A stretch of 61,542 nucleotides of DNA, filler included, from Dirinaria sp. TL-2023a (lineage: Eukaryota): the NCBI GenBank assembly GCA_051941275.1. It is 13 parts of 13 records of this genome, joined end to end, with 100 filler letters (N's around TTAATTAATTAA, not from the genome) between each part and the next. Parts side by side here need not be neighbours in the genome. Positions count along the whole stretch, not along the records: positions 28,516 to 33,154 come from JAVEBF010001807.1; 12 more parts are not named here. One strand, given 5' to 3'. Within the stretch, counting starts at the first letter, position 1; the number at the start of each line of letters is the position of its first letter. This document shows, piece by piece, positions 1-61,542 of this stretch. Below the pieces are notes generated by a model. The model had not been told where the DNA came from, did not search any database, and was given only the letters and a program-made list of their open reading frames with translations. A program made the position numbers and the translations under genes.

Positions 1-194
1 GATAAGGGAAGGTAAGGTAGGTAGTAACGCCTATGGTAGGTAGGCATGCACTTGTTGGGGGGGGGGGGGGAAGTTCTGCCATTTTCGACCGTGCTGAAAA
101 TGGGCGAGGTTAATACCATTTCATACTGTACAAGACGAAGAAGCGGATTCTCTAAATTTATAAAGAGAAGAGAGAGAGAGAAAAAGGATGCTAT

Positions 195-1582
195 TCAAAA
201 ATCCGCAAACGCCAACTCGTACACCAGTCCGAGCGTCAGCCGCGCGTGCTGCAGCATGTGGTCGAAGCTCAGATACTCCATCTTGTCCTCGGTGGTATGG
301 ATCTTGTTGTCCGAGTATTTGAAATCGGACTCGATGACGAAGGCGGACGGATAACCCGCCTGCGAGGCCGAAGCGTGGTCGCTGCAGGCGTACCCGCATT
401 TCGTGAGGACGTAGGGGATGTCGCAATACTATATATATTTCAGCAATCAGAAGAAGAAGAAAAGGCCATTTTAAAAAAAAAAAAATTGCTCTTTGGCGAC
501 TTGTTTTGTCATGGTTGATATAATGTGGAAAACTTACCGTGGTCACGACTTTCTTTATAAAGTCCGTCAGGCCAGGGTCTACGTAGTCTGTGATCACTCC
601 AACGCTCTCTGTTTCTCCGGCGTCGAGGGTTTTCTGCACGTAGCCTGTCATGTCCTGCTGCAGCATCGCCTTTACATCCCTTCCCTCTTTCTTGTACGCG
701 GAGAAGAGTGCTCGGCTCCCCAACAGACCGCCTTCTTCGGCAGAATACCAGTGGAACTCGATTGTATTCGAGGCATTACCATTAGCGATGCTCTCGGACG
801 TGAGCAAAACCCTGAGAGCCTCTAGAATTGTCACGGTGCCACTCCCATCATCATCGGCACCGGGCGCGGCGAGGAGTGATGGCAGGAATAGATTGATACT
901 ATCTTGATGTGCGCCAATGACAACTGTCTTGTTGCTTCGTCCAGGTATTGTGGCAATGACGCTGCTCTGGCCCCATGGATGCTCGAATGGCCTCACATAC
1001 GATCCGCCGCGCTCCCCAGCACCCGAGTCTTGGATTGTCTCGTTGACTTTGCTGAGCAGCCACGCCGAGGACTGGGCACCGTAGGCCGACTTATAATATC
1101 TTGTATAAAATGAGGTGAATTTCTCGAGATGCTTCCGCATCTTTGCCTTCGATAATTCTTTCATCATGGGTGAAAGCGTGTCATTGTAGGAAGTTGTCTT
1201 TGGGAACTCCACCTTTGCTTTGTCGCTCGTCGAGTCGGCACATGCAGCCCCCAGGCTTGGAGTATCTGTGACATCGATGAAGTTGATGCCGGCCTACGAC
1301 TGGGTCAGCAGGTAAAGACCAGGTTAGATTTCGTTTGCGAGCGCAGCGCGCGGTGGCTGTCAATCCAAACCCGTGAAGATTGAGACCAAGTCTTCGAGAA
1401 CGTACCCTTCGCAACTCCCACTTCTCATCTTCCGTGATCCATCTTCTCTTGCCGGGACTCAGCTCGATGAGGAACCGCTCGACATCAGCACCATTATTGC
1501 TAAGTACAAGCTGATCTGACTCGGGAACCGATAGAGCCAAAGCGGTGGCGGCGAGTGTGGCTAGCAGGGGAACAAACTTCAT
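195..1582 (-). CDS. LAP1: Secreted leucine aminopeptidase, peptidase family M28 (3 exons: 1582-1406, 1293-538, 428-195)
   Basis: Signal peptide [17 protein letters not shown]28 motifs [51 protein letters not shown] introns 1405-1294 and 537-429 restore a continuous frame. Confidence 0.93.
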
Positions 1583-3805
1583 CTTAGCCTTGAAAGTCTT
1601 CGCGGACCCAGATAGTCCTAGGAAACGGTAATGGTGGTCGTCGACAAGCTCGCATTCAGTCACGCTCTCTTCACTTTACTCGGTACCTTACCTACTACTA
1701 CTAGTACTACTACTACAGGGTTCTGCAGGCAGCTGTCAGTCTGTCACGCTCGTCCCGCTAGTGGTGCGCTAAATCTTTCAAACCGAGGTCCTCGATTGAT
1801 GCATCGTGACGGAGGACCACCCCAGAACGGCTAGCGCAATCCCGCCAAGACTGGGCTTCACAACATTCATAAAGGAAAGCCAGGTGGGCCGCTAAGGTGA
1901 CGATGTATCTATCATGTAGGGTGATTCTAGGTAATCTCTACCTGAGGCAGCCTTCAGCTGGTGGCACTAGTGGCTTGCGGTCTTCTGCCCTTACCTTATC
2001 TATCTACGTAGTTGGATTACGCCATAATTGCCTTTGGCGTCCAGATCTAATCTAAGTATCATTATGAACCCAGATGTAGCTAAGGTAGGCTTTTTGAGCA
2101 TCTAAGGTATTCCCGAATCTCTGTCTGCATGCAAGAAGGCCATAACCGCTCTTCTTGGCTGTCTGCGACTACCCCATTCCACTGCTGCCTGCTCAACGCA
2201 GGCCAAAGAGCGGTCAACGGAAATTCCGATTCCCAAGTCTCGTGCCTACTATAGACCAGAATCAGCTCTGGAAATTGAAGCATTATTTTCGTACAAGGAC
2301 TGTGAGTATTCGTGGGATCAAAGCGTTTCAAATCGCAGAGAATTCCCTTCCTGGGTCGTTCAATGCCCCTGCTGTAAATAATATTATTTGATTCCATGTT
2401 CCGAGGCATCCCAAAACTGAATAGCTCCGCTCTTGCATTCTCGCATTGATTTGACTCGACGGGCAAACTACGGCGTATGGTCACCGCTTGCATAGAATGC
2501 ACGAGTAAGGTATGACGAGAGGGAGAGGTTCGCGTGGTTGCCAAGCGTACTCTGTGCGTTTACGTTGATTATTGATGGAGATTTTCAGCGACAACTTCCA
2601 TTATTGGCATTATCGTGCGCTCCATGAGAGTTTTATGCTTCTGGTCAAACAACGTGCCTACTGCATGACAAATGCCGCTCCCGGCCAATCGCAACATTGC
2701 GACGATGACAAGTCCGGCAGCGATGAGGTGAAGATGTTTGTTTGCCTTTCAGGATGATCAGCTCCTCCAGGATGATCGGCCAAGTCGAAACCAGAACATG
2801 AAACAAGCAGACCACTGAGTCGAACCAGTCATGCCCGAGTTTGTTTCATGCGTCTAACTCCATGCGGTCTGGACGACTGCCCCTGCGCGAGGCCAGCTAA
2901 GGCATTGTTCAGCTATTGCCCTGTCATTATTCCGACATGCCGAGGGATCGGTCAGAGTTCCATGATAGTGTCGCAAGACTAATGCTCCTCCAACGTGCTG
3001 GCAGGGTTTGTCAGTTGGGAAGTTGTGGATCAAAGCGAGCAAAGCGAGTCAAGCGAGTTGTTCCCTCTGCAGCCTTGTGCAGCTTGGCAGTCTGGGCAGT
3101 CTGGGCAGTCCATTACTTTACCTTGGTAGGCTTGGTCTCTTCCCACCACATGCTCATACGCTAATCACGACTTGGACAACGCACGTGGAATTTGGGGGCC
3201 GTGGAATGCGATGGGACGGAGTCACAGATGATCGACCACTCTTGGGTCGAGACTCCCCTGGTCCTGCCTATCAAAAATGCGCGGCATAATAATCATAATG
3301 AAATCAGACTGGATTATTACTGCTGATTGCTGAATGAGATGTCTTGCAGACAGCCCTTTGGTCCTGGGCATGGAGAGCGCTGATGTCTGACTGGTCCACT
3401 CGCTTACTGTATGCAGATATCTCTCTCCTCTGGGCCCTCGCTCCCTCGTACGAGCATGTCCCACCACTTGTTACCCACTCTTCATGCTCCGAGTGACTCG
3501 TATATCCCCCCCACTAAGGCAATATTGATAAAGACCCTCATGGGTCCCGCTTCATCTTTTTCTCCCGTCTCCTTCTCCAGCCGGACGTAACTAATATACC
3601 GTAACCGTTACATTTCTTCCCTTCCTCTCTCATCCGAGGGAACGCTTTTCCACCGCCGTGCGCATTATCGACACAGACACATCTTGTACTTATCTCACAA
3701 TTCCTACCTTACTCCGCGTTTTTGGCCCCCACAGCAGAATTCGTGCATGCACCTGGAGTGTCGGCCATTACATACACCGCCGAAAACCATTGAAAACCCA
3801 CAAGC

Positions 3806-4216
3806 ATGACTCTCTCAATCTCCCTTCCGACTTTCACATCAACCTCCACCTCCACCTCTCCTTCCTCGACCGCCGCATCCTCGCCCTCAATGCCAGACTC
3901 CCCAAGCTTCTTCTCCCGCTTCCACCCCTCATGGCGACACGCCAGCACCTCATCCCGACCTTCCTCCCCATTGGTATCGCACGAGGTGTCTTCCGCACCG
4001 CTCCCTCGCTCCCAAACCTCAACTTCGACCTCCACGGCCTCCATGTCCTGCCCCTTCCGCCCTTCCCGGTCTCGACCCACGACGCCCCGCCCCAAGATGA
4101 AGAGATGCAGAAGCTCGGGCACGGTCACGAGATGTGGCCGACACGGCGACGAGTGGCTGCTCAGTGGGTGGGGGGAGGTATTCAAAGGCTTTAAATCCGG
4201 CGACAACGCGAAGTGA
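3806..4216 (+). CDS. Small Ser/Thr-rich hypothetical protein with C-terminal CGRHGDEWL motif
   Basis: 136-aa ORF with ATG start, low-complexity N-terminus and a short C-terminal motif resembling a recurring ascomycete hypothetical family (recalled, not searched). Confidence 0.5.
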   Translation: MTLSISLPTFTSTSTSTSPSSTAASSPSMPDSPSFFSRFHPSWRHASTSSRPSSPLVSHEVSSAPLPRSQTSTSTSTASMSCPFRPSRSRPTTPRPKMKRCRSSGTVTRCGRHGDEWLLSGWGEVFKGFKSGDNAK

Positions 4217-4661
4217 ACACTATTCAATCGACAAAGACGGCTCCTACTTCTTTCTTTTTTCATGCACCTTTTTTCGGACAAGAGCTTCACAAATCTTCTT
4301 GCGATAGAGACGAAACCCCATTATATCACGACCTCACGACTCGATTGGCCCGAATCAGAAGGGTAAGATATCTGCGTCAAAACCAAGCACCCAATCCCTA
4401 ACACCATACCCAGAACACCTCTATCACGGGTCTCTACATACGCACCTTCAACCCAAAACCACCGAAATCAAGCTCCTCAAAGCAGCACCCACCCCTCACA
4501 CAACCCGAAATAAAAAATTCCGGATGCACCCACCGATCACAAAAACCCGCCGAAAGGACCACCCACCCCTGTGGGGGCACAACTCCTTATCCATCCCATC
4601 CTCGGCCAGGCCATCGAAAGCTTCACCGACATCTTCCCCACCCCAAATCCTCTCCACCACG

Positions 4662-4761
4662 NNNNNNNNNNNNNNNNNNNNNNNNNNNNNNNNNNNNNNN
4701 NNNNNTTAATTAATTAANNNNNNNNNNNNNNNNNNNNNNNNNNNNNNNNNNNNNNNNNNNN
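4662..4761. other. Artificial contig spacer N44-TTAATTAATTAA-N44. Also at 9419-9518, 14175-14274, 18928-19027, 23672-23771, 28416-28515, 33155-33254, 37893-37992, 42630-42729, 47363-47462, 52093-52192, 56821-56920
   Basis: Identical 100-nt spacer with stops in all six frames; flanking contigs decrease in length from 4661 to 4622 bp. Confidence 0.99.
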
Positions 4762-6326
4762 CTTATTTGTCCTTGACTAGCCGGTTTTACATCGTAATCT
4801 TCGATGCTATGCGACGCTGATCGAGGATATCGCATGTCTGTCTCTGCCCGCTGTTTCTCTTTAGCAAAGTTCTTCGTATATACGGGTTCCAGGATATGCG
4901 AAAATAGTAGCGTTATTAAATAGAAAAGATTGCACAATACAACAATATTAAACCATGTTTTCGAATGCGAATCAATGACTTTGAACTCAGTATATTTAAT
5001 ATCAATTAACTCTTGTAGCAGAGCTGCGAATGTTATGATCAAGAGAAGTTCGGGGGTGATCAGGATGAAATTTCCAGAACATTCCCTCAAAGCCGTCAAG
5101 CCCTTTCATCTTGATGCACAAAGTTCGTCAGGGTAGATAGGTCAGCATCAGCTTTCTCATTGATCCAATATCCCATAACGCGGTGAAAAAGGTTCCCTCG
5201 ATTCCACGGAAAGCATACTCGGGCGCTATGTGTCTGATGACTAGAGTCAATTTGCTCCGAGCATCAGTAGTAACAGCATGATATGCGCACAAACTTCTGA
5301 TGGTGTAATCTCGATACGACTCTATGCTGTGATTGTGCAAAGTCTCTCATCATTCGAAGCATCAGAGTCAAGCGATGCAAAGAAGAGAGCAATGCGAAAA
5401 GAATCTCATGTAGACGCTAAACTCATCTGAAGCTAGCGAAACGTTCGAGAGCATTCTAAGACTCAAATCGCAACACCTTCGTTACAGAAATTGAAATTCC
5501 TTTCTTACTGGAACATGATCGGGTATACGATCTTGTGAGCGAAGGATCTCACCGCGGAGTCATCAAACAATGATGATGAGGGTACGCCACAGAACGCACC
5601 GTACTTGGCAGTTCAGTGTCGCTAGCTAAGGAACTCTGTTGATTGGTCAAGTTGACGGATTGAAGAACCCGTGTACGAGATTTGTTAGAGAAGTCGTTCA
5701 TGCAGAGCGCCCCGCAGGCGCCACTCAAGTGCAGGATCGAATGGAATCAATCCTCTTATGTCCCGGCACATTCAGCCTTACGACAATCCCTGAAGTATGC
5801 GGCTGTCTTGTGCAATTGCAACATTGGTCATGCAGAAACAATTGACTTACTCCGCAGCCGCGTGCAGCCACAAGACTGAGAGCTGTCATATGAAGTCTCA
5901 TGGAGGAAGTCTTTACAAGCAGCGCTCAATCCTCTCAGCCTGATTTTGGCCGGAAATATATCGTCTTAACTCCCGCAATTGTCGAATCGAAGAGTTCGTT
6001 CATCAGCAAAGCAACAATTCCCATCCTCTGCTTTTTCTCTGACTTTAGAGATTGAGGGAACAGCAAACTCTTTTGTACACTTCGCCAATGCGGCTGTTGG
6101 CTGACAGACTGCTGTTCTTTTGCGGTCGTGGCTACCTTCCTAGTATGGCTTGCTCATAGGTATTTCTTTGATTTCTGTCGTAATGTTTGCTTTTGGCAAG
6201 CATGTATGTAGGCAAACACCAGGTGCCTATATGTATTGGGGTCTCCCATAGATACATTTCCATTCCTTAGAGATTATCCACATTAGGTATTTTTCCAATA
6301 CTGACGTACGCGCACCAGCGCAAAGG

Positions 6327-8258
6327 ATGGGTTGCGATCATGAGGCCGGCATTTTTTGTAAGCGCAAATTTAAGGATTCGTCTTTGCAGCAGTCTATCCT
6401 TACACCACCCTGTGCCTTGTGCAAAATCGTTTATCCCTTCTGGAAAGACTATGCCGCCGAATCTCTTGTTTCATCAAAATCGATTCACATCGACGAGAGC
6501 CAGCTCGATGGTCAAAACCAAGCCGCCGCAACTGTTGAGTACGGTGCTGTCGAACCCGTGAAACCGTGCGGGCGAGAACTCAATTTTGACGAGCTGTATT
6601 TGAACCCCCCAGCTCTTGATGACCCAAAAAACAAGTTAGTGGCCCAATTCTTCCAGGTTGAGCTACAGAGTAAACAGATCGGCGAAGCCTATCATGTCCT
6701 TGTATGTGGCCTGCTTCTTCGATATCATCCGTTCAAAATGCGAGTTCTCTTCGAAGAAAAAGAGGGTATAGAACAGATCCTAGACCTCTTTGATTGGTAC
6801 AAAATCGACACGAAACCTGAGGAAACTAACGGTCTTAGCAACAGTAGTAAAAAAAAGGCGACTAAAGTCATTGCTGCTGCTTTCAGGACATCAATTACAC
6901 ACCGAACACCGTCTGGCCACGTCAAATACAATCAGCCTGCACTTTTCAGGCACTTGAGGTCTGAATTAAAGACCCCTGGCGCTGATTTGGTGAAGTGTCG
7001 AGACTTGCATCGCACATACCTCCAGCCTACCTACGCGGCAAAATACTGGTTAAACCGATACTTGAGCCTCACAGGACAAGGCAAGCTTCCGAAGAAAGAC
7101 GATGCTTCGAGACTTGCTGTAATACACATGCGGGGTAGTAGTGCACTAACTCCTGGCCCACGTCAGATGGATTCTGTAAATTTGAAGCATGTTGTTGAAT
7201 CTATAGCACACGCAAACCAGCTTGCACAAAGTGCCAACGAGTCCTGCTTCACACATATCATCTTATACGGCGACTTCGACCACTCTGAGGTTGACGAACG
7301 TAAGAGATTGGTCGAGACTGCCCTTCGGCGAACAAAGCCATCAAACAAAGCGGAGAACGAAGTGAAGCTATTATTCATATCTCGTCCATGGGAGTCTAAC
7401 TCCATAGCTCTTCAAGGCAAGTGTAAAGAGGTCGCTGAGCTGTGGAGGAAATTCCGCGATCTTAGCTTCGACCATCTTCCAATCCAAGTCAAAATTCTCG
7501 CTATATGGACCACTCTTTGCGAGCGATACGACCCTAAAATGTGTGTCATCGGACACCGATCTGGCTTCATCGAAGGGGCTGGATTCATTGGAATTCCTGT
7601 CTTCTACTTGAATAACGAGCGCGAAGACCTTTACTTCAAGAGTAAGGAGGGAGGAGAGCAGAAATTTCAAGCTAGACCAGGCGATCTTTTGTGGAAGACG
7701 CCTGAGAACTCAGATCAGGACAGGCTGCGCGAGCTTGCGGAGGTCATGGATACATTTATCCCGATCGAAGCGCTCAAAAGCGAGGACAAAGGGTTTGTCG
7801 GAATTTACCAAGTCGAGGACAAGTACAAGGATGAGTTGAGCGCCGCGCTTTTCATGTACATGTGCTGCGACGTAGCAACCGGATTGGACCTCCAAGAGTG
7901 GCCATTCTCAAATTTGCAGCGGACGCACCCTATAAACCCGGGGTGGACAGCAAGAGTCGATATGATGCGCGATAAGTGCGAAGGGCATGAGCCTGGTGAG
8001 AAGGGTTGCAAGGATGACTGCCATCTTGAGAACGAAGATATGCCACAGACAGGACAAGAGTGGCTGCGACGACGATATCTTTTTGCAACCCATGCAAGGA
8101 CGATACGACTGTCGCACTGGTCTGGTGTAATGACCGAGAAGTGGACCGGTACCATGGGAATGGGAACTAGGACTGTATCGGGCGAAGACGTTGCCGACTT
8201 AGTAGCTGCACAACGTGCGTCTCACCGCATCGAAGAGAATCAGACCAATGCTATCTAG
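6327..8258 (+). CDS. 643-aa hypothetical protein, possible GT-B glycosyltransferase-like C-terminal half
   Basis: Long uninterrupted ORF; motifs AVIHMRG, IILYGDFD, VIGHRSGFIEGAGFIGIPVFYL. A branch/acceptor-like ctgac...cag at 6301-6318 suggests a possible small upstream exon. Confidence 0.7.
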   Translation: MGCDHEAGIFCKRKFKDSSLQQSILTPPCALCKIVYPFWKDYAAESLVSSKSIHIDESQLDGQNQAAATVEYGAVEPVKPCGRELNFDELYLNPPALDDPKNKLVAQFFQVELQSKQIGEAYHVLVCGLLLRYHPFKMRVLFEEKEGIEQILDLFDWYKIDTKPEETNGLSNSSKKKATKVIAAAFRTSITHRTPSGHVKYNQPALFRHLRSELKTPGADLVKCRDLHRTYLQPTYAAKYWLNRYLSLTGQGKLPKKDDASRLAVIHMRGSSALTPGPRQMDSVNLKHVVESIAHANQLAQSANESCFTHIILYGDFDHSEVDERKRLVETALRRTKPSNKAENEVKLLFISRPWESNSIALQGKCKEVAELWRKFRDLSFDHLPIQVKILAIWTTLCERYDPKMCVIGHRSGFIEGAGFIGIPVFYLNNEREDLYFKSKEGGEQKFQARPGDLLWKTPENSDQDRLRELAEVMDTFIPIEALKSEDKGFVGIYQVEDKYKDELSAALFMYMCCDVATGLDLQEWPFSNLQRTHPINPGWTARVDMMRDKCEGHEPGEKGCKDDCHLENEDMPQTGQEWLRRRYLFATHARTIRLSHWSGVMTEKWTGTMGMGTRTVSGEDVADLVAAQRASHRIEENQTNAI

Positions 8259-9518
8259 CCAGAGAACTCAGAAACATCCCGAAACTGCGAATAGTTCGGC
8301 ATATCATCGTCGAGCACGGTAAAGAGGAAGCCGAGGAGTCCTTAATCATCGTATGTCATCCTCTTGGCACTTATTATTTCATCTTTTCTGCCTACGCTTA
8401 GCATTCTGCCCCGCGATTTCACATTTATCAATTCTTTTCAGGACATTCATACTCCTCATTCACTTTTTCTGAACGGTGCAGCATGGTCCGAGGTTTATCA
8501 CGATCAGTTAATGCCGATCCTTTTTCTCAAATAGTTTTTTCAAATTCATAGTCGTTCAGATCGAGGTTGCTGATTTTCATATTGTCATATTTTGATGATT
8601 TGGAGGTGTTTATGAGGTGAATTGGGCCTATGTGTGCGTATTATTGGTGCTCAATTGCCGAAAATTCAAGAACTTTTGTGGTCAGTAGTACCCGGGGTCT
8701 GCTGACGAATTTACAGTCTAACCGCTTCCGTCAAACCATCTTGGCATTTGGTTAGTGGTGGTGAGGTTTTCTCAGTCTTACAAATATTGGGCGAAGTCTT
8801 TAAGAGACTTGTCTGCAGACATGGTTCTCTATTCCATGATCCACTCCAGAGTCGATGATAACCAGCATACATGTTCGCCTGACAAAATATCCGCCCGAAT
8901 CAAATTGATAACATGAATCAATATTGAACTCTTCTTGTATGCATGCAAAGTTGCCTTATTTCCCTAAAGCTCATACAGCCGCAAAGATAACAAATCAACC
9001 AATCACTGAAATATCATAGAACTCAACATATCCCCAAACCTATACAACAGACTAACAATAATCCCATCCCAAAAAAGTTCTCATTCTACACATCTTCCTC
9101 TCAGACGTCTCCTCCAACAACCATCCCCTCCCCTAAAACCCTCTTATCACCAACCCTCGAAATCACTCTACCATAATCCAGAAATATGCATCAAGCGCCC
9201 ACCATCACCATCCACGACGCTTTACCTATCCTACATGCGAGGTTCCACAACATATACATCCTTCCCTTGCTCAATGATCTCGGAGCCGAGGTTATCTATC
9301 TCACTTAGCCGCAACCTTTAATTTCATTCTTTTTTCTTTCTTTCAAAAAAGCTCACAAATGCAATAGCTACGGCTAGTTAAGACGCTCAAATGCATTGCT
9401 TTTTTTTTTTTTTTTTTTNNNNNNNNNNNNNNNNNNNNNNNNNNNNNNNNNNNNNNNNNNNNTTAATTAATTAANNNNNNNNNNNNNNNNNNNNNNNNNN
9501 NNNNNNNNNNNNNNNNNN

Positions 9519-11423
9519 AGTGAAGCAGGAGTGGATTTTGTTGCTCTTCCACTCCTGCTTCACTTTCGCGAGCATCACTTCTACCTGTGGATTGTTGTGA
9601 GTGAGCATTCTCGCACAGAGGTAGGAAGTCAGAGATGGAAAAAGTAAAAAAAAAAAAAAAAAAAAGAGAGACGGAGACGGAGACAGTATTTAAAAGGGGA
9701 CAACGCACCTCCTCAACACTCCACCCCAGACAATTCACCCAGAACGCCACCGTCAGTCCGCCGATCCCCTCCAACATGGCCACGAGCTGGAAGTTGCCCG
9801 TCTCTTTCAGCTTCGGGTCCGCGGGCCAGCCGCCGATGGGGATCTTGAACTCCCGCACCGTGATGTTCGTGAACCCAGCGTCGGCCATCTGCTGCTTGAG
9901 CACGCTGCCGGACATGAGCAGCGTCATCCCCAGCGCCTGTGCCGCGTCTTCCTGGTTCTTGCACCATTTCCGGATGAAGCTGTCCGCCGGCAGCGAGCCG
10001 TCGTCGGATTTGGCGTCGACGGATAGCTCTTGCGCTTCGCACCACCCGGAGGGTTTGCAGTGCCTGATTGACATGCTTAGCTCACTCGCATCACGTGAAA
10101 TTTTTCTGCTACTTTTGCTTTAGGGAAATGCGCTGAGTGAAGAGGGCTTGATGGGCGTTATGACGTGAGGGTTTCGTGGTCGCTTCTGCAGATGATTACA
10201 CATCGAATAAACGCGAGGGTACACGTACTTGAAGCATTGTTTGAAGAACTTGGGCCAGTCCCGCAGACTCCCGTTCATAATTCGCGTGTGGACGAGGTCG
10301 AAATGGTTGGCGGGCCAAGTCCATGGCTGCTCCGCGTCGTCGACTTCGAACTGAAAGCAACATGATTAAATTAATGCCCGCTGTGAAGCTATGGGGGCAT
10401 GTGGCAGGCTTGCCTTGACGTTCGGTGGGACCCTTGGGTGTATGTCAGCCACGATTCGTATGATGTGTGGTCTGCGCAGGCGGAGAAAAACTCACCAACG
10501 TGGTTGAATGGGACTGAGGTCAGTGCCAGTGATCTAATACCACTTTCAGTGGGCGCCCATAACAGGAGCGAACGATATCTCGCCTACCACAGGACTGGGG
10601 TATATGTCGGCTACATCACGACGGTCAGTATCATGTTCGGTATTACGCATTTCAATCCGATACAACGTACCAACGTCGAGTACCCAGATCCCTATACTCG
10701 ATGTTAGATTAATTAGTACTTGCTGTTAGTTCAGCACACTTACCAGTGCCGGTCCCCACATCGAGGATCGCGGTAGCCGAGTCATCCACTGGAGCGAAGA
10801 AGGGCTTATCGCCAAATGCGAGACGCAGCGCATGGTACTGGATATCGAGCCTGTGATGGTGAGCGTTACTCGATGCTGCAGATTGAAGGTGCTTGAGGCG
10901 GCCTTACCGATCTTGCTCTTGCTATGAGAAACCTTGAATCAAACCGTGCCACTGGGAAAATCCATTGCGCGCGTCAGGACTTACCTCATCGTTGGGCAGC
11001 AAATACCCTACAATTGAAGATGATTCAGCATGAAACTTTACTAGGCCTTCCCAATTCACTTACTCCCGCTCTGATAAGCATGGTACCTGCGCCCGTGCTG
11101 ATGCTGGTATTGGGTGATGCTGGATGCGAGAGAAGTGGTGTAGGATTCGGCGCTTTGCACCATGTCAGCAATCATTCAACTGCCCCAAAATTCCGATATC
11201 GATGGTATTTATCCTTCACGCACCCATCTCCGAATGTGGAATCTTCATCGGTGTTCTAGAAGCGCGTCAGATTCATGTATGCAGATCAGTAGTAGCCGCC
11301 GCGTCTGCGCGATCCCTGTCATACCTCCACGTCTGTTTCTGCAGCCAAGGGAGATGCCGAAGCTTCAGCCTGCTCGTGCGCTGGAGGGGCCACTTCACTC
11401 GATTGAAGGTTTGCTTCTGCCAT
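9519..11423 (-). CDS. SAM-dependent methyltransferase, LaeA/Tam-like family, multi-exon, 3' end cut by contig edge
   Basis: Spliced motifs [68 protein letters not shown]. Confidence 0.88.
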
Positions 11424-12400
11424 GATTGTACCTGATCAGGCGCAAGATAAGATCGCGGATGTTACTAGATGGTACTGAATGAAAGAGGGGTAGGATTGTG
11501 CAATCCGCTTGAAGGGGATTCTTCAGGCCCGGTTCATGACTATCTACGGACACCGACTCTCTAGTGCAGCTCGTGATTGGTTCGTATCCGGCGGGTCGCA
11601 TAATGAGTCTTGGCGCTTGTAGGAGACAGACAAAAAGGTACTTAAATAATAATCTAGACTTTTCCTCGAACTTTGACTCCTCTTCCTTACTTCACCTTCT
11701 CCATCAGCATTCTTGGGCCTACGAAAGCGACATGAAGTTGAAAAATGAGGTTGCGTTAATTGGCAAGGGAGGCTCTGATTCATATGCAATGCGTCGCCTA
11801 CGACGTTTCACACGGAAACATCTCGACAATCACTAGACGCACAATGAGCCTTCAATTCAAGTAAAGGAAGCCAGCGCGCTGATCCGGGAGGTTGGAGCGA
11901 AGCAATCTTTCTGACGCTTGTTCATACGACACCGTGCAGCTACTTTACTGAGGCACGTTGCGAGTACTCGAATTACATTGACCCATGAAAACTCTCGCTC
12001 ACTGAGAGAAAAAGCTGGGATTGCTCGATGCTCGTTGACTGCGCCTACCTCAAGCCCAGATCGGATTCGCCTCGAGATCGAATTGAGAAATCACGATTAG
12101 GAGACGGCGTTGTCGAGAGGTACAGACACAGGCTTCAGTCTTCATGCACGAGGAATGGTCCCACAAAAGCGTGCAAAACAGTTGTACGCAGCAAGTGTGA
12201 CGTGCATTTCCCAAGCAACTGCACTTCGCGCTTCATACACAAAGCAGCGGTAAACAACTTATTGAGGACTTAATTTATCCGAACCTACTCTGAGTAGTGG
12301 TTTATTCGTACACAGGAAACATTAGACTAACACCTCCCGATGCTTCTTCTACGCCCAGAAACCTGCATATCCCCAAGGCTCGTTTAGATACGCAAGCTGA

Positions 12401-13010
12401 TCACCCATAATAGTATTTCTCGACGACCCCAGATCTATTCAGATGCAGATTTAGCCTGTGAATGTTAGATAATGATAAGGCTTCAAGGGGCCCGAGTAAC
12501 ATACCGGTAGTCTCGCAAATCGCAGGTCATTGCGTAGCCATCGGCTACAAGACGATGTTGCCATGGAAGATCCTCAAATCGAAACGTACACGCCTCTTTG
12601 GCGAGGTTTCTTGTCTCATTGTAGAACTGTTTGCAGGTGAAGATGATGGAAGCTGGGGTCACGCCAACATTCGTTCCCCAATCTTCGACTCTCACATCGC
12701 GAAATAGCTCTTGCATGATCTTGTTGCGTATTTCGGCAGGTAGTTCTAGGAGAATGCAAGCTTGGTTGGACGTCTGAGAACCGTTGGCCGGCATATTAAT
12801 CGTGATTGCAGCGTGAGTGGGTAAATCTGTATCTGGCACAGGTGGATCGATGCAGGCATACACCTCTGGATGAGTGCAGCGGGGTTCGAGGGATACGATA
12901 CGCTTGCCGAGCAGTTCATCTTCCCATCTTGAGGGTTTTGGACGTCGATCCTCTGGTTCCCAGCTTGATGGCTCCCAACCTAGCCCTACTGCTGGCTCGT
13001 TGCTCGACAT
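12401..13010 (-). CDS. Hypothetical protein with F-box-like LLELPAEIRNKI motif
   Basis: ATG at 13010; LxLPxEIRxxI plus downstream TCKQFYNE motif typical of fungal F-box-like proteins; probable short intron near 12505-12456. Confidence 0.55.
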
Positions 13011-25665: not shown

Positions 25666-27537
25666 GATGGAGATTGGAGGAGGCGGGCACGATACAAGAC
25701 GTCGGTGGGGACGCAGAGTGCAGATGCAGAAAAGCCGATTCGGATTTGAGACGCAATGAATTGAGAATCACAACGGCAGTCTGAGAGTGCGGATCAACGC
25801 TAGGATGCTGCAGCTACCTGCAGCTCTCGTGGAATGCTCGCGTGAGTAGCGAAGAGGGACTACTTCAACCACCAAACGATTGTACATGTGCAGCGAAGAA
25901 GGAGAAGAAGATGAAGAACAAACGACGCGCGACCGGAAGAATAGAGAATAGGAGAATTGAAGGAGAGAGAGCCTGGAAGCCACCGACGCGTGTTCGGGAT
26001 CTTCCTTTTTCGAACCACGAGCGGTGGTTCAGCCAGCCTCGCCATCGTTACTTTTCTTACTCTTTTTTCTTTTGGGAGTACCAAGCGGCAACCGGCGTTG
26101 AGCTTTTGGAGCAGCGGCAACGCAAGTCAACCCCACGAGACCGCTCTGGATGCGCCAAGACTCGCCAAGCCACGATGGCTAACTGGAGAGGGACTAGTGC
26201 AATCCATCAATTCGGTAAAGCGTTGACCGAGGCGGACCTGCTTGTCCAATTCTGGGACACACCATTCGCCAGACTAAGTCCTCTCGGTCACTCTACTTTA
26301 TCTTCAAAGCCCCCACGACCTTATCTACATCCTCTCATCGCTCTCCCATCCAACCCACAATAATCATCTATCCATAGGTCAAGCTCCTTCGACGTGGCCA
26401 GACCAGGGTTCTCTCAGAGACCCGTAAGAACAGCAATAATACTCCGGATACTCTCAGCCCAAGCCAGCCTCCCGTCCTGCACATCAAATGATTACTGTAT
26501 GCGAATCAATCGCTGCAAGTATCCTCGCTTAACGTTCCACTAGCTTCCTGGAAGTGGTACGCCCTTCGAAGGAGCCCAGGCTGTCGTTGATTATTTCGGA
26601 AGGATCGTCGAAAGAAGCCAGACGATGAAGATCCGCCTTCTCCATTATTTACTAGTACAATTGCGGCCTCCATTAACGGGCTAATCGTCGATCAACCAAT
26701 TAATGACATCGATGAACCTACAGAGCTTTGCGCTTTTGGCATCATTGCTGCACTCCTTAGGCCTCTCGCTCTTCAATCACTCGGCCGTGCTTCATCTCCG
26801 TATATACTTTTATTTCCACCTTTGGGGTAGCACTACCTTTTCGAATCATGGGGTCTGAAATTACAGTAGTTTGCCCTCACAGGAGACAATGTGACATTCA
26901 AAATGCAGGAACCCGTGTCGTTCCCAAGCTCCTTCAAAGGCTTGTTGCGTGGATGTCAAATTGTAGCCGAGCTCGCACGAGAGCCGTTGCAATCACATCT
27001 GTAGGCAGCCGGCTACTGACATACGATCTACTATTCTACGTAAGTGAGCAAACGCTTCTCCGCAGGGACTCACTAAATCTCCGAGCGTTCTCTGGAGAAA
27101 TGGTCCCTTTCTTCCATTATTATTGCCTTTTTCTCTTTCGTCTCGAGTGTTTGATAGGTTGTTCGACTGCAATGGGCCCTTGAGGGATCATTATTGGAAA
27201 TTTCACGGGTGGCACAACCTGACGACAATAATTGCCACACTCCTACCGCCCTCCAATGCCGATTTAACTCATAAACAGTCCCGCCAATAAAAATCACTAC
27301 CGGCTTAGTCATGACCGCCCTGAAAATCGCCTTCAATTTATAGGGAGGCTAACAACAGTCCTTGACGTAGTCGAGACCCTACTACCGCGGGGTAAACGTC
27401 ATACAACAAATCTTCAATTTCGACTTCTCCATTGCTCCTTTAATCCGCAGAACCATCCGCCACTGTTCAAACCATCCCTCACACTCATAACTCAACTCAT
27501 CAAACCCCGTACGAACCTCTATATCCAACATCCAATC

Positions 27538-27990
27538 ATGGACGGCGACCACTCCGCAAAGATAATGGAGCAAGGCGCCAATTCAGCAATGAAAGACCAG
27601 GAACTAACAAGCGGGATCCACGAATCCACAAACCAAATCGTACGCAACAACCCACCTCCCCCCACCAAAACCATCACCAGCCCTCACTGATCGCATGAAT
27701 ACAGCCCGCCGCCGGCGACAAGACCCAAGGAGCCGGGACAAGCATCTTCTCGAAGGAGGGCGCTGTCGGATCCATGTTCACTCGTAAGTCGCCCTTCCGC
27801 CGCCTTGTCTCCTTGCGATAATCAGACGCTGACGGGTTATTGTGGTCGAATAGATGAGGGAGCCATCGGCGGCACGGCGCAGAAGATCGGCGGACCGCTT
27901 GATAAGGAGGGGGCTGTTGGCAAGCATTTCAATGCCGATGGCAAGATCGGCGGGATGGTGCAAGAGAATTTGGCGGATAAGAAGCAATAA
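27538..27990 (+). CDS. Small Gly-rich conserved hypothetical protein (exons 27538-27639, 27705-27783, 27854-27990)
   Basis: Two GT-AG introns give one frame with an internal repeat: FSKEGAVGSMF / LDKEGAVGKHF. Confidence 0.75.
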
Positions 27991-29241
27991 AAACACACAC
28001 ATATATATATATATATACATATTCACATCCAAACTACCATGGTAGCGAAAGGCGGGTTTCGGATCCTTTTACCCCCCGTCTCTGTATCCACCGCGCCTGC
28101 AAAGCAAGCCTCTCTCTCCTCTTGTACAAAAAATATCAAAAGATAGCATAAAAAAAACCCCCCACAAAAAAATTCCTTCGAATCCAGCCCTAAGTATATA
28201 TTATGTAACTTCGCATCCCCCCCCTCTCTCGTTCTTTGATAGTCGGGTCTGAGGAAATGACAAGGCGACCCCCAGACCTTGCAGCAATTCGATTCTCGAT
28301 CCCTCGACTTACACACATATATCTCGTAGGAAGGAAGGAATTAGCAGCAGAGCATCTTCGGTTCTCTCCTACCTTTTTTATTATAGGTTCTATCGGTTGA
28401 CCGCCTCACCACTTTNNNNNNNNNNNNNNNNNNNNNNNNNNNNNNNNNNNNNNNNNNNNTTAATTAATTAANNNNNNNNNNNNNNNNNNNNNNNNNNNNN
28501 NNNNNNNNNNNNNNNTTAGAGACACCTCGAAAAAATGACTTATATAGAGCATTTTTAGAACTTAAAAATACGATACAACAGGCTTTCAAACCTTGGGCAA
28601 TAGTGGCAAGAACGTGGGCCTTTTGTACGAAATCTTAATTGTAGATCAAAAGTCTCGTCGAGGCATCCACGCGCTCCATATGAAAGAATCCTCTACTTCA
28701 CAAGCGAACGCCAGTACCGCAATTGACCCTACAACTGCTCAAAGTGATGATCAGGGTCATGCACCTTATCAGAATCGGCTATGCAGCGGAAACAAAGATC
28801 GAAGTCCTTGCAGTCGGCACACATGTAACGAGGACCCCAAACATCCTGCGAAACAATCTTTGGTTAGCTGGTTCCGAAAGGTTTAATACGACGGGAGTAC
28901 ACGTCACAGCTCTGCTGCCTCACAACTTACCATGTCACAAATACCACAGAAAGCCCTTTTGCGCTTTTCGCCCACAGCTTCCGCTGCACTGCTTGCACCA
29001 TTTCCAACGAACAACTGGGGTCTTAAATGGACGTTTCCGCAAAACATCGCAATCTGCACCGGCGTCCTTCCAGTTGCGTCGATTTTACTTTTGCTCGCCC
29101 CAGCCTTGAGCAGTTGCTTTACCACGGCAGCTGAGCCCGACTTTGCCGCCCAGTGTAAAGGGGTCCATTGCTGTGAATCTTCCATGTCGATTTGCGAGCC
29201 TGATCCAATTAACTTGCTGACGCATTCTGCAGATTCTGGGT

Positions 29242-29949
29242 TTGATTGATTGATTACTTCATTAGACACTCGGAGCCCGTCCTCAATCTGGACTAGCTAT
29301 GCGGCCATCAAAACAATCTATCTAAGGTATACACCTTAATCTCTCTGTATTTAATAACAATGTACTAATGAGTGGTTTCCTTCGGCACAATCGCCTCGAT
29401 CCTCTAACCGACGTCTCCTCTGCGACTTCAGAAGCCCGTTTCGGTACTCGTGGTTCATCCTGTGTAAATAAGTAAAGAAACAACCTCTAGAACTGAAGCT
29501 TTTCCTCGGCCTATTAACATCTTTGTATTCGTAATATCGAGGTCTCCATCTCTTAAATCGTAGTACTCGTGACGTGTTGAATATCGAGAAGAACTTGCTA
29601 CTAGTCTATAAAACATAGTACTGTAGCTGATGAAGAATGGCGAATCGAAGGGGATGTTCTCGGCAGTAACAGTATCGATGTCGCTGAAGGCGAAGTCGCG
29701 TGAAACAAGTCGAACTCTTTCTACCTTCTCTCTTGGCTTCGTGTCAACGTAAACGTCAATCACACAGAACAATCGACTTTGACGACGCGAATTTCGAGTT
29801 CAGACGCGTGTAGCAGACCAGATCACAGTTGTCATCACGAGGACACACTGCTCTCACTGTGCCCTCATCGTCAGGAGGATACTTGGCTCTATTGACATCG
29901 CAATAGGTTCGTAGCCGGCACCACGTACAGGTGATCCTCATCGCCGGCC
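29242..29949 (-). mobile_element. Non-autonomous non-LTR retroelement (SINE-like / internally deleted LINE), 708 bp
   Basis: 13-bp direct repeat GCAGATTCTGGGT at 29229-29241 and 29950-29962; 3' tail AA(TCAA)3 at 29255-29242; no intact RT ORF; interrupts an ankyrin repeat. Confidence 0.88.
29875..29949 (-). ncRNA. HDV-like self-cleaving ribozyme (predicted)
   Basis: GGCCGGC gau GAGGAUC ACC UGUACGU GGU GCCGGCU AC gaac CUAUUG cgaugu CAAUAG ag C caa G u AUCCUC: P1 with G1.U wobble, P2, P3, 7-nt L3, P1.1, P4, catalytic-position C at 29886. Confidence 0.85.
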
Positions 29950-32900
29950 GCAGATTCTGGGTAGGTAGAGGCGTGATGAATTGCAGTCATTCCTTGTTTA
30001 TCGCGCTTTGTTGACGAGCCTCGAAGGGATAGAAGCAAACCTACAGGGACACATTGGCCTTGTCTTGAAGCTGTGTGAAGGGATGTTCTCCCGGTCTGGT
30101 CTTCGCGATCGACATCAGCGCCGTGATTGATTAAAGTTTTCATCATGACTAGATTTTCGTTTTTACACGCTGCTTCCAGTGGTGTACCATAAAGCGGACT
30201 GCAAGCCTCACTGTCACTGCCAAAATTCAGCAGAATTTCAACAGCATTCAGATTATTAGCATAAGCCGCAACGTTGAGCGCAGTGCCTAGCTCGCCGGAA
30301 ATAGCGTTAACAGGTGCGCCCTGGGACACCAGGTATCTCAGGACGGATTCATTTCCATAGCAGGCAGCAATAAAGCAACTGTCACGCAGATCGTGCTCAC
30401 TACTGCTCGTCTTGCGCAGAATAAGATCCGCTGACGACGATAGACCCTGGGTTAAACTATGTATGAGAAGGACGTGTAAAAGGTAATTGCCCTGAACCGT
30501 ATTCTCGAAAGCGGCATCCACAAGGTCTTGGGTGACTTCGAGATCTGGCTGCCTTTTGAGTATTATCTCCAGGATTGATCGGTCGCAATACGGATTTTTC
30601 AACGCGGCTGCAGTCACGCTGTTCTCGATTTCTGTATCGGCAGGTAAATTGGCGAGTAGCAGTTTGAACATCGGCGTTCCCCGGTATTTGTTGGAGGCAG
30701 CTCGCTGTAACAGCTCGGTGTCGGCTCTCGCGCTGGTCCAATTGAGAAGAAAGTCAAGCAACGTAGTCAAAGCTTTTTCATTACTGGCTGCTGCCAGCAG
30801 AGCACCTCGGGTCACGACGGTATCCGGATGGCATGAGAGAAAATGCTGTAAAACAAATTTCCCATCTTCTCGCTTAGCTGCAGCTTCAACAAGAAGACTT
30901 TTGTTCATCTTCGGACCCCGATATTTTCCGAGTAGACGATCGAATTGAGTGGTGCTGAGCTCCGTGAGCTCCCACCGATCGCTATACCCTCCCTCCGACA
31001 CTTCTGATAAGATTGCGTCGAAAGTCAAATCTTCATCCCTCTCTACTTGAAGTGTACTTCCTTTAGCAAGATCGAACGTGAATGGGCTTGGGCCAGGAGC
31101 ACCGGGTTGTTCCAGCATCAGCTCAAACATTGATCGATCACCTGTCCGAGCAACTTCTTCGAGCACAAATCTCGAGATAGGGGAACTACTAAGTTGGGAA
31201 AGCAGGACCCGTAAGACAGCCATATTGGTGCCACGTACTCGGATCGCAGCAATCAGGTATTCCTCCTTAACTTCAAAATTGGGCTTCTCTTTTCTAAAAT
31301 GTTCCACAAATTCTATATTAGTCCCCTGAATAGCGGCAAGTAGCACATTGCCAGTCAACCCTGTCTCGACAGATTCACAAAATTGAAGGAGAAAGTCAAA
31401 AACCTGGGTGCCGTCCCACTCACAAGAAACGGAAGCTATCATCGATGCTTCTGTCACCGGTAAACTGGTCCAGTGGTTGGCAAGCACACGAACCAGCTCC
31501 AGCTTGTAAAAAACATTGGAGACGGGTTGAAGAAGGATATCTTCTGAAGGTCCAAGTTCGAAGCCAGCTTTGTGTCGTAACAACAGATCCAACTTGTCTG
31601 CTGCATCAAAACCACCCTTGAGAGACGCGCATACTACTTCTCTAGATATTGAGACTGCCCTAGGCGTGGAAATGACCGATTTCATTTCCGACAGAGAGCT
31701 CTTGGTGGCGCAGGCTTGTAAGAAGGCATCGGTAATACATAGAGACTCACCATGGCCTATACCTACCAGCAAAGCATATAGGTATCGCGATTGTTCTGCC
31801 GCAATATACAAGCTTTCTTCGAGTATTGAGGGACAATTGAGCCGAGGGAACAAGATATTGAGATTCTTTGCTGAAAGAGAGTTCGCTAGGACACTTTGGA
31901 GTACTTGCTGGCTGATCGTAGCAGTGTCAGAACGTTCGAGAAAGAATTTAAGTACAGCGAAAGCCAAGCTTTCGTTCGTGGCAGCTGCCATGAGCCAATC
32001 CTCCGTAGTATGATTAATTGAACAGTGTCCGGTGGGGAGGCCCAAGCTCGGAATAACTTCAGCTTCTATGTCGTACATCCTGGCCACGTTGCAAACCAAC
32101 TCTTCAGATATCTCACAACGTGAATCATGATTCAACAAAGCTTTCACGACTGCTTCTTTGTTGCTCTGCGAATAGCGGAAGGCCATTATGATGCTACTTT
32201 CAGAAACTCTGAGATTTTCACCTTTCGCGAGGATCATTTCCACTAGCTCTGGATTGATAGATGGATTTTGTACTGCCGCGTTCAACATACGCTCAGTGAA
32301 TTTTAGCGTATGGGATTTTGCCGTTATGACATCAAGTGTCTCAAACGAAGCACAATGTGAGAGAATATCAAGGTAGGTCTCTTCGTCAATCTCATTCGAA
32401 TCGTTTAAGAGACTTAGGACCATCTCTTTCCCAGATTTCGGGTCCTTTACTGCTTCGATGATTGTACTCTTGAACGGTATATCTTCAATGTGCTCTAGAG
32501 CAAATTTCCAAATGTCTAGATTGCGACTCCTTGCTGCTGCTGCTAACCACTCTTTGGCCCGTATAGAGGACCTAGGTTTCAGAGAAGCAGTGCGACAAAT
32601 CAACCTCATCGTGACAAGGTTTCCGTAAAACGTGGCAACCTCTAACGGCCTCGCACGCCCATCATTCTCCGCAAAAAGTGCCTTCTGCGTAGTCGCAGCA
32701 TCTACAAGTTCGTTAAGGCCATAGACACAAATCATGAACAACGGAAGTCCTGGACAACATCGACTATCGCGTCCCTCCTGCCAAATGTCTTCCTGTATGA
32801 ACAAATTTGATCTAAAGCAGTCAGAATTCCATCGGTCAAAAGCGTTGTTAGACTCTCGGTCTAAAAAAAAATCCTGCATTAGACCTCGAAGCCTCGGCTC

Positions 32901-34330
32901 TTGTCTTAGTCTGCCCGACTTCGAACAATGTCGGCCAAGGCAAATGCACGCATAGTTGCGAAAACCGTCGTGATCCAGGTACTTCCAATCGGACCTAAGG
33001 TAACTTGTTAAGCATGCCTCGGCAGCGACACCATGTGCGACTTCTCCACTAAAGTCGGGCCTCCTTTCAAAGAATTCTTTCACCGAGAGATGGGCGAAAG
33101 TGAAATACACATGATGAACTTCTACGGTCATCAAACCCCGTGTCATCCTAAGAANNNNNNNNNNNNNNNNNNNNNNNNNNNNNNNNNNNNNNNNNNNNTT
33201 AATTAATTAANNNNNNNNNNNNNNNNNNNNNNNNNNNNNNNNNNNNNNNNNNNNGCCTTGTAGCCTGTAGTAAGGTAAGAAGGCCCTGGTACGGAGTAGT
33301 CCTTGTACCGTACCTTAGTTCTCTTTCTTCGCAAAGATAGCGGAAGGACGCCCCGGTGTGTGGCGCCGCTTGTCACGGAATACGTCTGCCTAGCCCGGAT
33401 GTGGTAAGGTGTGGTATCAACGCTGCGACGACGGCTGCGACTCGCTGCATCGTCGGACGAGCATGGTTAAGGTCTCATCACTTTAAACTTACCTCACCTA
33501 CCTTACCTTACCTACCTCACTACTATCCTGATTGCCTCAAGAAGGTTTCCCTCGTATGGACCAGCTGCTCTGTTGAACCCGAGAATACCATCCCCCCCCA
33601 TGCACAAGAAAGAGGGTGTCGTGGGGACATTCTGATAGTCTCAACAAATGCCCTATCTCTTAGCTCCATTCCACCAATCCTATGCTTTCGAATAGCCACA
33701 CACCATCATCCGGCCCCCTCCCCCAATCGAACCTACCTTACTCCGTATCCTACCGACTACGTCTACTTACACGACTCACACTAAACCCAACAGCTTAAGG
33801 TAACGGTAGTCCCAGCTCCCACTATTATATCCCGGAGACCCCTCCTTTCCCTGCTTTCTGACCACAAGAACCTGGCCACCTCCATCGAAGATCATTCGTC
33901 GCCTGTCACAAGCTGCATACCTGTCGCCAAGCGATCTATGATCCGTGTGAGCATTACGACTCCCACCCGCCGTTGACGCCCTATTGGCCCTTCTAGTGCT
34001 TCTGAATTGCCCGAACGTTGATACTGATGCTTAGCATCTCCTAGTCCTCGAGCTACCCCACAGGACGATCATCTGCATGAAATTTTCCGCATTCCCGTTA
34101 CATTACCTCTGCATTCATCGCAGTCAAGCTCTGCCTATCATTCAGGCGCTAGTCGAGGACCTCCGCTCAGGCTTTGACGCCGCTGCAGATCAACGACATC
34201 TGGATCAACTCCTCGCTGCATGACTAAAGGACCTCTAGGGTGTGTCTATCGTGTCTATCGACCCTTGGAGCCATCAGAAGGTTTCGGATCGGCCATCTGC
34301 CGCCAACCTACAAACTTACGCTGCTGAGCC

Positions 34331-35578
34331 ATGGCGTCCACCTCGTTTCGTGATTCCATGAACTCTCTGGGCTGGTCTCGACGGGATCCAGATATTCCAG
34401 CCAACACCAACACTTCAACGCCCATTCTGTCTAGGCTACAATCGTTAAATCCTTTCGGTCAGTCAGGCTATGTGAGCCTGCCCACCCAGGAAGGGCCTGG
34501 GGCTCCCTTACCAGCACCAAGCCGCAGAGAGGAAGAGGAAGGCTGGTTCGCACGTGAGTACCTGGGGAAGGCTTTATTATATCTTCACTCACCTCCGCAC
34601 GCGTTTGCGATACCTCACTAGTGCCTGCACAGCCGTTTTTGTCCCACATTAGCACCATGCAGCTGTCCGTCGCGTTTTCATTGACTACCTAGACGTTTCC
34701 CGTTGCGACGATGAACATCCCCTGCTAACGGTGCTCTGGACGAACAGTGAGTAGGTGGGATCGCCTGCTGATCTTTGTCGCATTCAATCTTGCAGCTGCG
34801 GCCTGCTTCGTTATCTGCTTTACACTCTTCCCCGTCCTTGCCATCAAGCCCCGGAAGTTCGCCATCCTGTATGTATGCCTTTCCTTGATCGAGGCTAGCG
34901 CACCCACCCTAGCAACTCTGAGTGAAAGGGCAAGCCATGCGCGCCACTCTTTATTCGCGCACCACACCCTCTTCGACTCAAGGGGCGTCATGAGGCTCGA
35001 GCTTCGGAAACCTAGAGCTCGTCCACAGTCCAAGGAGACGTTTCGCAGGGTCTACATTTGTTTCATTCCTTGCCATGCCTCAAGTGCTGAGAACGAGTTT
35101 GGATGGCTAACTTACTGGGCCATTGGCAGGTGGTCGATTGGATCCGTACTATTTCTGGCATCATGGGCGGTCATGATGGGCCCAATAGTATACGTCAAGC
35201 ACCTTATCTCTGAGCCCCGACTGCCCTTCACTGCTGCATACTTTGGATCGATCGGGATGACATTATTCTCTGCCATCGGGGTATGTCCCTCAGTTTACCC
35301 CCACACTCCTTCCATGCTATTCAAGCTCAACGCAAAGACGCTCTTGCACTTCGCCCCTATCGTCGGAGCCTTACTATAAGAAGTGCTTGCAAAGATGTCT
35401 GCTGACCCTGATGTTCACATGACAGCTTCGCAGCTTCCTGCTGACACTCCTGTTCTCTGTAATTCAGCTAGCTTCTCTTGTTTGGTATCTTGTCAGTTAC
35501 TTCCCTATGGGAAGCACCGGTCTGCGCTTTGCCGCTAGGTTTGGGACAAACCGGGTCTCGGCTTGGATGACAGAGTGA
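34331..35578 (+). CDS. SFT2: Sft2/Got1-family Golgi vesicle transport protein, 4 exons
   Basis: LSRWDRLLIF, KPRKFAIL|WSIGSVLFLASW, MGPIVYVKHLISEPRLPF, WYLVSYFPMG. Confidence 0.93.
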
Positions 35579-38500
35579 TCTTGCATATAGTGAGTTGGAA
35601 TGGTTCGTAGGCTGATAGTGGAAATAATCCAACACGCAACAGGCCACCCTCTAACCATACCATAGTCTTGGCTTCGACAAACGAGCATCATTCGCAGTAA
35701 TATTCTATACCAAGTTTCAATCCGCAAGAATCCTATAGTCGATCGGACCCCTTTCCGCATAATTCGTATTACTGATCCCGCACTCCATGGCGTCGTTCTT
35801 CCTGTGCCGAAGGAGTCCGCAATTTCATAATTAGATTTTCTTACACACCTTCATCCTCTATGGCAGTCTCGACCGTGCCACATACGCCTCTCTCCTTTTG
35901 TCGCACAAAAGTGGCGACTTTACTCTCGTGCAGAACCGCGCTCGCGACCATCATGCATCTGCACGGAATTAGCCTGACGATTATCATCGGCCACTCAGAT
36001 CGAACGCTTTTCGTATGACTTGAACCCAAATTGTAAGGTTCATAATCGCAAAGCCGCTGACCTAATCAACGATGGCACTGTACATGTAATACTTTCGAGT
36101 TGAACAACCCAAGACCGACCAGGGTTGCGGTCACTGTGGTTCGAGCAAGGTCCTCCTGCTCCCGCAGTACACCTCATGGATGGCGCTCAAGTCAGTATTG
36201 GGCTGTAGAACACCCGTGCTTATTGATCTTACAAGCATTCGGCTGCTGTCACTTCTTCGCACACGAGCATGTATTGAGAACAAAGCAGCTATAGGCTCTA
36301 TTGCAACTTGTTGCCGGCTTAACCGGAGCATGGCCAGTGAGTGTCCCCGTGCCAGCGACCATCCTTTGCGCGACGAGTATCGTTACTCTGCTGGTGCAAG
36401 CAGGTCGATCCATGCAATGGCAGTGCAACTCCATCCCGGCACGCCGTCGTTGCTTACGATACTAAGTATGGTCGACGCTTGCTCGTCGTCAGCAGATGAC
36501 CTTGACGACTTTCGTTCGCTCATGGTGGCGTCACCACAGTCTCCTATGGCCATGCCTCACATCGCTGCTTAAGAAACCAACGATGAAAATCACTCATCAC
36601 GTTCCATGAAAGTTCTTGCCCTCTTCTCAGCGACACTAGCAACAAAATCAGCACCGGAACGTGATGCTGGTAAACCCCAATACATCAAAAAGAGGAATAT
36701 GTCGACAATAAGCCGTCACACTCCGAGCATCAAAGGATGACCGCTACATGTACTAGCCTAAAGCTCTACTATTTAGGATGATAAATCACCGTGTGAAGAC
36801 CTCAGAGTACGATGTCACGATGTCAAGGTCCTAGTGGGGCGAGATTGTCATTCTCAGAGTCAAAGAAGAACATGTGAGAGAACGATAGCCATCATCAAAC
36901 ACTGAAGATCCTTCATGGCGACTACTTCCCTATCAGCCTGACTTTGTTTCAAACAGTCGAATCCCCACACAAGGATGCCTATCGTCAGATCCTGCATATT
37001 CCCATATTCAAAAGATTTCTCTCAGCAGCCGATATCCTCAAAAGTATCCCGAAGCACAAGATACTTCGAACCAACGCCGAAAAACATCACACGCCATTAT
37101 GTTCGAACGACGTTGAGCCTTATAACATCCCTACGCAATACAGCTCTCCAACAGCGCTTACAGACATGAACATAGAATCCATCATACGTCTCCTCCAAGC
37201 AGTAGGCGCCTACGCTTTACTCAAACTCTCCCCCTCCACGTCTATCTACCGAAGCCCCGACAACCAGTATCCAGACTAAACCTGCAACATCCAATACTAG
37301 TTTCGAAGAAGCGCCACACCCAAAAAAAAGGTCCAAAACCTCTACTTCAATAACTGTCGATAACGTGCATCGCTCCAGCGATCCTGCTCCTTTTTGAAAT
37401 TCGTACCAACACGGTTCAGGCTGCCCTGCCGTATCCCATACTCTATCATCTTCCAAAACTAATTAGTCCGGCAACAAAGAAAGACGTTAGAGCTTTTCAT
37501 AAACCTACTATCCCACTCCTCCTGAATACACCACCAACCATCCCCCTTATTCAACTCCCCTCTTTCGGGAAACAACGATCGCGAAAATCCTTTAGGTAGA
37601 TAGCTGAAAGCGCCAATAGCCGTCTGCTTCCCTTTTACGCCCTCTGAAGCAGGCTGTGGACCAGCTGCACTCTATTCTTGATTCATGTATCACTATTTGA
37701 TCCTCCTCGTACCAGATCAATCTTATACAAACCACAGCGCTTCTGTACATGAAACTTTCGCTGTACAGGTTTCGTAGTACCTTATGTACAATACAAATAA
37801 ATCCTTCAATCCATATATATTCCTTCCTGCACTTATTTCAAATCAAACACTACCTTACCTCACACAATTAATCTCCCACCATCATCCGCATCNNNNNNNN
37901 NNNNNNNNNNNNNNNNNNNNNNNNNNNNNNNNNNNNTTAATTAATTAANNNNNNNNNNNNNNNNNNNNNNNNNNNNNNNNNNNNNNNNNNNNATATCAAG
38001 GATCTTGATCGCATTTGAAAATAGACAGGCAAACAATGACACCTCTGTGATGACATGGACGATGGAATTGCTGGCAGCATTGCGGCTCTCGAAGGCACGT
38101 CCCTCGGCACGTGACTATACCAAGACGCCAGGTATGAGCGAGATGCTCACGATCATTTTCGACTTCAAGACCGTCTTGTCAGATATCATACGAAAGCCCC
38201 AATAACGTCTTCTTGAACATCGAAAAATCGTAATTAACTTAGCATTCCATCATCTCACTATCAGAAACCGTTTCTGTACCCCACCACTGATAAAACAAGC
38301 AGCGAATTTACTAGAATCCACCTTTTCAACAGCAATTGGCTAAAGCTCTCTAGTTTGCGAAATGATAAAGTACATACGACTCAGATGTTATGACAGTGCG
38401 CAACGGTGAGGATACATTCGTTAGTGCCAAGCTTTTGTATGAGGCCTGCATATCCTTATAGAGGGGAGATTAGCTTCGAACGAGTTTTGAAGTATGCTAT

Positions 38501-39535
38501 ATGACTTCGGAGGCAAGGAAATTTAGAATGCAAGACACATGCGATTGATACCAGAATACGTACCCAGAAACACGCAAAAAAATCCGGACTGGCCCTTTGA
38601 AATATTCCGGTAACCATTTCTCAAACAGGCTCTTGATGTGCAACACGTAAAATGATAGCTTGGATAGAGGTAAAGCGGAAGGTTCTCCTCCCCAAAATTC
38701 CCTCTACTTATTCCCTTCTCCGTCTTGCGTAACCCCTAGGTACTGCGTAACAGCATGATACTCGACTAGGTTGTGGCAGTATCATCTATAATGTTCTTTC
38801 AGCCTTGCAAGACTTCGCAAATTCGACTTTCGAATCTTTTCTAAGCTATTCTAATCCTCTATTCTCCCCTGCCCTTTACATAAACTCTCAGCAATCTTTG
38901 TAATGCGACTGCTCGAACGAGATGGCTGATCGGTTAAAGGAGAACTAAACTGCCATCTAGAAATTCTAGAAGTGCGACTTATATCATAATTGATAGATTG
39001 TCCTAAAACGTAGCAGAACCTCGCGCAGCATGTGTCCAAGCTGACCGACGCTATTGCTTGCTATCCGAGAATCTTTCCGGTCGTCGCTAGAAACATTGAA
39101 CGGCAACTATGCCACTAACAGAAAGCAGACCTGAGAAAGAGCTCTCAAACTGACTCCCAGAACAGATGTAAAATAGTTCTTTCCAAAGCGAGCCTTTTGC
39201 TTTCTGGAGATTATCACAAGCCACAAAGCCTTCGTTGATGCTGAGCAAAGGCCGGTGGAATTGGGCTAAGTGTAGACCTGGAGCAAAATTTAGAGCGGTT
39301 TGCAACCTGGCTGTCCATGATTTGCATGATTTGGGTCCTTCTGTTTTTATTCCTCACTAGCCGCTTCCAAAGCTTTGTTGTTCGGTTTCGGGACATCCAA
39401 TTCAGCTGAGCAGCGTGGGCTTTCATGTTTTCAAGAACTTTGCAATCGGATTTGCAGCCTGACCCGTCAATCCAGCTTTCACTAACCATAGACCTCAATG
39501 CAAAAAGTAATCCTTATTAGAACCTTAACTTGACT

Positions 39536-42500
39536 TCATATGTCGGTCCAGTGCCAGAACAGAGCCGTAACAACCAACGTCTCAATGGTGGAAAGCCAGG
39601 CCCCGATAGCCACACCAGTTTGTTTATCATGCATATAGATGGAAGACAGGCTAGCAATGATGCCACTGAGAAGCAAAGCAATGGTGTAGCCACAGACAAA
39701 TAACTTCCAATTTCTGTCTTCGACGATCTCAATCCCCCAGCCCTTCGCCAGCTTTTCCGTGCTGTAGAAGAGCGAGGAATCGGCCAGCTGGGGAAAGCGC
39801 TTGATCCATGTTTCAGCACCGTCTGCAAGATGGGGTTTGTGGAAGTAGTGGCTGAACGTGCGGGTGTCCATTGGTGGTTCGTCCATCGGCACTGGGTCGA
39901 AGACGTATTTGTATGTTTGAGCCTCTTGCGGCTTCGGAAAAGACGGCCGGCTCATGATGCTAGCGGTCGCTGGACTGCCACTGACCACTAATTTGTCTTT
40001 ACGGAACTGTGGCTATGATTAGAACCGTTCAGGATAAAATGAGGTCGCTCATGGACGCCCTAGGCAATCCGAATATTGAACCATAATCAAATCAAAACTA
40101 TAAATCGGAGCAAAAACCGCAAAAGAAAAGTACCGACCTGGACGAATACGCCTCCATTCGGAACTCTCAGAGCAAAGCCGCCAAGGAGTCTAGTACTACT
40201 TCTCCTTCGTATATACTCCTCTTTGATATTTTTAAAAACTGTTTGGTCCGTTTGTGTCCCCCCAACATCGACCTCACCTAGGACATATGTGTCTGGGCTA
40301 GATCGAATGCAGAGCTCAAGCCATTTAGGGGTCCTTGTTGTTTGCTGGGCCATGGTAGTGTTCGGGCTGCTGCTTACTGCGCTCGGGTGAGGCACGATAT
40401 TAGCTTGCTGATTTAAGCCAGAACTTTGGCCTACGCCACCTGCAGACACGGATCCGGCTGGTCGACCTGTCATGTGAGCTTGAGATGGAACAGTTGGTAC
40501 ATTAGGCGCATTTGAAGGATGTCCCTGCGCCGCTGGGCCGCTGATTACTCGTCCCCCAAGCTGAGCAGCGAGCGTTTGTAAAGATCCCTGGCTTTTCTCG
40601 ACGAAATCGCCATACATGAGATCGCCGCAGCTCTACGCATGTTAGCAGAGTCTTATCACCAAGAGATCAAGACGTATGACCCGTGATGACTTGAACACGT
40701 AGCACGAAGGGGTTCGAAACAAGTAGCACTACTTACGCAGGTCCATTCAATCCGGCTGTAGCCTTTCTGAAGTCCTGGTCGCAGAAGTCTATGGATAGAT
40801 GTTAACTTTAGTAGCTTCTGCGACTCACGTAGAAGCATCAAAGCAAGCGAGCTGAGCTCAATCAATGAATTCACAAGCTTGCCACTCTCCGCTTGTACCC
40901 TCTCCTCCTTGCCCTCACCCGTAATCAGAGTTCTCTGATGGTCATCGCCATGTGTCTCCTCTTTTTCTTCGTGAGCTAACGCTTCCTCGACAGTCGTTGC
41001 ATCAGCTTCAAGGTTATAAGTTTCTAGCTCACTTGAGACTCTTTCTTTTCCTTTCCCATGATAATGCTCATCTTTTTGAGGCTGATTCCTCACCTCAGTC
41101 TCTCGAGCTGACGCATCAAGACGCATGGGAACCACTTTTTCCACCAGCTTGTCATTCTTTGCGTCGAGTGATGCTCTTGGCTTCTCGTGCCCGGGCGCTG
41201 ATTGAATAGGCTGACTTTTGTGCTGCTGCTTCTTCTGCTCCGTCGTGTGTGGTTCTTCAACTCTACTAAGCCCGCTAGGCTCCGTTTGTATTGGTTGCCC
41301 CTTATCTTCGTTCTCGCTGAACACGGTACGTTGTCTCATGCTCTGCTGCCTGCGAAATGGTATTTGAGGAGAAACTAATTCAGAAGACCTTCCTTGATCA
41401 AGAGTCTCTTCCTGAATTCCCAGGGACTTTTGAGACGTCAAACCAGTCTCTTGGCCAAAGACAATCTTTTCTATGACTGTCAAGGAGGACTCTTGCTTAG
41501 CAAGGCTAGCGTACATTGGTTTGCTCCTACCGACTGCCCCCTCAAAATGTTTCCGCGCTTTTTTGTCGATAAATTTACTCGTTCCTTCGTATAGGCGATT
41601 GGGAGACGTGGTGACCAATGTAAATTCACACAACCAGAACTTATCATCTTCGGCTAGGGTTGAAAGGCTCGAAAAATGCTCATATTCTAGGTGGTCGGTG
41701 ATTGAAACCACACATATGAGCTCATAAAGCGTCTTGAAAGGCGGATATGTCTTTCGCAGCCAGCCGCGGAGCTCTTCGGACAACTCGAATCTTCCCGACC
41801 CGGGTGTATCGATGAGAGCTATTGTGCAATTCTCTATCGTGATCGAATACGCTTGTACAGCGGGTGGCGCTGGCTAGAATTAGGTTCAAGATTACCTTCT
41901 TCAATGGACATTGAACGTACCATAAAATGAAATTTTGTTAATAGTCACACTACTAGAAGCAAGGATTTGCTGGATAAAGCGAGACTGCCCAGATTCCGCC
42001 GAGCCCATTACCAAAAAGACAATACCATGGTCTCTACAGAAATTTGAGCAGGCATCTTACTGTTTTCGCGGAGCTACCTACATATTTCTTGTATTTGGTG
42101 GCAATCTAAGCCTTGAGATGTGTGCAGCAAGTCTTTCTTGGAGGTTGCTCATCTTTTTCCTATCGTCCGGTATGGGTTGCATTATCTGCGCCGTCTTTAG
42201 TTTCGGTAGCAACTCCAAGAGATCCGTCAGCGTTTCCTTCGAGGCATTCAGTTCGTTTTCGATTGCTTTATCCATGAAAATGGAATTGGAAATGGATAGC
42301 CATATAGAGACACGGGCAATGGACCGAAAGCTCTGAATCTGATCTGCGACATTAGAGACGACGAGAAGAAGATCTTGATCGCCAAGAAGCGGCTTTATAG
42401 TGTGCTCTAACGATCTAATAATGACAAAGATGGGCCATTTTGAGAGTCCCGTTGGAAATTTTGATGTGAGGTTGGCGAGCCTAGATTGAAGCTTAACCAC

Positions 42501-42629
42501 CTTCTCCTTATCTTCCTCGAAAGACGACCATCGTGTCACTGTTAGCTCATGTTCTATCACCTTGATGATTTGGTCCAACGTCCACTCGCAGGGTTCCAAC
42601 AAGTCTTTAACGTCAACTAAGTGATTCGG
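39536..42629 (-). CDS. Multi-exon hypothetical protein with C-terminal two-TM domain, 5'-truncated (may be more than one gene)
   Basis: Long ORF blocks (375, 176, 150 aa) with splice signals; RIEWTC|xCGDLMYGDF and GWGIEIVE followed by two hydrophobic helices. Confidence 0.6.
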
Positions 42630-42729
42630 NNNNNNNNNNNNNNNNNNNNNNNNNNNNNNNNNNNNNNNNNNNNTTAATTAATTAANNNNNNNNNNNNNNN
42701 NNNNNNNNNNNNNNNNNNNNNNNNNNNNN

Positions 42730-43780
42730 GATCTTTGATTTGATCGATTTTAATTTTTCGATTTATCGTCTAGACTCGTCGACTTCGAAGCGACGATACG
42801 TTCTGAGCGATTCTTAGATTTTTGTTCTTCGAACTTGTCAATGCTTCGATGATTCTCATTCGTGATGTGCTGACGCTTCATAGTTCTCTTCATCATGATC
42901 GTCTGAGTCAATATTTCTTCTCTAGTTTTAAGCACAGTACTCGTGCTAAAAAGCTTAGTCTTAAGATCTGACTTAAGCTTCGCTAAAAAAATATTCGCTC
43001 GATGCTTCTCGAAAAACGCAGACAAATGACTCTTCAGATCTTTCAGATATGTTTTAAAAACAGTTATTTTTTGATCGTTTCGCTGTCGAGCCGACTCTCA
43101 GCGCTCGTACGCAACGAGTCGACGAGTCGTCGAATACGCGACAAAATCTAAAAGAAAGATTTCGAACTGCTTATAAGTAAAGCTGTCAATGTCGATATCA
43201 TTTTTAGTGATCTGATATCACTGAGTGACAGCGTCATCTTTTAACGATTGCATACAAAAAACGATCTTGATGCGATCATTTGAAAAATACTTCGAACTCA
43301 TCAGATATCTAACTTTCGCGTCTCTAAATCATTTAGTATGCTCGCTCTGACTCTCTTCTTTGTAGAGACGCATTTTCTCTGATTTAATGCTTTTGTCTCT
43401 AACAGAGAGAGGCGCAGTCGACTCGACGAATTCAGACAAGAGATCGTTATTTAACTGACGATTCTCTTCTTTCAGATCTCGCAATCGTTGTTGATTTCGT
43501 AACAGCTAATTTTGAGATTTCAAGTCATGAATGCGTTGAGCGAGCTCATCTCGTAAGATATTCGAGCTGTGATTTGACTCAGCGTCGTTTGATAAAGTCG
43601 CGGCGACGAAGAGCGAGCGATCGTTCGAAACGACTTCAAAATCGTCTTTCGATTGTTGAGACTCTGACACTTCACGCGAGAACGTCATCATTATTACACT
43701 TCGAGCCTTTCTCTTCAAAAGATTGAAGTGATTAGAACTGTAAGATCGTATGCGTCGATTACTCGTCGACGCAGTACTTG
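42730..43780 (-). mobile_element. Degenerate Ty3/Gypsy gag and leader
   Basis: Minus-strand frame LYKEESQSEHTK*FRDAKVRYLMSSKYFSNDRIKIVFCMQSLKDDAVTQ*Y resembles retrotransposon Gag; lies directly inside an LTR; TGA stops at Trp positions. Confidence 0.75.
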
Positions 43781-44150
43781 TGTGAAAGACGTGACAGTGT
43801 AATAGATTATATGACTATCTGATACTATAGTTTCTGCTAGAACTAATCACTAAGAATCTTTCTCGAAAGAGTGAGTGATTCTTTATACTTAATCGCGAGC
43901 GTTAACATTGTCTCATCGTGACGAGCCCCGCGCTGACGAATCACGAGCGCTCGTAGACACAATGCTCTATAAACGTCAATCGCTCACTGACTTCTAGTTA
44001 GTCTCGAAATTCAACCTTTCGACGCTGACTTCTAGACGACGCTAGCCATGCTTCAGACCTCGAAGGATTGCCTCTGGGCACCCTCGGCTGCCAAGCGGCG
44101 CTAGTCTGCATTGATCAATATATACCAATGTATCAGGTATCACTGTTACA
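43781..44150 (-). repeat. LTR copy A (370 bp, TG...CA), 5' LTR of a minus-strand element
   Basis: TGTGAAAGACGTG...CTAGTCTGCATTGATCAA...CTGTTACA, homologous at both ends to 44930-45318. Confidence 0.8.
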
Positions 44151-44929
44151 TCGAGCGTCTTGCAACGTGTGATAGATCACAATGACATATATATCTTCTC
44201 TCTCATTTATAATTCTCTCGATTCATTTTCGAGTCTTCGAAAACTACACGGCATCACGAAGTTATTGCTCAGAATTTTTCAGATGATAAGTTTTGACTTG
44301 ATCAGCTGTAACTCGTATGAACGCGCTAAAACGCTTCGAGAAAAAGAAAGAAAGAAAAAACGTGAACTGAGATGTTAAATTTCGATTAATGATACTTCGA
44401 TAAGTGCTTTCGTACTGAATTTGAACTTTCGTCTTTCGAGTCTCGATTGTCACGAATCAGCAGCTCAAATCAAAAATCTTGATGATCAAGATACGCTCAC
44501 AGTTGAAGAAGCTTCGCTGTTGCGAGATTCAATTGCTTGATACGATCGTATAAAATTGTTCATGTCGTTTGCACGTTGTCATTCGCATAATCACGCATTC
44601 GAGACATCTTTGTCTAAAATGCGAATCATGATGTCTCGTACAATCTAAAATAACTTTGACAACTCGTCTCGATTTGTTGCATGTATCGATCGATCTAAAC
44701 GATGATTAACGAAAGTTCTCTCAATCTGATCACGAGACTGTTCATTTCTGCGTATCTCTTATGTCGTCGATCTCTGTATCTCTTGCAAATGTCGCAAGAC
44801 TTTGCACAAACGTATCTCGACTGTTGTCGTTTAGTCATAGAATCACACTATATCTCTTCTGATATTTGCGAGCATATGCGATAACTAATTGTAAGATCGT
44901 ACTGATCTGCTACATACTGACCCGTACTA

Positions 44930-45318
44930 TGTGAAAGACGTGGTAGTGTAATAGATTGGCTTGCTATCTAGTACTATAGTTCTTGCTAGAACTAATCACT
45001 AAGAATCTCAAGAAAGAGTGAGTGGTCTGCTATACATAACTGCGACTTCTAACATCATTCCGCTATCATGTCTCATCATGATCATCTGATGCTAGATAAT
45101 AGAGAGTCAGCAGATATAGTATCTTACAAGCGCTGACTTTTCACTGACGCTTGTGTAGACTAAAAAGCTTGATCTTCGAAAGCTGACGATTCGAAAACGC
45201 ATGTATAATTTTTATACACATGACGTCTATTTATGACTATGATTCTTGATAATCGACGCTCAGTCGACGCTAGTCTGCATTGATCAACATATATCAATAT
45301 CAATATATCGCTGTTACA
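44930..45318 (-). repeat. LTR copy B (389 bp), diverged relative of LTR A
   Basis: Shares termini and the blocks GCTAGAACTAATCACTAAGAATCT and CTAGTCTGCATTGATCAA with LTR A; central part diverged. Confidence 0.8.
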
Positions 45319-46033
45319 TTTGTTTTCTTTTCTGAGCACTGATCTTTAGTGCATTTGCGACTTATTTGAAACTCATTAAAAATCTCTCAACTCAGTAGAA
45401 ATGAAGAAGAAAAAGAGTTCCCTGACGCATTCTAATACGGCGTCTCCTTTCAGCCGATAAATCTCAAAAACTCATAGAGACAAAAATAAACATCTGTCAG
45501 ATAAATAGTTTCGAATAATGTTTGTAAACATATCTTCGTCGCGTGAAAAAGATCTTCATGACGTTGATATCGTGTAGATTTGTATTGTAGATAAACAAAC
45601 CCATCTTGTAGCCATGATGAATAAAATCAGCGCGCACCGACGCTAAGACGGCTAATGAGTAAACAATCATCATATATGTGTTTATTTTTCTGTTTCTTCT
45701 TCTTCTCCTTTTCTTTTCTCTTTACCCTGTCCCCAAAGCACTTTTGATAAGTACTCCTCTTCAAGCACTGATATTAGATCTATTAACAGCGTTCTCCTTT
45801 GAGGACATCACAATCATCATCTGTAAGTATTGTTTTGTCCCAATTTGAGGGTGAGGAGAGGTGCGTTGCTGACGCCGATTGCGAGTCAGCGCTCATCAAC
45901 ATCATCATCAACATCATCACATCTCTCTCTGCTCTCTTTTTTTTTTTTTTTGTTTGAAGATGACGGCCCTTCGGCCAATTTGTAAGCGCTGACGCCCCTG
46001 CGGCGCGAGATCGGGATGCTAACAAATTATAAG

Positions 46034-46648
46034 GGAGGAAGACCTTTCGTGCACCGCGTGCTTGAGGAGACGCGACTGCATTCGAGACGTTGGTCCGTGC
46101 GATTGATGCAAGAAGCACCGCCATGATCAACGTCGATGTATCGACGTAAGTTTCCTCTGCGCTGACTGTACAGCGGCGCGTCTATCGCGCTGACTCAGCA
46201 GCGGCGCACGTCTTCTTCGCTTGAAATTTCGCGCTAACGAAAATAGTTTATCGCAGATCATCGCTTCGAGATGAAAGTCTGTCTGCGTCTGCTTGCCTTC
46301 TGGGAGGCGAATCTCACCCGAGCGCTCCGACGAAGAGCCGATCAGCGGATGAAGCAGATTCGTAAGCTGTCTCGTCAGTGAAGGACGTCTCGTGATCATA
46401 CTTCGGTCACGGCGAATATCAGTTATCATCGTATCCGTCACCTCGAAGATGAGATGAACACGCTGCGGGTGCAGCTGAAAGATGTCGAGGGTCAGCTTGC
46501 TGATGCTCGTAGTCAACTGACTGCGCGGGCTGTCGCGATGTGGGAGGACGAGGAGGAGGACGATGAGGAGAAGAGAGAGATGGATGTGCTCTTCGGCTCT
46601 GCGGAGACGAAGTCGGGGGGGGAAGAAGAGAAAGAGGAGATGGACTGA
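46034..46648 (+). pseudogene. Spliced six-Cys (Zn2Cys6-like) + coiled-coil + acidic-tail pseudogene
   Basis: CTAC-x5-C-x6-CD*C-x9-C; intron 46146-46246 (GTAAGT..GCTAAC..TAG) in frame with ORF 46454-46648; TGA stops at 46104 and 46379. Confidence 0.55.
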
Positions 46649-47462
46649 GGCCCTCTCGAGGGCGAGAAGGAGGAAGAAAAGATGGAGAAGGAGGAATGAG
46701 AAGGATTCGTCGACGAATCGGCGAAGGAGGAAGAGGTGAAGGAGGATTCGAAGATGGTGGCGAAGCGAACGCGCAGCTTTCTGATTCGACAGACCGAGAA
46801 GCGTGCGCGTCGCGCTCGTCATCGGGAGAGAAAGAGAAAGAGAGAGAAGACGGCGGCGGCGGAGATGAGCAGCAGAGATCTCTTGCTGTTCACATCGTAG
46901 CTGCCTCGCGGCGACTACGATGAGGTCGACGTGAGTCGCTCTTTTCTGCTCACACGAGTTGAGTACTCTCTTCTTTTGAGAGTCATTATCTTTTCTGCTC
47001 TGTGTGTTTTTTTTTTCTTCTTTATTAAGGAGTAGTTTAATTATTTTTTCTTCTTTTTGATCTGCGCTGATTTTGCGTCGACTCGTCTCTGCGCTTGCTC
47101 GACGACGACGCAGACTTTCTCTGCTTCTCATTGATCTGCTCGTGCATATTATACTCGTCTCGTAACTGAGACGCAGTATTAAATTTCTTTTTCGAAAGTC
47201 ACTGATTATACTCATCGTCTCAATCTGCTCATTTCATCTTGTATCAAATTTCGTTCTGATTGTGAATTTTATTCACAATTTGTTTCATTTCTCACATTTT
47301 CTCGTTCTCAATGAGCTCTGAAAGAATGCTCGTTTCCATCCCTACAGTAGCAGTACTTTAACNNNNNNNNNNNNNNNNNNNNNNNNNNNNNNNNNNNNNN
47401 NNNNNNTTAATTAATTAANNNNNNNNNNNNNNNNNNNNNNNNNNNNNNNNNNNNNNNNNNNN

Positions 47463-49262
47463 CTGTTTAGACTCAAAGAACAAGACATATTCAAAAAGAA
47501 AAAGATTGAGATTTTAGAATTCTTGTACGAAAATTTCGTTCACGTATGTCACGAGAACACTGTCGTCATAACAGAAGAGTATAGTCAATGAGTTTATAAC
47601 GTCACGCTCGTGAAGATGAAGAACGAATTTAAGAATCGATTGAGACAGACATACGAAGAGAATCGTCATTGAAAAAAGATAATGAATCTCGTCAAAAATG
47701 ACTCAAGCGATGACTCTCAAAACGATGATCACGATCGTGATATTAAGTTTAAAATGCAAAATGATCTGCTATATTACGTATCTGATCAAGAACATCTACG
47801 TCTATGCATACTCGAGATCATGAAGCAGAAGATTTTTGAGATAACTCACGATCAAACTCATCACGAGAGTTTTCATCGTACATACGATCGTATTGCTTCG
47901 TCAATCTATATACGATAGTTTATCAAACGGCTCAGAAATTACATCACTCATTGCTCAAATTGTCAATTGAATCAGACTAAAAGACACTCAATTTATGACG
48001 AGTTAAATTCTATCGTCACGTCTTCAATCTCTTTTCACATCGTAGCGATGAACTGAATCGTTGATCTTCTCATCTTCAAGGACGAATTCGATATCATGTT
48101 GACGATAATCGATAAGTTCACTAAAAGAATCTTATTGCTATCAGAAAAAGACATCTGAGATACACTCAAATGGGTCTCGATCATAGTCATCGCGTTAATT
48201 GACCATGACTGAGACGTACCTCGATCGATAATTAACGACAGAGATCCGAAGTTTATGTTCGATTTTTGGACGACGGTATTCAAGAAAATGAGCGTTAAGA
48301 TGTTGACATCGACAGCTCATCACTCACAGACAGATGAACAATCAGAGAGAACGAATCAGATTATTGAGATAGCTCTTAGATTTCATCTTACAGCGCACTC
48401 AGAAGACGATTGATCAGAAGTTCTTTCGTATTTACAAGCAGAGTTCAATAACGTGACTCATGTCATCACTGACTTCGCTTCAAATGAGCTTGCATACGAC
48501 TTCAAAGTTCACGATGCTTTAAGTCTCTTGTCGAATTTGTCAGTCGAAAAGTTCGATCGTTTACGTCAAATCAAACGCGAAGATACAGACGTCGTCATGA
48601 CGTTCGCGAGCGCAATAAATAAAACTCGTTACGACAGACTTCACAAGAGCATAGCAAGTATGATACAATCGAGTACTATGATTTATCTACGATTTTATCA
48701 GAGCTATACGATTCTCGAGCTAGCAAACAGAAAACTGTCGCAGCAGCGAGTCGAATCATTCAAGATTCTCGAAGCAGTCGAAAAAGAACGTCAGACTTTT
48801 CGTCTAAAACTATCTTCAATAATGAAAATACATTCAGTCATCTTCATAACGCAACTTGAGCTCGTTGTCAAAGATAAAGACTCGTATAACAGATTTACGA
48901 ATGACAATGTCGAAGTCGTAGTCGACAAGTACATCGACACTGAAGCGTCGTCGTACGAGATAGAACGTCTTTTAGTCAAACGAATTATCAGAGACAAGCT
49001 CTACTATTTGATCAAATGAAAAAGGATTGATAACGAACATAATATCTGATATTCTATCAGCGATTTGAAAAATGCGATCGAACTAGTAGCTGATTATGAA
49101 CATCGTCTGATCAATAAATCAAACGAAGAAAAACAGTTGCTACTCAAACGTCGCTCAGAACGTTCGGTCAATAAGAATAATCAGTCGATCAGCAAACGAA
49201 ATGAGAACAATCAGTTAGTATTCAAACGTCGCTCAAAGCGCTCGCGAAAGCAGATGTCATGA
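47463..49262 (+). mobile_element. Degenerate Ty3/Gypsy (chromovirus) pol: integrase and chromodomain
   Basis: HHCC finger (HDQTHH...CSNC), MN*IVDL, IINDRDPKF, HSQTDEQSERTNQ, KIHSVI, chromodomain YEIERLL...YLIK*. Confidence 0.92.
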
Positions 49263-49536
49263 CAATCTCATAACATCGTTCGCAATGACGTTAAACTAAT
49301 TATCTTGCATCTTATTGACATTATTTAGCGAGGCCAATTGAGACTCGCAGTCAACTTCACTTTAGTATGCGGCAAAACCTCATCTTATTGATCAATACAG
49401 CATTTCTTCAGCCAAGTTCGAGCGCATTTTGTGTGTAAGCAAGCTGAATCAAGACTATTTTTGACTATTCAGCATACTAGTTAGAACGCGATCTCTGAAG
49501 TTAGACGCGTTCACAAATGAATACATTTATCTCATC

Positions 49537-50928
49537 TTGCACTTGAATCTTCTAACTCACATTTCTCTCTCTCTCACATTCTTCTTGTCAGTCATTATCA
49601 TCAATCTCAGCATTCATGAAGATCAAATTGTAGCAGAGAAATCGACTCAAAAGATCGTTCAACGAATCACATCGCGTTCATTCTATCGCTCAAAATTTTC
49701 GTTGCTTTTCAATCTGACACGAGCTGCTGTTTAAGAAAATACGACAGCAAGCACGTCTTACATCACGAAGTCAATCTTTCAAGAAGAAAAGCTCGACGAT
49801 TACGTCTCACGAGAAAATCAGCTGACAGCTGAAAGAATAAGAGCTAGAGAAACAGCGCGAATAAAGCAACTGATTACGTTATATGAACAGTCAATTCTAT
49901 CAGTCGCGAATGATTCTGTATCAGTAATTGACATCTTTACGTTACAAAATTTCATCGACATGACCCTCAAGAAGAAGCAGAACGATGCATCGAACCTTTA
50001 CATATTCGATGAGAACGTTTCTCATCACACTACACAAATGAACTTTAGCGAATTCGTTTCTTTATCAGAAAACGTCGTTCTGAGCGACGCGTGATTGTTT
50101 CACGCACGAATGATACAGCTCAGAAAACGATTCAAGCTATTTTCAGAGAGTTTCAATTCTCATGACGAGATTAGACAAAACGCACATGGCCACGAAAAAA
50201 CAATTTTAATATCGAACGAAGAAGGACGTTTGCGATATCTCATAATTATGAGAAACATTCAGCTATTAGAGCAAAAAGGGATCGAGGATGACGTATATCT
50301 GATCAGAAAAAAGGTCAAAACAGATCTTAGCAGTCGTTACAAACTAGACGACATCGTCTCACAGTCTAAGGAGATCTCAATGTCAAAGGTCACAATGTCA
50401 TTCAAACGAAAGCAACCTACTCTCGAATCAGAACGGGTCCCCTTCGAATCGTCACAAGCAGCTTCGTCAGTACTCTCAGAAACGACTGCGAACACTATCA
50501 TCTCGTTAACGAAGAAAGTCAAACTTGTCAGTCTCAAAATCATCATTACTCTGACATCGAAAAAGACAGACATCGTCATACTTGATGACGACTTGTCTGA
50601 GCTTTCAGTCTCGAAACCCAAACTCACATTTAGTCAACTGAAAGGAATGCGAGCAATCTTTCAGAGAGCAAGAGATCATGCTCAAGAGAATAAGATCAAT
50701 CTTTTGACCATTTTTCACGCAGCAGACGCGCTTCAGACTAATCTCAGCGTCGAAACGACTCTTCGAATGATCGAGCAATTAAGAGACAGATACGTCGATG
50801 AAAGAAGCATGATGACACATGAAAAGAAAACTGAAAGGGAATACGAATGATACGATCTACTTTGAATCGATAAGAACATCGACGAAGTCATCAAGTTCGG
50901 AGCTAGAATGATAAATCAAAGGGACTAG
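49537..50928 (+). pseudogene. Additional degenerate ORF 3' of pol inside the Gypsy element
   Basis: One frame of ~460 codons broken by only a few stops (49732, 50092, 50848, ~50863); same CC/GG depletion as pol; ends just before a PPT/LTR-like junction. Confidence 0.55.
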
Positions 50929-50930
50929 AA

Positions 50931-51010
50931 GCGACGAGAACGTCGCTTTTTCTTTTGTGGGTGACAGTTGTTAGGGTTCTAGACCCTGAGGCCGGCTTGG
51001 CGGCCTCATT
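50931..51010 (+). repeat. Putative PPT region and start of 3' LTR (TGTTAGGG at 50969)
   Basis: Hairpin GCGACG-agaa-CGTCGC, T-tract, degraded G-rich tract, then TG; LTR end not determinable. Confidence 0.45.
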
Positions 51011-52807
51011 AGTCATCAGGTAGTACTTAGAGGACGATTGTCCCATCAAATGGACACCATCTTCCTCCCAGATCATGATTTCCCAATAAGATCCGTTTAT
51101 ATATCTTCAGCCTCCCTCTCTCTCTCCTCACACACAAATCTAAAACCACCAGAACCACCAACAATAAAACCATTCCTCAATCAAGAAAAGAAAGACCACC
51201 AAAAAAACCCCGACCATCCTCAAACTCAGCGAAAAACCGGCTAAAGTTTATGAACACTCCGCCTCATCATGCAGCATATAGAAGCTGCATCTACATACCA
51301 CAAATATCGACATTCGACTTACGTTGTCACTCTTACCGCTATTCTTTTCTCTTCTTCTACAAACGAATACAAGACGACTCAGAAAAGCCGAATTCCGCTG
51401 CGCATGGGATATATTTCTTTTCCAGTCCCCACGGCTTTCTGTTCCTGTTTCTGTGTGCAATAAACTTTTCATGTATAAATTTATATAAAAATTATTGTGT
51501 ATAGAATGAGAGGGCGTATATCTCTCCTTTTCTTTATTCCCCCTTTTGGTTCCATTCTTCCGTTTGTGTTGGGGACTCTTGTTCTACACTTTGTATAGAT
51601 TAGCACTGTTAGCGAGGTATATACCCCATTAATAAAACCCAATCCAAATCCAAATCCAAAAAAATCATATTGAAACGCCTTATCCCCTTTCCTAATCCCC
51701 CTAGTCCAACAAAGTACAAACTTCCCTAATAATCTCCTCCTATGTTCCCAATCACTCGACACTCAGTCAGTCAAGTCCTCTTACAAAAATCCAAATCTAA
51801 ACTAGATACCGCCGTCGATCGCGGGGTCAGTGTAAAGTACTTAGGTGCAGATTCGAATTTCATGCGATGCTGATCTCTAATCCAAACCCAATCTACACAC
51901 AGACCAATCAAACATCATCCCCCTTTACCTCCCTCCGAATCTAAAAACTCCCAACTCACTCACTCCACTCTACTCCACTCCAATCCACAGCAAACTATAC
52001 CAAACTCAAAACCTACCCAAAAAAAAAAAAAAAAAAAGAAAGAAAGAAAGAAAGAAAGAAAAGAAAAGAAAAGAAAAAGGAGGGGGTAGAACNNNNNNNN
52101 NNNNNNNNNNNNNNNNNNNNNNNNNNNNNNNNNNNNTTAATTAATTAANNNNNNNNNNNNNNNNNNNNNNNNNNNNNNNNNNNNNNNNNNNNGAGATTGA
52201 TAGGAGGGGACGGGGTGGGGGGTTTGAATGCAGGGCACTACAGGGCTAAGTTAAGAGTGGATATGGGTATGGAAGGATGTATTATTTTTGGTTTTGGCTC
52301 ATTACTATGATCAGAAATATGAAAGTAATTCTATGGTGGGATATAAGCTCGGCAGGGTGGAAAATTTTCAACCTCGTGATTAATCTTGCTTCGTTAAGAT
52401 TAATTACTAGATACATAGATAATTATCGTTCTAATGATTTCCTCTCCCGTCGTCACTCCCAGTAGGCGGTGAGCCGTTCCGCGGTTTTTGGATTGGACTT
52501 TTTTTTGTCGGGGTCTTGATGGTGTTAAAGCTAGGTTTGAAGGATTTTGCCAGGTATGCAGGAGAGATTGGAGAGTGCTAGGTCTTTGAGAATGCTCACT
52601 TTCGCGCGTGAGTGTAGATGGGGGTATTTGGTTTTTAATTGTCATTCATACCTCCGTTTGCTAACAGGGTTGGCTCTTCTGGCTCGGTATGTGAGCGGGT
52701 ATGATATTTCCGATATTACGATTGGCTCTTGCATATTACAGCGTTGATTCAGAAATCGGGCAATGTATGGTAGTGAATGTGATTCTTGCCATTGCAATCC
52801 CGTGACA

Positions 52808-55593
52808 TCATGTCGTTCCGAGCAAGTATAAAATAAGAAGTGCGGTGTAGATGCATATATAGGTACCAGCTATACGGTTACTTGCGCTGGAGCTCTGGGA
52901 GTCAGGCTTGGAAGATGCAGGAGCAATAGGAGATAAATCTGGTGCGTCTGCGATAATGCTTGTCTTGTCTGCTAAAGGCGCATAGCCGAATGTAGACACA
53001 ACGCTAGATTCTAGCCCTTCCGGATTCGCAGGTCTTGGATCCCCCTGAAGTGGGCCGGACGATGTGGTGGGGAGTGCATATGTGGTTCCTTGCACAACCA
53101 CAAACCCCTGCTCTAATGAGACCGAAGTACCTTCGACAACAGTTTGTTCTCCTTGCGTCAGAGTCACGCCGTCTAAGACGACGGCACCATTGCTTGCAAG
53201 TGAAACAGCAGGATCAGTAGGTAGAGGCAGTGCATATGTCTTCCCATCCACGATGAGACTATCCGAGACCAAGGATATCACAGTGCCAGATATTGTTGTC
53301 TGCGTACCTGGGACCAACTTATGACCATCGAAGACTACGGCACCGTTGCTTTCACGTGAGACAGCCGAGTCGGTAGGTAAAGGCAGCGCATACGTCTTGC
53401 CACCCACGATCAGTATGTTCCCACCTACTGATACCGCCGTGCCAGATATTGTCGTCTGGGCGCCTGCCATCAACCTGTGGCCATCAACAATCACCGCACC
53501 ATCACCGGCACGCGAGATTGTAGAATCAGTGGGCGTGGGAAATGCATACGTCTTTCCGGCGGCGACGACGATCCCCGAGCCCACGGTTATCGCATCTCCG
53601 GAGGCAGTCACTTGATAGCCGCTCGAGTAAGTTTTGCCATTGACGATTATGGCACCACTGCTGTCTGTAGATATTGTAGGACTCTCCGCCGAAGCGCTAG
53701 GATCAAGAAGAGCTTGAAGACTTTTCGCTGGCAAAATAGGAACGGTAAGAACTTCGCCATCATATGATATTTCTCGATAGCGTTGCGAGAGTGGGCTAGG
53801 TGGATCCGTGATTGAGGGTTTGCTGTAGGTCCTCGTACCTAGGACAAGATGACCTTTCGCAACGGAAACGTAAATGCCACCAATTGTTGCACTTTGGCCT
53901 TGTGGAATTGTTTGACTACCAATAATGATCGCGCCACTAGGACCGGCTTCTATTTCGTCTCCAGGTGTCCAAACAGCTGGCCTTTCGGCAATGGAGAGGT
54001 CGTCCCAAGGTAGCTTACCGCCTAGCGATGCCGCAGTGGATGGCATGGCATATGTGCTGCTATCAATGACGAGGCGATCTGTACCAACTGACACGCTGAT
54101 GCCGTCAATGGTAGTCTGGCTTCCGCTAGATACCACCTGATCACCCAAAATGACTTCACCCTTGTTCGTGACCTTCAGCCGATGTCCACGGATTATAGAG
54201 GGCGGCGGATCAAGCACCGCAGGGCTCCGTGGTTTAGCAATGCTAGAACCACCAATATAGACACTCTGGGCATCTGCGGAGACGCGTGTATTGGCAACGG
54301 TAATTGCAGGAGCACCAGGTTTCAAAATAGTACCTGCAACTGATACAGCGCCATCGGGCAGAACGTAGACTGGCTGATTTGCGGCAATTGCAACATTCAC
54401 TGGTGTCGCTTTAGGCTCTTTGGCACCTTTGCTGGGAGCACTGTCTGCTTGTGGATCTCCTAGCGACCAAGGATTTCCGCCCTGAATGCCTCCTGCTTGA
54501 GGAGGAATTCCTGGTGAGTGATTTCCAGGACGAGCAGGATGCGATGGTCCTGGCGCTGCCGTCTTTTTAACTGAAATAGCAGCGGGCACATCGGCTGGCA
54601 TCGTTGCCTTAGGCATTGGTGTCGCCACACTTGTATGATACATCGGGCCAAAACTTTCAATGCTTTGCGGCGCAGTAGGCGACTTAGGAGGAGCAAAATG
54701 CGACGAAGCATCCGAGGTATGGTGTGCTGGTGCCGGTGCTGGTGCTGGTGCCGGTTCCGGAGTTAAAGCGTGCACTGGCACCAGCGCCCTCGGCGGATCG
54801 TATGCTCCCCAATTGTACACATCGGCATCGCATTTTTTCCACTTGGGGTCGATGGTCTTGATGTCCGCTGGGTAGCTTACAATTGGGCTTGCAGCCATTT
54901 CTGTTCCATTGGGATCAACACCCCCGAGAGGACCCGTACCACCGTCTTCGCCGAATTGCCAGAAGCAACCTTGAGCAGCGATCCAATTCTGCGAAGGGTT
55001 CGATAGATCGTTTACATTGAGCGCTGCCCATGGGCGCCCATTTGCGCCGTGGTAGTCGCAGTCGCCAGGGACGGTCATGAGTGCTTTTGGAGGGTAGGCC
55101 TTTGTAATGTTGTAGTGTGCCGCCAGAGGTGTAGGGGGACCACGGAGCCAGTCCTCAATCACAGCAGAGACGGTGCTCCAGACGACATAGACAGAAGGCG
55201 AGGTGCTTGCAGCGTTGTCAGTGCAGTTTCTAGTAAGGTCAAAAACGGTCCAACGACGAACAACGTGTAATTACCCTCAACGGCTGTGACGATGTCTGGA
55301 GGTCGGGTAACATTGGTCGACGTTGTGGATTCAGGGAAGTAAAGCACTTGGACATTGCCAACGTCCAATATGCATTCACTATAGTCTATCGACGAGGTGG
55401 TATTGGTCCGAAGGGACGAAGTGGCGTTGAGTTGAAGCGACGACGTCTTGCTGATAGGCATACCGACACTGGCTGTCAAACGCGTGAGAGCACTGGTTGC
55501 GTTGGCCATTCTGGATCTCGTCGAGAACGGACGTGTGGCCGCTGCGGATATAACATAATAAAACAGCAATTGGACAAGGCTACAGAGATGCAT
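52808..55593 (-). CDS. Secreted, probably GPI-anchored Ser/Thr/Pro-rich cell-surface protein with ~50-aa tandem repeats (intron ~55262-55207)
   Basis: Signal peptide; FTSPSVYV, DPKWKKC, YDPPRAL; repeats GAVxVDGxxLxxGxQTTISGTxxSxGxxxLIVxGKTYALP; hydrophobic C-terminus after a Ser-rich omega region. Confidence 0.8.
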
Positions 55594-56920
55594 TGGGCTC
55601 GCACAAAATACAAAAGGGAGGCTCGAAGGAATAGATCACATTATGATAGACTCAGCTCAATGATTCCCAAAAGGGAAGAGAACAAAGATTGAGAGGAATA
55701 GCCAAGGAGAGGAGGACGTTAAGCAGAACCCTCTCTATACAGTAGGAGTGCATCATAGAGCTATATGCGAGATTCATGGTCTTGTGGAAAACCGTTACAG
55801 AGGGCTGGGTATAGACTGGAGTGCATGTGTGTATCCTTCAACTAGGCCAATTAATGCGAAGAGTGAAGCCACACAAATGCAGGGTCAGGGATAGGGAGGA
55901 GCACGGCTGAAAAGGTGCCTGGGTTCCAAACATCGGATCAGGCCCTGAGTGGACAGTCCTATACCTGTACCTATTATTTCCCATTAACCCTGGTCGCTTC
56001 TCGAACGCGGTGCCGGGCTTCTATGCAAGAAACATTCGACCTTCACGCCTGATCACTTCGGCAGTCACTTTGCCTATTTTAGGTGCTCGCCGATATTAGG
56101 ATTACTGCACGACGACGCTAATGCAGGAGACATCGGACGACACGGACAGCGAGTAGGATCGTGATGAAAGTTGCGAAGTGGGCCTTCCTCAAAGACAGGC
56201 TTACAGGACAGCAACGGGTTGTCGCTTGGGATTGCAGGCATCAGTGCTTGCTGATGTCGCTGTTCCCACACGAGTTCGCTCTTTCGGGCTTCTAATTAAT
56301 CATGTGAGCATTCCCGTGCGCCGTGGTCAGTCAATCAGAATGCAAGCTCTGGGTTTTGGTTTCGAGAACCAGAGCAGTGTAAATGTGCTATCCAAGTTCG
56401 GGTGCGAGAAAATACAGTCCAGGTGTTGCAGAAATAGAGTACTCGTAGGTCGTGTTCGGCGCCCTATACGAACTCGTTTATTTATCACCGAAGACTGATC
56501 AAGATTTGACACTAGGCAGATTGCCCACTTCAAATAGTCTCTGCCTATCGTCAAGGTACAAGGGTATAGGTAAGGTGCAGTCGTTACACCTCTTGAGAAA
56601 AGTAGCTCGAGTCTGGTTCAGTGGGGGGTGAGCTGTCTTCGTGGGGGCCAATAGCAAGAACCAATCAAGTGCTCCTGAGAGGCCCGGAGCTAATTCGTAT
56701 CAAAACCGCTATTATTCTTAGATTTACTCCGATCCATGAATTCCCACATTCCCTGCTGGAGATCATGCTGCAATTGAACAGCAACAAATAGAAAAAAAAA
56801 AAAAAAAAAAAAAAAATAAGNNNNNNNNNNNNNNNNNNNNNNNNNNNNNNNNNNNNNNNNNNNNTTAATTAATTAANNNNNNNNNNNNNNNNNNNNNNNN
56901 NNNNNNNNNNNNNNNNNNNN

Positions 56921-57253
56921 AACCGCGTCCCGCGGTGGGCAAGGCTAACCAGAGCGAGTCATGGCGCGCGGGGTTTCAGAGGAAGTCTAAAGTGTTGTTG
57001 ACAGGGAACAGTAGTCGCCCCGAGCTTAGATAAGCTCTCAGCCACAAGTCCTCGCCGAAACAACCCTTCAAGCGTCCGGGCGGAATCGAACTCAGAACTT
57101 TGCGACCGAGTTGACTTGGTTTAATGTCAAAGATCCAACCTTGGTTAGATAGGTTTCCCAATGGTAAAAGTCCCGGCAGCGCCAAAAGACTAACTAAACC
57201 AAGTCAAGGGACTTGGTGCCTATCTTACTACTTAGGTGTTCCAGGGTCGTAAC
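56921..57253 (+). repeat. Possible partial LTR ending ...GTCGTAACA
   Basis: Contig-edge non-coding segment ending in a TAACA terminus typical of fungal Gypsy LTRs; no second copy in window. Confidence 0.3.
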
Positions 57254-58167
57254 AGTATTTACAAGTAGCATTGTGTCATGTTCGCGTATATTTACTGATT
57301 TTTGTTGACTCATTGACGATTACTTCGATGTCCTCATCTTGATTATCGCACACAGATCGATGCGCAATAATTAGACGATTCAAATGACGCGTTAATGGAG
57401 TCAATTGCACGTTTCGCTGTTGAGTTATTTCAAAAATAGTGTTTTCTGAGCAAAATTTTTCGCCCCTCCATACGATCCCAAGAGTGTCAAGTCACTGGCT
57501 TAGGTAAGTCAGGGCACCAGACACTAGACCAAATGTGGAACGTCTAGATCTTCCCTATCTCAGGTGATAACAACGTGTGCTCGGATACTCAAGACCTCGG
57601 GAGTCGCGGATGCCGACCGATATTCCTTGGCTCTGCCATCGATATCTATACGGATTCACCTGATTCACTTGCACTGCATTTCCTAGCTTCAAAATAGTTG
57701 CAGACCATATCAGAATTGAGTTTTGGAAAAAGCTAATTCTCACCTAGTCGCGGGGGGCTCGGGGTTGAGTTGCTAATCTCCCGATGGCATCCTGCGCCTT
57801 TGGACTATCTACCAATCCTCCGCAACATCAGAGGGGCTACAGAAAGTTTAACTTGCCTAGGACAGAGTGTCTAGATGCCAACGCCGACATGCAGCACTCT
57901 ATTGCCACCTCAATCTGCAGTTCGCTGGCCTAGCATTCCGTTCTGTATGCTCATGGCCACGGGTTGGGCCTCGACCGATTTGCTAATGATTTGGTCACCG
58001 GTATCGATGTGAGCTTATAAGCCGCTGAGGTTTTACAAGTGATTATTCATAATTAATCGTAAAAATCTTTGGGTTTGTCCCTCACGCATTGTTTAATCCC
58101 AATGCGTATAGATCAAACTCCAACCCGTTTCTAGATCCTGAAACAGGCTGGGAACATCCATCTCACG

Positions 58168-61100
58168 ATGTCCATCTATAACGATGTTGCGCCGGAAGAG
58201 GACGAGTCCCATCAGATCATCAGCTCCTATTTCCTAGGCCCGAAAGCGGAGAACTACGAATTCTTCAAGAAGAATATCATAGAGATCCTCGATGGCCAGA
58301 AAGATGCCAGACTTGACTACTTTCCCAGAGATGGGGTATGGTTTTCACACTTCTAGGTCTCCATCGGTGCAGCACAACACATTGGGCTGACATTCCTCGC
58401 AAGCAATTTGTTTCGAAAGAATGTCAAGCATCAACAGCATATCGTATTTCTTGTCGAAAAATGACAAATGCAGTTCGCGAAGCAACTTGTCTTCTTGGGA
58501 AACACAGCATCCCTTTCTGGTACAGTCTATCCTTAGACGAACACACTAGTAGCTGATATGGATCAAGGTCCCCACGATATCAGGGCCACATGTGCATGGA
58601 TGTTTCGATGCCGTCATTATTCGGCTACTTCATGACGATGATCTATAATCCTAACAATGTTTCCATTGAAGCGAGTCCTCTTACGACAGTGGCTGAAATA
58701 ACAGTTGGAGATGATCTCTGCAAGATGTTTGGCTACAACACCGATCCGGAAAAGACGGATCTTCCCCTCTCTTGGGGGCATGTGGTGTGCGGTGGTTCTG
58801 TTGCAAATCTTGAGTCTGTTTGGGTTGCTCGCAACTTGAAGTTCTACCCACTGTCTATACGCTCAGCGATGAAAGAGAATGGACCCTTGTATTTCATCGC
58901 TGATAGCTTTAGAGTTCAGCCTTGTGGAGGATCTGAAAAGCATTTCAAAGACTTGACCACTTGGGAACTGCTCAATCTCAAGCCAAGTACTATACTTGAT
59001 ATACCAGAGCGACTGTACAGCCAATATCATATAGCGCCCGGTTTTTTGGATTTGGTCTTGAAGCAATATGGTGTACAATCGACTAGTAAGACTTCATTGG
59101 AAAAGGAATTTGGTGTTGGGGAGATAAAGTACTTGGTCTCCAATACACGACATTACTCTTGGCCAAAGGCTGCAGGTCAGTCAGTCTTCTTTTCCTGGAA
59201 AATGCACCGAGCTTACCTAAAAAGCTGTTACTGGCATTGGCTCTGATCGTATGATTGGGGTTCAAGTTGATCATGGGGCTCGGGTGGACCTCGAGGATTT
59301 GAGAGAGAAGTTGCAACAGTCTCTTGACCAAAAAGAAGCAGTCTATGCTGTTGTGGCTATCATTGGTTCCACGGAAGAAGGCGCGGTCGACCCTCTCCGC
59401 GGCATACTCAAACTTCGTGAGGAATTTCAAGCCAAGGGTCTTTCATTCCTCGTACATGGCGATGGGGCGTGGGGAGGATACTTCTGCAGTATGCTTCCTC
59501 GAGACTTCGAACCTGGTCAGGAGATTTCATTACCATCCGAAAAAGGGGGTGGTGCGGGTTTTGTACCTGACGCATCGCTTCGAGCAGACACCCAAGAAGA
59601 CCTTTTCATGCTCAGGGAAGTAGATTCAATCACAGTCGATCCCCACAAAGCGGCATATGTACCATACCCTGCTGGTGCACTCTGCTACCGGGATGGTAGG
59701 ATGCGCTATCTTGTCACATGGACAGCTCCGGTCATCTCACGAGGCGCGATGACTGAAACTAGCATTGGTGTCTTCGGTATTGAAGGTAGCAAGCCAGGTG
59801 CAGCAGTCATGGCCACCTGGTTTTCTAACGTCTGCATCGGCTTGGGACCAGACGGATACGGCAAACTGCTCGGTGAAGTAACTTTTACTTGTAGCCGACT
59901 CTCAGCTGAATGGGCTGCCATGTCCACCAAAGAGGACGCTTTCGTCGTGGTTCCGCTCAATGAATTGCCTTCAGAGTTGGCCAAAGATTCTACGCCTGAA
60001 AAGGTGGAAGCAGAGAAGCAAAGAATTCGAGAAGAAATCCTTCAAAAAACAAACACAGAGATCGTTGATGAGGATGAAAATCGCCCAAAGGATCGAAAAG
60101 CGTTGGCACTTCTTCGCGCTCTGGGTTCAGATCTCAACATCAATGCATTCAGTACAAATTGGCGATACGAAAATGGAGATTTGAACGACGAGGTTGAGGA
60201 AGCGAACTACTTCAATCAGCGCGTGATTCAGCGGCTTTCTGTTGACTCGCCGGAGGATGATCCAGTCCAGATACCCTTCTATTTGACATCGACCACGTTT
60301 GTGATCCATGAGTATGGCGAATGTGTACAGCATTTCAAAAAGAGGCTTGGCTTGTACGCCGACGACGTTGATCTCACGGTAATGCGCAATGTCGTCATGT
60401 CACCGTGGCCAACCGATGGGAGATTCATTTCACGATTGATTGGAGAATTTAGGAAGGTGCTAGATGAGGAAGTGAAGGTACACTGGTTTCTCTAAGGCGG
60501 CAGAGACGATACCCCCTAATTACGTCTGCTAACGGGTTTCAGGTTTGCCGTGAGCGCAACGACGTCTCACCGACGCAGCATGAATTCTTGCTTCAAGGGA
60601 CCGATAAGGTCTTCATAATCCATTTCCCTATGTTCTACCTAGAGAAGCATCGTCACCAACTCATCATCGAAATCAAGCTCTCGGATGTTGCAATGAAAGA
60701 ATACGCCGAAGCCAAGAAAACCGACCCTACAGCCACCTTCATTCTCAAAAGTGTGGAAGACATAGCGCTTGGCCCTCTCGTTTCTAGCAAGAACTCCTTC
60801 AAAGCGGTAATCGAGAAACGTGGATCACCAGACAAGTAAGCCTTCCTGTACTCCCTCCCCACGTCCACCTTATTCGTAACCCAAACAATATCCTGAAACC
60901 TGCTGACTCCAATCACTTGCCCAAACCAGCACCCTCATCTCCTCCACCTCCTCCATCACAATCGTCTCCGTTATCAAGGACCGCTCCCTTAAAGGCCGCT
61001 ACCGCGACGCTTCCTATCCCTCCCGCTTCATCCCCTTTTACCTCTACGGCACCCCTGAAAATCTGCACATCGACCATATCCTCACCCGTAGCCCGAATAT

Positions 61101-61542
61101 CCAGCTCTCCGCCGAGAATATCCGCCTCGACCTGAGAAGCGGGAACGGCAGTGGTGGTGCAACAGCCCTCTCCGCAGACACCCTCGCCAAAGGCCCAATC
61201 TTGTGCATCGACGGCATCTCCGAGGCCTCGATGCAGCCCTTCCAATCTACCGATGGGCCACTAGGCGATACCCTGGCCTCCGACTCGAACTTTTTCTTCC
61301 GTCCAGGCCAGAAGTTCCACGTCAGCGTGTACGAAGACGGTAAGGGTTCCAACGAGCCGGGCCCGGGGATCGTGCAGGTCGAGAAGCTGAAGCTGTTGGG
61401 AAAGGGGGAGATGGTGCTGCGGAGCGAGGGGCGGTATATAGATAGCGTGCTGATGAACAGAGATCCATTTGAGGTCAAGGACGGGACTGAGAAGTACAAG
61501 CAGTGGAAAAAAGTGTTTGACAAGATCGGGAGAGAGCTGGAG
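58168..61542 (+). CDS. Group II PLP-dependent amino-acid decarboxylase (tyrosine-decarboxylase-like) with long C-terminal extension, multi-exon, runs to window end
   Basis: FLGPKAEN, YNPNNVSIEASP, CGGSVANLES, HYSWPK, GSTEEGAVD, HGDGAWGGY, DSITVDPHK (PLP Lys codon 59647-59649), IEGSKPG. Confidence 0.92.

Follow-up and report, generated by a model that had tools for sequence, protein, structure and literature searches.

A candidate promoter-less retroposon with a predicted HDV-like ribozyme head in an ankyrin-repeat gene of the lichen-forming fungus Dirinaria

How might a short non-coding segment, with no recognizable promoter and no gene for a reverse transcriptase (RT), have been copied into an ankyrin-repeat gene of a lichen-forming ascomycete? 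The segment occupies positions 29242-29949 (minus strand) of a window of 61,542 nucleotides, that is, the whole stretch of DNA analyzed, filler included, from Dirinaria sp. TL-2023a (GCA_051941275.1). An earlier note, made from this sequence alone, had read it as a ribozyme-headed non-autonomous retroelement, either SINE-like or internally deleted from a LINE, that borrows its RT from an autonomous LINE; our analysis supports that interpretation in part. We consider it probable that the insert is a promoter-less, LINE-dependent non-LTR retroposon, the 5' end of which arises when a read-through transcript cleaves itself.

The insert and the interrupted gene

The insert measures 708 bp, as the earlier note had it, and is flanked by perfect 13-bp target-site duplications (TSDs), with GCAGATTCTGGGT found at both 29229-29241 and 29950-29962. 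The upstream (5') copy at 29950-29962 (minus strand), which reads ACCCAGAATCTGC on the sense strand, is followed directly by GGCCGGC, the first base of which is G1 of the ribozyme described below; the element is thus full length at its 5' end, again as had been claimed. The downstream (3') copy at 29229-29241 (minus strand) is identical to it over its 13 bp. This pair is the sole direct repeat of at least 10 nt in the range 29150-30050, and no inverted repeats were found in the same range. The borders of the element are GG...AA, with GGCC at the 5' end, rather than GT...AG, and the whole window holds one copy.

The 3' end is a microsatellite: TTGATTGATTGA on the plus strand at 29242-29253 corresponds to (TCAA)3 on the minus strand and, with the AA that precedes it, forms a tail at 29242-29255 (minus strand), which is too short to be reported by TRF at a minimum score of 30. 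A non-coding body (29256-29874, minus strand) lies between tail and ribozyme. Its last ~60 nt comprise CATAGC, a small hairpin and GTGTCT, followed by the tail, and a similar layout ends two groups of relatives, A and C. At its other extremity, directly 3' of the ribozyme, is a 50-nt box (29824-29873, minus strand; element nucleotides 77-126) delimited by a contig match that ends at 29824 and 29873; in sequencing run X1 this box was also found between a ribozyme with a different P2 helix and a different body.

The longest frames within the element are of 114, 84, and 63-76 amino acids. None of the three frames tried had a Pfam match at E<=1, and an exhaustive protein search with the 114-amino-acid frame returned two weak matches, both to unrelated repeat proteins without RT; the body is without an RT or endonuclease frame, as the earlier note had observed of RT. 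Its statement that tRNA-type A and B boxes are lacking is borne out as well: ARAGORN reported no tRNA gene in the element, no A or B box was found on its sense strand at one mismatch or fewer from the consensus sequences, and Rfam gave no tRNA-, 7SL- or 5S-like 5' part. The Pol III head from tRNA, 7SL or 5S that marks a canonical SINE is absent from this element.

The interrupted gene lies on the same strand. Its upstream part (29952-33206, minus strand) is a long open frame for an NLR-like ankyrin-repeat protein, which now continues into the ribozyme and stops at 29889; its downstream part (28904-29239, minus strand) encodes the last ankyrin repeats and the C-terminus. The two ankyrin-coding frames, 29952-33206 and 28907-29239 (minus strand), share one phase with respect to the TSD, such that removal of the insert together with one TSD copy brings the two parts into a single frame, and all five aligned homologues, including proteins that NCBI lists under Caloplaca aetnensis and Kuettlingeria erythrocarpa, are continuous through the site (...HHAS..S.E...L..SG...). 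Since the five homologues read through, the segment is an insertion and not an intron, contradicting one of the two cases, a spliced intron in the orthologues, that the earlier note had set against its own reading. A recent insertion is plausible, given that the TSDs are perfect, that the ribozyme is intact and that the host frame is open to either side.

The predicted ribozyme head

Nucleotides 1-75 of the element (29875-29949, minus strand) form a predicted self-cleaving HDV-like ribozyme, recognized by hand folding and alignment; at the level of sequence comparison, covariation shows that they fold as an HDV-like nested double pseudoknot. On the minus strand, P1 pairs 29943-29949 with 29913-29919 (GGCCGGC/GCCGGCU, the first pair being G1-U37), P2 pairs 29934-29939 with 29875-29880 (6 bp), and P3 pairs 29930-29932 with 29920-29922 (ACC/GGU), an extra nucleotide, C17 (29933), lying between P2 and P3. 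Loop L3 (29923-29929) is UGUACGU, from which GU (29927-29928) pairs with AC (29911-29912) as P1.1. P4 is a hairpin at 29889-29906 with a regular, covarying helix, and J4/2 (29881-29888) reads AGCCAAGU, in which the putative catalytic C is at 29886. Every pair of P1, P2, P3, P1.1 and P4 forms in the window copy. The predicted cut, 5' of G1 at position 29949 (minus strand), coincides exactly with the junction between TSD and element.

Pairing was counted in an alignment of 71 distinct relatives (1890 pair cells), with the partners slid by 1-3 columns as controls. Standard pairs occupy 97.7% of the 1890 cells as compared with 38-58% in the slid controls, eight pairs are changed on both sides (three in P2 and five in P4), and the observed pairing and covariation values were reached by none of 500 shuffles. 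P2 is paired in 99.5% of cells, and three of its six pairs change on both sides, giving the forms GAGAUC/GAUCUC, GAGGAU/AUCCUC, GAGGUC/GACCUC, GAGAAA/UUUUUC, and GAGAUU/AAUCUC. P4 varies from 6 to ~16 bp among at least four hairpin designs, with changes on both sides in five of nine counted pairs. The 3' strand of P1, together with P3 and L3, was fixed by the search pattern, and almost no independent covariation comes from these parts. In P1 98.2% of cells are paired, the changes being C to U to give U-G; P3, L3 and P1.1 are invariant across the set (apart from one G-U variant in P1.1) but are covered by the pattern, and all 71 sequences have C17, a position that the pattern also covers. Pairing is kept in two copies that were found by covariance model and not by the 20-mer used for searching: L031, in which P1 is GGUCAGC/GCUGAUU, and L025, an AT-rich decayed copy in which P3 is AUC/GAU. 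The set of 71 natural variants is a ready covariation resource for the HDV fold.

Our own covariance model gives the window copy 78.7 bits (E 6e-16). Rfam at its gathering thresholds has no match in the insert; the nearest model, RF02682 (HDV ribozyme of Faecalibacterium prausnitzii), scores 14.7 bits (E 5.7), its gathering score being 44, and the insert is not counted as a member. The two share the layout of P1 and P3, L3 being UCUaCGU in RF02682 and UGUACGU here and the junction GCUAAG there and GCCAAG here, whereas RF02682 is bacterial and differs in P4 and P2. Across our set J4/2 is GCNAAG, which matches the RF02682 consensus line. Many copies have U in place of the putative catalytic C (AGUCAAG) and are presumably dead. 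A nested MFE fold of nucleotides 1-80 was no better than shuffles (z -0.18), the program being one that cannot model pseudoknots. From the fold and the insertion junctions together we infer self-cleavage 5' of G1.

Relatives, target sites and a proposed life cycle

Copies of the body, 80-95% alike, were found in all four sequencing runs examined, which come from four studies; 44 contigs match there at 80-99%. Contig matches to the body end at 29242 and at 29949/29950, beyond which the flanks are mutually different. At most 7% of the words sampled from the element occurred in any one sequencing run, and in the four runs examined no contig bridges the insertion site, a result that speaks neither for nor against an empty allele.

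In run X1, RNA contigs have a depth of 273 over a relative of the body and of 3.6-6.8 over the host-gene flanks; we do not take this to prove that it is expressed, since copy number or DNA carry-over could match it.

A 20-mer of the ribozyme matched at least 120 metagenome loci, which were examined up to 1.5 kb either side of the match (268 kb in total); viral contigs scanned with the same 20-mer gave none. Among the matches listed, the 5' flanks diverge exactly at G1, and the ribozyme precedes non-coding bodies of 0.6-1.5 kb that belong to at least five unrelated types, without detectable similarity to each other. The longest, in group D, is ~1.5 kb, AT-rich, with many stops and a TTAA/TCAA-type repeat at its end. 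The 708-bp body past nucleotide 77 is in none of the metagenome loci listed (at least 120). The word family used in the earlier note is thus justified by other data, the body copies in the sequencing runs and the head at these loci, and the whole represents a large and seemingly undescribed group of ribozyme-headed elements.

Sequence sufficient for TSD analysis was available for 72 loci among the matches listed, which fall into 51 distinct sites. At 28 of the 51 the base before G1 is the last of an exact 11-18-bp TSD (mode 14), and a control 11-mer taken from 30-41 nt upstream was matched in none of the 72 loci. All 28 TSD sequences are different. Tails at these sites are (TCAAA)n in 12, (TCAA)n in seven, (TTACAA)n in three, (CA)n in one, and of another kind in five; (TCAA)n tails among the relatives have 3-8 units. 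Target sites have T before the TSD in 20 of 29 cases and A as first TSD base in 18 of 29, and the start of the TSD often continues the tail repeat, as expected if nicked DNA anneals to the RNA tail. With respect to the nearest annotated upstream gene, five loci are on the same strand and six are head-to-head, without sense bias. The window copy is in a protein-coding gene and its relatives are at 51 different sites (among the matches listed), a distribution unlike site-specific insertion in the 28S rRNA gene. Of the features for which the earlier note had advised a search, multiple copies and shared termini are seen in both the sequencing runs and the metagenome loci, and variable TSDs at the metagenome loci.

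Variable TSDs, a simple-repeat tail, shared ends with different flanks, and no RT or endonuclease gene identify a non-LTR retroposon, and its non-autonomous, target-primed nature, as first proposed, agrees with the TSDs, the tail and the want of coding capacity. We propose the following life cycle. The element would be transcribed within a longer RNA begun outside it, here probably that of the ankyrin-repeat gene on the same strand. Once folded, its first 75 nt would cut the RNA 5' of G1; the element RNA would thereby acquire a defined 5' end, and for this copy the host mRNA would be severed as well. A putative LINE-encoded endonuclease/reverse transcriptase, made elsewhere in the genome, would then nick a T-rich^A target, prime on the 3' microsatellite and copy the RNA to its very 5' end. 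The outcome would be TSDs of 11-18 bp adjoining G1, the junction pattern that is observed, and the ribozyme would serve as a movable head on at least five unrelated non-coding bodies.

Two parts of the earlier reading found no backing, the partner that donates the RT and the internally deleted LINE. No autonomous LINE with the same 3' end or ribozyme turned up in the loci, frames or protein matches searched: none lies within the 268 kb of loci (among the matches listed), the 60 longest of the 118 ORFs of at least 130 amino acids in the loci contain no RT or endonuclease domain by Pfam and represent ordinary host genes only, and the downstream 1.5 kb of representative loci has no RT-like frame. 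This bears directly on whether the insert is a SIDE, an internally deleted copy of one autonomous LINE that has this ribozyme start and (TCAA)n end, with a body made of the remaining UTRs. A deletion derivative would have to retain head and tail, such an origin is described for R2 SIDEs and NARTc in the available portions of their accounts (PMC3414825, PMC3383444), and groups A and C and the window element have a loosely common 3' layout of CATAGC, hairpin, GTGT, and tail. Against such an origin, and against the internally deleted LINE of the earlier note, a LINE with this head is in none of the loci listed (at least 120), no remnant of a protein-coding region is left in the body, and at least five dissimilar bodies share the head, a situation that would call for more than one LINE of this sort or for the head to have passed from one RNA to another. 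We regard this origin as possible but rather unlikely.

It is improbable that the 5' motif lacks ribozyme activity, in which case an internal promoter for Pol II or Pol III would start transcription within the element or at its edge, and the fold would be kept for, e.g., RT or ribosome binding. Cleavage itself is only predicted, the Rfam threshold was not reached, and the trypanosome 77-nt sequence is, in the available portion of its description, promoter and ribozyme both (PMC3383444). Yet the bases pair as in the HDV fold, P2 and P4 show compensatory changes and the GCNAAG junction is conserved; insertions start exactly at the base where the fold would cut, at 28 of 51 sites (among the matches listed); and A and B boxes are lacking.

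Still less probable is a retrozyme-like element multiplying via circular RNA. The insert does resemble one as a small, non-coding, ribozyme-bearing repeat, but it has one ribozyme per element and neither LTRs nor tandem arrangement, its simple-repeat 3' tail and variable-length TSDs are typical of target-primed reverse transcription, and no back-joined reads or joints were found in the four sequencing runs. That the segment is an assembly artefact or belonged to the host gene from the outset, as an intron or otherwise, as its position inside the gene and on the gene's strand might suggest, can practically be dismissed given its absence in five of five homologues, a start with GGCC and not GT, the 13-bp exon duplication around it, and related copies at other places in other data sets.

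A DNA transposon or MITE was also considered and is ruled out by the lack of inverted repeats together with the variable TSD length.

Known systems and wider reading

The element, which we take to be a promoter-less retroposon released by its own ribozyme, is a fungal addition to a known kind represented by R2 SIDEs and NARTc; the comparisons below draw on the available portions of the papers cited. R2 SIDEs of Drosophila are short non-coding non-LTR derivatives inserted at one site in 28S rDNA, with R2 as parent (PMC3414825). They too have a 5' HDV-like ribozyme that frees the element from a co-transcript, and their 3' sequences serve the RT of the autonomous element. Unlike them, the elements described here are fungal and without a known parent, and they occupy many sites, where they show 11-18-bp TSDs and microsatellite tails. 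In trypanosomatids the L1Tc Pr77/L1TcRz head of NARTc, SIDER, and RIME, an HDV-like sequence of ~77 nt, is common to an autonomous LINE clade and several dispersed non-autonomous families (PMC3383444, PMC4035085, PMC3185411). Here likewise one HDV-like head is spread over several families, and the element would be released from longer transcripts. The trypanosome head differs in being an internal promoter too and in having known partners, L1Tc/ingi, and the sequences are unrelated to that of the fungal element.

HDV-like ribozymes have also been described in RTE and baggins elements, and schistosome SINEs and non-LTR elements contain hammerhead or twister-variant ribozymes (PMC6765202, PMC8501958). 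These resemble our element in being promoter-less, with read-through transcription and a ribozyme that trims the 5' end (PMC6765202, PMC8501958). They are animal elements, however, some with other ribozyme classes, and the available portion of one review names "a diverse variety of metazoans" and not fungi (PMC6765202).

The HDV ribozyme variants reported by Li and Breaker (2017) occur in filamentous ascomycetes, many per genome and with "widely variable gene associations", and two of them cleave in vitro (PMC5640933). Those variants and our element both have an additional nucleotide between P2 and P3, which is mostly C in the former and is C17 here. The published variants have an E-loop for part of P4 and a C-G cleavage-site pair, as against a regular P4 and G-U here, the comparison being by description only; their text gives R-Y at a point where their Table S1 gives Y-R (PMC5640933). 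In the available portion of that text "transpos", "repeat" and "copies" each occur 0 times and no link to mobile elements is made; lichen fungi are absent from the species seen in its list (PMC5640933). The literature that we searched contains no link of HDV-like ribozymes to fungal retroposons or to lichens.

For the host gene, a sense insertion in an exon means a broken frame and an mRNA that is predicted to be cut, and hence a strong loss-of-function allele, here of an NLR-like ankyrin gene. For lichen-forming fungi, it points to repeat families of 0.6-1.5 kb that have no ORF, Pol III head, LTR or TIR and that standard SINE and LINE finders are for this reason unlikely to label. The same head on unrelated bodies also raises the question of RNA module exchange between retroposons.

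More tentatively, the HDV-type ribozymes of filamentous ascomycetes could in general stand at the 5' end of promoter-less SINE-like retroposons that make up one superfamily, as a head module of ~75-95 nt that moves between unrelated non-coding bodies; we hold this to be a real possibility, though short of an even one. If true, what defines the superfamily would be a self-cleaving head with a microsatellite tail, in place of a Pol III promoter, the LINE that donates the RT might have no ribozyme itself, and present fungal repeat annotation would miss such elements systematically. Fungal HDV-type ribozymes, for which the available portion of the 2017 report states no role (PMC5640933), may function in the formation of the 5' ends of mobile elements, and the superfamily would represent a third way of building a SINE-like parasite of LINEs.

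An insertion in an ankyrin-repeat gene

The element is a 708-bp insert on the minus strand, set directly between the two copies of a 13-bp target-site duplication (TSD). Read along that strand, the upstream copy (ACCCAGAATCTGC, 29950–29962) is exon sequence and is followed at once by the element, which starts GGCCGGCGAUGAGGAUCACCUGUACGUGGUGCCGGCUAC... at 29949 and ends 708 bases from that start with ...GAAGUAA(UCAA)3 at 29242; behind the tail, the 13-bp sequence recurs (29229–29241). This is the sole direct repeat of at least 10 nt between 29150 and 30050, where inverted repeats were also sought and none found, and neither the ribozyme core nor the tail has a second copy in the window. The longest frame in the insert encodes 114 amino acids, none of the three frames tried matches Pfam at E ≤ 1, and no tRNA-like part was found in it; its sense strand has no A or B box within one mismatch of the consensus sequences. 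An earlier note on this DNA had described a perfect 13-bp TSD, a length of 708 bp with a microsatellite 3' tail, a 5' end at the first base of a ribozyme (G1), and neither a reverse transcriptase (RT) frame nor tRNA-type A and B boxes; all of these observations hold.

The interrupted host gene lies on the same strand. A long open frame runs from 33206 down to the insert, ending in ankyrin repeats, and resumes at 29239, again with ankyrin repeats and, measured from the 13-bp duplication, in the same phase as the upstream part. The C-terminal 328 residues, searched against proteins, had 219 matches at E ≤ 1e-10, of which the top named homologues belong to lichen-forming Lecanoromycetes (Caloplaca aetnensis, 54% identity; Kuettlingeria erythrocarpa, 53%; Letrouitia subvulpina, 52%; Bacidia gigantensis, 42%), and unnamed relatives reach 67–68%. 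Alignment with both window pieces left the insertion site uninterrupted in all five homologues compared (...HHASTYPES / insert / PESAECVSKLIGSG... in the window; ...HHASTYTQSTECVGKLIESG... in the closest homologue). By this alignment the segment is therefore an insertion, and the exon that it interrupts belongs to an ascomycete gene of lichen type. An intron of the host gene is ruled out: orthologues that all carry the segment as a spliced intron were the counter-case named in the earlier note, and none of the five carries it.

Runs of N occur at 9400–9518 and 23672–23790 and near 28400, 33150, 52090, and 56820, several of them bordered by long poly(A)/poly(T) or A-rich simple repeats; they are assembly gaps at homopolymers, and one falls within the host gene's frame, in its N-terminal part. 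Elsewhere in the window, an Argonaute gene (18976–22091, plus strand) comprises two open frames, presumably split by an intron, which carry ArgoN and ArgoL1 and then ArgoL2, Mid, and Piwi. The region 42000–52000, with low GC (0.38–0.43), a weak Ty3-type SH3_Tf2-1 match (48414–49019), and 79-nt repeats (43781–43859 and 44930–45008), is probably decayed LTR-retrotransposon DNA. An 820-amino-acid open frame (52808–55270, minus strand) contains a 156-nt tandem duplication (53169–53480); its sole Pfam match, a weak one to a bacterial pilus family, is most likely an effect of repeat composition.

An HDV-like fold at the 5' end

Drawn by hand, element nucleotides (nt) 1–75 take the HDV layout: P1 pairs nt 1–7 with 31–37 (G1 with U37), P2 pairs 11–16 with 70–75, C17 is a single unpaired C, P3 pairs 18–20 with 28–30, L3 is UGUACGU, P1.1 joins G22 U23 to A38 C39, P4 pairs 44–49 with 56–61, and J4/2 is AGCCAAGU. 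At curated Rfam thresholds there were no matches in the whole window. A permissive scan gave the F. prausnitzii HDV model at 14.7 bits (E 5.7), where the threshold is 44; this model has the same P1/P3 frame as the element and a near-identical L3, with GCUAAG as its junction. The nested minimum-free-energy fold is no better than those of shuffles (z −0.18), which is expected for a pseudoknot yet lends no support either.

An exact scan of metagenome contigs for element nt 17–36 matched at least 120 loci. From the matches listed, 71 distinct ribozymes were aligned (the window's included, identical sequences removed), and covariation was scored on a hand-written structure of 27 pairs. Standard pairs fill 97.7% of 1890 cells, versus 38–58% when the partners are slid by 1–3 columns; eight pairs show changes on both sides (three of the six in P2 and five of the nine counted in P4), and none of 500 shuffles equalled the real alignment in pairing, in both-side changes, or in covariation score. 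The P1 3' strand, P3, and L3 were fixed by the search design and are uninformative for covariation; the P1 5' strand changes from C to U among the matches listed, with U-G pairs retained. This covariation among relatives is what shows the HDV-like fold.

Our own covariance model, built from this alignment, gave the window copy 78.7 bits and, run over 268 kb, added five matches, which lie at three places outside the selection by the 20-mer. One has P3 AUC/GAU; it lies in an AT-rich decayed copy, where chance paired transitions are also possible. Another has P1 GGUCAGC/GCUGAUU (metagenome locus L031:242–318, plus strand, with a duplicate at L058:237–313); it is more divergent, its P2 pairing is not obvious, it lies about 1.2 kb from the ribozyme that selected the locus, and it may represent a further subfamily.

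About one-fifth of the distinct sequences among the matches listed have the junction AGUCAAG, which lacks the putative catalytic C, and these copies are taken for dead. Decay by C-to-T and G-to-A changes is seen in L017:540–634 (minus strand), L025:29–105 (plus strand), and the bodies of L020 and L039, and resembles repeat-induced point mutation; the decay includes tails changed from TCAA to TTAA. Many copies lie in very AT-rich DNA (GC 0.19–0.28 in places).

One head, several bodies, many sites

Among the matches listed, the 5' flanks of the loci part from each other exactly at G1, and the element shares with these loci just nt 1–45 to 1–77. All-against-all comparison of the same matches distinguished at least five kinds of body behind the head: group A (about 1.0–1.25 kb), the majority; group B (about 0.6–0.65 kb), whose ribozyme is the closest to that of the window; groups C (about 1.2 kb) and D (about 1.5 kb); and singletons. 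No RT-like frame was found in any of these groups or singletons among the matches listed. The element's body may be a deletion derivative or a composite; these unrelated bodies under one head speak against the rival explanation of a single LINE parent reduced by deletion.

Insertion sites were compared in 72 loci, from the matches listed, whose sequence extends 600 nt or more downstream and 45 nt or more upstream; they represent 51 distinct sites. Exact duplications of 11–18 bp (mode 14) are present at 28 of these, with the upstream copy ending at the base before G1 and the downstream copy standing after the tail, and a control 11-mer taken 30–41 nt upstream recurs in none of the 72 loci. The tails at the 28 sites are (TCAAA)n (12), (TCAA)n (7), (TTACAA)n (3), (CA)n (1), and other (5). 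With the window added, T precedes the TSD in 20 of 29, and in 18 the TSD begins with A; several TSDs start AAT(C), extending the repeat of the tail. The junctions show that insertions start at the base where the fold is predicted to cut. Occupying many sites, the head's relatives have simple-repeat tails, no coding capacity, and the variable TSDs that the earlier note had proposed to look for.

Relatives of the 708-bp body were sought in sequencing runs, no single one of which contains more than 7% of sampled words of the element. Four of nine runs, from four studies (one labelled lichen metagenome RNA), were compared with the element at 80% likeness. The 44 contigs placed on it (none at ≥99% identity, four at 95–99%, the others lower) jointly span it from tail to G1. 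Matches end at 29242 in seven contigs (three runs) and at 29949/29950 in four (three runs), and the sequence past these ends differs between contigs. Several organisms therefore carry related copies that have both ends in common and flanks that differ. In one run (X1), two contigs match element nt 77–126 only; their loose ends read as the 3' part of a ribozyme of another P2 type before this box and a different body after it. One of them (5298 nt, RNA library, placed on window 29824–29873) has about 4.7 kb of other sequence, a ribozyme 3' part with AGUCAAG and no catalytic C, the 50-nt box, and then the different body; it might be a co-transcript left uncleaved because its copy has a dead ribozyme, or simply library DNA.

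Proposed mobility and known relatives

We propose that the element would be transcribed from outside, that the ribozyme would cut 5' of G1, and that a LINE enzyme made in trans would nick a T-rich^A site, prime on the microsatellite, and copy the RNA as far as its 5' end, as in target-primed reverse transcription. Because this copy shares its strand with the host gene, the host transcript would serve as its precursor and be cut. We infer outside transcription, ribozyme cleavage, and a trans-acting enzyme by analogy with what is established for R2, RTE, and L1Tc elements (PMC6765202, PMC3414825, PMC3383444).

Among the matches listed, annotated upstream neighbours are on the same strand in five cases (the window counted) and head-to-head in six, with no sense bias; either arrangement therefore makes transcription from outside plausible. 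At the head-to-head loci (L048, L058/L031, L008, L073, L010, and L078; six of the 11 with an annotated upstream neighbour), G1 lies about 40–700 bp from where the neighbour's open frame begins, in a small sample with partial ORFs. This placement might reflect insertion into open promoter DNA or the use of divergent promoter transcription.

The earlier note's observation is confirmed, and the core of its interpretation is correct; the RT donor that it invoked was found neither in the ORFs of the listed loci nor among protein representatives. Those loci have 118 ORFs, and the 60 longest contain no RT or endonuclease domain; an exhaustive search of 1.84 billion representatives with the 114-amino-acid frame returned no LINE protein, its two weak matches both being repeat proteins.

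Ribozyme-headed non-LTR elements and their non-autonomous derivatives are established in insects (R2 and its non-autonomous derivatives, the SIDEs; PMC3414825), trypanosomatids (L1Tc with NARTc, SIDER, and RIME; PMC3383444, PMC4035085, PMC3185411), and other animals (PMC6765202, PMC8501958); the kind is therefore already known. The sole report of fungal HDV-type ribozymes in the literature searched is that of Li and Breaker (2017; PMC5640933), which gives 230 variants from 26 species, two of which cleave, and whose text never mentions transposons, repeats, or copies. Compared by description, those variants share with the element an extra C between P2 and P3, whereas their E-loop in P4 and C-G pair at the cleavage site are not seen in it. 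The literature searched, with most subscription journals and Repbase/Dfam outside its scope, yielded no account of a fungal or lichen retroposon that carries an HDV-like ribozyme. What is new is a fungal element of an already known type, the ribozyme-headed retroposon, and fungal HDV-type ribozymes in general may be the heads of such retroposons.

What the first reader, a model, noticed from the sequence alone, without database searches (positions are those of the whole stretch)
29875..29949. HDV-like self-cleaving ribozyme whose predicted cleavage site is exactly the 5' end of a fungal retroelement insertion
Seen: the minus strand folds into the full nested double pseudoknot. P1 is GGCCGGC/GCCGGCU (7 bp, G1.U wobble). 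P2 is GAGGAU-C/G-u-AUCCUC. P3 is ACC/GGU. L3 is UGUACGU, with U and G at the HDV U20/G25 positions. P1.1 is GU/AC, a compensatory change from HDV's CC/GG. P4 is CUAUUG/CAAUAG. J4/2 is C-C-A-A, with the catalytic-position C at 29886. G1 (29949) abuts the target-site duplication. Established: HDV-like ribozymes define the 5' ends of R2, RTE and L1Tc non-LTR elements. Inference: a functional ribozyme that frees the element RNA from host read-through transcripts, with an unusual GU/AC P1.1.
Basis: partly seen in the sequence, partly recalled or inferred. Interest (0 to 1): 0.9.

Follow-up and report, generated by a model that had tools for sequence, protein, structure and literature searches.

The report
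Self-cutting RNA heading a fungal retroelement
A 75-base RNA fold of the hepatitis-delta self-cutting type starts at the very first base of a short mobile element that has jumped into a fungal gene, and over a hundred relatives keep the same fold, so it most likely trims the element's RNA free of host transcripts: a known trick, here tied to small fungal elements.

Summary
G1 is the first base of a 708-nt insertion (29242-29949) with a 13-bp target-site duplication and a (TCAA)3 tail. The insertion splits an ankyrin-repeat gene.

P1, P2 and P4 were left free by the pattern, and they stay paired through many compensatory changes. The 14 prokaryotic matches to the same pattern do not fold this way.

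In 37 of 51 independent insertions an exact 11-16 nt duplication ends at the base before G1. All copies are short (0.7-1.2 kb) and have no ORF. Different element families share the ribozyme, and some also share a 3' module.

Best reading (0.85): an HDV-like self-cleaving ribozyme defines the 5' end of non-autonomous non-LTR retroelements. Cleavage itself was not tested.

This is not a new kind. HDV-like ribozymes head R2, RTE and L1Tc elements. Variant HDV ribozymes in 26 fungal species were shown to cleave in 2017, without any link to mobile elements. Verdict: new member of a known kind, moderate interest.

The parts
29875..29949 (-). HDV-like ribozyme, 75 nt; the predicted cut is 5' of G1 (between 29950 and 29949)
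   Evidence: Pairings verified. It is the only strict-descriptor hit in the window. It scores 66.2 bits with covariance model R1. There is a sub-threshold Rfam RF02682 alignment that starts at G1.
29943..29949 (-). P1 5' strand GGCCGGC; partner 29913-29919 GCCGGCU; G1.U37 wobble
   Evidence: Among relatives, G.U at this pair in 95 of 98, and 4 of 7 P1 pairs change on both sides.
29933..29939 (-). P2 5' strand GAGGAUC; partner 29875-29882 G-u-AUCCUC
   Evidence: The five central P2 pairs are paired in at least 86 of 90 relatives, with 3-6 pair types each.
29920..29932 (-). P3 (ACC/GGU) enclosing L3 UGUACGU; G22 and U23 (29928-29927) form P1.1 with A38 and C39 (29912-29911)
   Evidence: These letters are invariant among relatives only because the search pattern fixed them. 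A second ribozyme family in the loci has UCCACGU with GG partners.
29889..29906 (-). P4 hairpin CUAUUG-CGAUGU-CAAUAG
   Evidence: The basal 6 pairs are 96.5% paired among relatives, and 4 of them change on both sides. P4 length varies.
29883..29888 (-). J4/2 AG-CCAA; C64 (29886) lies at the position of the catalytic cytosine
   Evidence: AGAGCCAA was also kept in three variant contig ends that differ in P4 (table 7).
29242..29949 (-). 708-nt non-autonomous non-LTR-type element, with no ORF that matches a family
   Evidence: the 114-aa ORF has no Pfam match. Contigs of four runs run on into unlike sequence at 29242 and at 29949/29950 (table 7).
29242..29301 (-). 3' module ending in the tail AATCAATCAATCAA (29242-29255)
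   Evidence: Local alignment to the 3' ends of family B elements scores 46 and 33, against shuffle maxima of 27-30 (0 of 300 shuffles reach it). There is no such likeness to family A.
29950..29962 (-). Target-site duplication, upstream copy ACCCAGAATCTGC
29229..29241 (-). Target-site duplication, downstream copy
28904..33154 (-). Host ankyrin-repeat gene split by the insertion; the element lies in sense orientation
   Evidence: Ank_2 scores E 2e-33 upstream and 5e-12 downstream of the insertion. The reading frame continues across the empty site.

Best explanation
The 75 nt are an HDV-like (nested double pseudoknot) self-cleaving ribozyme. It forms the first module of a family of short, promoter-less, non-autonomous non-LTR retroelements of ascomycete-type fungi. 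The element is transcribed as part of a longer host transcript; here it lies in sense inside an ankyrin-repeat gene. The ribozyme folds and cuts 5' of G1. The freed RNA, which starts at G1, is copied by target-primed reverse transcription from its simple-repeat 3' tail by a LINE-encoded enzyme supplied in trans. Full-length copies therefore begin exactly at G1, between target-site duplications. Shown here: the fold, its covariation, the element ends and duplications, and the modular sharing of the ribozyme. Inferred: cleavage, read-through transcription and the trans-acting LINE.
For: (1) All helices and core letters are present, and this is the only strict-descriptor hit in the window against 0 hits in 22 shuffles.

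That is 123 matches, of which all but L037 and L062 carry a P1 5' strand at a fixed distance upstream.

(3) In the helices the pattern left free, 98 distinct sequences show 96.2% of cells paired, against 34-47% with partners slid by 1-3 columns. The covariation score is 0.304 against 0.02-0.09, and 0 of 500 shuffles reach it. P1 pair 5-33 occurs as GC 72, CG 13, AU 6, UA 1. P1 pair 6-32 occurs as UA 71, GC 26, CG 1. P2 central pairs occur, for example, as CG 64 / AU 22 / GC 1 and UA 64 / GC 22 / CG 2.

(4) Negative control: the same pattern in 596 Gb of prokaryote genomes gave 14 matches. They score 8.6-18.7 bits with model R1, against 54-108 bits for the metagenome copies. None of the 14 passes a joint P1/P2/P4 test, against 90 of 123.

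(5) Of 51 distinct insertions with enough flank, 37 have an exact 11-16 nt direct repeat whose upstream copy ends at the base before G1. Only 2 of 51 have a repeat that reaches one base into the element.

(6) The window element shares only nt 1-77 with the loci, plus a 3' module with family B. The ribozyme is therefore kept while the element bodies differ.

(7) Sub-threshold, end-to-end alignments to two Rfam HDV-like families start at G1: RF02682 at 14.7 bits for the window, and RF01787 at 23.8 bits for L090.

(8) Precedent: HDV-like ribozymes at the 5' ends of R2, L1Tc, baggins and RTE elements (passages of PMC6765202), and fungal HDV variants shown to cleave (passages of PMC5640933).
Against: No cleavage assay exists, and no mapping of RNA ends was possible. 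The runs available were contigs only, and table 6 lists no start or end places.

No Rfam family reaches its gathering score.

The plain MFE fold is unremarkable, with z = -0.58; this is expected for a pseudoknot.

L3, P3, P1.1 and J4/2 are invariant among relatives only because the search pattern fixed them, so their conservation is not evidence.

Sequences fall into a few subfamilies, so cell counts overstate the number of independent events. C>T plus G>A changes outnumber the reverse 209 to 39 within the main family, and such RIP-like bias can create G-C to A-U double changes.

Subfamily A2 (13 distinct sequences) carries a fixed U.C mismatch at P1 pair 3-35 yet has spread.

One contig from an RNA library runs 27 nt across the cut site (table 7).

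A 5' end fixed at G1 would also follow from an internal promoter that starts transcription there.

Of the 51 insertions, 14 show no exact duplication.
Confidence: 0.85

Rival explanations
1. The conserved 5' fold is not catalytic. It is an internal promoter or a protein-binding or stabilising 5' module, and the RNA starts at G1 because transcription starts there. In L1Tc the first 77 nt are reported to be both promoter and ribozyme.
For: The fixed 5' end with the duplication abutting G1 is equally predicted by this reading. The dual promoter/ribozyme role of the L1Tc Pr77 is in print (listing and abstract start of PMC3383444). No cleavage data exist for this family.
Against: A DNA promoter does not need compensatory changes that keep four RNA helices of a double pseudoknot. 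The core letters sit where the HDV class has them. No tRNA-like part was found. The two roles do not exclude each other.
Confidence: 0.07
2. The family is or was a ribozyme, but this copy or the whole family is a dead relic. On this reading the fold is only inherited, not selected, and does nothing today.
For: Many copies carry RIP-like C>T and G>A changes. Copies such as L024, L044:10448 and L073:12852 are visibly degraded. No autonomous partner was seen.
Against: The window copy has no mismatch in any helix and has an exact 13-bp duplication, which suggests a recent insertion. The ribozyme stays about 89-92% identical between elements whose bodies no longer align. Pairing holds at 96% across subfamilies.
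Confidence: 0.05
3. The sequence resembles an HDV fold by chance, or it is an integrated piece of a deltavirus-like or retrozyme-like circular RNA agent.
For: Helices alone arise about 22 times per shuffled window. Circular RNA agents of fungi that carry ribozymes are in print (listing only).
Against: The strict descriptor hit 0 times in 22 shuffles. More than 100 relatives show covariation. There is one ribozyme per unit, together with target-site duplications and a simple-repeat tail, which are marks of target-primed reverse transcription and not of rolling-circle units.
Confidence: 0.02

Closest known systems
HDV-like ribozymes at the 5' ends of non-LTR retrotransposons (R2, baggins/RTE, L1Tc)
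   Same: The ribozyme occupies the first nucleotides of the element, the cut defines the element's 5' end, and it frees promoter-less element RNA from a co-transcript (passages of PMC6765202, PMC3185411).
   Different: Here the host is a fungus and the elements are 0.7-1.2 kb without any ORF. Insertion is not site-specific, and P1.1 is G-C/U-A. The primary papers (Webb 2009, Ruminski 2011, Webb and Luptak 2011) are not held, so I could not check whether they list fungal cases attached to elements.
Non-autonomous derivatives that keep a LINE's 5' ribozyme: NARTc and SIDER of trypanosomatids, R2 SIDEs of Drosophila
   Same: These are short elements made of the 5' ribozyme module plus a 3' end used for reverse transcription (listing and abstract starts of PMC3414825, PMC3383444 and PMC4035085, passages). 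Here the ribozyme and a 3' module are shared while the middle differs.
   Different: The partner LINE is unknown here. The taxon differs, and the tails are (TCAA)n, (TCAAA)n or (TAC)n.
Variant HDV ribozymes of fungi (Li and Breaker 2017, PMC5640933): 230 examples in 26 species, cleavage shown for P. chrysogenum and A. niger
   Same: They are fungal, of the HDV class, multi-copy and with 'widely variable gene associations'. They have an extra nucleotide, mostly C, between P2 and P3; here C17 is at least 90% conserved.
   Different: Their type has a C-G pair at the cleavage site and an E-loop in P4. Here the pair is G.U in 95 of 98, and the base of P4 looks canonical apart from a C.A mismatch. 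Their text does not contain the word starts 'retrotranspos', 'transpos' or 'repeat'. Their alignments (.sto files) could not be read here, so overlap with this family is untested.
Rfam RF02682 (HDV ribozyme of F. prausnitzii) and RF01787 (drz-agam-1)
   Same: Alignments start at G1 and cover P1, P3 and L3 (RF02682), or all 82 model positions (RF01787, for relative L090).
   Different: Scores are 14.7 and 23.8 bits against gathering scores of 44 and 37, so this is not a member by Rfam's own threshold.

Membership tests
HDV-like self-cleaving ribozyme class | P1 of about 7 bp beginning at the cleavage site, with G1 in a wobble or pair | tested here: met
   GGCCGGC/GCCGGCU with G1.U37. Among relatives 95.6% of cells are paired, and 4 of 7 pairs change on both sides.
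HDV-like self-cleaving ribozyme class | P2 pseudoknotted with P1 (5' strand inside the P1 loop, 3' strand at the 3' end) | tested here: met
   The five central pairs are paired in at least 86 of 90 sequences, with 3-6 pair types each.
HDV-like self-cleaving ribozyme class | A 3-bp P3 closing an L3 of 7-8 nt that begins with U and holds C-G at positions 5-6 (motif recalled, not from a call) | tested here: met
   ACC/GGU with UGUACGU. Conservation among relatives is uninformative because the pattern fixed these letters.
HDV-like self-cleaving ribozyme class | P1.1: one or two pairs between L3 and the nucleotides after P1 | tested here: met
   G22-C39 and U23-A38. A second family in the loci has CC/GG in the same frame. 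The degraded copy L044:10448 has A-U/U-A.
HDV-like self-cleaving ribozyme class | Catalytic cytosine in J4/2, followed by purines, before the P2 3' strand | tested here: met
   C64-C65-A66-A67. AGAGCCAA is kept in three P4-variant contig ends.
HDV-like self-cleaving ribozyme class | Site-specific self-cleavage giving 2',3'-cyclic phosphate and 5'-OH ends | not testable with these tools
   Needs a bench assay.
HDV-like self-cleaving ribozyme class | Match to a curated Rfam HDV-like model at its gathering score | tested here: not met
   The best scores are 14.7 bits for RF02682 (window) and 23.8 bits for RF01787 (relative L090). These models are narrow and cannot model the pseudoknot.
5' ribozyme of a non-LTR retroelement | Ribozyme position 1 is the first base of the integrated element | tested here: met
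   Shown for the window copy, and in 37 of 51 insertions by exact duplications that end before G1.
5' ribozyme of a non-LTR retroelement | Marks of target-primed reverse transcription: target-site duplication and an A-rich or simple-repeat 3' tail | tested here: met
5' ribozyme of a non-LTR retroelement | A reverse transcriptase and endonuclease encoded by the element or by an identified partner | tested here: not met
   No RT-like ORF lies downstream of any copy. No RT family was found in the 11 window ORFs scanned: the 10 of at least 280 aa, one trimmed at a spacer, plus the 114-aa ORF inside the element. The whole genome is not held. The elements are therefore filed as non-autonomous.
Fungal HDV variants of Li and Breaker 2017 | C-G pair at the cleavage site | tested here: not met
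   G.U in 95 of 98, if 'at the cleavage site' means the first P1 pair. The figure could not be seen.
Fungal HDV variants of Li and Breaker 2017 | P4 partly replaced by an E-loop | tested here: inconclusive
   The conserved stretches ACGAACCU and AGAGCCAA flank P4, but I see no clear E-loop. Their consensus figure and alignments are not readable here.
Fungal HDV variants of Li and Breaker 2017 | Extra nucleotide, mostly C, between P2 and P3 | tested here: inconclusive
   C17 is at least 90% conserved. In 63 of 90 sequences it pairs as the last P2 pair. In 25 of 90 it does not pair in register and can pair only across a one-base bulge.

The most novel reading that the evidence does not exclude
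Ascomycete (including lichen-associated) genomes hold a large, so far undescribed group of ribozyme-headed, ORF-less retroelements. These are minimal cassettes made of an HDV-like ribozyme at the 5' end and a LINE-recognition module at the 3' end, around freely changing filler. This would be the missing biological role of at least part of the 'orphan' fungal HDV ribozymes reported in 2017 with 'widely variable gene associations'. The ribozyme fold may be kept for more than cutting: for example, to protect or mark the uncapped 5'-OH RNA for the LINE machinery.
Probability: 0.45. Interest if true: 0.65.

Novelty: new member of a known kind. Interest (0 to 1): 0.5.

Why it matters
It gives a concrete, testable role to HDV-type ribozymes in fungi: they define the 5' ends of small parasitic retroelements that ride on host transcripts. 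It also supplies a covariance model and about 100 natural variants for biochemical work. Such elements can now be recognised in fungal genome annotation, where here one interrupts an ankyrin-repeat gene. The mechanism itself is established in animals and trypanosomes, so the gain is in breadth, not in principle.

Tried and rejected
- Rfam at gathering thresholds and at E up to 10 over 2 kb found no HDV family. Only when the search was narrowed to 106 nt did a weak RF02682 match appear.
- The plain MFE fold is not better than shuffles. The nested parts alone give -18.4 kcal/mol (P1+P3+P4) and -10.7 kcal/mol (P2+P3+P4).
- A whole-genome search is not possible because no genome is held. There is only one copy in the window.
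- Sequencing runs held only small shares (at most 0.07) and only as contigs. Neither transcription nor RNA 5' ends could be read. The stretches beside the element had no cover in the four runs, which I do not count as evidence.
- I looked for a coding partner. ORFs of at least 200 aa downstream of the copies are ordinary host-like proteins, not RT. There is no excess of 3' ends over 5' ends among the loci.
- Realignment with covariance model R1 did not put the distal P2 strand in register. I therefore counted P2 on a second MAFFT alignment that starts 8 nt before P3.
- The tRNA scan found none.
- A likeness of GGCUACGAACC to a pol III B box was judged by eye only (about 6 of 10 letters) and dropped.
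- Earlier findings of this scan held nothing relevant.
- The protein atlas call failed twice because the machine was busy, and I dropped it.
- Papers not held: Webb 2009, Webb and Luptak 2011, Ruminski 2011.
- Literature searches for a fungal link between HDV-like ribozymes and retroelements were. They found only an unpublished 'laboratory data' remark on P. chrysogenum and Li and Breaker 2017.

Full report
**What is at the site**

The window is not one stretch of a chromosome. It is 13 pieces of about 4.6 kb, joined by spacers of N44-TTAATTAATTAA-N44. The finding lies in the piece 28516-33154.

On the minus strand of that piece a long open frame with ankyrin repeats runs from the piece's edge down to about 29950 (Pfam Ank_2, E 2e-33). 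It resumes in frame at 29240 with another ankyrin repeat (E 5e-12). Between these two parts lie 708 nt (29242-29949) that match no protein family.

The 708 nt are flanked by an exact 13-bp direct repeat, ACCCAGAATCTGC, at 29950-29962 and 29229-29241. On the minus strand they end in AATCAATCAATCAA. This is the anatomy of a non-LTR-type retro-insertion, in sense orientation inside a host gene.

**The fold**

- P1 is 1-7/31-37, with the G1.U37 wobble.
- P2 is 11-16/70-75, plus C17-G68 across a bulged U69.
- P3 is 18-20/28-30.
- L3 is UGUACGU.
- P1.1 is G22-C39 and U23-A38.
- P4 is 44-49/56-61.
- J4/2 is AG-CCAA, with C64 at 29886.

A plain energy fold cannot show a pseudoknot and is unremarkable, with z = -0.58. 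The nested parts P1+P3+P4 alone evaluate to -18.4 kcal/mol.

I wrote a descriptor after seeing the candidate, so it is post hoc. Its strict form hits the window once, at this site, and hit 0 times in 22 dinucleotide shuffles. With the sequence motifs removed, chance gives 0.14-0.45 hits per window. With helices alone, chance gives about 22 per window. The helices alone prove nothing; the rest of the argument rests on position and on relatives.

Rfam 15 gives no match at any gathering score. In a 106-nt search, RF02682 (HDV ribozyme of F. prausnitzii) aligns from G1 through P1, P3 and L3 at 14.7 bits (gathering score 44). A relative, L090, aligns end to end with RF01787 (drz-agam-1) at 23.8 bits (gathering score 37). 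These are leads only.

**Relatives**

No whole genome is held, and the window has a single copy.

Contigs of four public runs were laid on the region. One run is an RNA library labelled lichen metagenome, which does not prove transcription. The contigs hold relatives 80-99% alike. They run on into unlike, mutually different sequence at 29242 and at 29949/29950; in run X6, six contigs do so at 29949. Some contigs depart from the window in P4 yet return to AGAGCCAA. One change, A58 to G, turns U47-A58 into a wobble.

I then scanned metagenome contigs with CCTGTACGTGG-N8-AC-N{12,42}-GAGCCAA. This fixes part of P3, L3, P1.1 and J4/2, but leaves P1, J1/2, P2 and P4 free. These hold 123 matches. All but two (L037 and L062, the same chance-like sequence) have a strand complementary to the P1 3' strand, 17-24 nt upstream in all but one (L080, 28 nt). 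Similarity between copies begins exactly at that strand's first G.

**Covariation**

I dropped two of the 100 distinct sequences: L053, cut off by its contig end, and L037, which is chance-like. On the remaining 98, including the window, the structure has 96.2% of cells paired. With the 3' partners slid by 1-3 columns the figure is 34-47%. The covariation score is 0.304 against 0.02-0.09, and 0 of 500 column shuffles reach it.
- P1 pair 5-33 occurs as GC 72, CG 13, AU 6, UA 1.
- P1 pair 6-32 occurs as UA 71, GC 26, CG 1.
- The basal six pairs of P4 show up to six pair types.

MAFFT and a covariance-model realignment both left the distal P2 strand out of register. I therefore counted P2 on a second alignment of 90 distinct sequences that starts 8 nt before P3. 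There the five central P2 pairs are paired in at least 86 of 90, with 3-6 pair types each, for example CG 64 / AU 22 / GC 1.

Four limits apply:
- P3, L3, P1.1 and J4/2 are invariant by design of the search.
- The sequences fall into a few subfamilies, so cells are not independent events.
- Within the main family C>T plus G>A changes outnumber the reverse 209 to 39, a RIP-like bias that favours G-C to A-U double changes.
- Subfamily A2 has a fixed U.C mismatch in P1.

**Negative control**

The same pattern in 596 Gb of prokaryote genomes gave 14 matches. With model R1, which was built from the 98 sequences (so their own scores are circular), these 14 score 8.6-18.7 bits. The metagenome copies score 54-108 bits and the window copy 66.2 bits. 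The model also picked up two degraded copies that the pattern had missed. None of the 14 passes a joint test of P1 at least 6 of 7, P2 at least 5 of 6, and P4 4 of 4. Of the 123 metagenome matches, 90 pass.

**The elements**

Similarity among copies of the largest family (A) starts at G1 and ends about 1010 nt later in a (TAC)n tail. Family B is about 1150 nt long with (TCAAA)n or (TCAA)n tails.

Of 51 distinct insertions with at least 20 nt upstream and 1500 nt downstream (66 others were incomplete), 37 have an exact 11-16 nt direct repeat whose upstream copy ends at the base before G1. Only 2 of 51 have a repeat that extends one base into the element. G1 is therefore the first copied base in most independent insertions.

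No copy is followed by a reverse-transcriptase-like ORF. The long ORFs nearby are ordinary host-type proteins. No tRNA-like part is present.

The window element shares only nt 1-77 with the loci, at 89-92% identity to L040, L098, L105 and L108. Its last 60 or so nt align with the 3' ends of family B: scores 46 and 33 against shuffle maxima of 27-30, with 0 of 300 shuffles reaching them, though part of the score comes from the tail repeat. They do not align with family A.

These are therefore non-autonomous elements built from a 5' ribozyme, a variable body and a 3' module. NARTc and SIDER elements and R2 SIDEs are built in this way from their LINEs.

**Mechanism and rivals**

The best reading has four steps:
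1. Read-through transcription from the host gene.
2. Self-cleavage 5' of G1.
3. Reverse transcription primed at the target, using a LINE enzyme supplied in trans.
4. As a result, full-length copies that begin at G1.

Only cleavage, read-through and the partner are inferred.

The main rival is an internal promoter or a non-catalytic 5' module, which also predicts the fixed 5' end. It does not explain compensatory changes that keep a double pseudoknot, and in L1Tc both roles coexist. A dead-relic reading is weakened by two facts: the window copy has no mismatch in any helix, and its duplication is exact.

**What is known**

Passages of a 2019 review (PMC6765202) state that HDV-like ribozymes head R2, L1Tc, baggins and RTE elements, and that some LINEs and SINEs of metazoans use hammerhead or HDV-like ribozymes.

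Li and Breaker 2017 (PMC5640933; passages, supplement look-ups) report 230 variant HDV ribozymes in 26 fungal species, on top of 11 consensus-type fungal examples found earlier. They show cleavage for P. chrysogenum and A. niger. They note 'widely variable gene associations', but their text never mentions transposons or repeats. Their variant has a C-G pair at the cleavage site, an E-loop in P4 and an extra C between P2 and P3. The present family has G.U at the site, a P4 base that looks canonical, and a conserved C17. Their alignment files cannot be read here, so overlap is untested.

The L1Tc paper (PMC3185411, one passage) mentions unpublished 'laboratory data' of an HDV-compatible fold in a P. 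chrysogenum sequence.

Seven searches found no paper that ties fungal HDV-like ribozymes to retroelement 5' ends. The library lacks Webb 2009, Webb and Luptak 2011 and Ruminski 2011, which might do so.

**The organism**

A fungal origin is inferred, not shown. Another piece of the window encodes an Argonaute whose best solved relative is QDE-2, at E 1.4e-100 against about 1e-64 for plant and animal Argonautes. That QDE-2 is the Neurospora protein is recalled, not from a call. The mutation bias is RIP-like. Relatives occur in a run labelled lichen metagenome.

**Verdict**

It is a new member of a known kind: an HDV-like ribozyme that defines the 5' end of small non-autonomous retroelements, here in fungi. 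Interest is moderate, at 0.5.

Noticed in passing
window 4662-4761, 9419-9518, 14175-14274 and so on, every ~4.7 kb: The window is a chain of 13 separate pieces of about 4.6 kb joined by N44-TTAATTAATTAA-N44 spacers. Neighbouring pieces need not be adjacent in the genome.
   Followed up: yes
L069:38-122 (-) and L024:5057-5145 (+): A second, different HDV-like ribozyme family occurs in the same metagenome contigs. Its L3 is UCCACGU (UCUACGU in the degraded copy), P1.1 is the canonical CC/GG, P1 is GCCCGCG/CGCGGGU and P2 is CUGCAC/GUGCAG. Both copies lie at contig edges, so what follows them is unknown. It may be closer to the published fungal variant.
   Followed up: partly
L004, L017, L018, L050, L051, L057, L060, L063, L070, L075, L089, L095, L120 (subfamily A2): A subfamily with P1 GGUCCUC/GAGGCCU keeps a U.C mismatch at P1 pair 3-35 in all 13 distinct members. 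Relative to family A it also has a flipped pair 5-33. It has still multiplied, so either the mismatch is tolerated or P1 pairs in another register.
   Followed up: no
L044:10448-10535 (+): A degraded copy found only by the covariance model has L3 UAUAUGU followed by AU after P1. P1.1 has therefore gone from G-C/U-A to A-U/U-A by two transitions. The C of the L3 C-G is also lost, so this may be decay rather than selection.
   Followed up: no
loci L001-L121, family A copies: Differences from the family consensus are strongly biased: C>T plus G>A number 209, T>C plus A>G number 39. Flanks are AT-rich (TATATA-like). This looks like repeat-induced point mutation.
   Followed up: partly
window 19030-22091 (+): An Argonaute gene in two open frames, probably separated by an intron, carries ArgoN, ArgoL1 and Piwi domains. 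Its best solved relative is QDE-2, at E 1.4e-100.
   Followed up: partly
window 29824-29873 (-): The 50 nt just downstream of the ribozyme also occur inside a 5298-nt contig of the RNA-library run X1, at contig positions 4718-4767, with unlike sequence on both sides. Other contigs carry the element body up to 29873 joined to a family-B-like ribozyme 3' end. Modules seem to be exchanged between elements (tables 7 and 8).
   Followed up: no
window 43781-43908 and 44930-45055: There are two direct copies of a stretch of about 125 nt (86% and 73% alike in two blocks), 1149 nt apart. They could be terminal repeats of a small element.
   Followed up: no
window 53169-53480: A tandem duplication of a 156-nt unit (74% alike) lies inside the 820-aa open frame 52808-55270. 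That frame has only a weak and probably spurious Pfam match.
   Followed up: no
family A ribozymes, J1/2 (for example L019:1417-1504): Family A has a J1/2 five nt longer than the window's. Part of it (CCG-UCGAAAU-CGG) can form a hairpin that overlaps P1. GACG after P2 can pair with CGUC of P1. This is a possible alternative fold that would compete with the ribozyme (judged by eye).
   Followed up: no

Follow-up and report, generated by a model that had tools for sequence, protein, structure and literature searches.

In Neurospora crassa and most Pezizomycotina, repeat-induced point mutation (RIP) depends on RID and DIM-2 and converts CpA to TpA. Here we consider a stretch of DNA from Dirinaria sp. 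TL-2023a (assembly GCA_051941275.1) in which retroelement sequence has lost nearly all of its CC and GG dinucleotides while CA and TG persist, and ask what process might have removed them. The original prediction was a RIP-like system with shifted target specificity, and each of its testable parts is supported by the results below. The window, that is, the whole stretch of 61,542 nucleotides that was analysed, consists of 13 pieces of ~4.6 kb joined by spacers (44 Ns, 12 nt, 44 Ns). The finding is located on piece 10 (42730-47362) and piece 11 (47463-52092), with a spacer between them at 47363-47462. Their features are as follows.

42730..43760, minus strand: degenerate long frame, probably gag of an LTR retroelement (a label given from position alone, because a Pfam search matched 0 families); adjoins the LTR-like repeat and is truncated by the piece end
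43781..44929: LTR-like repeat copy 1, starting TGTGAAAG; CC/GG-depleted save for a patch of ~100 bp at 44040-44140, where CC and GG are retained
44930..45600: LTR-like repeat copy 2; aligns with copy 1 in stretches only; CC/GG-depleted to ~45400-45600
45601..46949: unaffected or half-affected stretch; low complexity, GC 53-56%, CC+GG observed/expected ~0.3-0.8 per 200 bp
46127-47233, minus strand: open frame of 368 aa, inside or overlapping the preceding stretch; no Pfam family
46950..47362: second depleted block, to the end of piece 10
47463..49163, plus strand: C-terminal part of a Ty3/gypsy pol, a pseudogene with H2C2 zinc finger, integrase core and Tf2-1-type SH3/chromo end; 8 in-frame stops (7 TGA, 1 TAG); truncated by the piece start
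49164..50940: depleted DNA 3' of pol, with weaker depletion (observed/expected ~0.2)
49564-50850, plus strand: degenerate frame of 429 codons with 3 stops, within the preceding stretch; no Pfam family
50941..52092: unaffected flank of normal composition (CC+GG observed/expected ~1.1)

CC and GG dinucleotides across the window

The original prediction rested on a count by eye of about four CC/GG dinucleotides in 42730-43780, and this proves exact: there are 2 CC and 2 GG where 83.0 are expected (mean of 1000 shuffles), the lowest shuffle having 63. Counts are likewise low in 44201-45400 (7 CC+GG against 81 expected), 46950-47362 (4 against 29, with a minimum of 15 in 1000 shuffles), 47463-49022 (9 against 108) and 49023-50850 (31 against 141), and none of the shuffled sequences approaches what is seen in the blocks. 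Both strands are low, with 17 CC against 140 expected and 23 GG against 109 across 47463-50850. Over the ~5.9 kb that the retroelement occupies on two of 13 pieces, CC+GG observed/expected is thus ~0.1 (0.08-0.14 per kb in the core blocks), compared to 0.68-1.18 in every kb outside 42001-51000 and 0.95 in the remaining 51,079 bases of the window. Pieces that bear genes show no depletion; the loss is confined to transposon DNA, and it is present in both contigs in which it had been claimed. Within the range originally proposed, 42730-50928, it does not form one run: ~45600-46900 (55% GC) is normal to half-depleted, the patch at 44040-44140 is spared and the spacer intervenes. A switch to normal composition occurs near 50940-50950.

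Other dinucleotides behave differently. TC/GA is raised in the affected DNA (observed/expected 1.5-1.7), and CA/TG (~1.0) and CG (1.5-1.9) are abundant, as had been noted. TA shows no increase (0.6), CCGG is absent where 8 are expected, TCGA reaches 3.9, and GC content is 35-41%. Hypermutation at TCG or CpG of the basidiomycete type was considered and rejected, with TCG at 2.66, TTG at 1.06 and CAA at 1.00.

Would conventional tools detect these blocks? The passages of PMC3897900 that quote RIP thresholds give TpA/ApT >0.89 and (CpA+TpG)/(ApC+GpT) <1.03. In the affected blocks TpA/ApT is 0.53-0.70, under the threshold, and the substrate index ranges from 0.93 to 1.26. All four blocks have a negative composite index (-0.22 to -0.73), as do all four control pieces. 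Classical RIP indices therefore do not flag the affected DNA, whose values are those of control genes, and the expectation that standard indices would under-detect the process is borne out.

Codon fates and the direction of change

The depleted DNA belongs to a Ty3/gypsy LTR retrotransposon, as judged from pol domains and an LTR-like direct repeat. The pol translation obtains 13207 HMMER hits (top E 3e-120), intact polyproteins align over 47592-49163 in tblastn, and identity to Ty3/gypsy polyproteins is 39-47%. Pfam recognises Integrase_H2C2 (E 3.2e-9) and SH3_Tf2-1 (E 1e-3) in this stretch and no longer detects the rve core there; RT and RNase H lie outside both pieces. The direct repeat, 43781-44929 against 44930 onward, aligns over 79 nt at 86% and 44 nt at 73%, or, in a second comparison, over 118 nt at 80.5%. 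In the alignable stretch beside the spared patch, a few sites are GG or CC in copy 1 and GA or TC in copy 2. Since the repeat copies are too poor for a tally at the DNA level, the window's own evidence is compositional and codon-based.

When the integrase is set against 40 intact homologues, only 3 of 39 positions with conserved Pro, Gly or Trp still have a codon for that residue, Pro having become Ser or Leu, Gly having become Asp, Glu or Ser, and Trp having become TGA. By contrast, conserved His, Gln and Cys are retained at 18 of 19 positions and conserved Arg at 14 of 15, eight of the retained Arg codons still being CGN, so that both CpA and CpG have been spared in the window. The difference between Pro/Gly/Trp (3/39) and His, Gln, Cys and Arg together (32/34) is highly significant (Fisher p = 6e-15), and at a consensus threshold of 0.8 Pro/Gly/Trp are kept at 3/28 positions versus 14/14 for His/Gln/Cys. 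The same rule is obeyed by changes across codon boundaries (g|GAY to g|AAY, g|GTN to g|ATN) and by ACC to ATC, GCC to GTC and TCC to TTC. As had been read from the integrase motifs, HSQTDEQSE derives from HPQTDGQSE, with P288 now TCA and G292 now GAA. The TGA at 48054 is less clear: Trp, the proposed ancestor, is the most parsimonious one (a single GG-to-GA step), but 95% of the 40 homologues have Phe at this position. The minus-strand frame at 42730..43760 contains 5 stops in 343 codons (3 TGA, 1 TAG, 1 TAA), along with one Pro, no Gly and no Trp.

Relative to five unmutated homologous integrase stretches, the affected DNA has per kb lost 114 CC/GG and gained 64 TC/GA, 46 TT/AA, 8 CT/AG and 1 CG. 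This mass balance agrees with CC to TC and disagrees with CC to CT; codon fates and mass balance together thus uphold the direction first proposed, CC to TC and GG to GA on both strands.

Imagine instead that no mutational process lay behind the pattern, and that it reflected an error of assembly or sequencing, foreign DNA naturally low in CC and GG, or dipyrimidine damage from sunlight falling on an exposed lichen. The window is, after all, made of joined pieces, and the GC content of the affected ones is unlike that of the rest. An artefact or foreign origin would, however, leave unexplained a recognisable pol gene with TGA stops, whose Pro, Gly and Trp codons have changed as predicted; moreover, the rule recurs across many independent public contigs, and a single family has mutated copies alongside unmutated ones. 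UV damage would ignore transposon borders. In TC and CC it mainly alters the second base, but TC is enriched here. Already contradicted by codon fates, copy comparisons and mass balance, an origin of this kind has a negligible probability.

A second alternative is editing of the retroelement's cDNA during reverse transcription by a deaminase of single-strand DNA, APOBEC-like or otherwise, with integration of copies that are already mutated. In its favour, what is affected in the window comes from a retroelement, and animals are well known to hypermutate retroelements with cytidine deaminases. APOBEC3G acts on the 3' C of CC in the minus-strand cDNA alone, so that sense-strand GG becomes AG. 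The case at hand resembles it in that CC dinucleotides are involved and retroelements are filled with stops. However, it is the 5' C that has changed here, on both strands, with GG becoming GA. The position is hence opposite to that of APOBEC3G, as had been anticipated (TC/GA +64 versus CT/AG +8 per kb). An APOBEC3G-type signature, limited to GG to AG in the sense orientation, was rejected, GG to GA and CC to TC occurring on the same strand. Further, Pro to Ser (C to T) and Gly to Asp or Glu (G to A) have each reached saturation on the window's sense strand.

Copy comparisons in related elements

Rates at the DNA level come from comparisons between less-mutated and mutated copies of related elements on metagenome contigs, i.e. 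from outside this genome. The peptide patterns used to retrieve these loci came from proteins that had already been mutated, so that the frequency of the loci is uninformative on prevalence, and the ten pairs share just three less-mutated reference copies. The CpC rule holds in these elements too. When C to T changes are tabulated by neighbour, as the original prediction had proposed, the CpC rate is highest in 10 of 10 pairs (0.61-0.96, versus 0.09-0.37 for CpG, 0.02-0.14 for CpA and 0.06-0.24 for CpT). Pooled over three independent pairs, C has changed to T at 281 of 345 NCC sites (81%), 147 of 674 NCG sites (22%), 34 of 711 NCA sites (5%) and 68 of 811 NCT sites (8%). The 5' base has no effect on CpC mutation (0.73-0.93 across all four). 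Neither of the two outcomes named beforehand as fatal to the prediction is seen: CpA and CpG rates stay below the CpC rate in every pair, and single genes in the window's other pieces keep their CC and GG. Because 9-37% of CpG has gone in the relatives and CpG is retained in the window, the processes may differ.

Deamination of cDNA fares poorly against these comparisons. The strands are equally mutated (133/172 versus 148/173), and it is the 3' neighbour that sets the specificity; the AID/APOBEC enzymes known so far respond to the base on the 5' side. Depletion is also unbroken over blocks of >13 kb in three loci (L015, L054, L064; observed/expected 0.01-0.06), exceeding the length of one element. 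We regard cDNA editing as very unlikely.

A third alternative deserves more attention. Transposon heterochromatin might be methylated mainly at CpC, by a methyltransferase of maintenance or de novo type, and decay slowly through spontaneous deamination of 5-methylcytosine, without any sensing of duplications tied to meiosis. Context-specific methylation followed by non-meiotic deamination would leave an identical footprint: both strands, a 3' neighbour, transposon blocks and sharp borders, the last of which are seen as abrupt transitions to normal DNA in three further loci (L021, L051, L062). Among the related loci, an F-box gene of ascomycete type sits on one flank. Yet an ageing pseudogene should gather ordinary substitutions too, and here CpC is mutated near saturation (78/81 and 106/121) with other substitutions nearly absent. 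Transitions outnumber transversions by 217:5, 204:6 and 180:3, and reverse changes, T to C, amount to 0-0.02 in the closest pairs, C to T being far higher. Copies that are 85-91% identical differ almost solely at CpC and CpG. We therefore consider slow decay improbable.

Several hallmarks of RIP, in turn, are present. Directional C:G-to-T:A transitions far exceed transversions in the related loci, with window codons of the same type, and both strands are mutated, both in the related loci and by the CC and GG counts of the window. The canonical CpA bias, in contrast, is lacking: there is a 3'-neighbour rule, but the neighbour is C. Counting against a RIP reading are islands that escape, namely 44040-44140 in the window and 1.5 kb in one related locus (L009).

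A candidate mechanism and its relation to known systems

RIP-type repeat hypermutation with CpC specificity is, we think, the probable explanation. Under this explanation, the DNA of a dead LTR retrotransposon has undergone fast, directional, double-strand C:G-to-T:A hypermutation aimed at C with C as its 3' neighbour, turning CpC into TpC and, on the opposite strand, GpG into GpA. The process was near-saturating, removing nearly all CC and GG and lowering GC from ~49% to ~38%, and its coding result is Pro to Ser, Leu or Phe, Gly to Asp, Glu or Ser, and Trp to a TGA stop. A cytosine methyltransferase-like enzyme of RID or DIM-2 type may be responsible, deaminating DNA that is sensed as duplicated ahead of meiosis; its preference for the 3' base would have moved from A to C. 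No methyltransferase domain was present among the 32 window ORFs scanned, and we found no published report of CpC-dominant RIP.

Neurospora-type RIP is similar in several ways: it is directional on both strands, strikes blocks of transposons or repeats with sharp borders, can saturate and occurs, as here, in a host from the Pezizomycotina. It also takes its specificity from the base 3' of the cytosine, further neighbours being minor, a dominance which its authors, in the passages concerned, tie to base-flipping methyltransferases (bioRxiv 10.1101/344036). In contrast, the target here is CpC, CpA is spared both in relatives and in the window, TpA is not enriched, indices are negative and GC goes down only to ~38%. 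That dinucleotide preference varies among fungi is apparent from CpG-biased cases described in passages of the RIPCAL paper, MATE of Aspergillus nidulans (CpG, then CpA) and Ty1 of Microbotryum violaceum (TCG to TTG) (PMC2621366). The relatives studied here, with CpG second, recall these cases; the window, which keeps CpG, TCG and eight Arg CGN codons, does not. The same paper defines a CpC-to-TpC class and index, and these passages name no organism using it.

What kind of host is involved? A Piwi ORF shares 76% and 79% identity with proteins labelled as those of Heterodermia aff. obscurata and cf. Caloplaca sp., both genera of Lecanoromycetes, and the element has named relatives in Lasallia pustulata only. 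Judging by its genes, the host is probably a lecanoromycete, lichen-forming ascomycete. According to the relevant passages, the lichen fungus Cladonia rangiformis has homologues of both RID and DIM-2, and its GC content points to strong RIP (PMC12542154), and RIP is reported in lichen-forming Xanthoria (bioRxiv 10.1101/2025.11.25.690456) and in Endocarpon pusillum, whose repeats pass classical indices with 1.47 and 0.70 (PMC3897900). Host kind, LTR retrotransposon targets and sharp compartments are shared with these cases. However, Cladonia repeats fall to 10-20% GC, and Endocarpon repeats pass the indices that the window's repeats fail. Detection in the passages on these lichens relies on GC content, large RIP-affected regions or classical indices, with no dinucleotide context; the words dinucleotide, CpA and TpA have 0 occurrences in the Cladonia paper.

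The signature, borne by dead retrotransposon DNA, is one of repeat silencing, with a target unlike that of textbook RIP and with standard indices silent. More tentatively, lichen-forming Lecanoromycetes, perhaps with co-living fungi, could possibly run a 'C before C' genome defence through a strongly diverged RID/DIM-2 or another double-strand cytosine-modifying enzyme, the 3'-neighbour rule being fast-evolving. If so, a whole class of fungi would carry heavy RIP-type mutation invisible to CpA-based indices. In a supplementary file of a kingdom-wide survey, all three lecanoromycete genomes entered are scored 'no_rip' (PMC12543289, supplementary file s037), a result that such a defence could reconcile with the strong RIP seen by GC content in single-genome papers. 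In the metagenome, CpC-only, CpC plus CpG, CpG-sparing and canonical CpA loci are found side by side.

Blocks of CC/GG depletion over a retroelement

The window (61,542 bases) consists of 13 pieces, each about 4.6 kb long, with a fixed spacer between them (44 N, 12 bases, 44 N); it is not contiguous, so that the order of the pieces carries no genomic meaning. The original prediction held that repeats at 42730-50928, in two of these pieces, had been hypermutated from CpC to TpC, and not at CpA as in canonical repeat-induced point mutation (RIP). Its tally by eye of about four CC/GG dinucleotides in 42730-43780 turns out to be exact: there are two CC and two GG, against a mean of 83 and a minimum of 63 in 1000 shuffles. 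Counting CC and GG together, depletion recurs at 44201-45400 (7 against 81 expected), 46950-47362 (4 against 29), 47463-49022 (9 against 108) and 49023-50850 (31 against 141). Across the remaining 51,079 bases CC+GG amounts to 0.95 times expectation, and outside 42001-51000 its observed/expected ratio (O/E) lies between 0.68 and 1.18 in every kb. The predicted range therefore holds as a series of blocks, with depletion absent or only partial at about 45600-46900, in a patch of some 100 bp at 44040-44140 and in the spacer. In affected DNA, TC/GA (O/E 1.5-1.7) and CG (1.5-1.9) are in excess, CA/TG is close to 1 and TA is about 0.6; TCGA occurs 3.9-fold above expectation and CCGG not at all (8 expected). 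Hypermutation of the TCG type was considered and rejected, given a TCG O/E of 2.66 in the same DNA.

The features concerned lie in piece 10 (42730-47362) and piece 11 (47463-52092) and are as follows.

Piece 11 from its start, plus strand: C-terminal part of a Ty3/gypsy pol, with H2C2 zinc finger, integrase core and Tf2-1-type SH3/chromo end
49564-50850, plus strand: degenerate 429-codon frame downstream of pol, in depleted DNA
42730-43760, minus strand: degenerate frame in piece 10 containing a single Pro, neither Gly nor Trp, and five stops, of which three are TGA
Starts at 43781 and 44930: LTR-like direct repeats (copies 1 and 2) adjoining the degenerate minus-strand frame of piece 10
46127-47233, minus strand: open frame of 368 aa

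The pol stretch carries eight in-frame stops (seven TGA and one TAG), and damage to the integrase is large enough that its rve core goes undetected by Pfam. Pfam likewise returned no family for the degenerate minus-strand frame, the 49564-50850 frame, the 46127-47233 frame or the normal flank; our guess that the minus-strand frame is gag follows from its position. Downstream of pol, depleted DNA ends at about 50940, beyond which composition is normal. The LTR-like pair is the only repeat in the window, and its alignable part (about 190 nt, with both copies mutated) is too short for a substitution tally; a search for DNA similarity between pieces 10 and 11 found none. The patch at 44040-44140 lies in copy 1 and has normal CC/GG content (14 in 44001-44200) amid CC/GG-free sequence, and in the alignable stretch beside it a few sites read GG/CC in copy 1 against GA/TC in copy 2. 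Between two depleted blocks, 45600-47233 is of low complexity, with a GC content of 53-56%, CC/GG half-depleted and TC/GA at 1.7.

Genes on the other pieces are ordinary fungal ones: an Argonaute, an ankyrin protein, P450 fragments, an M28 peptidase, an AAA ATPase, MIF and Got1.

18976-22091, plus strand: QDE-2-like Argonaute in two adjacent open frames, the first with ArgoN and L1, the second with L2, Mid and Piwi

An intron or a change of frame probably separates the two. Two proteins come closest to the Piwi-bearing frame, one labelled Heterodermia aff. obscurata (76% identity) and one labelled cf. Caloplaca sp. 3 (79%), both genera belonging to the Lecanoromycetes; the matches that follow, from non-lichen ascomycetes, reach at most 69%. 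Relatives of the retroelement that carry a name all come from another lecanoromycete, Lasallia pustulata. Since both the Piwi frame and the retroelement have lecanoromycete relatives, the host is most likely a lichen-forming lecanoromycete, judging from one gene and one transposon family.

Direction and context of the change in the integrase

A HMMER search with the piece 11 integrase, its stops written as X, retrieved 13,207 relatives. As reference for codon fates we aligned to the query 40 of the 77 best matches with normal Pro and Gly content, and considered the 205 columns in which at least 60% of these intact homologues agree. None of 12 conserved glycines is kept (four are now Asp, four Glu and four Ser, all four serines being AGY after g), and only one of 20 conserved prolines (12 are now Ser encoded by TCN, four Leu encoded by CTC and three others); two of seven tryptophans survive, and four became TGA. 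Kept, by comparison, are His (8/9), Gln (7/7), Cys (3/3) and Arg (14/15, with eight codons remaining CGN). At a consensus threshold of 80%, 3 of 28 Pro, Gly and Trp positions are retained against 14 of 14 for His, Gln and Cys. Changes from Asp to Asn and from Val to Ile occur after a codon ending in G, matching a CpC to TpC rule, as do Thr to Ile (ACC to ATC), Ala to Val (GCC to GTC) and Ser to Phe (TCC to TTC). Events resembling CpA mutation come down to one His to Tyr change and the single TAG stop. For the TGA at 48054, the ancestral Trp that had been proposed is the most parsimonious origin, but 95% of intact homologues have Phe opposite this codon.

If the second cytosine of CpC were the target, CpT should accumulate; if the first, TpC. 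Set against five homologous integrase stretches that are unmutated, the window shows a loss of CC/GG (-114 per kb) and GC (-40) and a gain of TC/GA (+64), TT/AA (+46) and AT (+31), with CT/AG (+8) and CG (+1) unchanged. Such a balance is expected from a CpC to TpC change but not from CpC to CpT. Arithmetic on the block counts and the dinucleotide balance indicates that loss of CC/GG alone suffices for the fall in GC content from about 49% to about 38%.

The same rule among metagenome relatives

Proteins with at most 1% Pro plus Gly make up 48 of the best 150 HMMER matches and 38 of 62 additional proteins from a word-based search; the ten low-Pro/Gly matches that were looked up all come from metagenome assemblies. 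With such proteins aligned as the query, a scan of metagenome contigs yielded 80 loci. Note that the scan patterns derive from mutated forms, so that this yield is uninformative on prevalence. In 51 of the 80 loci CC+GG drops under 0.25 of expectation along a stretch of 2 kb. At three of them depletion extends across the full 13 kb (CC+GG O/E 0.01 at L015, 0.02 at L054 and 0.03 at L064), and three others (L021, L051 and L062) have sharp borders between depleted and normal DNA; a gene flanking L062 encodes an ascomycete-type F-box protein. The element in the window matches these loci over short stretches only, at 64-77% DNA identity, a divergence too great for tallying nucleotide changes against the window's own copy.

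Within single families the loci include both less-mutated copies and heavily mutated ones; ten such pairs, resting on three reference copies, give rates of C to T change by context. Alignment of copies had been proposed as the test, and in these relatives CpC has the highest rate in ten pairs out of ten.

Table. C to T change by 3' neighbour in copy pairs of metagenome relatives
Context; share changed across ten pairs; changed sites in three independent pairs, pooled
CpC; 0.61-0.96; 281/345
CpG; 0.09-0.37; 147/674
CpA; 0.02-0.14; 34/711
CpT; 0.06-0.24; 68/811

The base 5' of the target makes little difference (pooled CpC rates are 0.73-0.93 for all four), and the strands contribute 133/172 and 148/173. 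The reverse change, T to C, stays at 0-0.02 in the closest pairs, and transitions outnumber transversions by 217:5, 204:6 and 180:3. One reference copy, L009:6010-7530, is an integrase stretch of 1.5 kb that is almost intact (CC+GG O/E 0.85), within a block of over 13 kb that is fully depleted elsewhere; late insertion, gene conversion and local escape could each account for it.

When 17 heavily depleted sequences (16 loci and piece 11) are aligned to one intact protein, retention is 1% of 538 Pro, 1% of 363 Gly and 2% of 128 Trp positions, 90 Trp positions having turned into stops, against 56% for His, 62% for Cys, 39% for Gln and 33% for Arg. CpG, kept in the window, is partly lost in the metagenome relatives. 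Codon fates, dinucleotide balance and metagenome pairs together support the proposed CpC to TpC interpretation, with the mechanism itself a matter of inference.

A probable RIP-type process and its rivals

We consider it likely that these sequences record RIP-type hypermutation in which the preferred 3' neighbour has shifted from A to C, because the footprint shares the general features of RIP: the change is directional, from C to T on both strands of double-stranded DNA; it is regional, covering transposon blocks with sharp borders; it is close to saturation, with other substitutions almost nil; and the base 3' of the cytosine decides, further neighbours being irrelevant. A 3'-neighbour rule has been described for CpA in Neurospora and tied by its authors to base-flipping methyltransferases (bioRxiv 10.1101/344036), and homologues of RID and DIM-2 are reported from the lichen fungus Cladonia rangiformis (PMC12542154). 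Mutation would then be premeiotic and triggered by duplication, through a RID/DIM-2-type enzyme favouring C over A 3' of its target.

Slow deamination of CpC-biased methylation might leave a similar bias, but the balance between targeted and ordinary substitutions speaks against it and we regard it as rather improbable. Editing of cDNA by an APOBEC-like enzyme is harder still to credit, in view of the strand symmetry, the 3'-neighbour rule and depleted blocks that exceed the length of one element. To an artefact or UV damage we give next to no weight. RIP-like hypermutation of the CpC type is probably widespread in lichen-associated ascomycetes.

RIP is commonly recognised by CpA to TpA change, the basis of the usual indices and tools, so loss of CC/GG that spares CpA and CpG is missed. 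As anticipated, standard indices under-detect it: against the classical thresholds as quoted in PMC3897900, the blocks score 0.53-0.70 for TpA/ApT and have a negative composite index, as control genes do. A CpC index, (TC+GA)/(CC+GG), reaches 11-36 in affected blocks and 1.0-1.6 in genes. Clutterbuck (2011) is said to deal with the dinucleotide contexts of RIP. Among the four classes formally set out in the RIPCAL paper is CpC to TpC, and those it names as observed are CpA (most fungi), CpG with CpA (Aspergillus nidulans) and TCG (Microbotryum); in that scheme CpC is the fourth class, unused so far (PMC2621366). A survey from 2025 that spans 1,239 species gives CpA preference, in its section 9, as common to RIP-like defences, and in its table s037 the three genomes from Lecanoromycetes, those of Lasallia pustulata and two species of Letharia, are all scored 'no_rip' (PMC12543289). 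Strong RIP is reported for Cladonia (PMC12542154) and Xanthoria (bioRxiv 10.1101/2025.11.25.690456) from GC content or large RIP-affected regions, and the passages of both papers matched by term give no dinucleotide context. Papers containing 'repeat-induced point mutation', 'CpC' and 'TpC' concern, by title, species of CpA or CpG type (PMC2621366 and PMC5555474 among them); 'CpC' in PMC11185503 and PMC5602860 stands for a protein complex and for the code of a strain. Our full-text search found no report of CpC-dominant RIP, which, with most subscription journals outside its scope, is no proof of absence. RIP itself is already known; what our data support as new is a RIP-like hypermutation with CpC specificity, the mechanism being put forward conditionally.

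The base read beside the target cytosine can, then, change completely, and the contrast between CpC and CpA specificity offers a natural means of locating the context-setting part of RID or DIM-2. For lichen genomes, a CpC index is needed when transposons are annotated, RIP is scored or de-RIP reconstruction is carried out. Gene callers are also misled: with Trp codons turned into TGA, metagenome pipelines apply a TGA=Trp code to hypermutated contigs, and this reading puts long Pro- and Gly-free proteins into public databases. Though free of Pro and Gly, such proteins still contain Trp. The metagenome protein P0088 (398 aa) aligns with locus L017 from end to end, at 99.7%, only when TGA is translated as Trp; its 11 Trp codons are all TGA, with no TGG among them. 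In P0318, on L009, six are TGA and three TGG. Gene callers evidently settled on this code, and the long false proteins that result are an annotation artefact.

The metagenome set holds several context types side by side. One assembly series with a different retroelement family (L034, L037-L041, L043-L048, L050, L052, L053, L057, L063, L069 and L073; copies 85-88% identical) is low in CpG (0.07-0.4 of expectation), high in CA/TG (1.3-1.6) and has lost CC/GG only in part (0.33-0.8), a CpG-dominant signature with a CpC component. L023 bears the canonical CpA signature (CA/TG 0.13, TA 1.36, CC/GG 1.43, GC 25%). At L016, L026, L029, L033 and L055 (GC 24-30%, CC/GG 0.13-0.26, CG 2.0-2.35), nearly all contexts bar CpG seem to have mutated.
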